Virus record (IMG/VR): IMGVR_UViG_3300044856_000069
Location: 1-41,696 of that record
From: a virus
Direction: 5' to 3' (one strand)
DNA: 41,696 nucleotides
Shown: positions 1-41,696 of the stretch, piece after piece
Position numbering within the stretch: the first letter of the stretch is position 1
Layout of the letters: each line of letters opens with the position of its first letter
Translations under genes and position numbers: made by a program
Notes under the pieces: generated by a model
Seen by the model: the letters and a program-made list of their open reading frames with translations, nothing else
What the model was told of the DNA's origin: nothing
Database searches by the model: none

Positions 1-127
1 CGTAACCGTTTCGCCTCCTTGAGCCGCGTGTGGCCGCATACGACCACGTTGTCCTTGTCAATCACAATAGGCTGCCGGAACCCGAACCGCTTGATCGATT
101 CTGCAACCGGCTTCACAGCCGGGTCGT
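1..127. repeat. Terminal direct repeat, identical to 41570..41696 (circular closure overlap)
   Basis: Compared base by base: cgtaaccgtttcgcctccttgagccgcg...cttcacagccgggtcgt is present at both ends. Confidence 0.9.
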
Positions 128-194
128 TTTTGCGCGGATTATGTTCATACGGCACCAGCTCCGACGGCTTCAGATACTCAATGTTCATGCTCAT
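1..194 (-). CDS. 5' end of the ParB-like nuclease domain / DNA methyltransferase fusion gene (wraps to 41569 once the overlap is removed; full length 433 aa)
   Basis: ATG at 194..192 with GGGAGG 5 nt upstream. The translation MSMNIEYLKPSELVPYEHNPRKNDPAVKPVAESIKRFG runs in frame into ORF 40462..41685. The joined length, 67+1235 nt, is divisible by 3. Confidence 0.85.
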   Translation of the reverse strand, partial: MSMNIEYLKPSELVPYEHNPRKNDPAVKPVAESIKRFGFRQPIVIDKDNVVVCGHTRLKEAKRL

Positions 195-208
195 AACAGC
201 CTCCCAGC

Positions 209-245
209 CAATAAAAAAGCGGACAGGTGAAAAACCTGCCCGCTT
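209..245 (-). terminator. Intrinsic terminator / attenuator hairpin in the leader of the ParB-MTase/terminase operon
   Basis: On the minus-strand RNA, AAGCGGGCAGGU-uuuuc-ACCUGUCCGCUU forms a 12-bp stem (one G-U) followed by UUUUUAUU. It lies between the predicted promoter (269..297) and the RBS at 200..205. Confidence 0.6.
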
Positions 246-268
246 CATACACTTTTTGCATTATAGTC

Positions 269-297
269 ATTATATCACACAATGAATTTTGAGTAAA
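269..297 (-). promoter_or_regulatory. Sigma70-type promoter with extended -10 (TTTACT-17-TGaTATAAT), candidate packaging/late operon promoter
   Basis: Minus strand: -35 TTTACT (297..292), 17-nt spacer, TG at 277..276, TATAAT at 274..269. A second TATAAT lies at 265..260. Confidence 0.45.
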
Positions 298-300
298 CCC

Positions 301-522
301 CTACGTGATAATTTTTTTCCTTTGGTCGTTTCGCCGGCTTCGGAGCGGTTCCCCTTTTTTGGCACGGCGCTTGTCCAGCTGTTCCAGAACCCAGTCGTAC
401 TCTTCCTGCGTGCAGTACAGACGCCGCTGCAGCCGCCGGTCGATCAGCTGCATCTTGGGCCTCCCTGCGCCTTCCCTGCGGCCACCGTTGTGTTTCCGGC
501 CGTCCTCTTTTTTCTCTTCCAT
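301..522 (-). CDS. Small basic DNA-binding protein, ribbon-helix-helix (MobC/CopG-like) candidate, 73 aa
   Basis: ATG at 522 with GGAGGTGAGGG upstream. The GAGRPK motif followed by RRLQRRLYCTQEEYDWVLEQL resembles the RHH strand-helix pattern. The gene sits directly upstream of the 269..297 promoter. Confidence 0.5.
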   Translation of the reverse strand: MEEKKEDGRKHNGGRREGAGRPKMQLIDRRLQRRLYCTQEEYDWVLEQLDKRRAKKGEPLRSRRNDQRKKIIT

Positions 523-542
523 GCCCTCACCTCCACGGGCCC

Positions 543-572
543 ATATTAGCATAAAAGGACTTGAAAATTCAA
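543..572 (-). promoter_or_regulatory. Promoter-box copy P0 (GCTTGAATTTTCAAG...GCTAATATG)
   Basis: Minus strand: TTGAAT (572..567), 18 nt, TAATAT (548..543). The palindrome CTTGAA-tt-TTCAAG also forms a hairpin followed by a U-run just after the GGCT stop codon. Confidence 0.45.
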
Positions 573-1000
573 GCCCTTTTTTTGCTGTAAACCAGCGCTT
601 CCCGTAGGATCTTACGCGGCATTTTAAACAGCTTGTACGCATTGTCCAGCACGCCGTAGTATTGCAGGCTGGGAACGCCGTGATGCCGGTCCTCGTGCAT
701 GATATACACTAGCGCCGGCCCGTAGCCGTCCACCCAGAGGTACTGCTTGTAGTAAAACCTTGGGGAACCTTCGTAGCGGTCCAGGCTGCGCTCGTCGCGC
801 TCCGAAATTTCCCAGAGCAGCGCCGGAACCTTGCACCCATCCTCCCGCTCGATGGTGGCGTAGCTGCCGGTCTGTGAGCCCTTGAACATGAGCCGCCACC
901 CGTCCAGCGTGGTGGTCCCTACGAACGCGGAGTCCGGGCACCGGTACTCCATCTGATCCAGGTCCATGTTGGACCCGTAAGCAATGTACAATTTACGCAT
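569..1000 (-). CDS. Gamma-glutamylcyclotransferase (GGCT / AIG2-like) family protein, 143 aa
   Basis: N-terminal AYGSNM (the GGCT-family YGS motif) and the core WEISERDERSLDRYEG...YYKQ. AGGAGG lies 8 nt upstream of the ATG. Confidence 0.75.
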   Translation of the reverse strand: MRKLYIAYGSNMDLDQMEYRCPDSAFVGTTTLDGWRLMFKGSQTGSYATIEREDGCKVPALLWEISERDERSLDRYEGSPRFYYKQYLWVDGYGPALVYIMHEDRHHGVPSLQYYGVLDNAYKLFKMPRKILREALVYSKKRA

Positions 1001-1043
1001 TTTAACATCCTCCTTTTATTTGAACCGGGGCTGTGGGCCCCGG

Positions 1044-1940
1044 TTAGGCTGCCTGGCCGTGGCGCCATGCGCTGCAGCCCTGCAGGTTTGCCATCATGTG
1101 AGTGCGGCAGGTCTTGAACTCGTCGCCGATCAGGCCCAGCCGGAGCAGCCAGCAGCGGAACGTGTACTTCTCATTGTCGCTGACGGTGCGGTCCATCTTG
1201 ATGCTGCGGCTGTTGATGGCCAGCGCGCTGACCGCCAGACAGAACTGCACGTAGGCTTTGACCTTACCGGCGTGGGTGGTTCCGTTGAACAGCCGGAACT
1301 CTACGGTGCCCTTGCTGAACGTTGCGTGCAGGTTCAGGCCATGGTACCGGGTGTCGTTGTAGTGGTGGTGTTTGCCGTTTACGCTGGAACCCTGCGATTC
1401 GTACCACAGATGCTCCCATGCGTTCATGTTCGCAGGGCGCTCGCCCTTTTCGATGCGGTCGGACAGGTTGCAGTTGACCTTCTTGGTGTAGGTGCATTCC
1501 CGGCGGCCGGTGATGGCCAGGGCCTTGTACAGCATGTCCTCCTTGGACCGGAAAATCTTTACCAGGTTCAGCAGGCTGCGTGCGTCGTGCTTGTCAGCGC
1601 CAACGTGTACGTGGATGCCGCAGGAGCCGTCGGCCTTTGCGCCTTTGCCCCGCAGGATCCGTACCACTTCCTGCACGTCTTCCAGGTCGTCGTAGGTGCA
1701 GATCGGAGTGACCACTTCGCAAGCATGGTCGGCATTGGTCAGGCTGCCGTCCCTCATGAACTTCCAGGTGCGTCCCTTGCGGTCGGTGCAGGTCCAGGCA
1801 TCGTAGCCAATCTCGTAGCCATCGTACCGTGCGTGGGTTCCAAAGTATTCCGCAATCGCCAGGGCTGCGGTTTTCCGTTCGATCTTAACCAGCTCGACTT
1901 CTACTCCGAACGTTTGATTCCTTAAATCTAACTTTGCCAT
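1044..1940 (-). CDS. Glutamine-synthetase-like amidoligase (Amidoligase_2 family), 298 aa
   Basis: ATG at 1940 with AGGAGG 8 nt upstream (the track ORF begins at GTG 1964). The motifs FGVEVE, CGIHVHVG, RYHGLNLH and GTVEFRLF match my recollection of Pfam Amidoligase_2. Confidence 0.7.
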   Translation of the reverse strand: MAKLDLRNQTFGVEVELVKIERKTAALAIAEYFGTHARYDGYEIGYDAWTCTDRKGRTWKFMRDGSLTNADHACEVVTPICTYDDLEDVQEVVRILRGKGAKADGSCGIHVHVGADKHDARSLLNLVKIFRSKEDMLYKALAITGRRECTYTKKVNCNLSDRIEKGERPANMNAWEHLWYESQGSSVNGKHHHYNDTRYHGLNLHATFSKGTVEFRLFNGTTHAGKVKAYVQFCLAVSALAINSRSIKMDRTVSDNEKYTFRCWLLRLGLIGDEFKTCRTHMMANLQGCSAWRHGQAA

Positions 1941-2000
1941 GTTTGCGTCCTCCTTTATTTTCACCGGCCCCCACGGGGCCCTTTGCCTTTCGATGTGTGC

Positions 2001-2029
2001 ATATTAGCTCTCATTTTTTGAAACGTCAA
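2001..2029 (-). promoter_or_regulatory. Promoter-box copy P1 driving the amidoligase-GGCT cassette (TTGACG-17-TAATAT)
   Basis: Minus strand: AGCTTGACGTTTCAAAAAATGAGAGCTAATATGCAC. Near-identical architecture to 36382..36410. Confidence 0.55.
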
Positions 2030-2097
2030 GCTCTTTTTATTAATTTTTTAAATGTTTTTAAAGGGCGCATGAACCCGCATGGTTAACAGGCTCGTGT

Positions 2098-2128
2098 AAT
2101 AAAAGAGGACGGCGTGTGCATGCCGTCC
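2098..2128 (-). terminator. Intrinsic terminator ending the early/middle operon (hairpin usable in both directions)
   Basis: GGACGGC-n8-GCCGTCC stem. The minus strand continues CUCUUUUAUU and the plus strand continues GTCTTGTTTTT. Confidence 0.6.
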
Positions 2129-2137
2129 GTCTTGTTT

Positions 2138-2311
2138 TTACTCTTTTTTTCTTGTTTTTTCCCGCGGCCGTGACATTTTTTTGCGCCGCACCTGCAGCTC
2201 ATGCAGGAAACCTCGCAGCATAGCCGCCGGAATGATCACGGACCCGTTGCAATATTTGATGTTCCGCAGGATCGTCCGCGCGTCCGCACTATCCGGCACA
2301 ATGTAATTCAT
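2138..2311 (-). CDS. Small basic hypothetical protein, 57 aa (below the ORF-track cutoff)
   Basis: Its ATG overlaps the upstream stop codon (ATGA). Translation: MNYIVPDSADARTILRNIKYCNGSVIIPAAMLRGFLHELQVRRKKMSRPREKTRKKE. Third codon positions are G/C-rich like neighbouring genes, and the terminator follows immediately. Confidence 0.5.
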   Translation of the reverse strand: MNYIVPDSADARTILRNIKYCNGSVIIPAAMLRGFLHELQVRRKKMSRPREKTRKKE

Positions 2312-2832
2312 CCATCCAACGCCTCCGCTCCATACAACCGCAACGCCAACACCCGGACCAGTGACGCCTTCGCCTTGGCCACCACCTGCCAGGTAGTGTC
2401 GTGCTTTTCCGCAATTTCCTCGATGCTCATGCGCTCAAAATAAAACTCCACCAGCCACTGGTAATCGGCATTCATTTTGATCGTGCTCAGGGCCCGGTCC
2501 ATAACAGCTAGCTCCTGCCGGTCGCGCTCCAGCTTGGCCTGTACCGCCAAAATACGGCCCTCCTGGCGCTCTTCCGGAGTGAGCTTCACCCCAGCCTGCT
2601 CCGACCACCGCACAATAGACTTACTGGTCTCCGTCACCTTTTCCCGCCGCAGATCTTCGATGTCTGCAGGCCAGCGATTATGCACGTTATCCACGAGCAC
2701 CGGGTACGCATACAGCCGCTGCTCCGTTGCCTTGTACCCAGACATCCGTGGCGGCTGGCGCTGGGCCAGCACCAACGGAACTGTCCGTCGCACTGTTTCG
2801 ATGATCAGTTTCCGGACCTCTTTGTCGTTCAT
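2308..2832 (-). CDS. Phage transcriptional activator, RinA/ArpU-like with sigma-70 region-4 HTH, 174 aa
   Basis: The C-terminal YFERMSIEEIAEKHDTTWQVVAKAKASLVRVLALRLYG looks like a region-4 HTH. ATG at 2832 with GGAGG 7 nt upstream. It is the last gene of the replication block, ahead of the packaging genes. Confidence 0.55.
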   Translation of the reverse strand: MNDKEVRKLIIETVRRTVPLVLAQRQPPRMSGYKATEQRLYAYPVLVDNVHNRWPADIEDLRREKVTETSKSIVRWSEQAGVKLTPEERQEGRILAVQAKLERDRQELAVMDRALSTIKMNADYQWLVEFYFERMSIEEIAEKHDTTWQVVAKAKASLVRVLALRLYGAEALDG

Positions 2833-2834
2833 CG

Positions 2835-3410
2835 TCACGCCTCCGTCGCTTCACCGTCGCAACCAAACCCAGGAAGCGCCTGATGTTTCGCGTCCTCCGG
2901 TTCCGCATCCTCCGCAAATTCCAGCACGGTCTGTGCACGTTCGCCGTTGATGTACGCCATGGACCGGTCAATAAACTGCCGGACGGTGTACGTCAGGTCT
3001 TGCCCCAGGACGTCCTGGTTTTCGTTTTCGCGGGTCCTCGGGTACGCACCATGATAGGTGTCAAATAGCCCGAAAAACGTCGTCTTGGATTTGACCTCGT
3101 GATCAGGCAGCCCGTACATGAGATGGAACGCCACCTCCTCCGTCCAGGACTTCTTACTGGCCTGCCGGAGCTCGATGCCATACATCGCGAAATGGAACGG
3201 CGGGTGCGCCATCGCAACGTCCACACCGAACATCTTCTGCATGACCGGCATCGACAACTGCTTGACCAGTCCGATCAATTCAGGTACCGGCGGCTCTTCG
3301 CACCGGACTCTAACCACATCGCCGAAACAATTCTCACCCTCGGCCTGGTAGCTGTACTCGATCGGAGTGACCTCCGGCGGGTTTAAAAACTTGAACGAAA
3401 TAAACTGCAT
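2835..3410 (-). CDS. Hypothetical protein, 191 aa
   Basis: ATG at 3410 with GGAGGTGG 5 nt upstream. Codon bias matches the genome. I recognise no motif. Confidence 0.6.
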   Translation of the reverse strand: MQFISFKFLNPPEVTPIEYSYQAEGENCFGDVVRVRCEEPPVPELIGLVKQLSMPVMQKMFGVDVAMAHPPFHFAMYGIELRQASKKSWTEEVAFHLMYGLPDHEVKSKTTFFGLFDTYHGAYPRTRENENQDVLGQDLTYTVRQFIDRSMAYINGERAQTVLEFAEDAEPEDAKHQALPGFGCDGEATEA

Positions 3411-3451
3411 CAAAACCACCTCCACACTAACGCTACAAACGCCCAGCTTGG

Positions 3452-3913
3452 TTAGAACGGTACTTCCTCGTCGAACGGAACCTGGGTGCCTAAGTTGTCA
3501 AACGCCGTCGGCTGTTTGTACTGTGGCTGGGCCGGTTGCTGTTGCGGATACTGTGCCTGAGGAAATCCCTGTTGCGGGGGATGCTGTTGGCCTTTCGCGC
3601 TGTCCCCAAAGTAGAAGTTTTGGCAGATGATTTCATAGGCTCTGCGCTTGTTTCCGTTCTTGTCGGTGTAATCTCTCGTTTCCAGTCTCCCGGACACGAC
3701 GATCAGCCGACCTTTGGCCAGATACTTGCTGGCCAGTTCCGCCGTTCCTTTCCAGCAAACGATGTCGAAGAAATCCGTTGGCCGGTTCCCTTGCTGGTCT
3801 CTGTAGTCCCGGTCCACCGCCAGGGTGAATCCGGCAACAGCCGTCCCGTTCGGGGTCTGCCTCAACTCCGGGTCTTTGGTCAGACGGCCCATAACCTTAA
3901 TGTCATTCAGCAT
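3452..3913 (-). CDS. ssb: Single-stranded DNA-binding protein
   Basis: OB-fold N-terminus MGRLTKDPELRQTPNGTAVAGFTLAV...WKGTAE, a Gln/Pro-rich linker, and an acidic C-terminal tip DEEVPF. Confidence 0.9.
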   Translation of the reverse strand: MLNDIKVMGRLTKDPELRQTPNGTAVAGFTLAVDRDYRDQQGNRPTDFFDIVCWKGTAELASKYLAKGRLIVVSGRLETRDYTDKNGNKRRAYEIICQNFYFGDSAKGQQHPPQQGFPQAQYPQQQPAQPQYKQPTAFDNLGTQVPFDEEVPF

Positions 3914-4508
3914 CTTCTTTCACTTCCTTTTCCTCCGGCAGCAGGCCGATGCTACCGACCAGCTGCTGCATACGTCCCGCGTCCTTCCCCAGCACGTAGC
4001 TGTTCACCGCAGCCTCATCTTTCCGCTGGCACGCCTGATCGTAGGCACGCCGAAGCTGTGCCCAGACAGTCGGCATATCGTCCTCCATTACGCGGTTTAA
4101 ACTATCCAGTCCGTAGCTGTCCACCGCGGCTTTGATTTCCGGCGTGCTCCACTTGGGCTCGCAGGGCTGCCCGAAGTCAGGATAGTCGGCTGGAACTTCG
4201 CCCAGGCAGCCAACGAACCACGTGCGGCTCAACCCTTTGCTGATTTCGGTCTGGGCCTCCTGCCAGGTTTTGACTTTGCGCGACGGGTCCACCGTTCCCA
4301 TGAGCGACATAGCCGCCTGCCGTATTTCAGCTATGGCCGGCAGGAATTTTTGTTCACAAATACATTTTTTTATCGTTTTGTTTAAAAGTTTTGGTGGAAT
4401 ATCAGCCAGCATACTGGCATACACGTCCTGCGTTTCTTCTTCTTTCCCCAGCCGGTACGCTGTAAAAAGCAGTTGCACGGCGTTCATGGTTTCAGCTGAG
4501 TATGTCAT
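3903..4508 (-). CDS. Replication-associated protein, possible G39P-like helicase loader, 201 aa
   Basis: ATG at 4508 with GGAGG 6 nt upstream. Sits between the replisome organizer and ssb. The N-terminal pattern ...YASMLADIPPKLL...KFLPAIAEIRQAA resembles G39P-type loaders. This is a weak call. Confidence 0.35.
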   Translation of the reverse strand: MTYSAETMNAVQLLFTAYRLGKEEETQDVYASMLADIPPKLLNKTIKKCICEQKFLPAIAEIRQAAMSLMGTVDPSRKVKTWQEAQTEISKGLSRTWFVGCLGEVPADYPDFGQPCEPKWSTPEIKAAVDSYGLDSLNRVMEDDMPTVWAQLRRAYDQACQRKDEAAVNSYVLGKDAGRMQQLVGSIGLLPEEKEVKEDAE

Positions 4509-5172
4509 CAATATCCTCCTTGCTTAACCGGCGTCTGGCCTTCCCAGACTTGCTGTCCTGATCAGCCCAATAACAGATGGTCGCAAAGTGGTCTGCGTAC
4601 TTTTTCCCGGAAGATTTCATATACATCGACAACCGGTCAATTTTTTGCTGCCAATCTGGGAATTTTTCCTGCAGCTGCTGCAATTCTTTTGCAGTGAGAA
4701 AAACATTGGAATGCGGGCCGTATCGCGCGCGTGTTTCTTCCCCTTCTTCCCCTTCTTCCCCTTCTTCTATAATAGGTAGGTGTCCCGTTTGTGTCCCGCT
4801 TGTGTCCCGCTTGTGTCCCGCTTGTGTCCCATTTTGTGTCCCAGCAAGCTGATATTTTTCCCAATTAACCACGGTAATAACGGTGTTCCGAGGGCTTGTC
4901 TGTGTCTCGATTTGTGTCTCGGTTTTGAGCACATCTATGACACGGAAAAGCGTCCCTCTTGAAATCCGTAAATCCGCCGCTATTTCCCGCAGTTTAAAAA
5001 GCCCCTGGCCAGGCTGCAGCGTAATACGTTTCCCCTCGAACACAACGTCCGTCGGGCGCCATTTTACGCGGCCCAAAATATACATCCAGACAGCTAAAAC
5101 GTTAGGCCGCAGCATCCATGGGTTCCGGAAAATAGACCTGTGGATCTTGATCCAGCCTTTCTCGTCGGCCAT
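4492..5172 (-). CDS. Replisome organizer / replication initiator with N-terminal winged-helix domain
   Basis: N-terminus WIKIHRSIFRNPW...LREIAADLRISRGTLFRVIDVL. A repeat-encoded central linker carries the iterons. The C-terminal domain is DnaD-like in position. Confidence 0.65.
   Translation of the reverse strand: MADEKGWIKIHRSIFRNPWMLRPNVLAVWMYILGRVKWRPTDVVFEGKRITLQPGQGLFKLREIAADLRISRGTLFRVIDVLKTETQIETQTSPRNTVITVVNWEKYQLAGTQNGTQAGHKRDTSGTQTGHLPIIEEGEEGEEGEETRARYGPHSNVFLTAKELQQLQEKFPDWQQKIDRLSMYMKSSGKKYADHFATICYWADQDSKSGKARRRLSKEDIDDILS
4735..4922. repeat. Putative origin of replication: iterons inside the organizer gene
   Basis: GTGTCCC occurs at 4780, 4791, 4802, 4813, 4824 and 4836, giving an 11-bp phase. 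TTCTTCCCC is repeated 3.5 times (4735..4767). TGTGTCTCG occurs twice (4901, 4914). An AT-rich stretch spans 4850..4885. Confidence 0.6.
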
Positions 5173-5184
5173 GGTACCGCCTCC

Positions 5185-5481
5185 CTAAAACAAACTCTGC
5201 ACCGTAGTCATGTACGGCATAATGTCCTCTACGGACCGGGCCAGGATGTACGGCGCATGACCTGCCACCGCAGCCTGGTACCTTTTCTGTGCCGGGCTCT
5301 GCCGGCCGTCCTTTGACTTGCACTCGATCAGGATAACCCTGCCGCCTTTGTAGGCTTCCATGTCAGGCCGCCCAGGAACCACATAAGGACCGAACTGCGG
5401 GTTACTTTGCACGAACCAGCCGTCGGCCTTCAGCATTTTCTTTATTGAGTCCTTGACTCTGTTCTCCGGCGTGTCTTTCAT
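5185..5481 (-). CDS. VRR-NUC domain nuclease (PD-(D/E)XK)
   Basis: GRPDMEAYKGGRVILIECKS carries the D...E.K catalytic pattern. About 98 aa, a typical VRR-NUC size. Confidence 0.7.
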   Translation of the reverse strand: MKDTPENRVKDSIKKMLKADGWFVQSNPQFGPYVVPGRPDMEAYKGGRVILIECKSKDGRQSPAQKRYQAAVAGHAPYILARSVEDIMPYMTTVQSLF

Positions 5482-6173
5482 ACTCCCTCCATGTACACCG
5501 GTACCGCTACTACCCCGCGGATTTTATCCACCGCGGCCTGCTTGTTTAGATTCCGATCAGAACCGTGCAGCAGATACACGGCATGCGTCTTGGACAAGTC
5601 CTGCGTCTTCAGGAACGCCGCCACGTGGTCCACCGACATGTGGCTTTGCAGTATCCGTTTTGCCTGGGCCTCATGCACCGCACCGGCCGTGATGTTTTCT
5701 TGCAGGATAGGCAGCTCATAGTTGCACTCCAGCATCCATACCGTCACGTGCGGGAAAAGGTATGGCAGCACGTAGGTATCCGTCGCGAATACCACCCGTT
5801 CTCCATCCGGAGAATCCACAATGTAGCCGACAGGATCCGCTGCATCATGCTTTGTCCTAAAGGCCGTGACCGTCCATCCGTTCAAACGTAGCGCTTTCCC
5901 GGGCTTCGGGATTGCATGCCCCACTTTCAAGAGAGCCTGGGTTCCTGCACTCATATAAACCGGGATCCCAGCCCGCCAATACTGTCCTACATACCCGGCA
6001 TGATCCCCATGCTCGTGCGTCACAAAGCACCCAGCGACGCGGGATAGGCCCGTAGACAACTTTTTGCGGAGCCGGAATAGCGAGATGCCAGCTTCCAGCA
6101 AAAGGACGCTGTCGGCGCATCGCAACGCACAACAATTCCCTTTACTGGAGCTGGACAAAACATCGATAATCAC
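5478..6173 (-). CDS. MBL-fold metallo-hydrolase (putative nuclease)
   Basis: HxHxDH motif THEHGDH. GTG start immediately after the recT stop codon. Confidence 0.75.
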   Translation of the reverse strand: MIIDVLSSSSKGNCCALRCADSVLLLEAGISLFRLRKKLSTGLSRVAGCFVTHEHGDHAGYVGQYWRAGIPVYMSAGTQALLKVGHAIPKPGKALRLNGWTVTAFRTKHDAADPVGYIVDSPDGERVVFATDTYVLPYLFPHVTVWMLECNYELPILQENITAGAVHEAQAKRILQSHMSVDHVAAFLKTQDLSKTHAVYLLHGSDRNLNKQAAVDKIRGVVAVPVYMEGV

Positions 6174-6893
6174 TTAAAACGGTCTCTTTTTCGGGGCGGG
6201 TGCAGCCTCTTCCACATGCGGAGCTGCCATCTTGGGGGCTTCCATTTCCACCGGAGTGGGAGCTTCTGACGCTTCCCGCTCCACGCGATCCGCCACAGAC
6301 TCTACGCTATTGCTGTCTTCGGGTACAGGGGTAACATCGATGACCTCGTGCAATTCCTCAGCTGTCTGCAAGCCCATGGAAATCTCCGGAGCGACGGTGC
6401 GGATCAAGAACGTGGCGGCCCGGTACTGGAGCATAAGTTGCGGCATCGTCTGCCACTTAGAACCTTTCTTCGTAGCCCAGTCCTCGGCATGAGCCATGCC
6501 CATGGTCACATCGATGGACATGACTTTTTCCCCCGTTGCCAGCTCGGTGGCATAGGCACGGCAGCCGTAATCGTCCTTCCCGGGAGTGCCGAAAAACTCA
6601 TATTTGATACTGCTGAACCGCCCGCAGGTGTTGAAGCAGGCAATCAGGAATTTAGAGGACCAGCCAGGGTTCCCGTAAACGATGTACAGGTTCTGCATAA
6701 CCATGAGCGGATCCGCCTGCAGACGGTTAGCCATGTTCAGCGCAATCAGCACGTTTGCAGGCTTCTTTTTAAACGTGTCCGGAATGATATCCGAATCGGA
6801 CATCATGTTTGCGATCTGGTACAAGGCTCTTGCGCCTTCCGTGCTGGTTAAAGATAAATCAACATTTTTTGCAACAACCGGCTTATTTTCCAT
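6174..6893 (-). CDS. recT: RecT-family single-strand annealing recombinase
   Basis: Core ...NLYIVYGNPGWSSKFLIACFN...WATKKGSKWQTMPQLMLQYRAATFLIR resembles RecT. Lies in a recombination gene context. Confidence 0.7.
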   Translation of the reverse strand: MENKPVVAKNVDLSLTSTEGARALYQIANMMSDSDIIPDTFKKKPANVLIALNMANRLQADPLMVMQNLYIVYGNPGWSSKFLIACFNTCGRFSSIKYEFFGTPGKDDYGCRAYATELATGEKVMSIDVTMGMAHAEDWATKKGSKWQTMPQLMLQYRAATFLIRTVAPEISMGLQTAEELHEVIDVTPVPEDSNSVESVADRVEREASEAPTPVEMEAPKMAAPHVEEAAPAPKKRPF

Positions 6894-6896
6894 TTT

Positions 6897-8858
6897 TTAT
6901 GCCTCCTCAATTTTCAATTCTTTAATGTTTTCCTGTGCCTTGAGCAGCACCAACTGACTTTTTACTTCCGGTGTAAAGGTGATGCTTTCAGCGCCGTCTA
7001 CCCACACCGGATTCAAGATCTGCAGCTTCTCCTGCAGGGTCCCCACGATAATCATGCCGGCACGAATTTTCTCTCCCTGGGACAAATCCCGGTACCCGAC
7101 GCCGTGCATCGTAAGCTCGCAGGTTTCAACAATATCGTCATTCGTTACATTCTGCTGGAAAAGCCGCCATTCCAGCCCCGGGAAAAACGTGTTAACTTTG
7201 TCGGTCAGCATACGGCACTTGGCAATGACAAACTGTGTCACCAGCCGCAGCCGCTCCGAAGCAGCATCCGCGTTCTCCCGCTGTGTCTGCAGGTCGTTCC
7301 TCAGTGCGGTCACCTCCTGCAGCGTCCGCAGATTTGCCTGCATCTCGCCCAGCTTCGCCTGCAGCCGGCTGCGGATATTGCGCGCCTCTTCCACGTTCCT
7401 CTGCAACGGCGCCAGGTCAGGCTGTGTGCCACCATTCAGGTCTGCCAGCTCTCGCGCCAGCATATCCCGCCGGGAACGGTCGTCCCGGAACTCCGGCACG
7501 TCCTCCAGCTGCGGCAACGCACTCAGCGCCTCCTGCTCCTCTTTATGGATTCCATCAAGCGACTTCTGAATTTCGTCCTTTTTATTTTCGTCAGCCTCTA
7601 CCGCTTGCACCAGGGCGTCGCGCTCCTTCCCCAGCTCAACCAACCGGGCCGCTACCTGCTTTCCTTTGGCCACTATCGCCTCCAGGTTCCCGCTCTTTTC
7701 TGTATTGAAATGTGACCGCAGCTCCTCAACCTTGTCTGCAGGCAATGCCTGATGGCAAAAGGGGCACTCTGTCGCAGTAAACTGCCGTGCATATTCGGCA
7801 TCGTACTCTTTGTACAGCTCCTCCTTCTGGACTTCCGCAGCAGCGATCCGGTCGGCCTGCACGGCAATCTGTGCACGCTTTCTAATTATCGCCTCGTCTG
7901 CAGAGCGGATGTCTCCCTGTAGAACGATAGCCCGGGCCCGGAACCCGTCTTTGATTGCTGTGATTTTGTTATGCCGGCGTTGCTCCCAGGCTCCCAGTTT
8001 CAGCCGCAGCGCTTCCATTTCATTCTGGACCTGTACCGCACGCCCGCCGGACTTGGCATTTGCAAGCGCGGATTCGGCCTGTGTGACGAATTCTTCCTGC
8101 GCCTGGACCATTTCCTCCTGCTTGGCAATTTGCGCCGCCAGATCGGATTCTGTGACGTTCCCGGCCAGCTTCATAGTCTGATCAATCCGTACCACGCCCT
8201 CTTTTATTGCTTTGTTGGCCAGCTTCAGCTGGGCCGCAGACATGGACCGGATGCCCTCAAGGTCGTGTTTATCCAGCATAACCTCCAAGGGTTTTAATTC
8301 CGGATGGGCTGCGATCACCGCCGCATCATCTACGCCGCCGGCAATCTGCAGTAACAACGCCCGCTGCTGTTGCCAGGGAAGCCCCGGAAAATACGCCGGG
8401 TCACTGGTCAGCTTCATACGGTCAGGATCTATGTTCTCCTTCACCCAGGCATCATACCGAGCTGCCGGTACCGGCTCATCGTTGATAAAGTATTTCGTAG
8501 TATTGCCCTTGAAAATTTTATCGCCGGAGTTTTTGTCTGCGGAATACACCTCGCAGAAAACCCGCCGCAGTGTGTGGGCCTCTCCGTCATCGTCCACCAG
8601 CCTGCCGGTGACAGCCACCTCAACCTGCCGCAGCAACTCCCCGTCGGCCTGCCGGGGCCGGATGGTAGCTTCACCCTTCTGTCCGGTACCACAGACACGC
8701 CCCTGGCCATCTTTGCCGGTCAGCAGCCAGCAGAACGCGTCAAACACGCTGGTCTTCCCGGTTCCATTGGCGCCGGAGATGATCGTAATATTGCCAAAAT
8801 TTACCGTCAGATCTTGGTGCCCTTTAAAATTCTGCAGAGCCAGAGATAACAACCTCAT
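6897..8858 (-). CDS. Rad50/SbcC-like SMC-type ATPase with zinc hook, 653 aa
   Basis: Walker A GANGTGKT, a long coiled coil with a central CPFC hook, the signature LSQGEK, and Walker B VWVDGAES. ATG at 8858 with GGAGGAG upstream and an ATGA overlap with the upstream gene. Confidence 0.75.
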   Translation of the reverse strand: MRLLSLALQNFKGHQDLTVNFGNITIISGANGTGKTSVFDAFCWLLTGKDGQGRVCGTGQKGEATIRPRQADGELLRQVEVAVTGRLVDDDGEAHTLRRVFCEVYSADKNSGDKIFKGNTTKYFINDEPVPAARYDAWVKENIDPDRMKLTSDPAYFPGLPWQQQRALLLQIAGGVDDAAVIAAHPELKPLEVMLDKHDLEGIRSMSAAQLKLANKAIKEGVVRIDQTMKLAGNVTESDLAAQIAKQEEMVQAQEEFVTQAESALANAKSGGRAVQVQNEMEALRLKLGAWEQRRHNKITAIKDGFRARAIVLQGDIRSADEAIIRKRAQIAVQADRIAAAEVQKEELYKEYDAEYARQFTATECPFCHQALPADKVEELRSHFNTEKSGNLEAIVAKGKQVAARLVELGKERDALVQAVEADENKKDEIQKSLDGIHKEEQEALSALPQLEDVPEFRDDRSRRDMLARELADLNGGTQPDLAPLQRNVEEARNIRSRLQAKLGEMQANLRTLQEVTALRNDLQTQRENADAASERLRLVTQFVIAKCRMLTDKVNTFFPGLEWRLFQQNVTNDDIVETCELTMHGVGYRDLSQGEKIRAGMIIVGTLQEKLQILNPVWVDGAESITFTPEVKSQLVLLKAQENIKELKIEEA

Positions 8859-9217
8859 GCGAACTCCTCCCCTCGTGCGTAGGCAAATGCCTCGTCCCAT
8901 CCAGTGCCGACCAGCATCTCATCGGCAGTCTTGACATCTTTGCAGATTTCACGCGCCAAAATAAACTCAGATACGCATCCAACGCTTTCCTGCCAGTTTC
9001 CACACATCACGATGCCGTCGCAGCGCCGGAGCAGCTCCAGGCAATAATCCAGCCCCTGGATGTAGTCTGTTTTGCTATACGGACACCGGATCGCGTGCAC
9101 CGGGCTGACGAAACAAATATCCGGATACTCGGTCTGCAGAGCCCGCACTACCTCGTCCGCCTTGGCCTCGTTTTTCCGCTTACCCCCGTAGGGATGTGAC
9201 ACATAGTATATTTTCAT
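8855..9217 (-). CDS. Nucleoside 2-deoxyribosyltransferase-like fold protein (DUF1937/DUF4406-like), 120 aa
   Basis: MKIYYVSHPYGG...FVSPVH...LLRRCDGIVMCGNWQESVGCVSEFILA matches the pattern I recall for these families. GGAGG lies 8 nt upstream of ATG 9217. Confidence 0.5.
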   Translation of the reverse strand: MKIYYVSHPYGGKRKNEAKADEVVRALQTEYPDICFVSPVHAIRCPYSKTDYIQGLDYCLELLRRCDGIVMCGNWQESVGCVSEFILAREICKDVKTADEMLVGTGWDEAFAYARGEEFA

Positions 9218-9287
9218 TCCAATATCCTCCATGAACGCGGGCCGCCAGTGATAGAGCACCTCACCCCTTCTGCGTCTGCGCCTGTGG

Positions 9288-9317
9288 TTGACGGTCCGTC
9301 GGCCCGCGTGGTATAAT
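9288..9317 (+). promoter_or_regulatory. Strong plus-strand promoter TTGACG-18-TGgTATAAT inside a minus-strand gene block
   Basis: -35 at 9288..9293, extended -10 TG at 9309..9310, and TATAAT at 9312..9317. Confidence 0.6.
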
Positions 9318-9323
9318 TAACAA

Positions 9324-9391
9324 ATCTGAAAAATTTATCGTCGCTTTTGTATTCGCCGCCGCTGATGCTGCAACATCAGCGGTATTTTTTT
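9324..9391 (+). ncRNA. Candidate ~68-nt antisense small RNA (promoter + intrinsic terminator, no ORF)
   Basis: Bounded by the 9288..9317 promoter and the 9359..9391 terminator. Complementary to the 3' end of 9376..9582 and to the downstream intercistronic region of the early mRNA. Confidence 0.45.
9359..9391 (+). terminator. Plus-strand intrinsic terminator
   Basis: Perfect 9-bp stem CCGCTGATG-ctgcaa-CATCAGCGG followed by TATTTTTTT. There is no U-run in the minus-strand sense. Confidence 0.65.
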
Positions 9392-9582
9392 ATGAAATCA
9401 TCCAGCTTCCGAAACCAAATATGCACATATCCGCACTTCTCACAATGTTGCATGGTCTTGAAAAGTTCTATAAATTCTTCTTCCTTGTACTTTCCCATTA
9501 GGTTGCGTTTTCCACAACGAGGGCAAGTCCACGATTTCGGCAGACTTTTATTCACCAAAATGGTTTCGTCAATGTTTCTCAT
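9376..9582 (-). CDS. Zinc-ribbon protein, 68 aa
   Basis: Two CxxC pairs (CPRC...CEKC). Lies in an AT-rich segment. Confidence 0.6.
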   Translation of the reverse strand: MRNIDETILVNKSLPKSWTCPRCGKRNLMGKYKEEEFIELFKTMQHCEKCGYVHIWFRKLDDFIKKYR

Positions 9583-9591
9583 TCTGCCACC

Positions 9592-9957
9592 TCACCCCAA
9601 TATTTTCATAACCAAATCCGCTTTAACACCTGCTTTTTGTTCTAATAAATCTGCAAGATATGGAACGCCAAAACGCTTTGCCAACCATGTGCGATATTCT
9701 GCTTGGTCATTCCAATCACCACCTGATGCTTCCCAATCTGTATAGTCAAAGTCTTTAAAAGTGTACGATGTTGGGATATAGCAATTTTTCTTTCCATCTT
9801 CCCAATTTTCATAAAAACTGCACTCGACTTCTGTTTCATCGGTAACCTCGTTAATGCCTTTGCTGATTACGCATCTTTTAAGACTATCTTCACAGATAAC
9901 ATCATGGTGTAATTGCCATATTTCTTTTTTTGTAAGCTTGTGAAGCCATCTGTTCAT
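9592..9957 (-). CDS. Hypothetical acidic Trp-rich protein, 121 aa
   Basis: ORF with GGAGGTGG upstream of ATG 9957. AT-rich composition unlike the flanking DNA. No motif recognised. Confidence 0.55.
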   Translation of the reverse strand: MNRWLHKLTKKEIWQLHHDVICEDSLKRCVISKGINEVTDETEVECSFYENWEDGKKNCYIPTSYTFKDFDYTDWEASGGDWNDQAEYRTWLAKRFGVPYLADLLEQKAGVKADLVMKILG

Positions 9958-10003
9958 GCTGCCACCTCCTTTTCATCTTTGACGCTTATGGGCTTTTTGC
10001 CCG

Positions 10004-10267
10004 TCATCTATCTGCCTGACATGGCACGATAATCCGCGTCCCCGGCTGGACAAGTCCTGCATTGATAGTAGGATTAAGTTGCCGGGTGTAATACATCACC
10101 TCGTCGACAGGACGAGTGTCGCCGGTTTCTGCCATTGCCGATTCAACGGCTCCCCATACGGTGCCGCCTGCCGGAATGTACCGGACGACGTGGACGGTTG
10201 CCGTTTCCGCTGGACAAACCGCCATAGCCAGCATTGCAATGATTGCCAGTGCAATAATGCTTTTCAT
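10004..10267 (-). CDS. Secreted LysM-like protein, 87 aa
   Basis: Signal peptide MKSIIALAIIAMLAMAV. LysM-like YIPAGGTVWGAVE...QLNPTINAGLVQPGTRIIVP. Confidence 0.5.
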   Translation of the reverse strand: MKSIIALAIIAMLAMAVCPAETATVHVVRYIPAGGTVWGAVESAMAETGDTRPVDEVMYYTRQLNPTINAGLVQPGTRIIVPCQADR

Positions 10268-10321
10268 CGTTGCCGCCTCCTTACACGTTCAGCTGCACAC
10301 CGCAGTCATATCTCGTCGGCC

Positions 10322-10519
10322 TCATGTCTGCGCCATCCTCTCTGCAATGTATTTTTCGATCGCCGCGGCCGGGATCAGCTTCCGGTTGTTCCGGATAATA
10401 AAGCCGATATGCCCGTCAGCAATCTCCGCCTTCAAAAAATTGATGCTGCAACATAGCAGCTGGCACGCCTCCCCGGGCGGGTACAACATCCGCCGCGGAA
10501 TTTCCTTTGCCTTTTTCAT
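10322..10519 (-). CDS. Excisionase-family (MerR/AlpA-like) HTH protein, 65 aa
   Basis: MLYPPGEACQLLCCSINFLKAEIADGHIGFIIRNNRKLIPAAAIEKYI fits the excisionase-type HTH pattern. Second gene of the early operon. Confidence 0.5.
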   Translation of the reverse strand: MKKAKEIPRRMLYPPGEACQLLCCSINFLKAEIADGHIGFIIRNNRKLIPAAAIEKYIAERMAQT

Positions 10520-10544
10520 GGGCCTCCTCCTTTCGTTCAGTTTT

Positions 10545-10757
10545 CTAAACTTTTAGGGTAAAAAAATAAACGCAGACCATATCTATCGGTTCATGAAACA
10601 ACTCAACCGTTCGTTGCATCTCCGCTTGCTTCCATTCCGTGGATCCATTCAATCGGGAATACAGCACAGATCGGTTCATTCCAAGAGCCTCTGCAAATGC
10701 GTCCTGCGTTCCAAAGATTTCTTTAATTTTACCCAACAACTTGTTATACGAATACAC
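10545..10757 (-). CDS. Cro-like XRE-family HTH regulator, 70 aa
   Basis: GTG start with AGGAGGG 6 nt upstream. HTH FAEALGMNRSVLYSRLNG. Divergent from the repressor gene. Confidence 0.7.
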   Translation of the reverse strand: MYSYNKLLGKIKEIFGTQDAFAEALGMNRSVLYSRLNGSTEWKQAEMQRTVELFHEPIDMVCVYFFTLKV

Positions 10758-10773
10758 TTATAGCCCTCCTTTC

Positions 10774-10789
10774 GTTCAGGTTTCTGAAC
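10774..10789. promoter_or_regulatory. Operator palindrome GTTCAG-gttt-CTGAAC at the start site of the cro-like promoter
   Basis: Perfect 6-4-6 inverted repeat. A degenerate copy, GTTCAG-tttt-CTAAAC, lies at 10535..10550, and a CTAAAC half-site at 10839..10844. Confidence 0.5.
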
Positions 10790-10791
10790 TC

Positions 10792-10820
10792 ATGATAACA
10801 TACGCTGTAAAATAACGCAA
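10792..10820 (-). promoter_or_regulatory. Early lytic promoter (TTGCGT-17-TGtTATCAT)
   Basis: Minus strand: -35 at 10820..10815 and -10 at 10797..10792 with an upstream TG. Confidence 0.55.
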
Positions 10821-10871
10821 GGTTGATTTTCCATATTTCTAAACTTTTTTTACATTTTGCACGTTTTTTTG

Positions 10872-10900
10872 TTGCGTTTTCTGTACAAAGATGGTATATT
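10872..10900 (+). promoter_or_regulatory. Repressor promoter (TTGCGT-17-TGgTATATT)
   Basis: -35 at 10872..10877 and -10 at 10895..10900 with TG at 10892..10893. Positioned back-to-back with the lytic promoter. Confidence 0.55.
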
Positions 10901-10921
10901 GTCACCAAGGAGGATTTGATC

Positions 10922-11293
10922 ATGACCAACAATATATTCGCTACACGGATGCGGCAGGCAATGAATGAAAAAAATGTAACAGCCGCAGAGTTGGTCCGGA
11001 TGACTGGCATCGGAAAGTCAGCTATTAGCTCGTACCTTTCCGGACGTTACCTGCCAAAACAGAATAATACATTTTACATAGCCAGAGCACTTGAAGTGTC
11101 CCCCGCATGGTTAATGGGCGGAAGCATTAAAGAGCCGCCAACTCAACTCCCTGTGCTCACAACTGCTGATCAGGCGCTCCTGGATGATTTCCATAAACTT
11201 AATGATACGGGTCGCGCGATTGCGCTCGGAGCGGTAAAAAGTCTCACGTTGAACCCTGAATATATTGAAAAGGAAAAAGCCACATCCGCGTAG
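10922..11293 (+). CDS. cI-like prophage repressor, XRE-family HTH, 123 aa (no S24 peptidase domain)
   Basis: ATG at 10922 after AAGGAGG. HTH NVTAAELVRMTGIGKSAISSYLSGRYLPK...ARALEVSPAWLMGG. Confidence 0.75.
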   Translation: MTNNIFATRMRQAMNEKNVTAAELVRMTGIGKSAISSYLSGRYLPKQNNTFYIARALEVSPAWLMGGSIKEPPTQLPVLTTADQALLDDFHKLNDTGRAIALGAVKSLTLNPEYIEKEKATSA

Positions 11294-11308
11294 TGGCGAG
11301 GAACCGAC

Positions 11309-11824
11309 ATGTTAAAACGACTTTATAAAAAGTTAATTTCCTTAGTTGGCAGTAAGTCACAATCAAATCCGCTACCAAACCCCAAGACATGGCGAGAAGC
11401 ATTCGAGCAGGCACATGGGCAGCAAGCACGAGAAAGTGATGCACTTCTCCGAAAAGAAGCCAAACGCCTCACTGGATCGGAAAATTACAATACTTTTACT
11501 TTCAGTAAAGCCAGAGTCAGAGAAGCAGGAATCCATTGGTATATATGGGAAACATGTCAGGACTCCAGGGTAAGGCCAAGCCACAAAAACCTGCAAGGGG
11601 TAATTGTAAATTATAACGAAGCTCCCAACGCAGAACTGCTAATCGGAAACGGCCCCGGAACAAAACGCCATGCCGGAACTGCAAAAGGATGTAGATGCTA
11701 TGCCGCTCCGCTGATTATGGCCAGCGATGTGCATTGGCCTGCACGCGTTCATTACCAAGGCAAAATCAGAGTTATGACATTGTCAGAATTTAAAAAGATT
11801 TGCAAAGATAACATTTTTTACTAA
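11309..11824 (+). CDS. Stand-alone MuF/SPP1-gp7-type domain protein, paralogue of the virion minor head protein, 171 aa
   Basis: WYIWETCQDSRVRPSHKNLQGVIV...GCRCYAAPLI...WPARVHYQGKIRVMTLSEFKKI aligns with WYVWRSEEDSRVRDSHRLMDGVLI...NCRCYPEPLI...WPHKVYYGGRIQMMTLAQFKAI of ORF 34258..35106. Starts 16 nt after the repressor stop codon. Confidence 0.75.
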   Translation: MLKRLYKKLISLVGSKSQSNPLPNPKTWREAFEQAHGQQARESDALLRKEAKRLTGSENYNTFTFSKARVREAGIHWYIWETCQDSRVRPSHKNLQGVIVNYNEAPNAELLIGNGPGTKRHAGTAKGCRCYAAPLIMASDVHWPARVHYQGKIRVMTLSEFKKICKDNIFY

Positions 11825-12062
11825 CAACCATCCATGATTGGTTTTTTGTTCTTAACTCGCCAATTTTGTCGAGTCTTTCGAGTAACACCCATCAACCACA
11901 CGCAAACCCGCATGGTTGACGCACGGCCATCACTTCTAAATTTTACTCAAAAAGCAGGCTCTGAAAGCCGCATGGATACTGACCTCAAAAAAACAAACCC
12001 GCACCACGACTGATGGCCGACACCTTAAAAATCGTTTGAAAATCAAACGATCTACTCAATAC

Positions 12063-12102
12063 AAAAAAAATGACCGTCCGGTGCTGGCACACCGGACGGT
12101 CA
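12063..12102 (-). terminator. Strong minus-strand intrinsic terminator upstream of int
   Basis: Perfect 13-bp stem TGACCGTCCGGTG-n6-CACCGGACGGTCA, followed on the minus strand by U8. Confidence 0.75.
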
Positions 12103-12152
12103 TGCAGACTACGCATTTTAAGTTTAACGAAAGACAAAAAGGAGTTGCCTGC
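12063..12152 (-). ncRNA. Candidate ~90-nt small RNA divergent from int
   Basis: Bounded by the extended -10 promoter (12159..12187) and the 12063..12102 terminator. No RBS-preceded ORF is present. Confidence 0.4.
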
Positions 12153-12158
12153 CTTTTT

Positions 12159-12187
12159 ATTATACCATAGGCAGGCGCTCCGGAAAA
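12159..12187 (-). promoter_or_regulatory. Minus-strand extended -10 promoter (TTTTCC-17-TGgTATAAT)
   Basis: TATAAT at 12164..12159 and TGG at 12167..12165, with a weak -35 at 12187..12182. Overlaps the int leader. Confidence 0.45.
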
Positions 12188-12196
12188 GAGGTAAAC

Positions 12197-13387
12197 ATGT
12201 CAGTATTCAAAAACCCAAACGGCCTGTGGTACGCCAGGATCTCAACCGGCCAGAAAAACGAAAAAGGAAACTACACCTACGTCACCAGCAAACACGGCCG
12301 CAAAAGCCGCAGTGACGCCCTAATGGACGAAGCAGAGCTCCGTGTGTTCGTAGCCAGCAATAAGGCCGACACACTGACGCGGATCCGGAACCATGAGCTC
12401 CTGGACCGGTACATGGCCACCAAGGGCATCCGGAAAACAACAGCCAAAACTTACCGCAGCGCCGTGAACCACATCAAGCGCCTGCTGCCGGATATCCCCG
12501 CCCGGGATACCACCACCATGCACATGGAAGCCTACCGCCAGGCTGTGCTCCAGGAACCGGTGGCCACGTGTACCCACCGCACCCTCATCTCCCTGGTCAA
12601 GGCAGCCTTCACATGGGCCGCAGATAACGATATGATCATCAAGTCCCCGGCCCGGAACCTGAAGCTGCCGGAGCGGGCCGAACCCGCCGGTATGCATGTG
12701 CAGATAGATCTGCTGCAGGAAATTCTGCAGACTGCCAAAACCTACCGGTACAGCCAGCTGTACATCCCGCTGCTGTTGGCCGGGATGTGCGGGCTCCGGA
12801 TTTCAGAGATCTGCGGTCTGCAGGATAAGGATGTGACCGCGGATCACGTCCAGGTGCGGTACAATTTCCTGCGGGCCGACAGCGCACCGAGCCTGCAGCC
12901 ATTAAAGACCAAAGCAGCAGCTCGCGTGGTGCCCCTGATTCCCGCTGTGCGCCGCGAAATTAAAGAGTACAAGGCTTTTATCAAGTCATGCCGTAAAGCG
13001 GCCCTGCAGGCCCGTATGGAGGCCAAAAAGAACCCCTGTTTCTTAGACGGCGATGCGCCATGGGATGAAAGCGGATTCTTTTTTGTGTTCCCCAAAGATG
13101 GCCGGCCCCACGCCAAAGAATATGTGGAACGGCAATGGAAGCGGTTCAAGCAGTCCCCTGAGATGAAGCCGCTGATCAGCAAGCACCCGGAGCTGGCCGG
13201 GATGCGGCTCCATGACTTCCGGCACTCTTTCGGATCCAACCTGCGGTACGCCGGAGCGCCGATCGAGGACGTGACGGAAATCCTGGGCCACACAAACAGC
13301 AACTTCACCCGGACGACCTACGCGCTGCCGATGCAGGGCACCCATGAGCGCAGTATGGCGCGGTTTGCTAAGCTCTGTAAAAAATGA
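12197..13387 (+). CDS. int: Tyrosine integrase with N-terminal arm-binding (AP2-like) domain
   Basis: Catalytic region HDFRHSFGSNLRYAGAPIEDVTEILGHTNSNFTRTTYA. N-terminus NGLWYARIS...GNYTYV. AGAGG RBS. Confidence 0.9.
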   Translation: MSVFKNPNGLWYARISTGQKNEKGNYTYVTSKHGRKSRSDALMDEAELRVFVASNKADTLTRIRNHELLDRYMATKGIRKTTAKTYRSAVNHIKRLLPDIPARDTTTMHMEAYRQAVLQEPVATCTHRTLISLVKAAFTWAADNDMIIKSPARNLKLPERAEPAGMHVQIDLLQEILQTAKTYRYSQLYIPLLLAGMCGLRISEICGLQDKDVTADHVQVRYNFLRADSAPSLQPLKTKAAARVVPLIPAVRREIKEYKAFIKSCRKAALQARMEAKKNPCFLDGDAPWDESGFFFVFPKDGRPHAKEYVERQWKRFKQSPEMKPLISKHPELAGMRLHDFRHSFGSNLRYAGAPIEDVTEILGHTNSNFTRTTYALPMQGTHERSMARFAKLCKK

Positions 13388-13394
13388 TTAATTT

Positions 13395-13695
13395 TGTGAA
13401 TGAATTTCTGGTCTCTGTGACGAATTGATGAAAACTGCCAGGTATAAAGCCGGTAATCGAATTAGATAGAAATAGATAAAGAAAAACCCCGGAAGCCCCA
13501 ATTTATGCGGTCTCCGGGGATTTCTTTAGATAGAATTGAAAAGTCAAGCCTTATTCTTCCGTCTTGATAACCTTTATTTCAGGCAGGGAACGCCAGCCCA
13601 GACGGCGTGCGCATCGTGTCGTTTGGCAGGCGACGCCTGTGAATGAATTTGTGAAAAGTGAGGTTTAGATAGAATTAAATTGATTTAGATACATT
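13395..13695. other. Putative attP region: two families of arm-type repeats flanking a GC-rich core
   Basis: TGTGAATGAATTT at 13395 and 13638. TTAGATAGAA(T/A)T at 13462, 13526 and 13665, plus TTAGATACATT at 13685. GC-rich segment 13581..13637. Located just 3' of int, the usual attP position. Confidence 0.45.
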
Positions 13696-13700
13696 TTAAT

Positions 13701-13733
13701 AAGGAAGAAAAACGACCGGCGCTTGTGCCGGTC
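13701..13733 (-). terminator. Intrinsic terminator of the 52-codon ORF
   Basis: Minus-strand stem GACCGGC...GCCGGTC followed by GUUUUUCUUCC. Confidence 0.6.
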
Positions 13734-13892
13734 TTATGCCTCCCTCACCTCCCAAATTTCACGCAGGCTCATGGAGCCGTAGCAGCAACCGTTCTCAATT
13801 TCGCGGGCCTTTTTCTGTGCGCTCCGCAGGTTCCGCGCTTCAATTTCTCTCGTGGTTTCGTAGCCGCCATTTTTTAACTGCGTGCCATACAA
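13734..13892 (-). CDS. Small hypothetical protein, 52 aa (below the track cutoff), TTG start
   Basis: AGGAGG 5 nt upstream of TTG 13892. Translation: MYGTQLKNGGYETTREIEARNLRSAQKKAREIENGCCYGSMSLREIWEVREA. Third positions are G/C-rich, forming an island in AT-rich DNA, and the ORF has its own terminator. Confidence 0.45.
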   Translation of the reverse strand: MYGTQLKNGGYETTREIEARNLRSAQKKAREIENGCCYGSMSLREIWEVREA

Positions 13893-13962
13893 ACATACCT
13901 CCTAGGAATTGACAATTAAGAACAAGAATTGCAATTTTTTTGCACTTACTGATTTTAATTGC

Positions 13963-13999
13963 AAAAAAAATAAAGCCCCCAGGGCGGTCCCGGAGGCTT
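13963..13999 (-). terminator. Minus-strand intrinsic terminator
   Basis: AAGCCUCCGGG-accgc-CCUGGGGGCUU forms an 11-bp stem (two G-U pairs) followed by UAUUUUUUUU. Confidence 0.65.
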
Positions 14000-14015
14000 T
14001 GTTATATGCGGCTTC

Positions 14016-14064
14016 GCGTTCACAGATTTTTATTTGCGTTCACAGATTTTTTATTTGCGTTCAT
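14016..14064. repeat. Tandem 20/21-bp direct repeats GCGTTCACAGATTTTT(T)ATTT, 2.4 copies
   Basis: Units at 14016..14035 and 14036..14056, with a partial unit at 14057..14064. Non-coding. Confidence 0.8.
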
Positions 14065-14177
14065 ATATCATTATTGAAGGAACACTTTTGAAAGCGGATC
14101 ATGCCATGCTGTTTGATCTCAATGCTGCGGCAGAACTCAATTAGTTGGTTGTCTATCTGTCCCAAGACAGAACGACA

Positions 14178-14263
14178 TGAAGAAAAGGCCTATCTGAGTT
14201 ACAGCTCAGATAAGCCCTTGCTTGAAAAGTAAGCTCGGTCAAACCGCCTATACTTTCCTCGTA
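14178..14263 (-). ncRNA. Candidate ~85-nt small RNA downstream of the late-operon terminator
   Basis: Follows promoter-box copy P3 (14271..14299) and ends at hairpin 14187..14216 plus UUUUCUU. No RBS-preceded ORF is present. Confidence 0.35.
14180..14216 (-). terminator. Minus-strand intrinsic terminator
   Basis: GGCUUAUCUGAG-cuguaa-CUCAGAUAGGCC forms a 12-bp stem (one G-U) followed by UUUUCUUCA. Confidence 0.55.
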
Positions 14264-14270
14264 CATTTAT

Positions 14271-14299
14271 ATATTACTGCACTTTAAATTAAAAGTCAA
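14271..14299 (-). promoter_or_regulatory. Promoter-box copy P3 (GCTTGACTTTT...-17-TAATAT)
   Basis: Minus strand: TTGACT at 14299..14294 and TAATAT at 14276..14271. Confidence 0.5.
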
Positions 14300-14321
14300 G
14301 CGGTTTGGCGGAAAGCATAAA

Positions 14322-14365
14322 AGAAAACAAAAAATAAGGACAGAAAAAGTAAGATTTCTGTCCTT
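14322..14365 (-). terminator. Late-operon intrinsic terminator
   Basis: Perfect 11-bp stem AAGGACAGAAA-n8-TTTCTGTCCTT followed by AUUUUUUGUUUUC, 16 nt after the last late-gene stop codon. Confidence 0.8.
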
Positions 14366-14380
14366 AATCAATTTGTGCCT

Positions 14381-14866
14381 TTATTTCAGCGCAAGCCCCG
14401 CGGCCAGGATTCCGGCCGCCGCGGTCCAGGTGTTCCTCTGTGCCTTAATTCGCACCCTGGTCCGCTTCTGATCGGCTGCGTATTTCCTGAAGGATTCGTT
14501 GGCTTCGTTCAATAATTGTTCCTGCTTCGTCGACCTGTCCTGTAATGTCTGAATTTGCAGCTGCAATGCGGTCTGCTGCCGCTGCGCCGTCGCTAACTGC
14601 TGCTCGGCCCTGTTCAATGCTGTCGCCAAGTCCACGAGCCTGTTCTGCTGCTGTCCGCAAGTCTGACGTAAGCTGTCGTTGATTAGCTGTAGCCTGCTCA
14701 AGTTGTCCTGCAGTTCGGTCAGCTCCGCCGCCGTGATCTGATACGTCGCCGGCGTTTCGGAGGCCCAGGAAGTAGCCGCAGGCAAAAGCACCAGCAAGCA
14801 CAGCAAGGGCAAGAACAGTCCCCAACGCGCGCACCGCAAAAGACTGCACATTAGTAATCTGCACAT
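14381..14866 (-). CDS. Membrane-anchored coiled-coil protein (last gene of the lysis cassette), 161 aa
   Basis: Signal/anchor LFLPLLCLLVLLPAATSWA, long Gln/Leu heptad repeats, and a C-terminal hydrophobic WTAAAGILAAGLALK. Third-position G/C is high in this frame. Confidence 0.6.
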   Translation of the reverse strand: MCRLLMCSLLRCARWGLFLPLLCLLVLLPAATSWASETPATYQITAAELTELQDNLSRLQLINDSLRQTCGQQQNRLVDLATALNRAEQQLATAQRQQTALQLQIQTLQDRSTKQEQLLNEANESFRKYAADQKRTRVRIKAQRNTWTAAAGILAAGLALK

Positions 14867-14870
14867 CCGC

Positions 14871-15215
14871 TCACCCCCTGCCCTCGGAAATGTAATCCTT
14901 GATGTCACGGGCCACGGTCTCCGCTCCGCTCGTCAGATCCGGAGCCTGGACATAGTAGGTAACCTGGGGCGTCGGCTGTGTCTGCTGGATCCGGTAGATC
15001 TCTTTGGACACCGCCCTGGCGGAGTCATCGGACAGCTTGAGCTTGTCAGCAGCCTTGACCGGATCCGTTGTGTCCTGATAGGGCATCACAGTTGGCTGCT
15101 CTTTTTGACGTTCTCTATGGCAGCCGTAAATCCTCCCCGCGACGAGGCCGATCAAGCACGCACCCACTATGATAAGGGCCGTTTTCCGGGCCTTCGGGTC
15201 CTGTAGGGATAGCAT
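14871..15215 (-). CDS. Single-pass membrane protein, lysis cassette, 114 aa
   Basis: TM segment TALIIVGACLIGLVAGRIYG. Start is either ATG 15215 or GTG 15224; the GTG overlaps the amidase stop codon. Confidence 0.6.
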   Translation of the reverse strand: MLSLQDPKARKTALIIVGACLIGLVAGRIYGCHRERQKEQPTVMPYQDTTDPVKAADKLKLSDDSARAVSKEIYRIQQTQPTPQVTYYVQAPDLTSGAETVARDIKDYISEGRG

Positions 15216-15220
15216 AGGCC

Positions 15221-15817
15221 TCACTCCTCCATCTGCTGTCTGTACCAGATAGCCTTACCCCTCAACACGTTGCCCCCGGTCCGAGGGTCGTCATAGTCGA
15301 CGGTCCACTCTGGGCTCTCGTCGGTCCCCAGGTACTGCAGATCCCAGCGCTCGCAGGTAGTCTGGGGGCCGTACTCGTCCCCTTCCGGCAGCAGGCCGTC
15401 AAGGTTGTCAGCGGCCTCTGCATGGGTCATAATCCGATCCCGGTCGATGGTCAGCCACAGGGCTTTCGCCAGGACGGCCACCACCTGGGCCATGGCCTCG
15501 ATCTGAGCCACTGTGGGCGGGTACGGCCCCAGTGCGTTGCTCGCAGCCTGGTAACAGCAGCAGAGCGTGACCCCGATACTGCCCGTGTTCCGGTGCCAGG
15601 TATGGGACAGGACGTCCGTAAAGTCGTCGGTGCTGGCCCACAGGCTCCCGTCCTTGTCGATATTAATGTGATAATCATCGTACATCTGACCGTAGCGGCC
15701 AGCTGTCCAATGTAGGTACACTTTTACATCTCGATGTATTCCCCTGGCGTCCATCCACAGCTGAGGCCTGGCAGCTTCAGCCATCGTCCGGATGTCTTTC
15801 AATGTTACTCTTTTCAT
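15221..15817 (-). CDS. N-acetylmuramoyl-L-alanine amidase endolysin (Amidase_2/PGRP type)
   Basis: YLHWTAGRYG...HTWHRNTGSIGVTL...IMTHAEA has the zinc-ligand pattern typical of Amidase_2. Confidence 0.75.
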   Translation of the reverse strand: MKRVTLKDIRTMAEAARPQLWMDARGIHRDVKVYLHWTAGRYGQMYDDYHINIDKDGSLWASTDDFTDVLSHTWHRNTGSIGVTLCCCYQAASNALGPYPPTVAQIEAMAQVVAVLAKALWLTIDRDRIMTHAEAADNLDGLLPEGDEYGPQTTCERWDLQYLGTDESPEWTVDYDDPRTGGNVLRGKAIWYRQQMEE

Positions 15818-16130
15818 TGTCGTTTTCCTTTACCTCCTTTTCCCAAGGGTCCGGCACCCCATCTCCATCAAAATCAATGAGGCTTTTTCCAATAAAGCCA
15901 ATGGCCGCGATGAAGGACGCTCCTGTCAGCGTCTGCAGAAGCGTATTAAGGGCAGGGAGGTCCACCCTGCCCAGTACCGCCCACAGCCAGATCCAGCCGG
16001 CCCAATACAAAAAGATACTGCCGATGATCAGCAGCACCAGCACGATTACCAGGGCCCGGGGCAGGCCTCGGACCTTCATACGGCCCAGGGAGCCCATAAG
16101 GCTCAACAGCACCCCGTGGATGCCTTTCAT
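15777..16130 (-). CDS. Holin candidate, multi-TM membrane protein
   Basis: Hydrophobic segments LVIVLVLLIIGSIFLYWAGWIWLWAVLG and GASFIAAIGFIG, with a charged C-terminus. Overlaps the amidase start codon. Confidence 0.55.
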   Translation of the reverse strand: MKGIHGVLLSLMGSLGRMKVRGLPRALVIVLVLLIIGSIFLYWAGWIWLWAVLGRVDLPALNTLLQTLTGASFIAAIGFIGKSLIDFDGDGVPDPWEKEVKENDNEKSNIERHPDDG

Positions 16131-16423
16131 TCCCGTACCTCTTCCGGCATGTGGAGAACGGCTTCATGCTTGGCGCTCATGACGCCGTTGTCCGCCAGAT
16201 GCTCATAGACGCCGTACATTTCCTGCCAGATCAGTTTTTCTTCGGCAGTGGGCGGCGTCCGCTGGAACCTGACGTACATGTCGTTAAGGGAGGCACGCAG
16301 GATAAGCTGCATGCCCTTGCGGACGGCGCGGAGCCCCGTCACATAAGCCAGCACATAACCAGCCAGGCCGCCCAGCAGCAGGCTCACCAGCGTACTCAAA
16401 ATTTCAACTATTACTTCTTGCAT
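16127..16423 (-). CDS. N-terminally anchored membrane protein (possible holin partner)
   Basis: TM segment ILSTLVSLLLGGLAGYVLAYV. ATGA coupling to the next gene. Confidence 0.5.
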   Translation of the reverse strand: MQEVIVEILSTLVSLLLGGLAGYVLAYVTGLRAVRKGMQLILRASLNDMYVRFQRTPPTAEEKLIWQEMYGVYEHLADNGVMSAKHEAVLHMPEEVRE

Positions 16424-16424
16424 T

Positions 16425-16928
16425 CTAATCCTCCGGCCACGTGATATTGTTTACGTCATCTACCGTTTCCGCCGCTTGCACTTGTGATTTAAGCGCGCGA
16501 TAAGCCGTGTGCAATGCGTCACTCCTTACCGCCGCCGCCGCTATCACTCCGCGCAAGTCATTGGCCGTCACCGGCGCGCTGCCGTTGTCTGCTAACGTCC
16601 AGTTAATCGTAGATGTCTCACCCTGCAGGTCCAGCGCATAGATGGCCGCCGTAATGCGCTCATAGGACTTGCTGTCAAAATCAAAAGAGTGCCCCTGGTA
16701 TTCAATTGGTTCTACTTCTGCTTTGTCACGTTGCATCTTTAAAATTGTGATTTTGCGCTTCTTAGAATACTCAATCGGTTCTTCCTCGTGTGTCACTTCA
16801 ACCCCTAATTCGCAAAGGGTTTCTTCGGAGCTAGAGAGGGGGATAAAGATACCGTCCTGCCCTAAGGCTTCTGCCAAGGATGAGATGTCAGTATATGTTT
16901 TGTCTTTGTATTTATATTTTGTTTGCAT
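16425..16928 (-). CDS. Tail-fibre assembly/chaperone-like protein (DUF4376-like C-terminus), 167 aa
   Basis: ATG at 16928 with GAGGAA upstream. C-terminal half HSFDFDSKSYERITAAIYAL...ANDLRGVIAAAAVRSDALH. Composition switches from AT-rich to GC-rich near 16680. Confidence 0.45.
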   Translation of the reverse strand: MQTKYKYKDKTYTDISSLAEALGQDGIFIPLSSSEETLCELGVEVTHEEEPIEYSKKRKITILKMQRDKAEVEPIEYQGHSFDFDSKSYERITAAIYALDLQGETSTINWTLADNGSAPVTANDLRGVIAAAAVRSDALHTAYRALKSQVQAAETVDDVNNITWPED

Positions 16929-16944
16929 TTTGTTCCTCATTTGC

Positions 16945-17352
16945 TTAATAATCTTCAACTGTAGGTGGCATGTCATTTATTGCTTGCCCCCACGAAAAAG
17001 TTACACCCGATGTCTTAGCACAGTCAAAATTTAATACATATGTTTTATTTGGTGTTACACCTACAATAGAATTAATATTTTCATGCCCCACGTTCTCTGC
17101 TTCATCATTAGTTGCGGAGCCCCCTTCTCCCCATACTTTATTAGTAGAATTTGAGACACATGTTATACTAGCATAAAAATAAATATCCGGGTCCCCTTCA
17201 GCATAATAAACTTCTGCAAATACTTTGATTCTTTTAATACCCGGTGGAACAGTAAAAAAACCTATTTCGCCATCTTTGCCGGCAGGCCAAAACTTGCTAC
17301 CATCTGCAACATTACCCTTTTTCAGCGTCATCATCATACGATTAAGTCCCAT
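16945..17352 (-). CDS. Hypothetical beta-rich protein in the host-range cassette, 135 aa
   Basis: ATG at 17352 with GAGGT upstream. AT-rich. Lies between the tail fibre and its chaperone. Confidence 0.55.
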   Translation of the reverse strand: MGLNRMMMTLKKGNVADGSKFWPAGKDGEIGFFTVPPGIKRIKVFAEVYYAEGDPDIYFYASITCVSNSTNKVWGEGGSATNDEAENVGHENINSIVGVTPNKTYVLNFDCAKTSGVTFSWGQAINDMPPTVEDY

Positions 17353-17362
17353 ATTGCTTACC

Positions 17363-18991
17363 TCACGATAACTTAGATGCTTGTACAATGCTAATAACAG
17401 ACCCATTAGTATATTTCGTCAGTAAAATATTCAACAACAGGCCCGTACTTGTAATGGCTAAATCAGACGCAGCACCTATGTATTTAAGCGTTTCTACACC
17501 AGTGATAGACAGTGGATAGTCAGCAGAGGATTCAATATATGCAGTAAACACCGTAGACCTTGAAGCTCCTAAAGATACTGCAAGGGTGTGGAGGTTAAGG
17601 GTAAATGCCCCTGTTGCTATATAGTACATTATGGAGCGGGTAGGTGTATCACTTGTTCCACGTACCAGAGAAGAATCATAGTATTCAGATTTAATTGCTA
17701 CTTCCGTAAATGTTTGTCGCAAGGGCCATGCGTTAGCAGAAGTCTTTTTAGCATAATCAGCAAGTGACTGATGCTGTGTCAGATAGCCTGCATCATTCTC
17801 CAAAGCGGATACCTTGGTAGGAATTTGATTGCTGACTGCCTCTAATCCATTAGCAAGCGCATCAAGGTTCATTTTTACAACTTTATTCTGCACAGGGTTC
17901 GTAGATGTGTCAGACAATTCATCATCCACAGTAACAGTGCCCCCTCCCCCACCTGTGCCATCTTTACCCCTGGGTAACGTAAAGTTCAACACCACATCAC
18001 TGGTAGTGCCACTATTGGTAACACTTGCATTGCTTCCCGCGGCACCGGTAGTCACGCTACCAATCCTGATAGTTGCAGCAGCACCTGTAGCACCTTGTAA
18101 ACCTTGGTCACCCTTAGCACCTGTATCGCCTTTATCACCCTTGTCACCTTTATCGCCTTTGACGCCCTGTACACCCTGCACACCTTGTAAACCTTGGTCA
18201 CCCTTAGCACCTTTAATATTTACACTGGCAGGATTGGGCAGTCCAGCTTTATTCGTCCAACTCAAGACACCATCAGAAGATACACTAGGTAAGAACACAT
18301 TGACATTTTCGCTATAATTCTTAGCATTGTCCATGTAGTCCTTTGCGGCCGTCACGCTGGCAGCCGCCGCCAATTCCGAATTATGGGCATTTGTCGCACT
18401 ATCCGCCGCATTACCCGCCTGCGTGCTTGCAGTTGACGCAAAGGACGCAGCAGACGTGGCACTGTTTTTAGCAGCCGTCTCACTTGCTTTAGCATTTGTC
18501 TCACTGGCCTTTGCGGCAGTCTCACTGGCCTTAGCTGCCGTCTCACTGGCCTTTGCTGCTGTCTCACTGGCCTTTGCTGCTGTCTCACTGGCCTTTGCTG
18601 CTGTCTCACTGGCCGCCGCGGCAGTCGCACTTGCTTTAGCATTTGTCTCGCCAGTTTTGGCAGCGTTTTCGCTTGCCTTAGCGTTCATTGCAGACGTTGC
18701 TGCAGCTGCTTGAGATGCAGCAGCTTTTGATGCGCTAGCGCTGGCAGCATTCGCCTGTGCCGTCGCAGTGACAGCAGCAGCCTCCGCACGGCTCATGGTT
18801 GTTTCTGCAGTGTCTTCGTCCCAAATTACAGTGCTCTCACTGTACGTTGAGCCGCCGACCTTGCCCTGCACAAATTTAACTTTTTTATTAGCCTTTAAGA
18901 CAGTGACGATTTCGCCTTCTTTGAGAAAAGGATTATATGCGTTCCACACTTCCTCACTCGCCAGGCTAAACTGTATTCTTGCATTACTCAT
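17363..18991 (-). CDS. Tail fibre with Ala-rich heptad repeats and a collagen-like Gly-X-Y tract
   Basis: ASETAAK repeated about 7 times. GAKGDQGLQGVQGVQGVKGDKGDKGDKGDTGAKGDQGLQGATGAA tract. LSDTSTNPVQNKVV motif. The C-terminal third is AT-rich. Confidence 0.8.
   Translation of the reverse strand: MSNARIQFSLASEEVWNAYNPFLKEGEIVTVLKANKKVKFVQGKVGGSTYSESTVIWDEDTAETTMSRAEAAAVTATAQANAASASASKAAASQAAAATSAMNAKASENAAKTGETNAKASATAAAASETAAKASETAAKASETAAKASETAAKASETAAKASETNAKASETAAKNSATSAASFASTASTQAGNAADSATNAHNSELAAAASVTAAKDYMDNAKNYSENVNVFLPSVSSDGVLSWTNKAGLPNPASVNIKGAKGDQGLQGVQGVQGVKGDKGDKGDKGDTGAKGDQGLQGATGAAATIRIGSVTTGAAGSNASVTNSGTTSDVVLNFTLPRGKDGTGGGGGTVTVDDELSDTSTNPVQNKVVKMNLDALANGLEAVSNQIPTKVSALENDAGYLTQHQSLADYAKKTSANAWPLRQTFTEVAIKSEYYDSSLVRGTSDTPTRSIMYYIATGAFTLNLHTLAVSLGASRSTVFTAYIESSADYPLSITGVETLKYIGAASDLAITSTGLLLNILLTKYTNGSVISIVQASKLS
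18477..18623. repeat. 21-bp in-frame tandem repeat (about 7 units) within the tail fibre gene
   Basis: GTCTCACTGGCCTTTGC(G/T)GC(A/T) units start at 18498, 18519, 18540, 18561 and 18582, with flanking degenerate units. Confidence 0.85.
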
Positions 18992-19001
18992 TTACTTCAC
19001 C

Positions 19002-19841
19002 TCACGCAGTACGCACCCAAAAGTATAAACACAGATAAGCCGGCTCAAAAGTTACTTTTTCTCCATTGCCAGTAGATTGGATGGTTATTTGATGCGTATG
19101 GTTGCCAGAAAATTTTATTACCTCACGAGCATCCCCTTTATGCGCACATGTGCCAGCCCATTCGCCTGTGCGCTTAAAACAGCCTGTAGTTTTGCCACCA
19201 TCTAAACCTACTTGGTTAGCTCCAATAAACGAGCCTTCAAAATTGGTCACGCCATAAATTGTAGCATCGTGGCTATGCGCAGGCAGATTGTTCACGCCCA
19301 ACGTAAATCCATCACTGCCACCCATCGTTCCGCCGGGATAACCTGCGCCGGCAGTGCGAATATAGCGGCCGCTTTGCAGCAGCTGCCACGTGCCGCCAAG
19401 TCTTGTGCCGGGATTGATGTTGTCTCGGGTGATTACCACAGAGCCGACAAAGCTCATCGCGTTGAGATAATCGATATTCAAAGACACATTGCCGCTGCTA
19501 TCCGGTTTTTTCCCCTCAACGCTATAGACAAAATTTTTCTGGATGTTGCCATTTTTATCGGGCTTCTCCCCATTCAGCGACAACACCAACGATTTTTTCA
19601 GTGATGCTACAAGCGCAGCATAATCGCTGTCCATAGCGTCCTGCCCCTGCTCCACGAGCACCTGTGCCAGCGCAGCGGCCATAATCGTGGCCTGCTTGTA
19701 TAATTTATTATGCAGATCCGCTGAAGCAAGGCCGGGCACAACACCGTTAATGCGCTGTGGATCTGTAGCATACTCTGCGTCGCTCACAACATTCAGCGCT
19801 GCCACGGCTTCAGCAAAAACCTTAAAATTACTACTAGCCAT
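19002..19841 (-). CDS. Tail fibre protein with phage tail-collar domain
   Basis: GGTWQLLQSGRYIRTAGAGYPGGTMGGSDGFTLGVNNLPAHSH matches the collar-domain pattern. Confidence 0.7.
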   Translation of the reverse strand: MASSNFKVFAEAVAALNVVSDAEYATDPQRINGVVPGLASADLHNKLYKQATIMAAALAQVLVEQGQDAMDSDYAALVASLKKSLVLSLNGEKPDKNGNIQKNFVYSVEGKKPDSSGNVSLNIDYLNAMSFVGSVVITRDNINPGTRLGGTWQLLQSGRYIRTAGAGYPGGTMGGSDGFTLGVNNLPAHSHDATIYGVTNFEGSFIGANQVGLDGGKTTGCFKRTGEWAGTCAHKGDAREVIKFSGNHTHQITIQSTGNGEKVTFEPAYLCLYFWVRTA

Positions 19842-20583
19842 TTATCAATTCCCCCTTTTCTGCTTCTGCCCAATGGCTCTCATAGCCACTGTAACGCATA
19901 GTATTATAATCATAGCTAAACAAAGGCAAGCCGTCTGTTGATACAAACGTCAGCACATTGATACGCACGCCTTCCGGCTTTGGGATAACGTAAGCATGGA
20001 TGATGAGCTCTTCCTCAAGCTGCGTGTAATCGCCCTGCAGCACAATGTTGTAACTCATATCCTGCAAGTCCTCGATGGACAGTTTTTTATTAGCGCCCAT
20101 AACAGCGTCCCACAAATCGTATAGCTCCCCAATTGTGCCATTCCATGTGTTCTGGATAATGCGGGCCTTAATCATCAGCCTGAAAACTTCGTCATCCAGC
20201 AGATTGCCCACGCCCATTTCCGCCGGCGGATAACCTGCAAGGATGGGCGTGCTCGCCAATTTGTCAGGCGTAGGCGTATAAATTATCGGATAAACCTCAC
20301 CGCTTGCCATTTCTGCTGGCGATGGACAAATAACCTCACCAATGGCAGCAGCAGACGGCTCAAATTTCAGTTGGCGGCTTACACCAACAATCTGCCCTAA
20401 AATATCAAGCTGAGTAGCACTGGCATTGTCGACCTCAAACGCCAGTAGCATATTATTGATGCTGTCATCAATATCTAGGCCATAATTAACGAGCTTTTGC
20501 ACCATTGCCGTAAAGCGTGGGCTGTGGCGATATTCGTTCGTAACCAGGCGCTTATAATAATCAAGATTCTGCATCATTATCAT
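19834..20583 (-). CDS. Baseplate wedge protein (DUF2612 / P2 gpI-like)
   Basis: N-terminus YYKRLVTNEYRHSPRFTAMVQKL. Positioned after Baseplate_J with ATGA coupling. Confidence 0.5.
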   Translation of the reverse strand: MIMMQNLDYYKRLVTNEYRHSPRFTAMVQKLVNYGLDIDDSINNMLLAFEVDNASATQLDILGQIVGVSRQLKFEPSAAAIGEVICPSPAEMASGEVYPIIYTPTPDKLASTPILAGYPPAEMGVGNLLDDEVFRLMIKARIIQNTWNGTIGELYDLWDAVMGANKKLSIEDLQDMSYNIVLQGDYTQLEEELIIHAYVIPKPEGVRINVLTFVSTDGLPLFSYDYNTMRYSGYESHWAEAEKGELING

Positions 20584-21770
20584 TCCAGCGTCACCTCAAT
20601 GTTCGCATACGAAGGATTCGGAATCTCTTTAAAGCCGATGTCAATGTCCTGCGCTGCCATGGACGACTTGCTCAAGCCTAGCTTCAGATCCTTAATGCCA
20701 AAAATCGGCTTGGTGAGCGAGGGATTACAATCAGTAATGATGTTGCTCAGCACCGAAGCAGATACGTCACTGCCAATAGTCAGCGCGGCCAGATAATTAA
20801 AAACAGCTTCGCGTACTTTGACAGTCATAGTGGAGATATAGCCTGTATATTTTTTGATTACGACTTTAACAAAAATATCCTTATAGACAGGGCGGAAAAA
20901 TCGCACACGGTTTATATAATCGTTTTGGTCGGTATACTGCACTTCAACATCGCCGTTCGTGTAACACCCGATGCCTTTATGCAAAAATATCGCTTCAGCC
21001 ACGTCTTCATCCGTCCCTCCCTCGACCACACAGGTCACGGAGTGAGCTGGCAGGCCATACGGATTATCATCCGTTACAGAGCTGACGTTGGTATCGTTCT
21101 CGTACACAGCGTAGCGGGAAACATTTTTAAGAGCAGCAATCGCGCCTTTAGTCCCGTCCAGCATCGTCTGCGACGGATTCGCAGTGCTAATCGTCTGACG
21201 TTCGCGCAGCTGCGCATCCGTCTCCTGCGCATTACCCAGCACTGCAGCAACTTCATTCGTCACAGACACCCAGCCGTAAGTCGGCGTTTCAATCTGCGCT
21301 ATATCGCCAGCCAGAGCGCTCACAGCTCCCGCCGTGCGACAGGTCGCAACTGTGTATGTCATACCGCTGGAATCAATAACCACGCTTGAGGGCAAGTCCC
21401 ACGTCAGGCCAGCGCGATCACGCACAGCACCGTCAACGATTTGTGTAAACGGCGTACCGGTGATTTTTACCTGACACGTGCTTTGACTGGCAGCCTTGCG
21501 CTTAATGCCGTTCAGTTTGACTACGCTGTCCAGCGACGCACCGATAGCCGTTTCAGGCGAGCGTGCGTTATAGGCATAAGCCATAGCCTGCAGCGTATCG
21601 CTTTGTTTGAGAGCAAAAATGGACAGCAGCTGGTAATCAGGCGAGCTGTTATCCAGATAGATATCATCACCGTAGATTTGCTTCATAGCGGCAATCATAT
21701 CCTCTAAAATATCGTTGTAGGTAGGGATGTGTAGACCCGTACTATCAACATAAGGCTTAAAATACGTCAC
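20580..21770 (-). CDS. Baseplate J-like protein
   Basis: Size, position and the N-terminus YNDILEDMIAAMKQIYGDDIYLDNSSPDYQLLSIFA are typical of gpJ/gp47. GTG start overlaps the upstream stop codon. Confidence 0.7.
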   Translation of the reverse strand: MTYFKPYVDSTGLHIPTYNDILEDMIAAMKQIYGDDIYLDNSSPDYQLLSIFALKQSDTLQAMAYAYNARSPETAIGASLDSVVKLNGIKRKAASQSTCQVKITGTPFTQIVDGAVRDRAGLTWDLPSSVVIDSSGMTYTVATCRTAGAVSALAGDIAQIETPTYGWVSVTNEVAAVLGNAQETDAQLRERQTISTANPSQTMLDGTKGAIAALKNVSRYAVYENDTNVSSVTDDNPYGLPAHSVTCVVEGGTDEDVAEAIFLHKGIGCYTNGDVEVQYTDQNDYINRVRFFRPVYKDIFVKVVIKKYTGYISTMTVKVREAVFNYLAALTIGSDVSASVLSNIITDCNPSLTKPIFGIKDLKLGLSKSSMAAQDIDIGFKEIPNPSYANIEVTLE

Positions 21771-22132
21771 ATCTGCACCTCCTCACTACTAATAGTCAGC
21801 GAGCCATAGATGGTCTCTACTCTCGCTGTGAATTTATAATGTCTGCGTTCAAAAGATGATTCAAAAGATGTAACAGACTGCACGCCTTCCGTGCCGCTTA
21901 TACGGTCACGGATAATAATATCCACAGCCTGCCTGTTCTCTTTGCTGCCGGACGTGCCTAAGATTTGCTCCCACAACGGCAGCCCATCTTTTAGGTCTTC
22001 CCACCATTCGGCATAAAGCAAGAGCAGGCGCTGCTTTATCGCCTGCCCGACAGCTTCGATGCCGCTGATGTAATTTTGAGAGCCACGGCCAAAGCAGTAG
22101 TCCCAATTGTCGTCTAAACGTCTAACCTGCAT
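21767..22132 (-). CDS. Baseplate wedge protein (gp25/gpW-like), 121 aa
   Basis: ATG at 22132 with GGAGG 5 nt upstream. Sits between the PAAR and Baseplate_J genes. Confidence 0.45.
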   Translation of the reverse strand: MQVRRLDDNWDYCFGRGSQNYISGIEAVGQAIKQRLLLLYAEWWEDLKDGLPLWEQILGTSGSKENRQAVDIIIRDRISGTEGVQSVTSFESSFERRHYKFTARVETIYGSLTISSEEVQM

Positions 22133-22133
22133 A

Positions 22134-22424
22134 TCAGCCTCCAATAAACACATTGATGCTGCCTTCGGCCACAGTGCCACCACAGCTCACGGAATCACCA
22201 ATGCGCCCTGCAGCCTTGCCGTTGATGTATACGGAGCTGCTGCCGCTGGCGATGACGCCGCTATGCGTCGGATGCGCTACGCACCCATGCGGTGCATAGC
22301 TGTCCCCCACACGGCCTGCAGCGCGGCCGTTGATATATACGTTAGGGCTGGCCGATACGAGCACTGTCGGAGCGCAGGCATCATGACCGGTATCCAAATC
22401 GCCTAAGCGCGTTGCATTACTCAT
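22134..22424 (-). CDS. PAAR-repeat spike-tip protein
   Basis: Repeated units INGRAAGRVGDSYAPHGC and INGKAAGRIGDSVSCGG. Confidence 0.8.
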   Translation of the reverse strand: MSNATRLGDLDTGHDACAPTVLVSASPNVYINGRAAGRVGDSYAPHGCVAHPTHSGVIASGSSSVYINGKAAGRIGDSVSCGGTVAEGSINVFIGG

Positions 22425-22965
22425 TGATATTCACCCGCCCTGCTTTAATGTTTACCGTGCCGCCTACGATGTTAATCGTATCTCCGGCAAGCTCTACGTA
22501 AGCACTGCCTGCATCATTGCGTAGCTGAGCAGAGCCTGTGCTGTAGCCAGGGATTACTCTAGGCTGCGACCACACGCCGATAATAGCAAAACCATCAGAC
22601 AGGTCATGCCTGCGACATTCAACTTGGTTCTGCACGCCTCCGCTCTGCCACCAGCCATCCATGCACATATCGCCAAACACCACAAGACACTCATCACCTG
22701 CCTGTATAGGCAGCGTCAGCGCATAACCTCCGGCGCGTGGCACGACAATAGGCACGTCGACCAGCAAAGGAATATCTATCCATGATTCATCACCGTCTGC
22801 AAGCATTTTTTCTCGCAGCGCTGGTTGCACAGTAACAGTCTGAGCGGCCGCGTCAAAGCTTTGGATAATGCCAGGCATGCACACGCGCGTCTTGATTGCA
22901 GCGGCACGAGCATCCAATTCTCCCTGCCGTTCGACGTTCGGCGTGCGCAAATTCAAATCAATCAT
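22417..22965 (-). CDS. Baseplate central spike (gpV / Mu gp45 / gp138-N-like), 182 aa
   Basis: PGIIQSFDAAAQTVTVQP...VPIVVPRAGGYALTLPIQAGDECLVVFGDMCMDGWW. ATG at 22965. Confidence 0.65.
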   Translation of the reverse strand: MIDLNLRTPNVERQGELDARAAAIKTRVCMPGIIQSFDAAAQTVTVQPALREKMLADGDESWIDIPLLVDVPIVVPRAGGYALTLPIQAGDECLVVFGDMCMDGWWQSGGVQNQVECRRHDLSDGFAIIGVWSQPRVIPGYSTGSAQLRNDAGSAYVELAGDTINIVGGTVNIKAGRVNINE

Positions 22966-22969
22966 AAAA

Positions 22970-23962
22970 TCACACTCCGTTCGGATTTTGCGAATTGTTG
23001 GCCATGAGTGCAGGCAGTACGCCCTTACCATAGCGCGATACAGCCGTACATGATGTATACCAATCATTACCCTTCGTATCTCCAGTATGCGTCAGCTCGA
23101 TTACCTGATAGATCCATTCATCGTCAAGCGGCATCTGCGCCTGACCAGGCGTGACCTGCGCTTCCGCAATCTCGCTGTTTTTAAGTTGGACAAGCGACCA
23201 CATCTGTACAGCAGGATTCAGCAGCAGTTTAAAATTTGCACCGTACTGTGTCTGTGTCGGCATACCGACAAGACCTGTAGTAGGCGTTTGCACGATGGCT
23301 TCATGCTTGGCAGCGTCAGCAAGCTTAATCATGTTCAACTTGCCGTCATTCACCCAATAGCTCGCACCGTTACCGCGGGCGATATCGGAGATATACTCTT
23401 TAGGCTCGCCAAAAATAACCTTACCCCGCGGCAGCTTTTGCCCGGACAGGCCCTGAGTAATACTATTCGTAGGTATTTTGGTTTTTGACTTTTCACAGAC
23501 CGCATCCAAAATCTGACGTTGATTAACGCCCTTGTTTAAGGTTTTGGCAATAAAATTTTTCCCAAGGACATTAGCTCCGTCCACGCACAGAAGCGACAGC
23601 ACGTAGTCCGTATTATTCTCCTTGCGTCGGGACGGATAAATAATTTTTCCGTCGAAAATAACGCCATACTGTTTCTCTTGAGTATTGCCTTCAGCATCCT
23701 TTGCTTCCTTGACAGAGCCATCTGCAGATGTAGTCAGATAGCCTTCATAACCGGCTTCAATGATGATACGGTCGCCTTCCTTAAGGATTTTCTGCTCGGT
23801 TGCTGCAGTAAGATTGTAAATTTCCACGGTGGAATAGTTGTTTATTTCCCGAGATTTTTTGACAGTAAACTTCACATGCAGGTCAGAAACATTCAGGGCC
23901 TCCTTGTCCTGATCATCCACAACAAGGATTTTCCACTTGCGCATCCACAGATAACTGCTCAT
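22970..23962 (-). CDS. Baseplate hub protein (gpD / Mu gp44-like)
   Basis: Size and position between the tape measure block and the spike. ATGA coupling. Confidence 0.5.
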   Translation of the reverse strand: MSSYLWMRKWKILVVDDQDKEALNVSDLHVKFTVKKSREINNYSTVEIYNLTAATEQKILKEGDRIIIEAGYEGYLTTSADGSVKEAKDAEGNTQEKQYGVIFDGKIIYPSRRKENNTDYVLSLLCVDGANVLGKNFIAKTLNKGVNQRQILDAVCEKSKTKIPTNSITQGLSGQKLPRGKVIFGEPKEYISDIARGNGASYWVNDGKLNMIKLADAAKHEAIVQTPTTGLVGMPTQTQYGANFKLLLNPAVQMWSLVQLKNSEIAEAQVTPGQAQMPLDDEWIYQVIELTHTGDTKGNDWYTSCTAVSRYGKGVLPALMANNSQNPNGV

Positions 23963-24291
23963 GAGCCATCACCCCACAAAAGCACCCAGGCTGAGCCTAG
24001 TGTCTCATTATCCGGCTGCTCTTGCGTGGTAGGCCCAACAGCCACGATTTGAGCGCTGCCAATATTCAGGTAAGCGTACTGACCTAACAAATCAATGCCG
24101 GGAACGAGCGGCATGCCTGTAATCAACTCTTCGCCTGTGCTATTGTCGCAGACATCAGCCACCCACAACTCGTACAAATCATAATAGCGTAGCTTCAGCA
24201 GGATGTTGATGTTACGCTCGCCATCCAGCGTCAGCTTAAAAGTCTTCTGATCGAAAGGCGTGGTAGTCAATGGTATTTCATAATAGCTCAT
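23959..24291 (-). CDS. Hypothetical tail/baseplate protein, 110 aa
   Basis: ATG at 24291 overlaps the upstream TAA. GGAGGTG lies 9 nt upstream. Confidence 0.55.
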   Translation of the reverse strand: MSYYEIPLTTTPFDQKTFKLTLDGERNINILLKLRYYDLYELWVADVCDNSTGEELITGMPLVPGIDLLGQYAYLNIGSAQIVAVGPTTQEQPDNETLGSAWVLLWGDGS

Positions 24292-24971
24292 TACCACTTC
24301 ACCTCCAGACCTGTGCCCTTTTCTACTTTGCGCAAAATCGTGCTGTTGTCTTTAGGCTGCACTTCCTGCGATTTGCGCTGTGCACCTGTAGTCCACTGAC
24401 GCGCCGAAACCTTTTCGGTCCCAACATTAACCACCAGCACCTGCACAAGATTCACAGTAGCCTTGAGCGCGCATAGCGTCGACACATCGTCGCTCACATC
24501 AATGCTCTCAATAAGCATATTCTGGTACGTGTTCAGACGCGTAACAACCTGCATGGGTATACGCAGTTCCTGCAGCTTGCAGAGCAAGCGATAGGCCTGT
24601 ACAGATTTTGTGCCGCCATCACCACCATAATCAGCACCAACACGATAAGCCATGGCATCAGATACGCCAATCTGCATCGTCATACGGATAGGATTTACAA
24701 AAGCATGGTCGCTGATATTTGCGCCAGTCTGCACAGGATGCTGGGTAACCGTCAGGCTATGTTCAGTATCAACGCTAAAAACAGCATCAAAAAAATAGCC
24801 ACCAATGTTCGTTTTAACCATAAGCACCTGTTGTGCTCCTAGCCCACTGCCCCAAACAGATGGACTATAACCATCATTAGTCTTAAATGATTTATTGCCC
24901 GTGAGCTTAGCAACCAGATTATTAGCGCCCCAGATACCATTTAAAGTGTTCATTGTGCCCATTAAGCTCAT
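24291..24971 (-). CDS. Tail/baseplate protein following the tape measure (distal-tail-like)
   Basis: The motif TQHPVQTGANISDHAF recurs in proteins at this position. ATGA coupling to the tape measure gene. Confidence 0.5.
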   Translation of the reverse strand: MSLMGTMNTLNGIWGANNLVAKLTGNKSFKTNDGYSPSVWGSGLGAQQVLMVKTNIGGYFFDAVFSVDTEHSLTVTQHPVQTGANISDHAFVNPIRMTMQIGVSDAMAYRVGADYGGDGGTKSVQAYRLLCKLQELRIPMQVVTRLNTYQNMLIESIDVSDDVSTLCALKATVNLVQVLVVNVGTEKVSARQWTTGAQRKSQEVQPKDNSTILRKVEKGTGLEVKW

Positions 24972-26917
24972 ACAAACACCGTCCCTCCGTTATGCGCTGC
25001 CAGACGCTGGGCAAAATCTTCCATCGTTCCTTCCACAGCCTTAGCCACGCCCTGAGGATCATTAACATTACCACAATTAACCACGATGCCGCCAACATTT
25101 ACAACTCCGCCGTTATAATTTGCCGTATTATTACTCGGCATAAGACCGACAGTACCACCGGCAGCAAAACCTGCAGCATAGCTCGTAGGAGCAACAAGGC
25201 TGTTATACCCGCCGCCACCGTCGCCGTGATAATCATCCGCTTGTTTATTGCCAGACCGCATAGCTTCATAGGCAGCACGAGCATTAGCTTGACGTTGAGC
25301 ATAATTAGCAGACGCAGGATCAGGAATTTCATATTCGTCCGTCATAATCTGGCCAGCTATCTCCGGCAATTCAGCGCTTTGCATTTTAGCGTAAGTATCA
25401 GCGTAGGACGTGCGCATTTCTCTAGCTAAAAATTCAATCTGCGTGTCAAGGTCAGTCCACTTTTTACCACGCGCAGCAGCAAAACGCTTAAGAGCATCTA
25501 AGCGTTCATTGTGCCACTGAGCTAAACCGCCAGATGTTCCATTATCACCGATAGCATCCGTGCGCAAGCCAGATTCCTGGACAAGGTTGCCTACAACACC
25601 AGCGGCAGCAGAAGCACTAAAGCCCATCGACATAAGCTTTTGCTGGATATATTTAGACCGCTCGCCTGTTGCATTTTCATCAGCAGCCGCATTGATAAAT
25701 TCCTCACGCGCTCCCTTGAAATCGCCCTGCATAGCTTTACCCAAAGCACGCATAAGATGTCCCATACTATTGGTCAGCGTGAGCACCTTATCTACAACCT
25801 TACCAACGGCTGTCAGGAAGAAGTCCCAGAATTTTTTCACAACAGGATATTTTTTGCCGAAAATACTCTCAACAATCGTGGCCAGACCTTCGGCAATTTC
25901 AGCAACGCCCTTAGCCATATTAGCTACCGTCTTTTTGAGCTTCTCCTGACGTTCTTCGGTAAAGACTTTCTCAAACAGCTCTGTAAGCTTGGCAAGGATA
26001 AAGGCAATGCCTTCCTCAAGCTTTTCAATAAGACGGCGCAATGGATTATTCTCATCCGTGAGCCATTTCCAGAGCGGCTTTAATGTATTGCTACTCTCGC
26101 GCCCCTCAAGATAACCAAAGAAATCCTCCAGCATGATGAGTGCAGTGCCGATGGCCATCATCATCAGGCCAAACGGGCCTGCCATGATGGCAGCACCAAC
26201 AACAGCAAACACAGCTACTAAAGCCTTTGTTTTACTCGGCAACGCATCAATAAAATTGTAAATGCCCTCGAATAGCCATTTTAGAGCCTTAACCAGCGAC
26301 ATTGCTACACGCACAACACTCGCCAGCACGCTGGCTACCTTACGTGCCAGCGCAGGCAAGCTCTTGCCAAATTTATCATTGAGCCAGCGGATAAATTCCT
26401 GAAATTCTTTGATGTAGGGCTGCAGCTCTTTGATAAGGTAATAGACCACCCATTCCTTAAACATTTTTAATTTGAGCTGCAGACTTTGCACGTCATAACC
26501 AATCTCACGGATCCAGGCTAATTGTCCGTCAGCATCTGCAGGAGTAGACAGCTCTGCCATCTCCTGACGCAGGCGGAAAAACTGCTCACGCAGCTCCGGC
26601 ACCCACGCTACATCCTCCTGCGATGCGCCCATGGTTTTCAGGACCACACTCAAGGTTTTTGCTGTGTCCTTTGTCACCCACATTGACTGCGCCAGCTTTT
26701 GGTATTCCAAATCTGCGCTGGCCACAGCCTTAATGTTATCAATGACAGCTTCCGTAACCTTTGCCAGCCCCGCAAAGATAGCGCCATATTTAAGGATAGA
26801 GCCTAATTTCCCGAGCATACCGGATAGATTATTGATAGCTTTCGCAGCTCCGGCAAAAGCGTCCTTGTCGACTTCTGCACCGATGCGGACAAGATATTCT
26901 TCTAATATATTGCTCAT
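24968..26917 (-). CDS. Tape measure protein with C-terminal phage tail lysozyme domain
   Basis: Helical/hydrophobic central region. GVVGNLVQESGLRTDAIGDNGTSGGLAQWHNERLDALKRFA resembles the tail-lysozyme domain. Confidence 0.75.
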   Translation of the reverse strand: MSNILEEYLVRIGAEVDKDAFAGAAKAINNLSGMLGKLGSILKYGAIFAGLAKVTEAVIDNIKAVASADLEYQKLAQSMWVTKDTAKTLSVVLKTMGASQEDVAWVPELREQFFRLRQEMAELSTPADADGQLAWIREIGYDVQSLQLKLKMFKEWVVYYLIKELQPYIKEFQEFIRWLNDKFGKSLPALARKVASVLASVVRVAMSLVKALKWLFEGIYNFIDALPSKTKALVAVFAVVGAAIMAGPFGLMMMAIGTALIMLEDFFGYLEGRESSNTLKPLWKWLTDENNPLRRLIEKLEEGIAFILAKLTELFEKVFTEERQEKLKKTVANMAKGVAEIAEGLATIVESIFGKKYPVVKKFWDFFLTAVGKVVDKVLTLTNSMGHLMRALGKAMQGDFKGAREEFINAAADENATGERSKYIQQKLMSMGFSASAAAGVVGNLVQESGLRTDAIGDNGTSGGLAQWHNERLDALKRFAAARGKKWTDLDTQIEFLAREMRTSYADTYAKMQSAELPEIAGQIMTDEYEIPDPASANYAQRQANARAAYEAMRSGNKQADDYHGDGGGGYNSLVAPTSYAAGFAAGGTVGLMPSNNTANYNGGVVNVGGIVVNCGNVNDPQGVAKAVEGTMEDFAQRLAAHNGGTVFV

Positions 26918-26921
26918 CAGC

Positions 26922-27514
26922 CTACTCCTTTCTCATGGCGTCCTGCATCCGCCGTGCGTTTTCTGCCTTGACCGCCAACAGCTCGTGAGCGTCAAGCAAG
27001 TCATCAAAATCATACGTGCCATCACTCAGCTCGTGCTGCCGCCAAAGCCCTGCAACAACAGGAGCAAAGGCGAAAGCATCAAGCGTCGGATAACTCATCG
27101 GCTCGTAGGCTTGCCCGTCAATTCTGCCGGGAGATTCAACCCGGCTGCGGCGAAAAAACCTCCGACGTTAAAAATCAGCGCATGAACAGTCAGCTGGATA
27201 ACGCTGGCAGCATCATACGCCAGAGCCTCATCAACAAAATCTCCCTTAGCCGTCAGGACGGGTTCGGGGAGCTGCTGACCATTACCGTTATCAATCAAAC
27301 GATTAACAGTGCGCAGCAGCAGGGATTGCAGTTCATCAAAATCCTTCCGTGGCATACCCATGAGAGCAGCAGCTATCTCGGCTGTTTTGCCGCCAGACGG
27401 CGCCAGCACGCCCGCAACTTTAAAAGCAACATAGCTGCCTGTGCGAGCGTCCATCTTAGTGAGCTGGTAGGATTTGCCAGCCACCTCCACAACTTGTGTT
27501 TTTTGTTTTAGCAT
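26922..27514 (-). CDS. Tail assembly chaperone, -1 frameshift fusion product (gpGT analogue, about 197 aa)
   Basis: Heptamer U UUU UUC lies in the correct zero-frame phase at 27158..27152. The -1 frame is open from there through the 58-codon ORF that ends at TAG 26924..26922. Confidence 0.6.
27095..27514 (-). CDS. Tail assembly chaperone, zero-frame product (gpG analogue)
   Basis: Lies between the tube and tape measure genes. GGAGG RBS. Contains the slippery site near its 3' end. Confidence 0.7.
   Translation of the reverse strand: MLKQKTQVVEVAGKSYQLTKMDARTGSYVAFKVAGVLAPSGGKTAEIAAALMGMPRKDFDELQSLLLRTVNRLIDNGNGQQLPEPVLTAKGDFVDEALAYDAASVIQLTVHALIFNVGGFFAAAGLNLPAELTGKPTSR
27126..27158 (-). promoter_or_regulatory. 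Programmed -1 ribosomal frameshift signal
   Basis: TTTTTTC (27158..27152), a 6-nt spacer, then the 6-bp GC hairpin GCCGGG-n8-CCCGGC (27145..27126). Confidence 0.55.
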
Positions 27515-27531
27515 GATTCAGACCTCCATCG

Positions 27532-27969
27532 TCAAATCGGCAGATTTGTAATCTCAGCACACATCAGCGTCCAAGACACTCGCTGACCTTGGCTCTGATA
27601 GGGAGTGTCTGGCTCTTTTTGCGGCGAGATGCCGGAGATAATATGGCGTGTACCTATCGCGGTATTACGCAGCGTCATGCTGGTGCTTGCCCATTCACTC
27701 GTAGGCAGTTGCCACAACGCATTAAACCAGGCGCTCAGCCATTTATGGATAGCAGAGGCCTGTTGACATTCAATGGTTACGGTGCCATTATTGCCCGCAA
27801 TCTTGGACACCATGACCGAACCGTCAGAGGCGATGTCATGAGCAGTGCGGTCGGTAGCCTTAGCGACGATTACAGAACCTACACCAGTACCGTCAAAGAG
27901 ATAAGAGCCAAACGTCGGATGATTAATAGAGCCAGCCAGATCAGCAAAACTGTAAGTTGTTAATTCCAT
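27532..27969 (-). CDS. Tail tube protein (DUF3277-like)
   Basis: 145 aa, immediately downstream of the sheath gene. AAGGAGG RBS. Confidence 0.6.
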   Translation of the reverse strand: MELTTYSFADLAGSINHPTFGSYLFDGTGVGSVIVAKATDRTAHDIASDGSVMVSKIAGNNGTVTIECQQASAIHKWLSAWFNALWQLPTSEWASTSMTLRNTAIGTRHIISGISPQKEPDTPYQSQGQRVSWTLMCAEITNLPI

Positions 27970-27982
27970 TCAGATAGCCTCC

Positions 27983-29125
27983 TTAGCGGTTAACATTAAC
28001 CTGGATGGTAATAAATTCAATAGAACCAGCCAGTTTGCAGCAGACATAAATCGGTGGAGCCTTGCGTTTGTCACGGTCAGCCTGAGACTGTTCGTAAATA
28101 GGCTCGCTCTGCACCAGATAGCCATCAGGCAGGTAATCACCTGTCTGCAGATTCAGGCACTCGGCACCGTTCCACTTGCCCGGAGCGATAAAGCCCAACT
28201 TTGCATACTTACGACAAGCGTCATTGATAACATTAATAATGCTTGTAACGCCAGCTTCAGTCTGCGGCAATTTGCGGCGCTGATACAGCAGGTCCATGAC
28301 ATTAAGCGTAATGTCATTACGCAGCATATCAAGATACAGCACCTCATCAAAGCTCGTGCCATCAGCCATATAGCCCTGCTGCAAAACATCGTATTCCTCG
28401 CCACGAGTAATATATACGTTACCGTTATGGCCTGTAGATTCAGAGCTACCACACACATGGGTTACCTGAGATTCAGACAGGTCATCTGTTTTTACGCCGG
28501 GCAGAGTTTTATACGCCAGCGTAAACGCATCACCGGCAAGACCACGGTTAGCACCCATCGCGTAGCCCATAGTAGCTGCAACAGCATCGGGAGTATCCGT
28601 GTCACCACAATACTGACCAAAGCTGCGACGGTAGTTTTTATCCTGCAAAGCCTTAAAAATGCTCTTTGCATCGCCAGATGCGTCAAGTACGCTTTTATCA
28701 GCAGTTGTATACATGTAGACGCTGTCAGGTACAGCGCTCTCGCACCAAGCTGCACAATCTTTGATATCAACATCTTTTGCGCCCAGATAGCTAAACGGCC
28801 ACCACTGAGAGTTAGCAGCACGGCAAGCCTCCAGCGTAGCAGTTAAATTCTCGTCTTCTACCAGCTTTACGCCTACCGCCAGCTTGCGCGGGCTGGTCGT
28901 AGCAGCAAAATAGAGCTGAGCAGCCTTGTATTCCGGAGAAGTTTCTACAAACCCGTCAGTCAGCATTTGAGAAGCGCTTGTATAAATACGCACCCTTTCA
29001 TTCGCCGGGATAACCTCAGACTTGCCAATAATCAGGCCAAGGTTAAAGCCCTTGCGAGCAGCAGCCTTAGCAGACAGGTTGATAACCACGTCGACAATCG
29101 GAGATAAGTCCAATTTATAAGCCAA
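27983..29125 (-). CDS. Contractile tail sheath protein (DUF3383-like)
   Basis: 380 aa. TTG start 5 nt after GGGTGA. The N-terminus LDLSPIVDVVINLSAKAAARKGFNLGLIIG resembles DUF3383 sheaths. Confidence 0.65.
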   Translation of the reverse strand: MAYKLDLSPIVDVVINLSAKAAARKGFNLGLIIGKSEVIPANERVRIYTSASQMLTDGFVETSPEYKAAQLYFAATTSPRKLAVGVKLVEDENLTATLEACRAANSQWWPFSYLGAKDVDIKDCAAWCESAVPDSVYMYTTADKSVLDASGDAKSIFKALQDKNYRRSFGQYCGDTDTPDAVAATMGYAMGANRGLAGDAFTLAYKTLPGVKTDDLSESQVTHVCGSSESTGHNGNVYITRGEEYDVLQQGYMADGTSFDEVLYLDMLRNDITLNVMDLLYQRRKLPQTEAGVTSIINVINDACRKYAKLGFIAPGKWNGAECLNLQTGDYLPDGYLVQSEPIYEQSQADRDKRKAPPIYVCCKLAGSIEFITIQVNVNR

Positions 29126-29130
29126 CTAAA

Positions 29131-29712
29131 TCACCCTTTCTTGATAATAATGCCGCCCGTAGATACCACAGTTTCGGAATCTTCCGGACGGTTCGCACCA
29201 ATCGTGACAGGCACGCTGGTGATCGTTTTAACTTCTGTGTCGTAGCTCTTCGCCACGTTGAAAATCATGGTCATATCGGCCCTGCGCCACCACCTCGCCT
29301 GAAACAGCTCCGGAGCATACCTGGGCGCCTCATTCCCGGGCACCACATACACGCCCGCCTGCCGCAGCAGCAACATGCCGTTGTAGATGGTCGTGCGGAT
29401 GTTGTCCAGGTTCGCCGCCCCGTGTGGCCCGTAGGCTATCATCTGCACCTGCAGCACCCGCGTCTGTTCCTGATGCCTGGTCAAATCTTCCCCAGCATCC
29501 TGCCAAAAATCATGCAGCGGCTGCGACACATCCTGCCCATCCAGAAACGTCAGCTGGAAAAACAGCACATCCTCGTTGTAGCCCCAATCAGGTTGCCCCA
29601 TTGTGGGCCACGAGCGCCTCACTGGCGGCCGTTCATAGGTCGCCGCAGGGTCATGCCCCAGCGCCGTCATAAACGCCCTGTAAAACAAAATCTCGAGGTC
29701 ATCCAATGCCAT
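29131..29712 (-). CDS. Hypothetical neck/tail-terminator protein, 193 aa
   Basis: Positioned between the head-completion genes and the sheath gene. Confidence 0.55.
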   Translation of the reverse strand: MALDDLEILFYRAFMTALGHDPAATYERPPVRRSWPTMGQPDWGYNEDVLFFQLTFLDGQDVSQPLHDFWQDAGEDLTRHQEQTRVLQVQMIAYGPHGAANLDNIRTTIYNGMLLLRQAGVYVVPGNEAPRYAPELFQARWWRRADMTMIFNVAKSYDTEVKTITSVPVTIGANRPEDSETVVSTGGIIIKKG

Positions 29713-30079
29713 CACCGTCCAGTCTCGTCCCGATGGACCGATAGAATCCGTAATCGATATCCGGCGTCACTGTTACTACCCGGTACCGAGCCCCGCGCCA
29801 GAACACCATGTCGGTGATGTTCCCCGCAGGCCCGTCCGTGATATAGATGCGCTCGGTGGTCAGGATCTTAATGGACCCCGTCACCCGGTCGCCTTCCGGA
29901 ACCTGCTGTAGGTCTTTCGCGCTGGCCATGGTGACAATGCCGCGCATGGTCAGCGTCTCCGGTTGGTCACTCTGCACCCATGTGCCATACTCCCATCCTC
30001 CAGTACGCCGCAGGATAGTTATTTTCTGGCTCATCCTCGGGCTGTGAACCACCCGCGCCAGATTCACCCGCGTGCTCAT
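29699..30079 (-). CDS. Hypothetical head-tail joining protein
   Basis: 126 aa, overlapping its neighbours within the neck module. Confidence 0.55.
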   Translation of the reverse strand: MSTRVNLARVVHSPRMSQKITILRRTGGWEYGTWVQSDQPETLTMRGIVTMASAKDLQQVPEGDRVTGSIKILTTERIYITDGPAGNITDMVFWRGARYRVVTVTPDIDYGFYRSIGTRLDGDGIG

Positions 30080-30080
30080 A

Positions 30081-30659
30081 TCATCCCTCCCTGATCACAT
30101 ACGTGATAGCCTTTCGCATGGTGCCGGTATCCACCAACGGCCGCTCCGACTTCTTCAACTTGATGGTCAACGGGCTGTTAGGTGGCCAACCATTCCGTGG
30201 ATCACTGAACCAGTCCCGGCAATAATCCTGCGCCGCCATCCCGCAGATGTTCATAGCCTTTTGCATTGCTGCCTCATCGCCCTTGCAGGCCGCTTTAATG
30301 ACCGCCTGAAACAACTTCCCGATGGCGTCCGCATGGGCCTCCAGTGCCGGCTCCAGCACCGGTCTGGGCGGTATGTGCCACAACGGCGAGCCGTGGCTCA
30401 TGATATACAGCTGATACGCCGCGGAATACTTCATACCCGCGTCGATCTTTGGCTGCATTTCCTCCCGCATCGACTTTTTACGCACACCGTGTGACAGAAT
30501 GTACAGCAGCTGCGCATTATTGATAGACTCGTCCTGTCGGGCCGCCTTCTTTTCCGGAATGCCGACGTAGATCTGCCTTGATTTAAGTCGTCGCAGCCTG
30601 TCTAATACCCCCAGAATGCCTCCCTGCGTCTCGTTGTGCTGAATGTTCACCGTTACCAT
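30081..30659 (-). CDS. Virion morphogenesis / tail-completion protein (HK97 gp10 / Mu G-like)
   Basis: The C-terminal NSPLTIKLKKSERPLVDTGTMRKAITYVI fits the K.S..PL.DTG.L motif. Confidence 0.5.
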   Translation of the reverse strand: MVTVNIQHNETQGGILGVLDRLRRLKSRQIYVGIPEKKAARQDESINNAQLLYILSHGVRKKSMREEMQPKIDAGMKYSAAYQLYIMSHGSPLWHIPPRPVLEPALEAHADAIGKLFQAVIKAACKGDEAAMQKAMNICGMAAQDYCRDWFSDPRNGWPPNSPLTIKLKKSERPLVDTGTMRKAITYVIREG

Positions 30660-31147
30660 ATGTACATCCCGCCTTTAGCAAGCCGCTTGGCTATGGACGC
30701 ATACAGCACCCCGAACCGGGTCAGCTTGAAGTCAGCCCACCCCGCCAGATCCTGCACCGCCGACGTGTCCAGTGAATAGCTCACACCGTCTGCCGATTCG
30801 CTGGTGACCGTACCGATAGAACTCCCAGCCGCCACGATATCGTCAGCACCGGCATCCTCCGGCACACTCCCCTGCATCCACAAGGTCAGCATGTGCGCGG
30901 TATACAGCCCGCAACAATACTCCCACATCCTCCCGAACCGTTGCTCACTGACTACCTCGTTAGTGAGGTCAATGAACATGTCCAGCACGGCACTCGGCAC
31001 CACCGGCGCCCCATCCACCACCGTCGCAAACTGTGGATAGACCGCCAGGAACTGCTCCGAGGTATAGGTGCTGTTGTTCGGCTTTTTGATGCCGGAAGCC
31101 TGGGCCCGCAAGTGCAGCAGGACCGTACCAATGCACGGATTTATCAT
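30653..31147 (-). CDS. Head-tail connector protein (DUF4054-like)
   Basis: FLAVYPQFATV...RFGRMWEYCCGLYTAHMLTL. Position follows the capsid genes. Confidence 0.5.
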   Translation of the reverse strand: MINPCIGTVLLHLRAQASGIKKPNNSTYTSEQFLAVYPQFATVVDGAPVVPSAVLDMFIDLTNEVVSEQRFGRMWEYCCGLYTAHMLTLWMQGSVPEDAGADDIVAAGSSIGTVTSESADGVSYSLDTSAVQDLAGWADFKLTRFGVLYASIAKRLAKGGMYIW

Positions 31148-31371
31148 TTCTTTTTCGCGGCGGTCTTTTTCGGTGCGGCCGCAGCAGAGCTGCCCTGCAC
31201 GATCGGAGCCTCGGCCAGCTTAACCAGCGATCCGTCTTTTACTACCAGCGGGAAAAGCGGGTCTTTTTCGATCCATTCCGGCGCGGATTCAATGTTGTTT
31301 CCACCCAGGGAAACAAACACCCGGTCCTCGCCTCCACGGAAACGGAGCTTCTTTTTTGTCAGAATCTGCAT
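31144..31371 (-). CDS. Small hypothetical head-associated protein with Lys/Ala-rich tail
   Basis: GGAGG RBS upstream of ATG 31371. 75 aa. Confidence 0.55.
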   Translation of the reverse strand: MQILTKKKLRFRGGEDRVFVSLGGNNIESAPEWIEKDPLFPLVVKDGSLVKLAEAPIVQGSSAAAAPKKTAAKKK

Positions 31372-31387
31372 GTGTACGCCTCCTCCT

Positions 31388-31422
31388 AATAAAAAAGCCC
31401 GGTCCTGAAAAGGTGCCGGGCT
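31388..31422 (-). terminator. Internal (attenuating) terminator after the major capsid gene
   Basis: AGCCCGG...CCGGGCU hairpin followed by UUUUUUAUU, 9 nt after the capsid stop codon. Confidence 0.55.
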
Positions 31423-31430
31423 GTGTAAAA

Positions 31431-32483
31431 TCAGATGCCGTCAAAGTAGCCAACCGGCTGGAAGTAGTTGAATTTCACCGGGCCCATCTGAGCTGCATAC
31501 AAGGTCAGGTAAGCGGCCTGCAGCAGATCAGGCTGGGTCATGGCGCGGGTGTTCGGAACGGTGATATCGAAGTACAGCATGTCTTCGTCGTTCACGTAAG
31601 CAACCGCACGGTCGGTACTGCCTGCGCCGGCGCCTTTGCACCAACGGCAAGGCACGATGGTCACGTCCACGCCCTGGCGCTTTGCAATGTTGTTCTCCAG
31701 AAGGTATTCTAGGATGGACTTGTCCGCTGCCTGGGAAACTTTATGCAGGCCAATGTAGGCGTAGGCTTCCGGAGTAACCAAAATGTGGTTCGGCATGCCC
31801 TTCATGTCGTACTCGGATGCGGTCCAGCCAGCAACCAGCATGTCGTTCACGTCCTGCAGGATTTCGTCCGGAGTTTTGGTGCTCCATGTGGTGGTACCTG
31901 CAGCACCGACCGCGACAGAGGTGACGGTCACGTCCGGGTTGTTAACCAGGCCGGTGGTGCCGTAATCAGTGAAGCCGGTGTACACGTTCATGTCCAGGGT
32001 TTTGTTGTAATTCAGACGGACGCCCTTGTTCATGAGGTCCTCTAAATTACGGCCGATCTGCTTGGACTTCTGCAGGTCAATAAACTTAACCTTCAGAACG
32101 TTCATCCAGGTCAGGGTCGGGAAAAGGTTCTTGTTCATGTCCACCTGAACGATAGGAACCGCATTAGTAGCAGAACCTACAATGCCGTTCTGGTTAGCAC
32201 CGGAAGTAGCGTAACCTACATCGTAGGTGCTGGTGTATTCCACCCAGCCGCCGCCAGTCTTGGCGACAATATCGCGCTGCCAGGTGACGGAAGTCAGCGG
32301 CTCGCGAATCTTCGGGTCGATTTTTTCCAGCTCGGCCTGCAGGAACGCCATGCCGGAAGCAACGGCGGCGTCTGCACCGCGGCCATACCCGCCCTTCGGC
32401 TGGTAAAATTTGTGGCCGCCATGACTCATCGCGTAGGACGCAGCCTGGGCCAGATTTGCGTCAGGTAAACCTAAAAATGCCAT
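31431..32483 (-). CDS. Major capsid protein (DUF2184-like), 350 aa
   Basis: ATG at 32483 with GGAGGT 7 nt upstream. Size and position follow the scaffold and cement genes. Followed by a terminator. Confidence 0.7.
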   Translation of the reverse strand: MAFLGLPDANLAQAASYAMSHGGHKFYQPKGGYGRGADAAVASGMAFLQAELEKIDPKIREPLTSVTWQRDIVAKTGGGWVEYTSTYDVGYATSGANQNGIVGSATNAVPIVQVDMNKNLFPTLTWMNVLKVKFIDLQKSKQIGRNLEDLMNKGVRLNYNKTLDMNVYTGFTDYGTTGLVNNPDVTVTSVAVGAAGTTTWSTKTPDEILQDVNDMLVAGWTASEYDMKGMPNHILVTPEAYAYIGLHKVSQAADKSILEYLLENNIAKRQGVDVTIVPCRWCKGAGAGSTDRAVAYVNDEDMLYFDITVPNTRAMTQPDLLQAAYLTLYAAQMGPVKFNYFQPVGYFDGI

Positions 32484-32498
32484 AATCAATACCTCCTC

Positions 32499-33014
32499 TT
32501 ACGGATTTACACGGGTCAGCACGGTGACCTCGCAAATGCGATCTGCATCCATCGCGCCGGTGGTCCATTTTACGTTAGGAAGCAGGACAGTGTTGGAACC
32601 ATCTGCAGCCGCCTCGAAGCCGCCAACTACGCCGTTAGCAACGGACGCATTCGCAGCGATACGAACGTATACAGCCCCGCCTGCGGTCGGAGTGCCAACG
32701 TTGCACACTACAGTAACGGCACCGCGGGTCAGCGCGTCCATTACCTGGCCGGGCTGATATTCCACAATGTTCTGGTTGAAATAATTGGTGGCGTTCTTTA
32801 CCACGCGAACGGCGATGCCGCCAAAATCAGCAGCCGTGAAGCCAGCACCAACCAGCTCGTAGCTGTTGTCGCTGTTCAGCTTCACACAGGCACCAAAAGG
32901 TACCGCAGCGGAGCTGCTCTTCAGTTTACGCGCCACGGTTACGTCATCCGGGGTGCGTGCATAGTTACCGGGGTAGCCATACCCCATAGAAATACCGATC
33001 GCTTTACCAGCCAT
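32499..33014 (-). CDS. Head decoration / cement protein (DUF2190-like)
   Basis: 171 aa, Gly/Ala/Val-rich and beta-type, between the scaffold and capsid genes. Confidence 0.45.
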   Translation of the reverse strand: MAGKAIGISMGYGYPGNYARTPDDVTVARKLKSSSAAVPFGACVKLNSDNSYELVGAGFTAADFGGIAVRVVKNATNYFNQNIVEYQPGQVMDALTRGAVTVVCNVGTPTAGGAVYVRIAANASVANGVVGGFEAAADGSNTVLLPNVKWTTGAMDADRICEVTVLTRVNP

Positions 33015-33016
33015 GT

Positions 33017-34261
33017 TTATACCTCCTTCTTGTAGTGCGGATTGTATTTTGCCGCAATCTCACGGCCCAGGGCCGCATCGTCAACAGGTTTGGAATCTTT
33101 TGCCCGGCGGGTAGCCTTCTGAATAGCCACGTAGCCGGAGTCGCGCACATTGCCGCGGATCATCTGCGCCAGTGCGTCAGCAGCCCGACGACGCTGTGCT
33201 TTATTCGGGATAGCAGCCACCACCGGACGCAGTGCTTTGATGGCTTCAATAGCAGCATCGCGCGCGCCGCAGCCGTCCTCCACAGCGTCCCCGGATTCTT
33301 CTGCTTCGATCAGGCCGTCAGCAACCGCGCTCTGGGCCTCGTTGATTTCTTCCGGATCCGCTTCCACAGCGTCCTCATCTTCAACGTCTTCCCGGTCGGT
33401 CAGCTCTTCCTCCAGGGCATCCAGAGCATCGCCTTCCTCTTCGTCGACGTCCGCCTCAGTACCGGCTTCTTCCTCTTCTTCCGGAACCGTGTCCTCAGCC
33501 GGCGGCGCCAGTCTCGCAGTCAGATCTGCGAGCGCATCTTCAATGCGTTTAAATCTGGCTTCTCTGGCTTCATTCGGGTCTTCCGGTTCTGCAGGGCTTT
33601 CATCCTTGCCGTCACCGTTGACCAGTTTCGCAGCCTCCAGCGCTTCTTCCGGGTCGGCGTCCTTGGCGAACGCAGCCCACATGCGCTGTAAAATATTACC
33701 TTTGCTCATGCGTTTTTCGCTCCTTTCCATCGCATTGTCATGTATGGCCACGCCGTGGCCGGCGCGACCTTTATCCACGACAGCAACGTGGTTCCCGCGA
33801 ATTTCTCTTTGTTCCAAGGTGTGGTCGCCAGTCGGAACCCACAAGCAGTTGTACCCGCATGAGATTTCACGTTTGCCATCTTGAACCGCGCGAACCAACG
33901 CGCCATCGTGAATAACTAAATCAGCCACCAGGCAGCCTTCATACTTGCCTGTGCCTTTCCGGACGTCCCGCACAACGCCCCGTGTGTATTGTCCGTAGTT
34001 TTCAGACGTCACGTCTTCATCCGGGTGGTTTTCCGTTACCGGCTTACCCTCAAAAGACGCCACCGCCGCCGGGGAAAAGACCTCATCTGCAGGACGGTTC
34101 ACCTTGAAAATTTCATCCGGGCGCTCGGTCTGTCCGATCTCCCGTCCCAGATAGTCCTGCACGCCAACGCGCGCGATGGGTACATCCCTGCAAATTAAAA
34201 AGCCCTCTGGCGTGCGGCTTATGCTGTCAGAGATGCGGCTTCCATAATATGCGGTTTTCAT
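33017..34261 (-). CDS. Scaffold / prohead-core protein (DUF2213-like) with acidic C-terminal half
   Basis: N-terminus EGFLICRDVPIARVGVQDY...FEGKPVTENHP. Long Asp/Glu-rich tract. Confidence 0.55.
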   Translation of the reverse strand: MKTAYYGSRISDSISRTPEGFLICRDVPIARVGVQDYLGREIGQTERPDEIFKVNRPADEVFSPAAVASFEGKPVTENHPDEDVTSENYGQYTRGVVRDVRKGTGKYEGCLVADLVIHDGALVRAVQDGKREISCGYNCLWVPTGDHTLEQREIRGNHVAVVDKGRAGHGVAIHDNAMERSEKRMSKGNILQRMWAAFAKDADPEEALEAAKLVNGDGKDESPAEPEDPNEAREARFKRIEDALADLTARLAPPAEDTVPEEEEEAGTEADVDEEEGDALDALEEELTDREDVEDEDAVEADPEEINEAQSAVADGLIEAEESGDAVEDGCGARDAAIEAIKALRPVVAAIPNKAQRRRAADALAQMIRGNVRDSGYVAIQKATRRAKDSKPVDDAALGREIAAKYNPHYKKEV

Positions 34262-35106
34262 GCTGCAGCAGCACCTCCTATCGCTTTAAACTGTGCCAGC
34301 GTCATCATCTGGATGCGCCCGCCATAATAGACCTTGTGCGGCCATTTGATATCGGTGAACAGGATCAGCGGCTCCGGATAGCATCGGCAATTGAAAATGT
34401 CGCCTGCGTGATAACTTCCGTAGGTCCGGTCTTCGCCGGCCAGGGCCTCCGGGCTCGGCGGGTCGTCCCAGCTTATGAGCACACCGTCCATGAGCCTGTG
34501 AGAGTCTCTGACGCGCGAATCTTCTTCGGACCGCCATACATACCAGCGGATGCCTGCCGCCTCGCTACGGGCCTGTGTGAGCACCGTGGACGCCTTGCTG
34601 GATTCGGTCCTTGCTATCAGCATCGCGTGCGCCCGGGTCATATGCGGCCATTTTTCCAGAACGTCCTCCATGATCGCTTCAGGGCGCAGGCCCTCGTTGG
34701 CTTCCCGGGCTACCATTTCTGTAACCTGTTTTGCCACCCGCTCCGGCATGGATTTGATCACTTCCGCGTTTCTGTCCACAATGTCCCAGAACGCAGTGCC
34801 GACTGCAGTCTGCCCCAGCTCTGTCTGCAGAGCGTTATATACGACGCGCCCTTTAGCCCCGGACCGGGCCGCCTCCCGCCACGTTCGGTGCCCGTCGGAA
34901 AAGATGTGCGTCGCAATGGACCGCGCCAATATAGCCGCTGCTTTCTGGTAGGTAGGGCTGCGGGCGTACCTTCGGATAGCCGCAGCTATTAAAAAAGGAC
35001 TCCGGACCCGAGATAACTCGGTCCGAAGCCCTTCTATCATTCGCGCCAGCGCCACGCCGTAACGGCGCTCAACTGATCGCTTTAATTGCCATTGTGGATA
35101 TCTCAT
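34258..35106 (-). CDS. Minor head protein, MuF / SPP1 gp7 family
   Basis: MLIARTESSKA...WYVWRSEEDSRVRDSHRLMDG...NCRCYPEP. Confidence 0.8.
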   Translation of the reverse strand: MRYPQWQLKRSVERRYGVALARMIEGLRTELSRVRSPFLIAAAIRRYARSPTYQKAAAILARSIATHIFSDGHRTWREAARSGAKGRVVYNALQTELGQTAVGTAFWDIVDRNAEVIKSMPERVAKQVTEMVAREANEGLRPEAIMEDVLEKWPHMTRAHAMLIARTESSKASTVLTQARSEAAGIRWYVWRSEEDSRVRDSHRLMDGVLISWDDPPSPEALAGEDRTYGSYHAGDIFNCRCYPEPLILFTDIKWPHKVYYGGRIQMMTLAQFKAIGGAAAA

Positions 35107-36350
35107 TTTTTCAGCTCATTAAATACCGCATCAAAAGCGTCCCCGGAAACATCATTCAAAAGAATGTCTGACAAATTTTTCTGCCGGTCTTCATCAAACC
35201 CGAGCCCCGGATCGTTGATTTTTTGCTGCAGGGCACCAACGGCCTTATGGAAATTACCGTCGGCCATGTACATCTCGGACTTCAGCATCATGGCCACCAT
35301 TGCGTGGTCGTTTTTCCCCTGCTGAATGTACTTCTTAGTTAGGTCGTCCATTTTTTGACCAGAAGCAGCAGCGCCCTGCGTTTTTGCATACTTACGCGCA
35401 GCCTCGATCTTAGGTCTTGCCTTTTGCAGTGTGGCGGCCGGAGCCGCAGCAGGCTTGGCCTGTTTTTCCTGCTTTTCTGAAGCCTTCATATAGGCTTTCT
35501 CGGCCTTGATCGCTTTTTGCTTTGCCATCTGCATGGCCTGCTTGTAAATTTCCGGATTCCGGTACAAGTCGTGCAGTCCTTTAGCATTCTCGGTAAAAGC
35601 TACATACCTGTTAAACGCGTCCTTGTACTCATTTTCTAACTGCTCAATGCTTTTTTCAGGTTTCGCAGCCTTCGGTTGCGGTTTGGGAGCCGGCTGCGCA
35701 GCCTTTGCCAACTTGCGCGTAGCCGCGATCTGCGGGCGGCCTTTTTCCAGCGTGGCCTTGGCAGCCTGGAACTTTTTCTGCTCCGCTTCCAGCGCCTGCT
35801 TCTGCGGATAAAGCTGATTCATGGTCTTCTCGTAGTTTTTGCGGCGCAAATCATCACGACGCCCGTTCAGGCCATACTCCTCATTGATATCCCGCTTTTT
35901 TTGCATCAATTTGTCGTATTTGTCGCTATACTCCTTCATCAGGCCCTTGCCTTTTTCTTTTACGCGCTCAGCCAGGCTTTCCATTCCGGGTTTGTTTTTT
36001 AAACGGCCGTAAGCATGGCTATAACGCCAGTCTTTTTGATGGTTATCCCAGAGATTCTGAATGTCTTTATCGACGTCCGCCTTTAGCTTTTCACCGCGAG
36101 CCATGTTACTTTTAAACTGTGAAACTGCGGTTTTTTTCGCTTTTTCAATTCCGGCATTTACACCAGCCAAAGCGCTGGACACGTTCTTCAATTGCTGGAC
36201 CTTCGCCTTCCCGCCGGACTGCGCCTTGATCACCGTCGCACCGCCTCCAGACGTGAACTGCCCATTGTCCGCCCGTTTGTGCTTGGACTCGTCCCATTCT
36301 GCATCACACGCACGGATGCGTTCCAGGTTTATCTGCGTTTTATCAGCCAT
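35103..36350 (-). CDS. Lys-rich helical virion-associated protein (possible internal/ejected protein), 415 aa
   Basis: GGAGGT RBS and its own promoter. The N-terminal motif DAEWDESKHKRADNGQFTSGGG is shared with the portal extension. Contains internal duplicated ATL(E/Q)K(G/A)RP(Q/K)I modules. Confidence 0.6.
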   Translation of the reverse strand: MADKTQINLERIRACDAEWDESKHKRADNGQFTSGGGATVIKAQSGGKAKVQQLKNVSSALAGVNAGIEKAKKTAVSQFKSNMARGEKLKADVDKDIQNLWDNHQKDWRYSHAYGRLKNKPGMESLAERVKEKGKGLMKEYSDKYDKLMQKKRDINEEYGLNGRRDDLRRKNYEKTMNQLYPQKQALEAEQKKFQAAKATLEKGRPQIAATRKLAKAAQPAPKPQPKAAKPEKSIEQLENEYKDAFNRYVAFTENAKGLHDLYRNPEIYKQAMQMAKQKAIKAEKAYMKASEKQEKQAKPAAAPAATLQKARPKIEAARKYAKTQGAAASGQKMDDLTKKYIQQGKNDHAMVAMMLKSEMYMADGNFHKAVGALQQKINDPGLGFDEDRQKNLSDILLNDVSGDAFDAVFNELKK

Positions 36351-36381
36351 GACGCGTACCTCCTACAATTTCGTTGTGGTC

Positions 36382-36410
36382 ATGTTAGCTCTGACTTTTT
36401 GAAAAGTCAA
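36382..36410 (-). promoter_or_regulatory. Promoter-box copy P2 (TTGACT-17-TAACAT) heading the head-tail-lysis operon
   Basis: Minus strand: GGCTTGACTTTTCAAAAAGTCAGAGCTAACATGACC. The 18-bp near-palindrome TGACTTTTCAAAAAGTCA overlaps the -35. Confidence 0.55.
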
Positions 36411-36432
36411 GCCTTATTTTTTTAATTTTGGG

Positions 36433-36464
36433 TATAAAAAAACCGCTGGTGTTTAACCAGCGGT
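36433..36464 (-). terminator. Strong intrinsic terminator between the portal unit and the head genes
   Basis: Perfect 9-bp stem ACCGCTGGT-n5-ACCAGCGGT followed by UUUUUUUAU on the minus strand. Confidence 0.75.
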
Positions 36465-36470
36465 AAAGAG

Positions 36471-36680
36471 TTACATGGACAGCAGGTCCACCATCGACGC
36501 GGCCAGCCGGAGCCTTTCGGTTTCCGGACCGTCCGGTGCCTTCGCGACTTCTTCAATCTCGATAGCGGCGCATTTTTCGTACAGGTCCTCCAGCGCATCA
36601 TCGTCCATCGCATTCAAGTCGTCCAGCGTGAGATCGAATTCAGACTTTAAAAAATCCAGATGTTCTTGATTTATTCCCAT
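36471..36680 (-). CDS. Small highly acidic protein, 69 aa (candidate immunity/antidote or DNA mimic)
   Basis: AGGAGG 7 nt upstream of ATG 36680. Starts 41 nt inside the portal 3' end. Translation: MGINQEHLDFLKSEFDLTLDDLNAMDDDALEDLYEKCAAIEIEEV... Confidence 0.65.
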   Translation of the reverse strand: MGINQEHLDFLKSEFDLTLDDLNAMDDDALEDLYEKCAAIEIEEVAKAPDGPETERLRLAASMVDLLSM

Positions 36681-38706
36681 CCTTGCGCCTCCTGTACACA
36701 TGCATGACACTCATGATCTGCCCGTTTCCGTCGACAACAACGCGCTTGTTGTCCTTTTCATAGCAGGTCGTGTTCGGGCGGTTTCCCGGAAAAGACCGCG
36801 CCGCGGTCTGCAAAATGTCCATAACCTGCCTCGGCGGGATATCCCTGCCAATCATACGGACGTTTGCATGGCTCGTGATCTTCGTGATTTTTCCACCCGG
36901 AAAAGAGCGCCCGAGCAATTGTTTTTTAGCATTTCGCATATTAGCATCATACTGGCCAGGTGTCAAGTCCTCTTTTACGACATTGTCCCCGGAAACAGTT
37001 TTTAATTGCTCGATTTGGGCCTGGACCTCCGGCGTGCTTTTTTGGTTCCAGAGCGCCGTGAGTTTCTGACGCGCCTGGTCGCGTTCGCCTTTGTTTTTAC
37101 CGACGCCGGAACCGGCCCTAAACTTTCCGTCGTCGCCCCGAGGGTGCTCGGATTCATCCCAGTCTGCATCTAAAACATGAAATAAGGCCGCGTCGCGCCC
37201 AGATTCGCCCGCTGTCGCATTTTCGTTCCCGGCCCGACCACTTCCTTGCCCCGGTTCGTTTCCGGGCCGCTGTGGCGGTTTTGGAGCGTCGGTTTTTTCG
37301 CCGCCCCCAAAATCCATGCCCGGCGGCATCATTTCACCCGGGTCCTCGATCTCATCCGGTGCTTTTTCGATGTCTTCGTCGGTAATGTTCGTCCAGACGC
37401 CGGTCCGTTCTGACTGCTGCTTCAATTCCTGCAGGCCCGTGCGCTTGGAAATCATGCCGGCATTCAGCGCAGCCACCACATTGTCGGTGCCGGTCTTCGC
37501 CAGCTCCATGCGCTCCTTATCGGACGGCTCGCTAACCGGATTGAAGTCGAAGTCAAGGTCGTCCGGTACCGCCCCAAACATCGACACCATGAACGGCGGC
37601 AGCAGCTTATTCAGGATCGGCCGCAGGATGCTCTCCTGCTTTTCACCAATCATGTCGTAGTAATTCTGCAGGTCGGATTCACCCGTAGCGTTTAACCCCG
37701 ACGGACTCCGGCCGAACAACTTTGTAACCGGAATCTCGGCAGCGCCGGAGACATCCATTATAAATTGCTGATAGCAGTCAGCCAGGCCGCCGAACGTATA
37801 CTGGTGTGTTTCAAAGCCGTCCGCAGCGTCCATGATCTGGATTCCCATGTTGGACGCCAGCCAATTCTGTGCGGTCAGCGTGCGGTACAGCTCCGCCTGG
37901 CTCTGCGGGTCGGTGGCAGCAAGCGTCTGCCCGATGTCATTCATCTTCAGCACCCGCAGGTTTGCGAGAAACGTCAGCTGCGCGATGTTCCAAGAAACAT
38001 TATCGCGTTTTTTGAGCTCGTCAAACACCGACTCGATAACCGACGCGCCCCAGTACAGCTCCGCCTGGCGCTCCCAGAACGGTAGGTTATTACCAACAAA
38101 CCGGATGCAGCGCGTGTGGTGCACCCGCGTCATGGCCCCGTCCACCGGGTCGGTCACGATGTACGCGTCAGGCAGCCCATATTCTGGATCTGAAATATCG
38201 TCCACCAGCTCGCTGGACGGACTAACACCATTCCATCGGTCCAGAATCATAAGCCCCTTAAAGTCCCCCGGAACCATCTCCTCCAGCGCCAGCGGCATGG
38301 CCAACTGCTCCGGGCTGCCCTGGCCTTTGATTAGCATGATGCCAATGGCCCCGCCATACAGACGGCCCCAGCACAAGCCCTCCTGAATCTTTTTGATGAG
38401 CTGTGTGCGTCGTAGCTCCACGTCTATTTTTTTGATGAGGTCCGGAGCCAGACCCGACGTGATGGTAATCCAGTTTTTCAACATGTCGGCCGGAATGATG
38501 TCCACGATGCGCCGCACGATCCAGGAATCCCGGTACATGGCGTTCAAAGTACCGAAGTCGTTGGTCATACGGCTCATAACATACTGCGTGCTGTCTAACA
38601 GGTTCGGCGTTCCGGCACCCAGGCGCGCTAAAGGATTGCTGAATCCATCAAGCGCCGTCCCGCGCCGCACAACCAGCGCCTGTGCGATTTTCTTTTTTTT
38701 ACGCAC
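36640..38706 (-). CDS. Portal protein (DUF1073-like) with a ~175-aa C-terminal extension ending in a RelE/DUF4258-like domain
   Basis: Portal core NAMYRDSWIVRRIVDIIPADMLKNW... Low-complexity linker, the DWDESEHPRGDDGKF motif, and the tail ITSHANVRMIGRDIPPRQVMDIL...KRVVVDGNGQIMSVMHV. GTG start at 38706, 6 nt after GGAGGA. Confidence 0.75.
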   Translation of the reverse strand: MRKKKKIAQALVVRRGTALDGFSNPLARLGAGTPNLLDSTQYVMSRMTNDFGTLNAMYRDSWIVRRIVDIIPADMLKNWITITSGLAPDLIKKIDVELRRTQLIKKIQEGLCWGRLYGGAIGIMLIKGQGSPEQLAMPLALEEMVPGDFKGLMILDRWNGVSPSSELVDDISDPEYGLPDAYIVTDPVDGAMTRVHHTRCIRFVGNNLPFWERQAELYWGASVIESVFDELKKRDNVSWNIAQLTFLANLRVLKMNDIGQTLAATDPQSQAELYRTLTAQNWLASNMGIQIMDAADGFETHQYTFGGLADCYQQFIMDVSGAAEIPVTKLFGRSPSGLNATGESDLQNYYDMIGEKQESILRPILNKLLPPFMVSMFGAVPDDLDFDFNPVSEPSDKERMELAKTGTDNVVAALNAGMISKRTGLQELKQQSERTGVWTNITDEDIEKAPDEIEDPGEMMPPGMDFGGGEKTDAPKPPQRPGNEPGQGSGRAGNENATAGESGRDAALFHVLDADWDESEHPRGDDGKFRAGSGVGKNKGERDQARQKLTALWNQKSTPEVQAQIEQLKTVSGDNVVKEDLTPGQYDANMRNAKKQLLGRSFPGGKITKITSHANVRMIGRDIPPRQVMDILQTAARSFPGNRPNTTCYEKDNKRVVVDGNGQIMSVMHVYRRRKDGNKSRTSGFFKV

Positions 38707-40030
38707 TTGCAATCCTCCTCGCTTTGATCACGGTGGAAACAAAATAACGCAGGGCGTCGCAGCTGTGGTCGTTTATCTTTAACGGCCGCTCTTTCCCGCC
38801 CTGCTCTATCGCCTTATTATCCCAGGCATAGGACTGATGCTCTTTTATCGTGTTCACGCAGCGCCGGTGAAAATGGATCCTGCGCCGCGTCAATAACGTG
38901 TTCACATTGCGGATACCCTCGATAACGCTGTTGTCCGCGTTTATGGTCTCAACCGTCTCCTTCATCCGCAAGCCCCGGTTCCGGAGCTCAATCTTGAAAG
39001 ACGCCGCCGATGGGTCGATGATGGTCCCCGTAGGCCAGACGTCCACCGGGCACTTGTGAATGAAACCAAGCAGATCGTCCGCATATTGGCTGTTGTCTTT
39101 TTCGTAGTTCCCGTCGGCCCGGCTGTCCCAGTAATACTCATCCGTCACCCAGATGTCCTGCCCATCATCCCAGATGTCCAGGTACACCATCGGGTTCACT
39201 GTGCCGTAGTCAATGGCCAGGAACCGACGCATGATGTGTGCATTTTTGTATATCCAGTCCAGCTTCTCATCCCCGAAAAGCAGGTCGTCAGACCAGGCAT
39301 CCCGATAGATCGCACCCTGGGCCGTGACCCAGAGCCCCTGAATGAACCGCTGGTAGAACACGCCAGTGTAGGTCGTTCGGTAACGCTCCTGGACCTCTTC
39401 AGTCAGCGACGGGTTGTCGTCCATAAGGAAGTGTATAAAAAGCAGTTTTTTCTGATCTGCTTTTTCAATCCAGTTTTTCAGGAACCAGTGCATCGGGCTG
39501 TCCGGGTTACAGTTAAACCACATTTTAGCTCCCGGAACGGAGCACCGGCCTGTGGCCTGGTTCACAAAAGACTCCGGCATCAACGCCACTTCGTCGCAGT
39601 AGAGACCCGCCAGCGTGATGCCCTGAATCAGATCCTGTGAAGATTCATCCCGGCCGCCAAACACGTAAAAGTAATTCGTTTTATCGCCTTTGGATATTAC
39701 GATCAGGTTCTCTGTGCGCGACTCCTCGATGGTGAACCGTCGGATCATCAGTACCGGTTTTAACCAGCTCCATACGTTACGCCGGAACGACCCTACCGTC
39801 TTACCGCACATGGCAAAATTCTGGCCGTCGTAGGTGTCCATGGCCCAGAGCACAAAACTGATGGCCATGGCTACCGTCTTCCCGGCACGAATAGAACCGT
39901 CCGCAATGATGCCGTTATGCTTTCGGTACGGCGACTTCTCCGCCCACCACGTCAGCAGCTGCATCTGCTTCAGGCTGAACCGGCTGAACCTTACGACCGG
40001 TTTTATTTGCAGTTTTCTTTTTACGGCCAT
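38699..40030 (-). CDS. terL: Terminase large subunit
   Basis: Walker A GSIRAGKTVA. A typical N-terminal ATPase and C-terminal nuclease layout. ATG at 40030 preferred (GGGGTGA upstream). Confidence 0.85.
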   Translation of the reverse strand: MAVKRKLQIKPVVRFSRFSLKQMQLLTWWAEKSPYRKHNGIIADGSIRAGKTVAMAISFVLWAMDTYDGQNFAMCGKTVGSFRRNVWSWLKPVLMIRRFTIEESRTENLIVISKGDKTNYFYVFGGRDESSQDLIQGITLAGLYCDEVALMPESFVNQATGRCSVPGAKMWFNCNPDSPMHWFLKNWIEKADQKKLLFIHFLMDDNPSLTEEVQERYRTTYTGVFYQRFIQGLWVTAQGAIYRDAWSDDLLFGDEKLDWIYKNAHIMRRFLAIDYGTVNPMVYLDIWDDGQDIWVTDEYYWDSRADGNYEKDNSQYADDLLGFIHKCPVDVWPTGTIIDPSAASFKIELRNRGLRMKETVETINADNSVIEGIRNVNTLLTRRRIHFHRRCVNTIKEHQSYAWDNKAIEQGGKERPLKINDHSCDALRYFVSTVIKARRIASA

Positions 40031-40469
40031 GCCGCTCACCCCACACATCGACGGCGCTGGCCTTGATGGCCTCGGTAAACCCGTCGTCCTCGTATTCCGT
40101 CAGCTGGCCGGCCGTCTTATCCGGCAAAACAGTCTGCCCAATTGTGTCCCTGATATATTCCGCAGCCCGGACGTTCCCTTTTATCGCAGCTGCGATCATC
40201 GCCACCAGGACCTTGTCCTGGACTGTCATATTCGTGGCGCTGTTTAGCGCCTCCACGAACGACGTTATCTCGTGAATAGGTGCGTCGTTTTCTTTGAACC
40301 ATGGCAGCTGGAGCAGGTGTTCAAGCCCCTCTCGCATCGTTCGCCGTTCGCGCTTTGCTTTTCCGGAAGCGGTACCGCCACGCCGGCCATACTCTGCAGC
40401 GTTCTTTTTGGTGATTCTTACCCCCCGCTTCAGGTTTTCCTTTGTGGCTTCCTGCGCCGGACTACGCAA
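39915..40469 (-). CDS. terS: Terminase small subunit
   Basis: Basic N-terminus NLKRGVRITKKNAAEYGRRGGTASGKAKRERR. Position upstream of terL. TTG start. The 3' end overlaps terL by about 116 nt. Confidence 0.55.
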   Translation of the reverse strand: MRSPAQEATKENLKRGVRITKKNAAEYGRRGGTASGKAKRERRTMREGLEHLLQLPWFKENDAPIHEITSFVEALNSATNMTVQDKVLVAMIAAAIKGNVRAAEYIRDTIGQTVLPDKTAGQLTEYEDDGFTEAIKASAVDVWGERHGRKKKTANKTGRKVQPVQPEADAAADVVGGEVAVPKA

Positions 40470-41696
40470 TGACCTCTGCCTTGCCGCCGGTCAGCTGCTC
40501 CCAGCGTTCCACAATTACGTCGCAGTACACCGGGTCGAGCTCCATCATGTAGCAGGCCCTGTGCAGCTGCTCGCACGCGATCAGCGTCGACCCGGAGCCG
40601 CCAAACAAATCCAGTACCGTGTCGTCCCGCTGGCTGCTGTTTTTAATGCATTTAGCACAAAGCGCAATCGGCTTCATGGTCGGATGCTCGCCGTTGCGTT
40701 TCGGTTTGTCAACGTAGATCAGCGTGCTGGCGTCCTCGGTGTTCACAACCTCCGCAGCCGGAACCCGCAGCACCAGGTTCTTGTTCCCCGACGCAAAATT
40801 GATCAGCATGGACCCGTCCGCATCCTGGCTCATCACTACCGGGAAGTTTTCACTGATGGTCGTGCCCTGCTTCCGGCCCCCGAACCAGCGATGCTTCCCG
40901 CCGGCCTTCCAGCCATACAGAATCGGCTCATGTTGCCACTGAAAATCCTGCCGGCCCAGAGTAAAAGTGTTCTTGGCCCAGATCAGGCACTGCTTCAGCA
41001 GCAACCCGGAGTCAACAAACGCCTGCCGGAACGTTAGCGACTCGCTGTCCGCATGGCAGATGTACACCGTAGCCCCGGGCTCCAGGACCTCCTCGGCCCG
41101 CTGATAAAAAGAAAGCAGGAAGTCATAAAACTGACTCCCTGCCATTTTGTCGTTTTTGATTTTTAGGTGTTCTTTTGTACCGCCGGTGTAGTCGATGTTG
41201 TACGGCGGATCTGTGAACATCATGCTCATAGGCACCCCGCCGGTGAGCTTTGCCACATCCGCAGCGTCGGTAGACGACCCGCACATCAGCCGGTGTGCAC
41301 CCAGCTGGTAAATCATTCCGGGCTGTGTTTTCGGTGTTTTGATTTTTTCCACCGCGGCCTCGAAGTCGAACCCGTCCTCCTCCGGTTCCGGATCTGGCAA
41401 CTCGAACCCGAACGCCCGCATGTCAATGTCGGCGATTTGCAGCAGCTCCCCATTCAGCAGCGACTCATCCCAGGACGCCAGCTCGGCCGTTTTATTGTCG
41501 GCCAGCCTGTAGGCCCGTATTTCCTCTTCTGTGAGGTCGTCTGCCCGGACGCAAGGTACCTGCCGCAGGCGTAACCGTTTCGCCTCCTTGAGCCGCGTGT
41601 GGCCGCATACGACCACGTTGTCCTTGTCAATCACAATAGGCTGCCGGAACCCGAACCGCTTGATCGATTCTGCAACCGGCTTCACAGCCGGGTCGT
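40462..41696 (-). CDS. ParB-like nuclease domain fused to an N6A/N4C DNA methyltransferase (3' portion; 5' end at 1..194)
   Basis: ParB-N FGFRQPIVIDKDNVVVCGHTRLKEA. Methylase motif IV DPPY and motif I FGGSGST, in beta-class order. Confidence 0.85.
   Translation of the reverse strand, partial: DPAVKPVAESIKRFGFRQPIVIDKDNVVVCGHTRLKEAKRLRLRQVPCVRADDLTEEEIRAYRLADNKTAELASWDESLLNGELLQIADIDMRAFGFELPDPEPEEDGFDFEAAVEKIKTPKTQPGMIYQLGAHRLMCGSSTDAADVAKLTGGVPMSMMFTDPPYNIDYTGGTKEHLKIKNDKMAGSQFYDFLLSFYQRAEEVLEPGATVYICHADSESLTFRQAFVDSGLLLKQCLIWAKNTFTLGRQDFQWQHEPILYGWKAGGKHRWFGGRKQGTTISENFPVVMSQDADGSMLINFASGNKNLVLRVPAAEVVNTEDASTLIYVDKPKRNGEHPTMKPIALCAKCIKNSSQRDDTVLDLFGGSGSTLIACEQLHRACYMMELDPVYCDVIVERWEQLTGGKAEVIA
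41570..41696. repeat. Second copy of the 127-bp terminal overlap
   Basis: Identical to 1..127. Confidence 0.9.

Follow-up and report, generated by a model that had tools for sequence, protein, structure and literature searches.

Known pairings of amidoligases with gamma-glutamyl cyclotransferases

An association between Amidoligase_2 and AIG2/GGCT (gamma-glutamyl cyclotransferase) genes in mobile elements of Firmicutes was reportedly described by Iyer, Abhiman, Burroughs and Aravind in 2009 (Mol Biosyst 5:1636), and the Pfam description of PF12224 mentions the same neighbourhood. Both proteins are already annotated in PHROGs, as phrog_2443 ('amidoligase enzyme') and phrog_2520 ('gamma-glutamyl cyclotransferase'). 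The pair found in the window (the whole stretch of 41,696 nucleotides that was analysed) shows no essential difference from that neighbourhood, with which it shares the families, their adjacency and the host elements, namely prophages and conjugative elements of Bacillota.

In the butirosin pathway, a gamma-glutamyl group that BtrJ has attached to an amine at the expense of ATP is subsequently released as 5-oxoproline by the GGCT-fold enzyme BtrG, so that one intermediate common to ligase and cyclotransferase has a precedent. BtrJ, however, is an ATP-grasp and not a GS-like enzyme and works in a long pathway on a carrier-protein-bound substrate, whereas the phage pair comes without pathway genes. 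Gamma-glutamylcysteine ligase/YbdK (GCS2) and GGCT are the nearest structural matches and share the proposed chemistry, in which gamma-Glu-X is formed with ATP and then split into 5-oxoproline and X; they are nevertheless cellular housekeeping enzymes of glutathione metabolism that are not encoded as a pair, and the phage ligase is only remote kin. In PafA/Dop pupylation, a GS-fold ligase likewise makes a gamma-glutamyl-lysine isopeptide, and the phage ligase matches Dop, among others, in fold; in that system, however, the eraser is a second GS-fold enzyme instead of a GGCT, and the Pup tag has no counterpart here.

An Amidoligase_2 enzyme, in some phages together with a gamma-glutamyl cyclotransferase, also belongs to the 'peptidoglycan modification cassette' of phiEco32/LUZ24/RIO-1-type podoviruses (Hardies 2013; Iyer 2009; via PMC5498523, PMC3890496 and PMC10580990). 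Its function is likewise only predicted, as a cell-wall modification that blocks superinfection, but the cassette comprises at least five enzymes, including a second COOH-NH2 ligase, an ATP-grasp ligase and a class-II glutamine amidotransferase-like protein, and lies among the early/replication genes of lytic Proteobacteria phages. These three extra enzymes were absent both among the window ORFs, in a Pfam/PHROGs scan, and among the conserved neighbours of the relatives, and the phiEco32-type ligases and the window ligase are too distant for a mutual match at 1e-5. In the searchable literature, no substrate or phenotype is reported for the pair, as the initial annotation had said of the substrate, and no experimental function or enzyme assay for any amidoligase family member; a 2023 paper states that the functions still 'remain to be explored' (PMC10580990).

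With integrase, repressor, terminase and sheath all encoded, the window represents the entire genome of a temperate myovirus; its ends overlap by 127 nt, which makes it a circle of 41,569 bp. Its pair is an ordinary, typical and minimal member of a known but uncharacterised module. It is found without the catalytically dead ligase paralogue, DUF4314 and zinc-ribbon partners that are common in relatives, it stands upstream, not downstream, of the ParB-methyltransferase gene, and its carrier is a myovirus whose terminase is of another type. Being both typical and minimal, this copy is a convenient test case. The reading preferred here, to which a probability of about one half is given, is that the two genes form one mobile module whose enzymes first make and then cleave a gamma-glutamyl amide (gamma-Glu-X) in the cytoplasm.

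Genes, proteins and expression signals

The features of the locus are collected in Table 1. As the initial annotation had described, the two enzyme genes are co-oriented on the minus strand; a 43-nt spacer separates them. The ParB-methyltransferase gene starts at 194 and resumes at the end of the window, running down to 40462. Among species genomes, the closest match is 56% identical, and a host search via the exact protein led to one short metagenomic contig only.

Table 1. Features of the amidoligase–cyclotransferase locus (positions of the window)
Feature	Position	Strand	Description
Intrinsic terminator ending the upstream replication/late-regulator operon	2107..2128	minus, foldable on both strands	7-9 bp GC-rich stem and T-run
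Promoter-like P1	2001..2030	minus	CTTGACGTTTCAA-N10-GCTAATAT; -35 TTGACG, 17-nt spacer, -10 TAATAT
Amidoligase_2 / GS-like carboxylate-amine ligase	1044..1940	minus	298 aa; Pfam PF12224, phrog_2443
Intercistronic RNA stem-loop	1023..1045	minus	9 bp; overlaps amidoligase stop codon
Gamma-glutamyl cyclotransferase-fold protein	569..1000	minus	143 aa; Pfam PF06094, phrog_2520
Promoter-like P2, second motif copy	543..573	minus	CTTGAnnTTTCAA-N9/10-GCTAAYAT
Small basic ORF	301..522	minus	73 aa; GAGRPK arm, then strand-helix pattern
Promoter-like P3	297..269	minus	TTTACT-17-TATAAT with TG; followed by a terminator, the two lying directly upstream of the ParB-methyltransferase start
Strong terminator after P3	246..216	minus	13-bp stem and T-run; first real terminator 3' of the cassette, beyond the small ORF

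The amidoligase most likely starts at the ATG at 1940, which has AAAGGAGG just upstream; the GTG at 1964 chosen by the ORF finder is the less likely start. Profile searches placed the protein in the family to which it had been assigned from its motifs FGVEVE, CGIHVHVG and GTVEFRLF, all of which are present: the PF12224 match (E 1.1e-62, 212.5 bits against a cutoff of 22) covers residues 8-237 on profile positions 2-244 of 245, and phrog_2443 matches at 2e-97. All of 39 homologues retain residues E14/E16, H110/H112 and E214/R216, and a conserved two-helix motif (LLRLGLIGDEFKTCRTHMMANLQGCSAWR) takes up the last ~45 residues. Proteins in which this C-terminal motif stands alone are a detail new here.

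The AF2 model of the amidoligase (pLDDT 92.4) points to a GS/GCS2-type fold. Its best PDB match in Foldseek is YbdK (1r8g, E 2.4e-5, TM 0.42), followed by glutamine synthetases, Dop and GmaS; with TM values of only 0.34-0.43, the predicted relationship to GS/GCS2-fold structures is remote, and the similarity to solved GS-like structures is weak (TM 0.42, 10-14% identity). In addition, TIGR02050 gave 15.9 bits, far below its cutoff of 176, and phmmer returned no sequence relative of the amidoligase in the PDB.

The assignment of the cyclotransferase to the GGCT/AIG2 group, its YGSN motif (residues 8-11) and its catalytic-type glutamate all held up: PF06094 (GGACT) matches at 3.9e-12 (47.2 bits against a cutoff of 22.8) and phrog_2520 at 2.4e-41, PF13772 staying below cutoff (19.6 bits against 27), and E77 occupies the catalytic position, where it aligns with the human GGCT residue E98 that is changed to Q in the mutant structure 3cry (E98Q). 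Y8, G9, S10, N11 and E77 are invariant in 30 homologues. Foldseek matched the AF2 model (pLDDT 97.1) to human GGCT (2i5t/3cry/2rbh) at E 3e-11, TM 0.80-0.81 and 28% identity, and to YkqA at TM 0.79; the model is thus nearer to true GGCT (TM 0.81) than to ChaC (0.63) or GGACT (0.55). On inspection of their sequences, neither enzyme has a signal peptide or a hydrophobic segment.

The initial annotation had regarded the two genes as a self-contained, moron-like cassette with its own promoter and terminator, placed after the terminator of the early operon. The upstream terminator is well supported (dG -16.8, z -6.4, 0/200 shuffles equally stable), with compensatory stem changes in the relative L075. 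The promoter was found again by a scan: the -35 and -10 boxes of P1 are invariant in four relatives, the flanks varying, and P1 would drive the amidoligase–GGCT transcript. A 5'-UTR hairpin at 1966-1980 was no more stable than shuffled sequence (z -0.7), and Rfam families gave only sub-threshold chance matches in positions 1-2600.

The closing terminator proposed at about 551..575 did not stand. No terminator is called there; the apparent hairpin is the palindromic -35 region TTGAATTTTCAA of P2, a copy of the promoter motif CTTGAnnTTTCAA-N9/10-GCTAAYAT, of which the window holds 3 copies against 0 expected. P2 is conserved in L004, L007 and L075 while its flanks diverge, and it lies 21 nt upstream of the 73-aa ORF, the gene that it would serve. 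The first downstream terminator follows this small ORF (dG -26.6, z -3.1, again with compensatory stem changes in L075), and transcription from P1 would continue into the small gene. The cassette, not being bracketed by a terminator of its own, is therefore not self-contained, but the moron-like layout remains reasonable in view of the upstream terminator, the conserved promoter and a GC content of ~0.60 against 0.53 for the window.

The product of the small ORF looks ribbon-helix-helix-like from its sequence pattern. It has no family match and its homologues occur in 5 close relatives only, so that it probably lies outside the enzymatic module. A possible kinship with the zinc-ribbon/DUF4314 partners of GGCT at other loci was considered, and no homology was found.

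Between the two enzyme genes, the stem-loop at the amidoligase stop codon (dG -17.4, z -2.9) is without a U-tract and is followed by the ribosome-binding site of the GGCT gene. The equivalent spacers of relatives are structured as well, with z < -2 in 61 of 83 distinct spacers and a median z of -3.1. This conserved intercistronic hairpin is a further detail new here, and it hints at unequal expression of ligase and cyclotransferase.

Conservation of the pair across mobile elements

A GGCT gene was found directly downstream of the amidoligase gene in 146 of 154 loci overall. Within at most 400 bp and on the same strand, it was present in 73/79 viral and 73/75 genomic loci, while the reverse test placed an amidoligase upstream of the GGCT in 70/72 loci, and the ligase came first in every paired locus. 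These neighbourhood statistics bear out the link in phages and conjugative elements that the initial annotation had mentioned. Adjacency of 92-97% in both directions spans 45-55% identity, and the association recurs at ~24% identity in Bacillus phage 022DV001. Relatives with the pair occur in Bacillota genomes, where 36 loci were of the conjugative-element and 29 of the prophage type, about half each among those classifiable. In both of these unrelated kinds of DNA-transferring element, the linkage of the two genes is maintained by selection.

Two independent accessory enzymes might also have come to share one insertion hot spot, for instance a cyclotransferase that degrades a host gamma-glutamyl compound and a ligase unrelated to it. 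Such independence is in keeping with the ligase occurring without this GGCT in 6/79 viral loci and in FP_Taranis, and with other phage lineages that pair the ligase with a glutamine-amidotransferase-like protein (PMC10580990). The adjacency in both directions at this level of divergence, the fixed order and the two kinds of mobile element nonetheless make it highly improbable, and they fit a module with a common gamma-Glu-X intermediate as preferred here.

The amidoligase family comprises at least 7,085 clusters at 90% identity (E <= 1e-5), with at least 587 amidoligase loci in species-representative genomes and at least 593 GGCT loci in IMG/VR. Most members come from gut or anaerobic Bacillota; the Ca. 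Heliusvirales, which are widespread phages of the gut, are among these sources. Solving one member would accordingly annotate thousands of genes. Another detail new here is a second, catalytically dead ligase copy at about 30% of loci, a short paralogue in which the ExE/HxH/ExR residues are lost. Two-piece tblastn matches and 'amidoligase x2' annotations had raised the question of split or intron-containing genes; the extra piece is a separate, shorter and degenerate upstream paralogue.

The gene neighbourhood differs between the two kinds of element. In phages, the pair mostly has a ParB-methyltransferase gene as its neighbour (70/80 viral loci, 23/29 prophage loci); none of the 36 conjugative-element loci has one, with the pair equally intact there, so that an obligatory functional dependence on the methyltransferase is ruled out. 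In conjugative elements, the pair is instead flanked by a VirB4/TraG-type ATPase and an NlpC/P60 cell-wall hydrolase, an adjacency that may be mere synteny, as is that of the methyltransferase in phages.

From the neighbouring methyltransferase, the initial annotation had named DNA or nucleotides among the candidate targets, and together with the ParB-methyltransferase island the ligase might add an amino-acid-type group to a modified base. The island surrounding the phage pair often contains Dcm and SAM synthetase as well and lies between terS and terL, the two-helix motif of the ligase can be read as helix-turn-helix-like, and amidoligase/amidotransferase Pfam domains do occur in thymidine-hypermodification clusters (PMC8989533). 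However, a methyltransferase neighbour that is confined to phages argues against a DNA-modification role, and methylated bases offer no amine or carboxylate for ligation. Furthermore, no hydroxymethylase, 5-hmU DNA kinase, aGPT-Pplase, TET/JBP, transglycosylase or other base-hypermodification gene was found in the window, which thus lacks the components that define such clusters (5-hmdU source, 5-HMUDK and aGPT-Pplase; PMC8989533), and the conserved neighbourhoods of relatives are likewise without the thymidine-hypermodification families (dUMP hydroxymethylase, TET/JBP, 5-HMUDK and aGPT-Pplase). The claim is weakened to the point where DNA or nucleotide modification appears quite improbable.

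Proposed chemistry and competing readings

YbdK (a gamma-Glu-Cys-type ligase), glutamine synthetase and gamma-glutamylmethylamide synthetase all activate the gamma-carboxylate of glutamate. In the preferred make-and-break reading, the GS/GCS2-fold ligase would, judging by its family and fold, spend ATP on turning a carboxylate into an activated acyl phosphate, which it would then link to an amine X. For this carboxylate, the gamma-carboxylate of free L-glutamate is the most probable candidate, since the partner requires a gamma-glutamyl group whose alpha-amine is free; the choice derives from that partner and not from the ligase itself. In the second step, for which the catalytic residues and fold of the cyclotransferase speak, the free alpha-amine would attack its own gamma-amide on the GGCT-fold enzyme to give X and 5-oxoproline. 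The product of the first step would be the substrate of the second, and gamma-Glu-X would thus be an intermediate common to both enzymes. The cyclotransferase would serve to strip a transient gamma-glutamyl group, or to limit or clean up the products of the ligase; with writer and eraser expressed together, ATP would be spent in a futile cycle, unless timing, amount or substrate form kept the two apart.

True GGCT acts on gamma-Glu-alpha-amino acids. The guess favoured here takes X to be a small amine of the cytoplasm, and not DNA: either an alpha-amino acid or an amine of a peptidoglycan precursor, for example the stem-peptide diamino acid. On this guess, the pair would act in the donor cell as the element is about to exit. 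Published predictions agree with this direction: cell-wall modification was proposed by Iyer 2009, according to the citing papers (PMC11318856, PMC10580990 and PMC5498523). The alpha-amine of the stem-peptide D-Glu is acylated, which makes a GGCT-type attack impossible, and a cell-wall role therefore needs a newly added glutamyl group. Solving one member would decide whether these elements modify cell envelope, protein, metabolite or DNA.

The cycle itself might also be the purpose, in which an amino acid merely serves as carrier for the conversion of glutamate and ATP to 5-oxoproline, so that the host is drained of glutamate and ATP or slowed by a build-up of 5-oxoproline. A truncated gamma-glutamyl cycle likewise converts glutamate and ATP to 5-oxoproline, and the nearest folds of the pair are those of consecutive enzymes of the gamma-glutamyl cycle, a YbdK-type gamma-Glu-Cys ligase and GGCT, with no consistently linked third enzyme. 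Such a metabolic takeover is nonetheless unlikely, because a growth-slowing cycle is hard to explain inside phage packaging or conjugative transfer operons, no immunity or regulator gene is linked, and neither protein matched any PADLOC defence model at E <= 0.01.

A protein target would require the ligase to modify lysines of proteins, from host or phage, with glutamate or the glutamyl side chain of a peptide, much as in pupylation, with the cyclotransferase erasing the mark or recycling gamma-Glu-Lys. The fold match of the ligase to the Pup ligase relative Dop (9cku) is consistent with tagging, as is the Pfam assignment of the cyclotransferase to the GGACT family, since gamma-glutamyl-epsilon-lysine is the substrate of its type member; the dead ligase paralogue could further serve as an adaptor. 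Yet the model of the cyclotransferase lies much closer to GGCT than to GGACT, no conserved tag-like small protein ending in Glu/Gln stands beside the pair, and no fusion points to a target, which leaves protein tagging rather unlikely.

The preferred reading of a transient gamma-Glu-X can be extended, speculatively, to an 'exit-time' device of Firmicutes phages and conjugative elements. Herein, the ligase would gamma-glutamylate a specific cytoplasmic amine of the donor cell, and the cyclotransferase, held at a different level via the intercistronic hairpin, would reset or confine the mark. The amine may be the cross-linking amine of a peptidoglycan precursor, polyamines that accompany the DNA, or a host defence factor. 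This extension is doubtful, but if true, mobile elements of the gut would possess a post-synthetic modification pathway that is both uncharacterised and very widespread, and the dead ligase paralogues, like the proteins in which the C-terminal motif stands alone, would be binding-only derivatives of it.

A conserved ligase-cyclotransferase pair

Apart from one mis-called terminator, the cassette described by the initial annotation was a real observation, and both of its family assignments proved solid. The amidoligase matched Pfam Amidoligase_2 over the whole domain (1.1e-62) and phrog_2443 (2e-97), while the gamma-glutamyl cyclotransferase-like (GGCT) protein matched Pfam GGACT above the curated cutoff (3.9e-12) and phrog_2520 'gamma-glutamyl cyclotransferase' (2.4e-41). 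The motifs quoted in the initial annotation are present, and they coincide with invariant positions when 39 ligase and 30 cyclotransferase homologues are aligned. Residue E77 of the cyclotransferase shares its alignment column with Glu98, the catalytic residue of human GGCT, and 3cry, the E98Q mutant of that enzyme, carries Q there. Both structures were predicted confidently (pLDDT 92.4 for the ligase and 97.1 for the cyclotransferase). The cyclotransferase model resembled human GGCT (TM 0.81) and B. subtilis YkqA (TM 0.79), and fitted ChaC (TM 0.63) and GGACT (TM 0.55) less well. For the ligase, no sequence relatives were found in the PDB with phmmer, and the best fold matches, namely YbdK (GCS2), glutamine synthetases, Dop and gamma-glutamylmethylamide synthetase, were remote (E 2e-5, TM about 0.4).

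Linkage was assessed in 80 IMG/VR loci and 80 loci from species-representative genomes, fetched by their ligases, most of which are 45-56% identical to the window protein. Among loci with enough sequence, GGCT was found within 400 bp downstream of the ligase on the same strand in 73/79 viral and 73/75 genomic cases. In the reverse test, starting from GGCT, a full-length ligase stood directly upstream in 70 of 72 loci, and the order ligase-GGCT never changed in the loci examined. These counts bear out the linkage claimed for phages and conjugative elements. The genomic loci included 29 prophage loci (terminase or portal nearby) and 36 conjugative-element loci, and in the latter a VirB4/TraG-type P-loop ATPase flanks the pair on one side, an NlpC/P60 cell-wall hydrolase on the other, and a MobL relaxase is encoded a few kb off. 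The same association occurs in Bacillus phage 022DV001, whose ligase is only about 24% identical; in Arthrobacter phages, the ligase is instead paired with a glutamine-amidotransferase-domain protein.

Iyer et al. (in 2009) and the Pfam PF12224 entry are reported to place these ligases, in Firmicutes, beside an AIG2-family cyclotransferase and, in Proteobacteria, beside a glutamine-amidotransferase-like peptidase. Both families are already annotated in PHROGs, and the two genes lie side by side in C. clostridioforme prophages (PMC11318856) and are listed as adjacent in a Terrisporobacter phage paper; the initial annotation was right on the literature. No experimental study of the pair's function was found in the literature searched, and a 2023 paper still called it unexplored (PMC10580990). 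The phiEco32/LUZ24/RIO-1 cassette is larger and of similar theme, but none of the extra enzymes that define it occurs in the window. The locus is a typical case of a known, uncharacterised pairing and is itself of modest interest; it stands for a large question, given how widely gut mobile elements carry the module.

Proposed chemistry and candidate targets

The characterised GGCT-fold enzymes (GGCT, GGACT, ChaC, BtrG) are all known to require a gamma-linked glutamyl group whose alpha-amine is free, and they release 5-oxoproline. Since the catalytic residues of the cyclotransferase are intact and it almost never occurs without the ligase, the simplest reading is that the ligase makes the cyclotransferase substrate. 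Free glutamate would be activated by the ligase at its gamma-carboxylate with ATP, a step known from glutamine synthetase, gamma-Glu-Cys ligase, GmaS and PuuA, and then joined to an amine X, after which the cyclotransferase would free X and 5-oxoproline. A precedent for such a couple is BtrJ/BtrG of butirosin biosynthesis, in which gamma-glutamyl serves as a removable group. Signal peptides are absent from both proteins, and the chemistry is thus predicted to be cytoplasmic.

A small amine, either an amino acid or an amine of a cell-wall precursor, is ranked first as X, because the fold is GGCT-like rather than GGACT-like, a cell-wall hydrolase neighbours the pair in conjugative elements, and a cell-wall-modification role has been predicted in print. 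Second place goes to protein lysines and third to a purely metabolic cycle, for which the truncated gamma-glutamyl cycle, an ATP-driven conversion of Glu to 5-oxoproline, is a precedent.

DNA is ranked last. In phage loci, the pair is part of an accessory island that precedes the gene for the large terminase; a ParB-methyltransferase neighbours it in 70/80 viral loci, often with a Dcm methylase and SAM synthetase, and HNH endonuclease and P27-type small terminase also occur. The window has inverted order (pair upstream of the methyltransferase) and another terminase type, with proximity still kept. Such surroundings could suggest a DNA-directed function, DNA being one of the candidate targets in the initial annotation. 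However, a ParB-methyltransferase lies within 6 kb of the pair in 0/36 conjugative-element loci, whereas GGCT adjoins the ligase in 35/36, so that the methylase link reflects phage synteny and no requirement. Family searches also found no genes in the window supplying an amine- or carboxylate-bearing base. The initial annotation was too generous to the DNA option.

Genome setting and transcription signals

The first 127 nt of the window recur at its end (1-127 identical to 41570-41696, exactly 127 nt), a k-mer-sized overlap that indicates a circular assembly with a true length of 41,569 bp. The window is the complete circular genome of a temperate myovirus, with almost all genes on the minus strand. 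Family searches identified an integrase and repressor; RecT, an SbcC-like ATPase, DnaD-like loaders and SSB; a sigma-region-4-like late regulator; a ParB-domain N6/N4 DNA methyltransferase, terminase and portal; and a MuF-like protein, tail sheath, baseplate proteins and endolysin. The GC content of the cassette (about 0.60 against a window mean of 0.527) and its locally different GC skew fit an acquired module.

Features around the cassette in the window, and degenerate ligases and motif ORFs in related loci
Feature	Position	Strand	Remark
Late-regulator-like gene	2838..2308	-	phrog_36
57-aa ORF	2311..2138	-	
Terminator	2128..2107	-	upstream of cassette
Promoter-like site P1	2030..2001	-	
Amidoligase gene	1940..1044	-	
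Ligase/GGCT spacer	stem-loop 1023-1045		43 nt, 9-bp stem-loop
GGCT-like gene	1000..569	-	
Promoter-like site P2	573..543	-	
Basic ORF	522..301	-	73 aa
Promoter-like site P3	297..269	-	
Strong terminator	246..216	-	
ParB-methyltransferase	start 194, wraps junction to 40462	-	then terminase and portal genes
Degenerate ligase paralogues	L084 3971-4621; L085 3578-4279; L001 4109-4873		216-254 aa, 'virulence-related protein'
Free-standing two-helix-motif ORFs	L170 6001-6207; L171 6001-6168		

The promoter expected before the ligase was recovered by a promoter scan: P1 is a reasonable sigma-70-type site, both boxes of which are invariant in four relatives despite changed surroundings. The upstream terminator likewise stands, being very stable (z -6.4 against shuffled sequence), with its stem kept in the relative L075 via compensatory changes. 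The 'terminator/hairpin' assigned to 551-575 was ruled out; this sequence is the P2 copy of an extended promoter-like motif, CTTGAnnTTTCAA-N9/10-GCTAAYAT, and looks like a hairpin because TTGAATTTTCAA is palindromic. As the first terminator 3' of the cassette is that directly before the late operon, the supposedly self-bracketed unit has its own start, P1, and no end of its own. Three full copies of the motif (2001-2030, 543-573, 36382-36411) occur in the window against none expected, with a partial copy at 13536-13547. At 36382-36411, the copy has a terminator before it and, after it, a 415-aa ORF of unknown function (36350..35103) that is wedged in between portal and MuF genes, which makes a second moron-like unit.

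P2 is conserved in relatives and precedes the 73-aa basic ORF, whose product carries a GGRREGAGRPK arm followed by a strand-helix pattern (RRLQRRLYCTQEEYDWVLEQL) and looks ribbon-helix-helix-like in its sequence. This protein had no family match, was found only in close relatives, and might regulate the adjacent late leader. P3 is an extended -10 promoter close to consensus (TGTGATATAAT), and about 22 nt beyond it stands a terminator with a 13-bp stem (region 216-297), whose stem changes in L075 are compensatory. Placed immediately upstream of the ParB-methyltransferase, the first late gene, this arrangement is reminiscent of a leader, or of a point at which antitermination controls the late operon.

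The intercistronic stem-loop (dG -17.4, z -2.9) has no U-tract. Across relatives (L001-L165), 61 of 83 distinct spacers gave z < -2 (median z -3.1), structure being kept with sequence conservation and U-tract absent. Such conservation suggests that the ligase and GGCT halves of the mRNA are unequally expressed or stabilised, as would suit a writer paired with a limiter, and the element may act in processing, stability or attenuation to set the ratio of both enzymes.

Recurring partners and further features

In relatives, DUF4314 adjoins the cyclotransferase or is fused to it, a 69-aa zinc-ribbon protein occurs in 30/80 viral loci (fused to GGCT in phrog_27033), DUF6329 recurs, and about 30% of loci carry, about 1 kb upstream, a shorter ligase paralogue in which the ExE and HxH motifs are lost. 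All four were looked for in the window and are absent there. The dead paralogue shares with the active ligase a C-terminal two-helix motif, LLRLGxIGxEFKTxRxxLLxxLxGxSAFR, which also forms free-standing 50-72-aa ORFs between methylases and terL in prophages, sometimes annotated 'virulence(-related) protein'. Degenerate paralogues and motif-only ORFs fill the same genomic slot in many prophages, even without active ligase and GGCT. In the prophages L170 and L171 (from Schinkia azotoformans and a metagenome), an island separates the small and large terminase genes and contains SAM synthetase, ParB-methyltransferase, Dcm, DUF4314, DUF5049 and DUF7678, the amidoligase-GGCT pair being optional.

Elsewhere in the window, a cluster at 13462-13693, adjoining the integrase gene, repeats TCTATCTAA three times exactly and once with near identity, with a hairpin and T-run at about 13480-13515. 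The motif count over the whole window is not above chance and clustering alone stands out; the cluster may represent arm sites for the integrase, or the attP region. A DUF4406 / nucleoside 2-deoxyribosyltransferase-like protein (phrog_355, 7e-17; 8855-9259, minus strand) is encoded at the start of the replication-recombination operon. In the lysogeny module, beside the integrase and a repressor-like gene, lies a 171-aa MuF-domain fragment gene (11309-11824, plus strand), a paralogue of the C-terminal half of the head-morphogenesis gene at 34258-35106.

Follow-up and report, generated by a model that had tools for sequence, protein, structure and literature searches.

The SPP1 gp7 protein is bound to the portal and helps infection to get started (PMC6316719). 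Gp44 of phage 80alpha, which requires the portal crown for its incorporation (PMC12889711), is ejected with the DNA and protects the DNA ends; blunt ends are bound via the basic C-terminal part of the protein while the N-terminal part mediates dimerisation, and fragments are inactive (PMC7290940). When made in the recipient cell, gp44 acts in trans on the incoming phage. In addition, 80alpha lacking gp44 lysogenises poorly, and gp44 shows no specific binding to CI or to the cI-cro region. The authors' case for delivery by the virion is that a protein made post-injection would come too late to protect the DNA ends (PMC7290940). Sequence and profile searches of the PDB gave no MuF structure.

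MuF proteins are also known carriers of toxin domains (PMC5576092). In the MuF polymorphic toxins, which occur in temperate phages infecting gut and Firmicute hosts, a full MuF domain is extended by a C-terminal toxin; their genes belong to the head module and are followed by a small immunity gene, and a link to lysogeny has been proposed as well (Jamet et al. 2017, PMC5576092). That study makes no mention of MuF copies next to a repressor or an integrase. The “MuF-C” (PBECR) domain of Iyer et al. 2017, which constitutes a separate C-terminal domain in Mu gp30, is a different domain.

Other prophage proteins act against incoming phages. Tab, Tai and TerI are described in their abstracts as prophage defences that sabotage virion assembly or packaging. 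In phage lambda, rexAB are accessory genes of the immunity region that lie on the repressor's strand and are expected to be expressed from the prophage. Likewise, Ltp is the product of a lysogeny-module gene, is expressed by the prophage and excludes other phages (PMC3952083).

A MuF-family gene behind the repressor

The window considered here is the complete 41,696-nt viral record IMGVR_UViG_3300044856_000069. It contains two ORFs with MuF homology, both at the positions given in a first-pass annotation: a full-length gene in the head module after the portal gene, and a shorter one between repressor and integrase, the 171-aa product of which we call mini-MuF. The relevant features are:

10545..10757, minus strand: cro-like early regulator (DUF739), divergent from the repressor (PF05339, 53.7 bits)
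10770..10789, no strand: operator-like palindrome TTTCGTTCAGGTTTCTGAAC in the cI/cro intergenic region
10872..10900, plus strand: putative repressor-operon promoter, TTGCGT, 17-nt spacer, TG-n-TATATT (extended -10), proposed by eye
10922..11293, plus strand: CI-like XRE repressor, 123 aa, HTH only (Pfam HTH_3, 33.7 bits, and HTH_19; PHROG)
11298..11302, plus strand: mini-MuF ribosome-binding site GAGGA, 6 nt upstream of the ATG, read from the sequence
11309..11824, plus strand: mini-MuF, a truncated, basic (net +14) protein of the MuF/SPP1-gp7 family (homology, Pfam, AF2, charge)
12031..12052, no strand: perfect 9-bp inverted repeat; DNA homology with locus L002 stops inside it, at 12048
12070..12103, minus strand: hairpin with a 14-15-bp stem between the mini-MuF and integrase genes, T-run on the minus strand only (z = -8.1)
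12197..13387, plus strand: tyrosine integrase, downstream of mini-MuF on the same strand (Pfam Phage_integrase, 62.5 bits)
34258..35106, minus strand: full-length virion MuF/minor head protein, 282 aa (PF04233, 53.5 bits; phrog_324, E 9e-54; TIGR01641, 55.1 bits)
36640..38712, minus strand: portal protein (phrog_146, E 3e-120), the expected binding partner of virion MuF according to the literature on portal binding

The XRE gene behaves as a phage CI. Its PHROG families are annotated as transcriptional repressor or regulator, a divergent cro-like gene lies beside it (as also in loci L003 and L004), and operator-like palindromes are found in and beside the intergenic region. The TTTCGTTCAGGTTTCTGAAC palindrome has a second copy at 10531-10550 and a degenerate one at 10867-10886 that overlaps the putative -35; these three matches in the window compare with 0.02 expected by chance. 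The repressor gene has a ribosome-binding site, AAGGAGG, at 10907-10913. A promoter consensus scan passed nothing, the by-eye candidate at 10872..10900 included.

The repressor stop codon (TAG, 11291-11293) and the mini-MuF ATG are separated by 15 nt, and folding of 11285-11330 reveals no hairpin beyond chance (z = 0.32). The short gap, the ribosome-binding site and the lack of a terminator make expression in the lysogen plausible, and mini-MuF is most likely made there from the predicted repressor promoter. Co-transcription with the repressor is not general, since in the relatives of the P0006 type the gap between the two genes amounts to about 250 nt. The 372 nt 3' of mini-MuF look non-coding; the sequence around the 59-aa ORF which they contain (11834-12013) is conserved in neither L006 nor L001. 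No convincing plus-strand terminator was found between mini-MuF and integrase genes, the hairpin after the mini-MuF stop codon being no better than chance.

It had been noted that the ORF is visibly richer in AT than the virion copy. This is correct (43.6 % vs 58.8 % GC, with 52.7 % for the whole window), but the AT-rich stretch is the whole immunity region, about 10550-12200, and extends beyond the mini-MuF ORF. An Rfam scan of the whole window and a megablast of 9000-14000 against cultured phages gave no match, and tblastn against cultured phages retrieved virion MuFs only.

Anatomy of mini-MuF

Residues 46-164 of mini-MuF align with residues 156-276 of the virion MuF with 40 % identity over 121 aa, close to the 40-45 % estimated by eye in the first-pass annotation, and the alignment is significant (BLASTP, E 7e-32). 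The Phage_Mu_F profile (PF04233, cutoff 29.6 bits) matches mini-MuF at positions 30-110 of 112 with 35.4 bits and the virion MuF at positions 2-109. With TIGR01641 (cutoff 39.65 bits) mini-MuF reaches 38.2 bits, while SPP1 gp7 itself attains only 37.8. The C-terminal core of mini-MuF matches a profile of full-length MuFs with E 2.9e-46. All the motifs listed in the earlier annotation are present. In a family alignment of 103 sequences W80, H92, R129 and C130 are invariant, as is Cys128, and mini-MuF keeps all residues that are family-invariant in virion MuFs. Mini-MuF is thus a genuine stand-alone protein of the MuF family in an immunity-operon position.

What it has in common with SPP1 gp7, Mu gpF and 80alpha gp44 is the C-terminal core with D-x-R-V-R-x-S-H and C-R-C. 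SPP1 gp7 matches the family alignment with 94 % probability (E 1.4e-7), and gp44 also passes the PF04233 cutoff. In contrast to these proteins, mini-MuF is about 110 residues shorter, has a degenerate ARTE motif and is much more basic. Three parts of its gene can be distinguished:

11312..11347, plus strand: codons of an N-terminal amphipathic helix, aa 2-13, LKRLYKKLISLV (AF2, low pLDDT)
11381..11407, plus strand: codons of PKTWREAFE, aa 25-33, the probable homologue of the WR.A motif
11498..11803, plus strand: codons of the conserved C-terminal core, aa 64-165, with DSRVRPSH, HAG, CRC and WPARV; net charge +8

The N-terminal part had been called unique and the ARTE region lacking. The former does not hold for PKTWREAF, which aligns with the WR.A motif of full-length MuFs. 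Its W is found in 73 and its R in 62 of the 103 sequences (MAFFT), and hhalign relates the region to the N-terminal half of full-length MuFs with P = 3e-4 and a probability of 39 %; PKTWREAFE is probably homologous to that motif. As for the ARTE region, it is present in degenerate form and aligns as TGSE, the R being changed to G and the E kept. Some 65 residues that would join the WREA region to the ARTE region are missing, and most of the helical half is gone. A complete MuF domain, comprising the N-terminal part of the profile and ARTE, is not present in mini-MuF.

The AF2 model is confident for residues 71-170 (core pLDDT 89-98), and its structural neighbours are exclusively MuF-type minor capsid proteins. 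A Foldseek search of the PDB returned nothing (best E = 2) and no BECR-fold structure, so that the idea of MuF as an ADP-ribosyltransferase-like or BECR-like fold received no support. A four-ligand zinc site (H92, H121, C128, C130) was also considered, but conservation of H121 extends to only 66 of 103 sequences.

The N-terminal helix has a hydrophobic moment of 0.73. An amphipathic or hydrophobic N-terminus is common to all members of the clade described below, and P0005 has a true TM segment. The mini-MuF of the window has neither a TM segment nor a lipoprotein signal (best 19-aa hydropathy window -0.14), and thus no membrane anchor of the Ltp/Sie2009 type. The net charge of the C-terminal domain is +5 to +10 in the mini-MuF clade vs +2.4 +/- 3.0 in 61 virion MuFs and -2 in the phage's own MuF.

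Phage_Mu_F is the sole Pfam family of mini-MuF; no toxin domain and, specifically, no PBECR family were detected in the Pfam scan. This bears on the earlier proposal of a toxin-like effector restrained by the XRE protein, taken here as a toxic or abortive-infection effector in the manner of a toxin-antitoxin pair. XRE proteins are common antitoxins and the two genes are adjacent here, MuF proteins do carry toxin domains (PMC5576092), and the distant relative P0011 lies beside MazE-like and SecB-like genes. However, the polymorphic toxins use their MuF part as an anchor for delivery and carry the toxin as a C-terminal extension, whereas mini-MuF stops about 6 aa past the core with no other domain. 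Nor does it share their complete MuF domain, head-module location or downstream immunity gene. It has no PADLOC match, and the anatomy of the XRE gene is that of a phage repressor. A toxin is thus an improbable explanation.

Clade, selection and distribution

In a NJ tree mini-MuF and its closest relatives form a monophyletic clade (182 of 200 bootstraps), and the phage's own virion MuF ranks only 28th of 102 in similarity to mini-MuF. Both observations make a separate acquisition likely, as had been suggested. Automated annotation calls the gene “head morphogenesis protein”, and this name, together with the truncation relative to the virion copy, could point to a duplicated head gene in decay or to a miscalled ORF. 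Selection analysis refutes this reading, to which we attach next to no probability. Values of dN/dS are 0.14-0.23 in both N- and C-terminal parts, which marks purifying selection, and the ORFs are intact although synonymous sites are saturated. Moreover, the start position is conserved and the clade monophyletic, and the clusters comprise up to 58 members on well over 100 contigs. Mini-MuF is neither a recent duplicate nor a remnant.

Of the eight distinct arrangements found, seven have the clade member between an XRE repressor and an integrase; in the eighth (L002) a cas operon lies downstream, with no integrase there. A suspected linkage of L024 and L048 on one 86,401-bp contig was left out of account. 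The order repressor, mini-MuF, integrase is seen in the window, L001, L006, L007/L008, L025-L027 and L045-L049. Repressors, integrases and replication modules differ among these loci, at least three very different repressors and two unrelated integrase types being paired with mini-MuF. The gene is thus an accessory gene of the lysogeny module. Since it is encoded there and not after the portal gene, its product is presumably not a virion component.

Short MuF C-domain proteins also occur outside lysogeny modules. For example, P0029 is encoded in tandem after the full MuF within the head module of L011, so that a C-domain on its own can also be part of the virion. P0029, phrog_29840 and P0008, a fusion with a TM2 domain, have the same core and stand alone, but none of them belongs to the lysogeny clade or is basic, and the PKNWREAF N-terminal region is absent from them.

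In ICEBs1 the gene order is immR-immA-int. The same order here could suggest that mini-MuF is a regulatory partner of the repressor, e.g. an anti-repressor of the ImmA kind, a protease or a switch co-factor. No autocleavage or peptidase domain was detected by Pfam in the repressor, which at 123 aa would need another route of induction, and the invariant His92, Cys128 and Cys130 could hold a metal. However, neither HEXXH nor Peptidase_M78, the hallmarks of ImmA/COG2856, nor any other metalloprotease family was found in mini-MuF (sequence, Pfam). Virion MuFs conserve the same residues to an equal degree, the partner repressors are very different, and gp44 does not bind CI or cI-cro specifically. 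We therefore give such a role little credence.

In L025 an additional gene, for a secreted protein, occupies the same slot before the integrase, and the slot is therefore a hotspot for cargo. Such a location would suit a lysogenic-conversion (moron) gene acting on the host cell, in which the MuF fold would be reused, e.g. for binding nucleic acid or a membrane. The strongly basic protein with its amphipathic N-terminus, the TM segment of P0005 and TM2 domain of P0008, and the presence of the family in both LPS-bearing and Clostridia-type hosts are in keeping with this. On the other hand, every residue that is family-invariant in virion MuFs is retained in mini-MuF, an argument that the ligand has stayed the same, and in testable genomes mini-MuF is strictly associated with one type of head module: all three of them have a full-length MuF as well, encoded in a TerL-portal-MuF-protease module of this type. 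A moron function appears quite unlikely.

The constant co-occurrence with this head module in testable genomes would also fit a protein that serves the phage's own life cycle, for instance an accessory of lysogeny establishment or integration made with CI and integrase that acts on its own genome ends and their circularisation or aids Int. Mini-MuF is directly upstream of a same-strand integrase gene in the window, L001, L006, L007, L026, L027 and L045-L049, with no convincing terminator before that gene in the window, and the 80alpha precedent includes both the poor lysogenisation without gp44 and its action in trans from the cell. Yet the MuF gene of this head module is found on at least 42 viral contigs and the mini-MuF gene on only three, so that a small minority of phages with the module carry mini-MuF. 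Two unrelated integrase types are involved, in L025 another gene precedes the integrase, and in L002 an integrase is lacking at this place. The timing argument of the gp44 authors also applies, synthesis post-injection being too late for protection of DNA ends. We consider a role in the phage's own cycle unlikely.

Proposed interference with superinfecting phages

The reading that we prefer, if tentatively and at somewhat less than even probability, is that mini-MuF is a lysogen-expressed dominant-negative protein that interferes with superinfecting phages. Having lost most of the helical N-terminal half, kept the invariant C-terminal core and turned strongly basic, it would bind the ligand of the virion-MuF core, which would be the portal or else the termini of linear DNA that has just been injected. 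As the remaining parts are missing, mini-MuF would be unable to complete the job of MuF and would hence act as a dominant-negative. The targets would be superinfecting phages in need of an ejection protein of the MuF type, foremost hetero-immune relatives that share the head module of the resident phage. Should the incoming DNA end be the target, the resident prophage would be unaffected since it excises as a circle. The portal is a less comfortable target, as it would call for self-protection of the phage, and no means of this was identified. The correspondence with gp44 is drawn through Pfam profile coordinates only, the direct profile match to gp44 being weak (E 0.027).

A more elaborate and rather doubtful version would make this a new type of prophage immunity. 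Mini-MuF, with the ligand-binding core of the family but without the dimerising helical half, might cap the ends of incoming headful-packaged genomes or poison the incoming MuF, and so prevent circularisation. Hetero-immune phages with this head module would then be able neither to grow lytically nor to lysogenise. No self-immunity gene would be needed, again because the resident prophage excises as a circle.

How does a protein of this kind compare with described defences? PADLOC-DB 2.0 has no family for mini-MuF and none for virion MuF, and literature searches found no described system of such kind, in agreement with the first-pass annotation. The mini-MuF gene resembles rexAB and Ltp/Sie2009 in being accessory, in lying on the repressor's strand within the immunity region and in its expected prophage expression, which in its case is predicted. 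However, rexAB and Ltp/Sie2009 have no sequence relationship to it and are not derived from virion proteins. Tab, Tai and TerI share with it the concept of a small prophage protein that hits the invader at a structural or packaging step, thereby protecting the population. Each of them comes with a self-immunity gene, whereas none was found beside mini-MuF. Their abstracts do not describe them as truncated paralogues of their target, and the comparison is by concept alone.

Significance

Few minor head proteins are as widespread as those of the MuF/gp7/gp44 family, the function of which is only partly understood. Mini-MuF represents a ready-made separation-of-function fragment with which binding of MuF to DNA ends and to the portal could be mapped. 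The label “head morphogenesis protein” misnames a lysogeny-module gene, and automated module calls could be led astray by it. The phage that carries the gene is a temperate gut phage, and mini-MuF is conserved in several unrelated phage backbones. It may exemplify a candidate principle of defence, in which a prophage would turn a piece of shared virion machinery on its hetero-immune relatives.

Genome organization and the repressor/mini-MuF gene pair

The first 128 bases of the window recur exactly at its end (1-128 = 41569-41696), which shows that the assembly is circular and comprises an entire phage genome of about 41.57 kb. The majority of its genes lie on the minus strand, including a canonical head module in the order TerL, portal, 415-aa Lys-rich protein, MuF, protease/scaffold and major capsid protein. 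The lysogeny block, comprising repressor, mini-MuF and integrase, occupies the plus strand. A DUF739 cro-like gene diverges from the repressor, and operator-like palindromes are found between these two genes and immediately 3' of the cro-like one; a putative promoter of the repressor operon was read by eye.

The first-pass annotation had placed a stand-alone MuF-domain ORF behind a cI-like repressor, and both ORFs are present as it described them. The repressor-like XRE gene (ATG at 10922, stop at 11291-11293; HTH_3 match in Pfam) is separated by 15 nt, in which folding revealed no structure above chance, from ORF 11309..11824, whose ATG follows a GAGGA ribosome-binding site at a distance of 6 nt. 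The similarity to the phage's own minor head protein, until then judged by eye, holds when computed: in BLASTP, the 171-aa mini-MuF and the 282-aa virion MuF share 40 % identity across a 121-aa alignment (E 7e-32), and with scores of 35.4 and 53.5 bits, respectively, both exceed Pfam's gathering threshold for Phage_Mu_F (29.6). The small ORF is also AT-richer than the virion copy, as had been noticed (43.6 vs 58.8 % GC), but the AT-rich stretch spans the entire immunity region, about 10.55-12.2 kb, with which mini-MuF was probably acquired.

The 372-nt spacer between mini-MuF and integrase contains two strong hairpins (joint fold z = -8.1):

12031-12052, perfect small inverted repeat/hairpin
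12070-12103, strong, larger hairpin with a T-run on the minus strand only

The minus-strand T-run looks as if it halted antisense transcription into the immunity region. No convincing plus-strand terminator was found 3' of the mini-MuF ORF, so that read-through is possible and mini-MuF transcription may extend into the integrase gene. A role in the phage's own establishment of lysogeny or integration is a rather unlikely reading of the gene.

Several other features of the genome deserve mention. The lysine-rich, low-complexity 415-aa protein (35103-36350, minus strand), an insertion separating portal and MuF, has a 262-282-aa counterpart in many of the sibling phages, though not in all, and weakly matches phrog_30637, a profile also spanning portal sequence. 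Two genes upstream of TerL, with a small ORF between, lies a ParB-like N-terminal domain fused to a DNA methyltransferase (40462-41685, minus strand), shared with the otherwise different P0006-type phages (L049, 17725-19026). An early-region small protein with an N-terminal hydrophobic segment (10004-10267, minus strand; L007, 6352-6669; L025, 8494-8763), by eye secreted or membrane-anchored and LysM-like, is kept across phages with differing repressors and replication genes. A second AT-rich island at 9200-10100 (38-45 % GC) carries two small ORFs on the minus strand; one (9376-9582) is rich in Cys pairs, the other spans 9592-9957.

Anatomy of the protein

In an AlphaFold2 model built from a 103-sequence alignment, residues 71-170 are predicted confidently (pLDDT 89-98), and helices 2-13, 28-55 and 62-72 precede a beta-rich core. 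Structural neighbours of the model are exclusively predicted MuF-type minor capsid proteins; structure, sequence and profile searches of the PDB found no solved structure resembling it. All family-invariant residues (W80, H92, R129, C130) are retained, as are D85, R87, R89, S91, C128, P144 and other conserved positions. The ARTE region, previously thought to be missing, aligns with a degenerate TGSE. N-terminally, PKTWREAF probably corresponds to the WR.A motif conserved in the N-terminal half of full-length MuFs, a weak but consistent match seen in second HMM hits that share one profile position, by hhalign (P = 3e-4, 39 % probability) and in MAFFT column counts. Since it retains the core and a WR.A-like motif but is missing some 70 residues at its start and about 65 from within the helical half, the protein is best described as a mini-MuF. 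It is strongly basic, with a net charge of +14, of which the core contributes +8, as compared with -2 for the core of its own virion copy and a mean of +2.4 +/- 3.0 for 61 virion MuFs. The N-terminus of every clade member is a hydrophobic or amphipathic helix, with a true transmembrane segment in one relative.

Relatives, neighbourhoods and evolution

Close orthologues range from 98 to 51 % identity; clustering at 90 % splits them into several groups, of which the largest counts 58 members and occurs on well over 100 contigs. Wherever enough flanking DNA is available (L001, L006, L007/L008, L025-L027, L045-L049), the order is XRE repressor, mini-MuF, integrase, L001 being a prophage within a 488-kb chromosome contig. 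The repressors, integrases and replication modules of these loci are strongly divergent. The repressor/mini-MuF gap is 6-15 nt in the window group vs about 250 nt, with a 34-aa ORF, in the P0006 group of relatives. In L025 an additional secreted-protein gene separates mini-MuF from the integrase, and the slot thus behaves as a cargo hotspot. A host-directed moron function is unlikely.

Some hosts have LPS transport genes, while others are Clostridia-like. In L045 (11800-20552), P0006/P0164-type prophages are integrated beside an FTCD_C gene and an LPS transport/lipid A cluster (LptF/G, LptC, LptD-like, KdsA-like), so at least part of the family resides in diderm hosts. L002 (1-10660) shares the repressor and has a mini-MuF that is 98 % identical, yet its DNA identity with the window ends at 12048, inside the 12031-12052 inverted repeat. 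In place of the integrase, the sequence beyond carries a complete type I-E cas operon on the opposite strand, running from cas6e to cas3, along with an IS66 transposase; the arrangement may reflect a junction of prophage and host, another kind of module or chimerism in the assembly. A sibling phage, L050, encodes an ADP-ribosylating exotoxin-family protein (PF03496; 12957-13976) in its late-early region, at the position that a Bro-N gene occupies in the L049 phage.

Neighbour-joining on the core groups the lysogeny-module forms into a single clade (182/200 bootstraps), and by similarity to mini-MuF the virion MuF of the same phage comes only 28th among 102 (43 %). Values of dN/dS are 0.14-0.23 where pairs are unsaturated, and in the remaining pairs pN is much lower than pS, in both protein halves; a decaying remnant is refuted by this selection and can scarcely be entertained. 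Taken together, these sequence comparisons identify mini-MuF as an old, selected lineage and not a recent duplicate. A full-length MuF of 279-282 aa and the same head-module type is present in 3/3 genomes with both regions readable (the window and IMG/VR contigs 3300045988_135914 and 3300045988_160652); small and large forms of one genome are 40-47 % identical, which is no more than for forms from different genomes. That virion MuF gene occurs on at least 42 viral contigs, mini-MuF on only 3; the latter is an accessory gene, present in a minority of phages that have one head module in common.

Solo cores also occur in head modules, so the fold alone does not tell the site of action. In L011 (7103-8372), a full-length 281-aa MuF is directly followed by a 123-aa core-only copy (P0029), a tandem partial duplication outside the lysogeny clade. 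P0008 (171 aa; L010, 4645-5160) fuses a TM2 membrane domain to the core and is encoded on a short plus-strand island amid minus-strand phage genes, near a DarA_C-domain gene. P0011 (L009, 502-945), a distant short relative with a PTNWREAF motif, follows an endolysin-like fragment and precedes MazE-like and SecB-like genes, in what looks like the prophage's other cargo end.

A possible function in the lysogen

SPP1 gp7 is a clear family member (114 bits in profile score; 94 % probability in family-alignment match). It is tightly bound to the portal, which directs it to the procapsid, and only about 25 % of the virions without it are infectious (PMC6316719). [quoted passage not shown] The domain correspondence of mini-MuF with gp44 is drawn from Pfam coordinates only, their direct profile match being weak. 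gp44 does not bind CI (PMC7290940); that mini-MuF is an ImmA-like partner of the neighbouring repressor seems improbable.

We tentatively favour a dominant-negative action of lysogen-made mini-MuF against superinfecting phages; beyond homology, position and selection, we infer every step. Made in the lysogen, its conserved, more basic core would bind the same ligand as virion MuFs and, because most of the helical half is missing, would not complete the reaction. The natural targets would be hetero-immune phages with the same head module, and the occurrence of the same late genes behind different immunity regions is exactly the setting for this. Were the incoming DNA end the ligand, the resident prophage would escape, since it excises as a circle.

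Mini-MuF is a partial member of the Phage_Mu_F/gp7 family, having the domain without the full architecture or the family's locus. It lacks the C-terminal extension and immunity gene of MuF polymorphic toxins, which rejects that assignment, and action as a toxin or abortive-infection effector is equally improbable as partnership with the repressor. Iyer's PBECR 'MuF-C', a separate domain, was rejected as well (no PBECR Pfam match, no PDB fold match), and no PADLOC model matched. Mini-MuF resembles rex and Ltp in position, with no homology found, and Tab, Tai and TerI in proposed logic, a comparison by concept only. IMG labels it a head morphogenesis protein, and a literature search that covered MuF with superinfection exclusion, PF04233, and contexts with a repressor or an integrase yielded no account of a gene of this type. 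Accessory genes in lysogeny modules are of a known kind; this one derives from a virion ejection protein.

Follow-up and report, generated by a model that had tools for sequence, protein, structure and literature searches.

What is a small basic domain doing at the C-terminus of a phage portal protein, and does the small acidic gene that overlaps the end of the portal gene belong with it? These questions are raised by the genome of a tailed phage from a viral record (IMG/VR record IMGVR_UViG_3300044856_000069; we analyzed a stretch of 41,696 nucleotides, which we will call the window). Since its genes include one for an integrase and one for an HTH repressor-like protein, we consider the phage to be temperate.

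The portal ORF encodes 690 amino acids (36640..38712, from the ORF list and the translation) and, like its parts and the small gene and sites discussed with it, is on the minus strand. It has five parts, in this order: a Phage_portal_3 core, a Gly/Pro/Glu linker, the motif DADWDESEHPRGDDGKF, a spacer, and a basic C-terminal domain of about 85 amino acids. The core (residues 1–486, 37255..38712) is the conserved "carrier" part. Pfam's Phage_portal_3 (PF06381) matches residues 56–412 (E = 2e-116), PHROG 146 ("portal protein") matches residues 15–486, and the solved homologues of the core are dodecameric portals (Pam3, 8hds, E = 1e-43; E217, 8fvh). The core is 97–98% identical in amino acid sequence to the cores of two relatives (L005 and L002), with dN/dS of 0.05–0.06. 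The linker that follows is of low complexity and rich in Gly, Pro, and Glu (residues 487–514, 37171..37254, from the translation), and comparable stretches follow the core in related portals. Next comes the junction motif DADWDESEHPRGDDGKF (residues 515–531, 37120..37170). This motif is the boundary between the conserved and the variable parts of the portal: amino acid identity to L002 falls from 90–98% to 57–59% directly after it. The spacer between the motif and the C-terminal domain (residues 532–589, 36946..37119) is 59% identical to that of L002, as against 98% for the portal core. The same fused architecture is present in independent assemblies (L001, L002, L005, L006, L026, and L101–L105) and is therefore not a frameshift artefact of assembly. 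The initial annotation, which was made from the sequence alone, had described a portal ORF that continues past its core through a Gly/Pro/Glu-rich linker into a motif and a tail; we found these, and all of the other sequence features that it listed, where it had placed them.

The C-terminal domain and its acidic partner

The portal's tail, which begins with ITSHANVRMIGRDI at residue 612 (36879) and extends as far as the stop codon (36640–36642), had been likened to DUF4258 or RelE-like toxins of the BECR fold. By itself, the window's tail matches Pfam DUF4258 (PF14076) at just 13.2 bits (E = 0.11), over profile positions 1–27 of 71 only, and the curated cut-off is 25 bits. So the DUF4258 assignment holds only by way of a family profile, which we call A1. 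This profile matches the window's domain with E = 1.6e-30, and 36 of 47 family members match PF14076 (E up to 0.01, best E = 4.8e-8). Three of the 47 match Colicin_E5; the Pfam scan of these members gave just two other matches, each single and at chance level, and no PBECR family. Three full-length homologues exceed the DUF4258 cut-off (P0011, P0015, and P0039, with 26.4, 29.8, and 29.5 bits).

Three residues of the domain, His615, Arg623, and Ser/Thr668, are invariant across the 47 diverse A1 sequences. Arg619 (87%), G643, and R/K657 are nearly invariant, and the window has all of them. The predicted catalytic residues are His615 (36870–36868), Arg619, Arg623 (36846–36844), Arg657, and Ser668 (36711–36709). 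The published signature of Ntox49 is "H, [KR]" (Zhang et al. 2012, PMC3482391), and the invariant His and Arg of A1 agree with it. Similarly, section 19 of Iyer et al. [quoted passage not shown]

An AlphaFold2 model of the domain (pLDDT 88.5, pTM 0.76) has three helices and then four strands. This is the BECR arrangement of N-terminal helices followed by a four-stranded sheet, and the model also resembles solved members of the fold. The best Foldseek match in the PDB is CdiA-CT NC101 (5i4r, E = 0.013, probability 0.99), and other top matches are RelE (3g5o, 3bpq, 9g12), colicin D (1tfk, 5znm), and colicin E5 (3ao9). These E-values are weak (about 1e-2), yet the matches are consistent. The top viral matches have E = 1.5e-4 to 4e-3 and include a DUF4258 protein and a "Colicin D" protein. 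The domain has dN/dS of 0.05 against a relative. Transitive profiles, signature residues, and the structure model thus all support a BECR-fold domain of the DUF4258/Ntox49 type, resembling RNase toxins, at residues 590–676 (36685..36945). Of the initial reading, the BECR/DUF4258 part stands by the family profile and by Foldseek, but the domain is nearer to the colicin-like/Ntox49 branch than to the RelE/ParE toxins of toxin-antitoxin systems. The last residues of the portal (677–690, 36640..36684 with the stop codon) are a basic tail that is modeled with low confidence (pLDDT 54–63); basic tails are frequent in this domain family.

The second gene (36471..36680) encodes 69 amino acids and starts 41 nt inside the portal ORF. 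Its ATG (at 36680) is preceded, after a 7-nt spacer, by the Shine-Dalgarno sequence AGGAGG (36688..36693). The protein has 19 Asp and Glu and 5 Lys and Arg, with a pI of 4.05, and its net charge is -14, as against +14 for the toxin-like domain. In comparison to a relative, dN is 0.045 and dS is 0.73, so dN/dS is 0.06, which implies strong purifying selection. By this measure the ORF, which was present just as the initial annotation had described it, is a real gene. The AlphaFold2 model has four helices (pLDDT 94) and no significant structural match in the PDB. The family comprises 39 clusters, all annotated as "hypothetical," and it has no Pfam match of any kind, hence no recognizable DNA-binding domain. 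We also saw no likeness to known immunity proteins, either in sequence (Pfam) or in structure (PDB). From its charge, its dN/dS, and its linkage to the domain, we predict that it is the cognate inhibitor (immunity protein).

Of 21 distinct loci, 19 have the acidic family directly downstream of an A1 domain; HK97-type portals are the carriers at some of them, and one has a stand-alone domain. In the first set of loci, the domain and its partner either overlap, by up to 41 nt, or are separated by at most 25 nt. Each of the two remaining loci seems to have an orphan immunity gene: in one, with a bacterial context, the gene comes after the decayed remnant of a toxin, and in the other it is last in an array, behind a different C-terminal domain with its own small ORF. 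Across pairs of loci, the divergence of the domain and that of the partner are correlated (r = 0.88, Mantel p of about 2e-4), although simple linkage would give the same result. Where related portals have no A1 domain, the acidic ORF is missing as well, and any small ORFs there are different ones. The comparison of sequences supports the view that the acidic protein is the cognate partner of the domain: it travels with the domain across unrelated carriers, diverges with it, and is exchanged together with it (see below). This agrees with the toxin/immunity coupling that had been suspected from the overlap.

Boundaries, putative control sites, and carriers of the cassette

The exchange is seen between the window and L002, two phages that share 98% identity in TerL and in the portal core (dS of 0.2–0.4). 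From just past the motif to the terminator, amino acid identity is 54–59% and dS is mostly saturated (1.4 in the spacer). Past the terminator, identity is back to 94%. Since near-identical phages diverge sharply from the motif to the terminator, we conclude that the toxin/antidote pair is exchanged as a cassette. Polymorphic toxins are recognized by a conserved carrier with variable, recombined C-terminal domains, and we see this here; the break comes immediately past the junction motif. Other closely related portals have four other types of C-terminal domain, each with different small ORFs downstream, or have no extension at all. This supports an extension that varies and can be dispensed with, as opposed to a conserved part of the portal's structure. 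A conserved extension without the acidic ORF, or a tail with no match to a toxin fold, would have counted against the initial reading, and we saw neither.

An exhaustive HMMER search found the A1 domain at the extreme C-terminus of all of about 50 representative carriers, 0–15 residues from the end. The carriers include members of two unrelated portal families (Phage_portal_3 and HK97-type portals), a prohead protease, polyvalent proteins with NUDIX or ART domains, and an RHS-type protein (P0015), in which the domain lies just past "...NPLRYVDPSGF". So the domain is shared with other delivery families, as is usual for polymorphic toxins, and the portal-BECR arrangement itself recurs in many metagenomic phages. 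A loose pattern for the junction motif gave 138 matches in 88 hits, mostly motifs of the DADWDESEHPRGDDGKF type plus variants. One protein of 7334 amino acids has up to 17 copies, about 150–300 amino acids apart. The proteins with repeated motifs are polyvalent, with domains that include Zeta toxin, ART, GNAT, and NUDIX.

The gene order is TerL, portal-BECR, the partner, a 415-amino-acid ORF, MuF, DUF2213, a decoration-like protein, and the major capsid protein. The ORF list gives the Lys/Ala/Gln-rich 415-amino-acid ORF at 35103..36350 on the minus strand. The junction motif occurs here for a second time, as AEWDESKHKRADNGQF (36302–36255), within the conserved first 45 residues. These 45 residues are 82–96% identical to those in L005 and L002, while the rest is 36–41% identical where it aligns. 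PHROG 30637 (a profile of 1119 positions) matches residues 10–102, and no Pfam or PADLOC family matches this ORF. It probably encodes a second, separate capsid cargo. The MuF gene (34258–35106) encodes a separate protein of 282 amino acids, without an extension or a toxin. We also noticed that in L009, a ParE/YoeB-Phd toxin-antitoxin pair adjoins the cassette.

An intrinsic terminator closes the cassette (36435..36464, with the hairpin at 36464–36442). It has a perfect 9-bp stem, as first annotated, a 5-nt loop, and seven T (U in the RNA), and folds with -15.4 kcal/mol (z = -5.8; 0 of 200 shuffles folded as well). The terminator is kept in L002, L005, L013, and L014, with one change from a T-A to a T-G pair in the L002, L013, and L014 copies. 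Most of the lineages that we read have a hairpin and a T run after the partner gene: unrelated terminators of this kind are found in L006, L010, L015, and L026, and terminator-like hairpins in L007 and L009. As for the fresh promoter that had been proposed just after the terminator, there is a promoter-like site there (TTGACT-17-TAACAT, 36382..36410), but it matches the consensus at only 9 of 12 positions. The sequence around it forms an island of 94% identity that is flanked on either side by a variable cassette. The site is kept in L002, L005, and L014, and the L013 copy differs by one change in the -35 element. If it is a promoter, it would restart transcription of the head genes.

There is another promoter-like site within the portal gene (TTGACA-17-TAATAT with an extended -10 TG, 36938..36966). 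It matches at 10 of 12 positions and lies just 5' of the region that encodes the toxin-like domain, 286 nt upstream of the ATG of the acidic ORF. Sites at the same relative position recur in five lineages whose protein sequences differ there: equivalents match at 10/12 in the L002/L013/L014 clade, 12/12 in L009, 11/12 in L015, and 11/12 in L105 (376 nt upstream). About half of the lineages (L006, L007, L010, L026, and L100/L103) have no equivalent. Sites that match at 10/12 or better with the TG have a background rate of 4.3e-5 per nt, and this site was picked post hoc and shares part of its sequence with a Leu-Thr codon pair that is weakly conserved. In the window, there is no in-frame start codon with a Shine-Dalgarno sequence downstream of the site. 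It may be a promoter for the antidote only.

A proposed toxin-immunity cassette and its alternatives

We propose that a mobile toxin-immunity cassette, made up of the portal gene's 3' end and the small gene after it, was joined in frame to the portal of this temperate phage, and we consider this to be likely. The domain would be a metal-independent RNase, and the acidic protein would bind and block it while the portal is synthesized late in infection. The 41-nt overlap and the strong ribosome-binding site would couple translation of the two genes and favor matched amounts of the proteins. The C-terminus of the portal should point to the interior of the capsid, and therefore up to twelve copies of the domain could be enclosed in each virion. 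As the portal subunit remains in the capsid, delivery would require cleavage, and the domain is probably freed from the portal by a cut in the linker or the junction-motif region. The freed domain would then enter the next cell with the DNA and without the inhibitor, and would cut RNA; the target might be a tRNA, by analogy with colicins D and E5 and CdiA-CT NC101. Its role may be host takeover or counter-defense, or else the inhibition of competitors that are not lysogens, as has been proposed for MuF toxins. For competition, the internal promoter would give lysogens antidote-only transcripts that end at the private terminator.

We also considered a much broader version, which seems unlikely. 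The cassette (promoter, toxin domain, immunity gene, and terminator) would be a self-contained unit that can be inserted in frame, after a universal junction motif ([DE]-W-[DE]-E-x-x-H-P-R-x3-G-[KRQ]-F-x-G-G-G), into whatever protein lies inside the capsid. The motif would act as a general signal for release or ejection. The internal promoter would keep lysogens immune, and virions would be kin-discriminating carriers of the toxin. If this were true, the motif could be, for instance, a site for the prohead protease, which would free effectors both from portal fusions and from giant polyvalent proteins; lysogens would be permanently immune, as with colicin immunity genes; and each particle would hold twelve copies of the RNase at the exit channel for the DNA.

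Small phage proteins that are highly acidic often mimic DNA, and we detected no homology between the partner and known immunity families. The partner might be a DNA mimic or an anti-restriction protein, or a small head-assembly factor, that has nothing to do with the tail. This is extremely unlikely, as the ORF tracks the BECR domain and not the portal across carriers and gene contexts, is missing next to portals that lack A1, and was swapped along with the domain. The opposite charges of the two proteins would also fit a non-toxic extension that is structural or binds nucleic acids, such as a basic plug or a DNA- or RNA-binding extension of the crown, with the acidic protein as a chaperone that masks it during assembly. 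The MuF protein of phage Mu has an inactive BECR domain that probably only binds RNA (PMC5512222, section 19), and some solved portals of this family have long C-terminal regions (Pam3 has 621 amino acids, of which residues 30–420 were matched). However, a non-toxic appendage is improbable given that His615, Arg623, and Ser/Thr668 are invariant in 47 diverse members, that A1 also ends an RHS-type toxin, that unrelated domains take its place in close portals, and that orphan partner genes persist without any portal.

Alternatively, the pair might be a selfish type II toxin-antitoxin module, for addiction or abortive infection, that was accidentally fused to the portal and acts only in the lysogen, with no cargo in the virion. 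[quoted passage not shown] Nevertheless, we think this very unlikely. It seems inconsistent with independent in-frame fusions to capsid-interior proteins (two portal families, prohead protease, and polyvalent proteins) and with junction motifs of the polyvalent-protein type before the domain. The toxin comes before its partner here, but DUF4258 modules are antitoxin-first (table in PMC11980606). The partner's lack of any recognizable DNA-binding domain also argues against an antitoxin, and the pair has no match to PADLOC defense models. Furthermore, with no in-frame start codon after the internal promoter, no free toxin would be made from it.

Comparison with known systems

Our proposed cassette is most similar to the MuF polymorphic toxins of temperate phages (Jamet et al. 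2017, PMC5576092), which are the "MuF phage-capsid-like system" of Zhang et al. 2012 (PMC3482391). Two toxins that are fused to MuF, Bxa and Apk2, were toxic in experiments and were neutralized by adjacent immunity genes (PMC11699363). Both arrangements have a conserved head-internal protein with a variable C-terminal toxin domain, toxin domains that are common to other polymorphic-toxin families (Ntox49 is listed with MuF), and at least one small immunity gene, here a predicted one, directly downstream. Both are found in temperate phages of gut Firmicutes, and the proposed route is delivery with the injected DNA. In contrast to MuF toxins, the domain here is carried by the portal, a dodecamer that is essential and sits at the DNA channel. 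The predicted immunity family is new, all-helical, and acidic, while Imm22 is the family listed for Ntox49. The cited MuF papers do not describe a junction motif, an internal promoter-like site, or a private terminator. The window's protein is not a member of the MuF1–4 families: its carrier is a Phage_portal_3 protein and the phage's MuF gene is separate.

According to Iyer et al. 2017 (PMC5512222), the simplest architectures with phage BECR (PBECR) domains are fusions to MuF and portal domains, and PBECR proteins are predicted to be packaged in the virion and injected into the host. Similarly, the window has an effector domain fused to the portal among virion genes, and its junction motif is the same element that separates the domains of giant polyvalent proteins. 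We could not place the A1 domain in a PBECR family, given that its members matched DUF4258, Colicin_E5, and chance-level families. Section 19 of the paper, on the PBECR domains, does not mention a dedicated inhibitor, whereas here the domain almost always comes with a cognate small gene. The paper also proposes counter-defense or control of the host, not interbacterial toxicity.

Like Ntox49/DUF4258 (Zhang et al. 2012; bioRxiv 10.64898/2026.08.28.747851), the domain has an alpha+beta fold with a conserved His and Arg/Lys, is C-terminal in RHS, MuF, and other delivery proteins, and has colicins D and E5 and CdiA-CT as structural neighbors. Unlike Ntox49, the window's domain belongs to a divergent subfamily below the Pfam threshold, with a different immunity family, and our searches found no experimentally characterized member of the A1 subfamily. 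Nor does the pair fit the type II DUF4258 toxin-antitoxin systems (PMC11980606), as its domain is fused to a portal and the partner is downstream.

In the nuclease colicins (E5, D, and E3/E9), as proposed here, a small basic domain, a tRNase of the BECR fold, ends a large carrier, and an acidic immunity gene lies directly downstream. Colicin operons also have a constitutive promoter for immunity, located inside the gene for the toxin, and their immunity gene is followed by a terminator; the likeness of the promoters is judged from consensus matches only. The difference is that the carrier here is a virion protein and not a secreted bacteriocin, and the cassette has no lysis gene. The Alt protein and the internal proteins IPI–III of phage T4 are packaged in the capsid and processed by a protease, and they act on the new host once they have been injected along with the DNA. 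They are separate proteins with a short N-terminal capsid-targeting sequence, and have no portal fusion and no immunity gene. The proposed toxin would be like them in its enclosure in the head and its injection, and differs by its fusion to the portal and by its predicted immunity gene.

The initial annotation had called the delivery arrangement unusual. It is less unusual than that, as BECR domains fused to the portal and to MuF are already in section 19 of Iyer et al. 2017 (PMC5512222). Both portal-BECR fusions and MuF toxin-immunity pairs have been published. The proposed toxin/antidote cassette on the portal is a good example of a principle that is already known from the MuF head protein, not a new principle.

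The portal gene and its C-terminal domain

A head module of a tailed phage lies on the minus strand of the window: the large terminase TerL (38699-40048, 449 aa), the portal (36640-38712, 690 aa), the acidic ORF (36471-36680, 69 aa), a Lys/Ala/Gln-rich ORF between the cassette and MuF (35103-36350, 415 aa), the MuF gene (34258-35106), a DUF2213 protein that PHROGs labels as a head maturation protease (33017-34261), and then a small virion protein and the major capsid protein. An integrase (12197-13387) and an HTH repressor-like gene (10823-11293) indicate that the phage is temperate. The closest terminases (70-75% identical) are from gut metagenome bins with inconsistent taxon labels. The nearest deposited phages are Agathobaculum phages, with 48% identity over the portal core only.

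Some other genes of the window are worth recording. A 171-aa ORF on the plus strand (11309-11824; Phage_Mu_F domain, E = 2e-8) is a second, short MuF-like gene; its neighbors are the HTH regulator and the integrase, and the head module is distant and on the other strand. Just upstream of a small-terminase-like ORF and TerL is a DNA methylase (N6_N4_Mtase; 40462-41685, minus strand). In this gene we detected only the methylase domain, while the gene at the same position in two related loci (L005 and L006) was called with both the ParB_N and N6_N4_Mtase families. Also, the terminase of L005 (1315-2982 of that locus, 555 aa) contains PT-HINT and intein-splicing domains and the window's 449-aa terminase does not, so these near-identical phages differ by the presence of an intein.

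Residues 56-412 of the portal match Phage_portal_3 (Pfam, E = 2e-116), and the solved relatives are dodecameric portals (Pam3, 8hds; E217, 8fvh). As the initial annotation described, the ORF continues past this core into the motif DADWDESEHPRGDDGKF (37170-37120, residues 515-531) and then into a tail (ITSHANV..., beginning at 36879). A word-index search for homologues of the last 110 amino acids gave no match. The family that the word-index search missed came up when residues 515-690 were run by HMMER, exhaustively, against 1.84 billion representative proteins. This HMMER search gave 88 matches of two kinds: about 50 cover the last ~85 residues, and each of these ends 0-15 residues from the C-terminus; the remaining matches cover the WDESEHPR motif only. 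There is no close copy of the tail among 50,697 GenBank phage records (by tblastn), and scanning genome contigs with the tail gave no relative.

In an alignment of 47 tails, every sequence has His615 and Arg623 and either Ser or Thr at position 668, and Arg619, Gly643, and Arg/Lys657 are nearly invariant. The window's tail has all of these residues. [quoted passage not shown] The resemblance to DUF4258 that had been suggested from the sequence pattern holds at the level of the family: 36 of the 47 tails match DUF4258 (best E = 4.8e-8), 3 of 47 match Colicin_E5, and full-length homologues pass the curated cut-off for DUF4258. The window's tail by itself is below threshold (E = 0.11; 13.2 bits, with a cut-off of 25).

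The predicted structure agrees. The AlphaFold2 model built from the alignment (pLDDT 88.5) has three helices followed by four strands, and its best neighbors in PDB (using Foldseek) are BECR RNase toxins: CdiA-CT NC101, RelE, colicin D, and colicin E5. The probabilities of these matches are as high as 0.99, with E-values of only about 1e-2. Against predicted viral structures, the best match has E = 1.5e-4, and a minor capsid protein, a DUF4258 protein, and a "Colicin D" are among the named matches. Searching PDB with the single tail sequence gave a chance-level match only, and with a profile as the query, colicin E5 came up below threshold (E = 0.077). The PADLOC defense models did not match the tail, the acidic ORF, or the 415-aa ORF. 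From the alignment and the model, we assign the tail to the DUF4258/Ntox49 BECR domains, as a divergent member whose catalytic-type signature is intact, and from this we infer that it is an RNase.

We also considered that the fusion of this domain to the portal might be an artefact of assembly. This is ruled out because independent assemblies share the architecture. The domain has several kinds of carriers: Phage_portal_3 portals (P0004, P0011, and P0042); HK97-type portals (PF04860; P0038, P0039, and P0077), which are unrelated to Phage_portal_3; a prohead serine protease (P0053); NUDIX/ADP-ribosyltransferase polyvalent proteins (P0021 and P0042); and an RHS-type protein (P0015), where the domain follows the sequence "...NPLRYVDPSGF". 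The RHS-borne copy places the domain among the C-terminal domains of polymorphic toxins. The next gene after that copy encodes a DUF6578 protein and not a member of the acidic family.

A linked acidic partner

The acidic ORF has the ribosome-binding site that was noted initially (AGGAGG, a 7-nt spacer, and ATG at 36680), and it starts 41 nt inside the portal ORF. A GTG at 36710 is ruled out as the start because homologues align from the ATG. Relative to its homologue in L005, the ORF has dN = 0.045, dS = 0.73, and dN/dS = 0.06, so it is a real gene. The protein is predicted to form a four-helix fold (pLDDT 94), and its charge is opposite to the tail's (pI 4.05 and charge -14, versus pI 11.2 and charge +14). 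The family comprises 39 clusters, every one of which is annotated as "hypothetical". It has no match in Pfam, and comparing the predicted structure to PDB with Foldseek gave generic helical hairpins only (E above 2).

All of the fetched loci were scanned with two profiles, one for the tail and one for the acidic protein. In 19 of the 21 distinct loci with readable upstream sequence, the tail domain is directly upstream of the acidic gene; within the first set of loci, the two overlap by as much as 41 nt or are separated by at most 25 nt. The linkage holds for Phage_portal_3 portals, for HK97-type portals (L009 and L010), and in L015, where a separate 147-aa gene behind the prohead protease encodes the domain by itself. 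We consider this conserved gene order to be the decisive evidence for pairing the acidic ORF with the tail. Across ten loci, the identity of the tail and the identity of the partner are also correlated (r = 0.88, Mantel p about 2e-4), but linkage by itself would also give this correlation.

The two exceptions look like orphan immunity genes. In a bacterial locus with MBOAT and DUF4358 genes (L108, 2250-2846), an intact acidic gene lies behind a decayed toxin, of which only a remnant of the junction motif and the toxin domain's last strand are left. In the other locus (L106, 1-672), the acidic gene is the third and last in a small array before the tape-measure gene, preceded by a C-terminal domain of another kind, which has a small ORF of its own.

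Three loci have further features of note. The acidic gene of L108 has its own promoter-like site (TTGCAA-17-TATAAT, with an extended -10 TG). In L009, from a phage with an HK97-type portal, a classical ParE/YoeB-Phd toxin-antitoxin pair (5020-5529, minus strand) comes right after the portal-toxin/antidote cassette. And in L013 (1860-3737), the toxin domain lies in another frame than the portal gene, which is called at 487 aa, and the acidic gene is intact; this could be either a toxin that was inactivated by a frameshift, with the antidote kept, or a sequencing error.

The initial annotation had placed a private terminator and a fresh promoter after the acidic ORF. The terminator is at 36464-36442 (9-bp stem, -15.4 kcal/mol, z = -5.8), and a terminator-like hairpin with a T-run follows the partner gene in most of the lineages that we read, including unrelated ones, which supports the private terminator of that annotation. 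The promoter-like site is at 36410-36382 and matches the consensus at 9/12 positions. A stronger site lies inside the portal gene (TTGACA-17-TAATAT with an extended -10 TG; 36966-36938), just upstream of the region that encodes the toxin domain and 286 nt before the ATG of the acidic ORF. Other lineages have similar sites at the same relative position: the clade of L002, L013, and L014 (10/12 consensus match), L009 (12/12), L015 (11/12), and L105 (11/12, 376 nt upstream). The peptides encoded there differ except for a Leu-Thr pair. The background rate of such sites with TG is 4.3e-5 per nt (on the gene strand, across 1.08 Mb of fetched loci), and finding them in 5 of about 11 lineages within a ~150-nt positional window is far above this background, in a post hoc test. 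The site is missing from about half of the lineages. Downstream of the internal site in the window, there is no start codon that is both in frame and preceded by a ribosome-binding site, so transcription from there would give the acidic protein alone. Colicin immunity genes are a precedent for antidote-only expression, and we hypothesize, by analogy, that the candidate internal promoter could keep lysogens immune.

Cassette exchange, and the junction motif

The window and L002 are 98% identical at the protein level across TerL and the portal core (dS of 0.2-0.4). Immediately past DADWDESEHPRGDDGKF, the identity drops to 57-59% for the tail and to 54% for the acidic protein, and dS is saturated in most of the segment (1.4 in the spacer). 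The terminator, the promoter-like site, and codons 1-45 of the 415-aa ORF are back at 94% identity. Over the body of that ORF the identity collapses again, and it recovers to 91% from MuF onward. This pattern indicates that the toxin and antidote are exchanged as one unit between near-identical phages.

We also compared the portals that lie beside the closest terminases (TerL identity of at least 70%, except for L025 at 55%). Two of these portals have no extension (L020 and L025), one has the same toxin/antidote pair (L026), and four have other C-terminal domains (L019, L021, L022, and L024). These other domains have no match in Pfam and are of three sequence types, with those of L019 and L021 being alike. 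Each is followed by different small ORFs (a tandem pair in L022), two of which are Cys_rich_CPCC proteins (Pfam). Because the extensions of related portals are varied, absent, or swapped, the portal C-terminus is a polymorphic slot, which is the defining design of polymorphic toxin systems.

The 415-aa ORF looks like a second polymorphic cargo slot. It has a conserved 45-aa leader that contains the junction motif; past the leader, it is essentially non-homologous between near-identical phages (L002 and L005). It is absent from L020, L025, and L026, and the ORF at its position in L006 contains an HExxH-like sequence (HESGH).

The junction motif, [DE]-W-[DE]-E-x-x-H-P-R-x3-G-[KRQ]-F-x-G-G-G, occurs in the window at 37120-37170 and at 36255-36302, and also in proteins P0007-P0088. 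A looser pattern gave 138 matches within the 88 search hits (mostly the motif and its variants), with up to 17 matches in one 7334-aa protein, roughly 150-300 aa apart. The motif sits between Zeta-toxin, ART, GNAT, NUDIX, histidine-phosphatase, DUF2213, and portal domains and is a very common element of capsid-borne polyvalent effectors. No Pfam model matched it in the proteins that we scanned, and a single literature search found nothing relevant. It behaves as a modular joint and may mark capsid cargo for processing or targeting. In other carriers, two other short motifs are found at this position before the toxin domain (P0004, P0011, P0021, and P0076; L101-L105, P0042, and P0071): W-[IV]-T-[IL]-N-G-x-H-[IV], with a Gly-rich stretch after it, and D-G-G-P-G-S-G.

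Proposed role and relation to known systems

Our functional statements about the cassette are based on sequence, predicted structure, and gene context. By these, the portal carries a C-terminal BECR-type domain that keeps the catalytic-type residues; the acidic partner is tightly linked, co-exchanged, and under purifying selection; and the predicted terminator closes the cassette. We propose that the acidic partner neutralizes the RNase during late gene expression. The C-terminus of the portal faces the interior of the capsid, so up to twelve copies of the toxin domain would be enclosed. A cut in the linker or the junction region would free the domain, which would enter the next cell with the DNA and cut RNA there. 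The benefit might be host takeover or counter-defense, as Iyer et al. proposed for polyvalent proteins (PMC5512222), or the inhibition of non-lysogens' growth, as Jamet et al. proposed for MuF toxins (PMC5576092). The experimental precedent is limited to MuF-borne toxins: Bxa and Apk2 are toxic and are neutralized by adjacent immunity proteins (PMC11699363).

The main value of the portal-toxin cassette is as a clean experimental model. Toxins on phage heads are already known from the MuF family. A portal-anchored toxin is a sharper test case of how such toxins leave the capsid and benefit the phage: its copy number in the virion (twelve) and its position at the DNA channel are fixed and its release must involve cleavage. 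Comparing near-identical phages defines the cassette's boundaries precisely, the undescribed small acidic family is a likely inhibitor of DUF4258/Ntox49 RNases, and there is a possible colicin-like, antidote-only promoter within a structural gene. If they are confirmed, the acidic family, the junction motif, and the internal promoter would aid the annotation of many "hypothetical" genes of gut phages, and they would bear on how prophages influence competition among gut bacteria.

Ntox49 is among the toxins listed for the MuF phage-capsid-like delivery class that Zhang et al. (2012) described (PMC3482391). According to Iyer et al. (2017), PBECR domains in their simplest architectures are fused to MuF and portal domains (PMC5512222), and the MuF polymorphic toxins that Jamet et al. 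(2017) defined in temperate phages come with immunity genes (PMC5576092). So the principle, and even the portal-BECR architecture, are already published. Unlike the MuF toxins, the carrier here is the portal, combined with a dedicated immunity-like gene; unlike the PBECR fusions, the domain is DUF4258/Ntox49. The acidic partner's family is undescribed, and the candidate internal promoter and the terminator have no prior report in the MuF and PBECR literature cited here. Compared to the published systems, the boundaries of this cassette are sharply defined.
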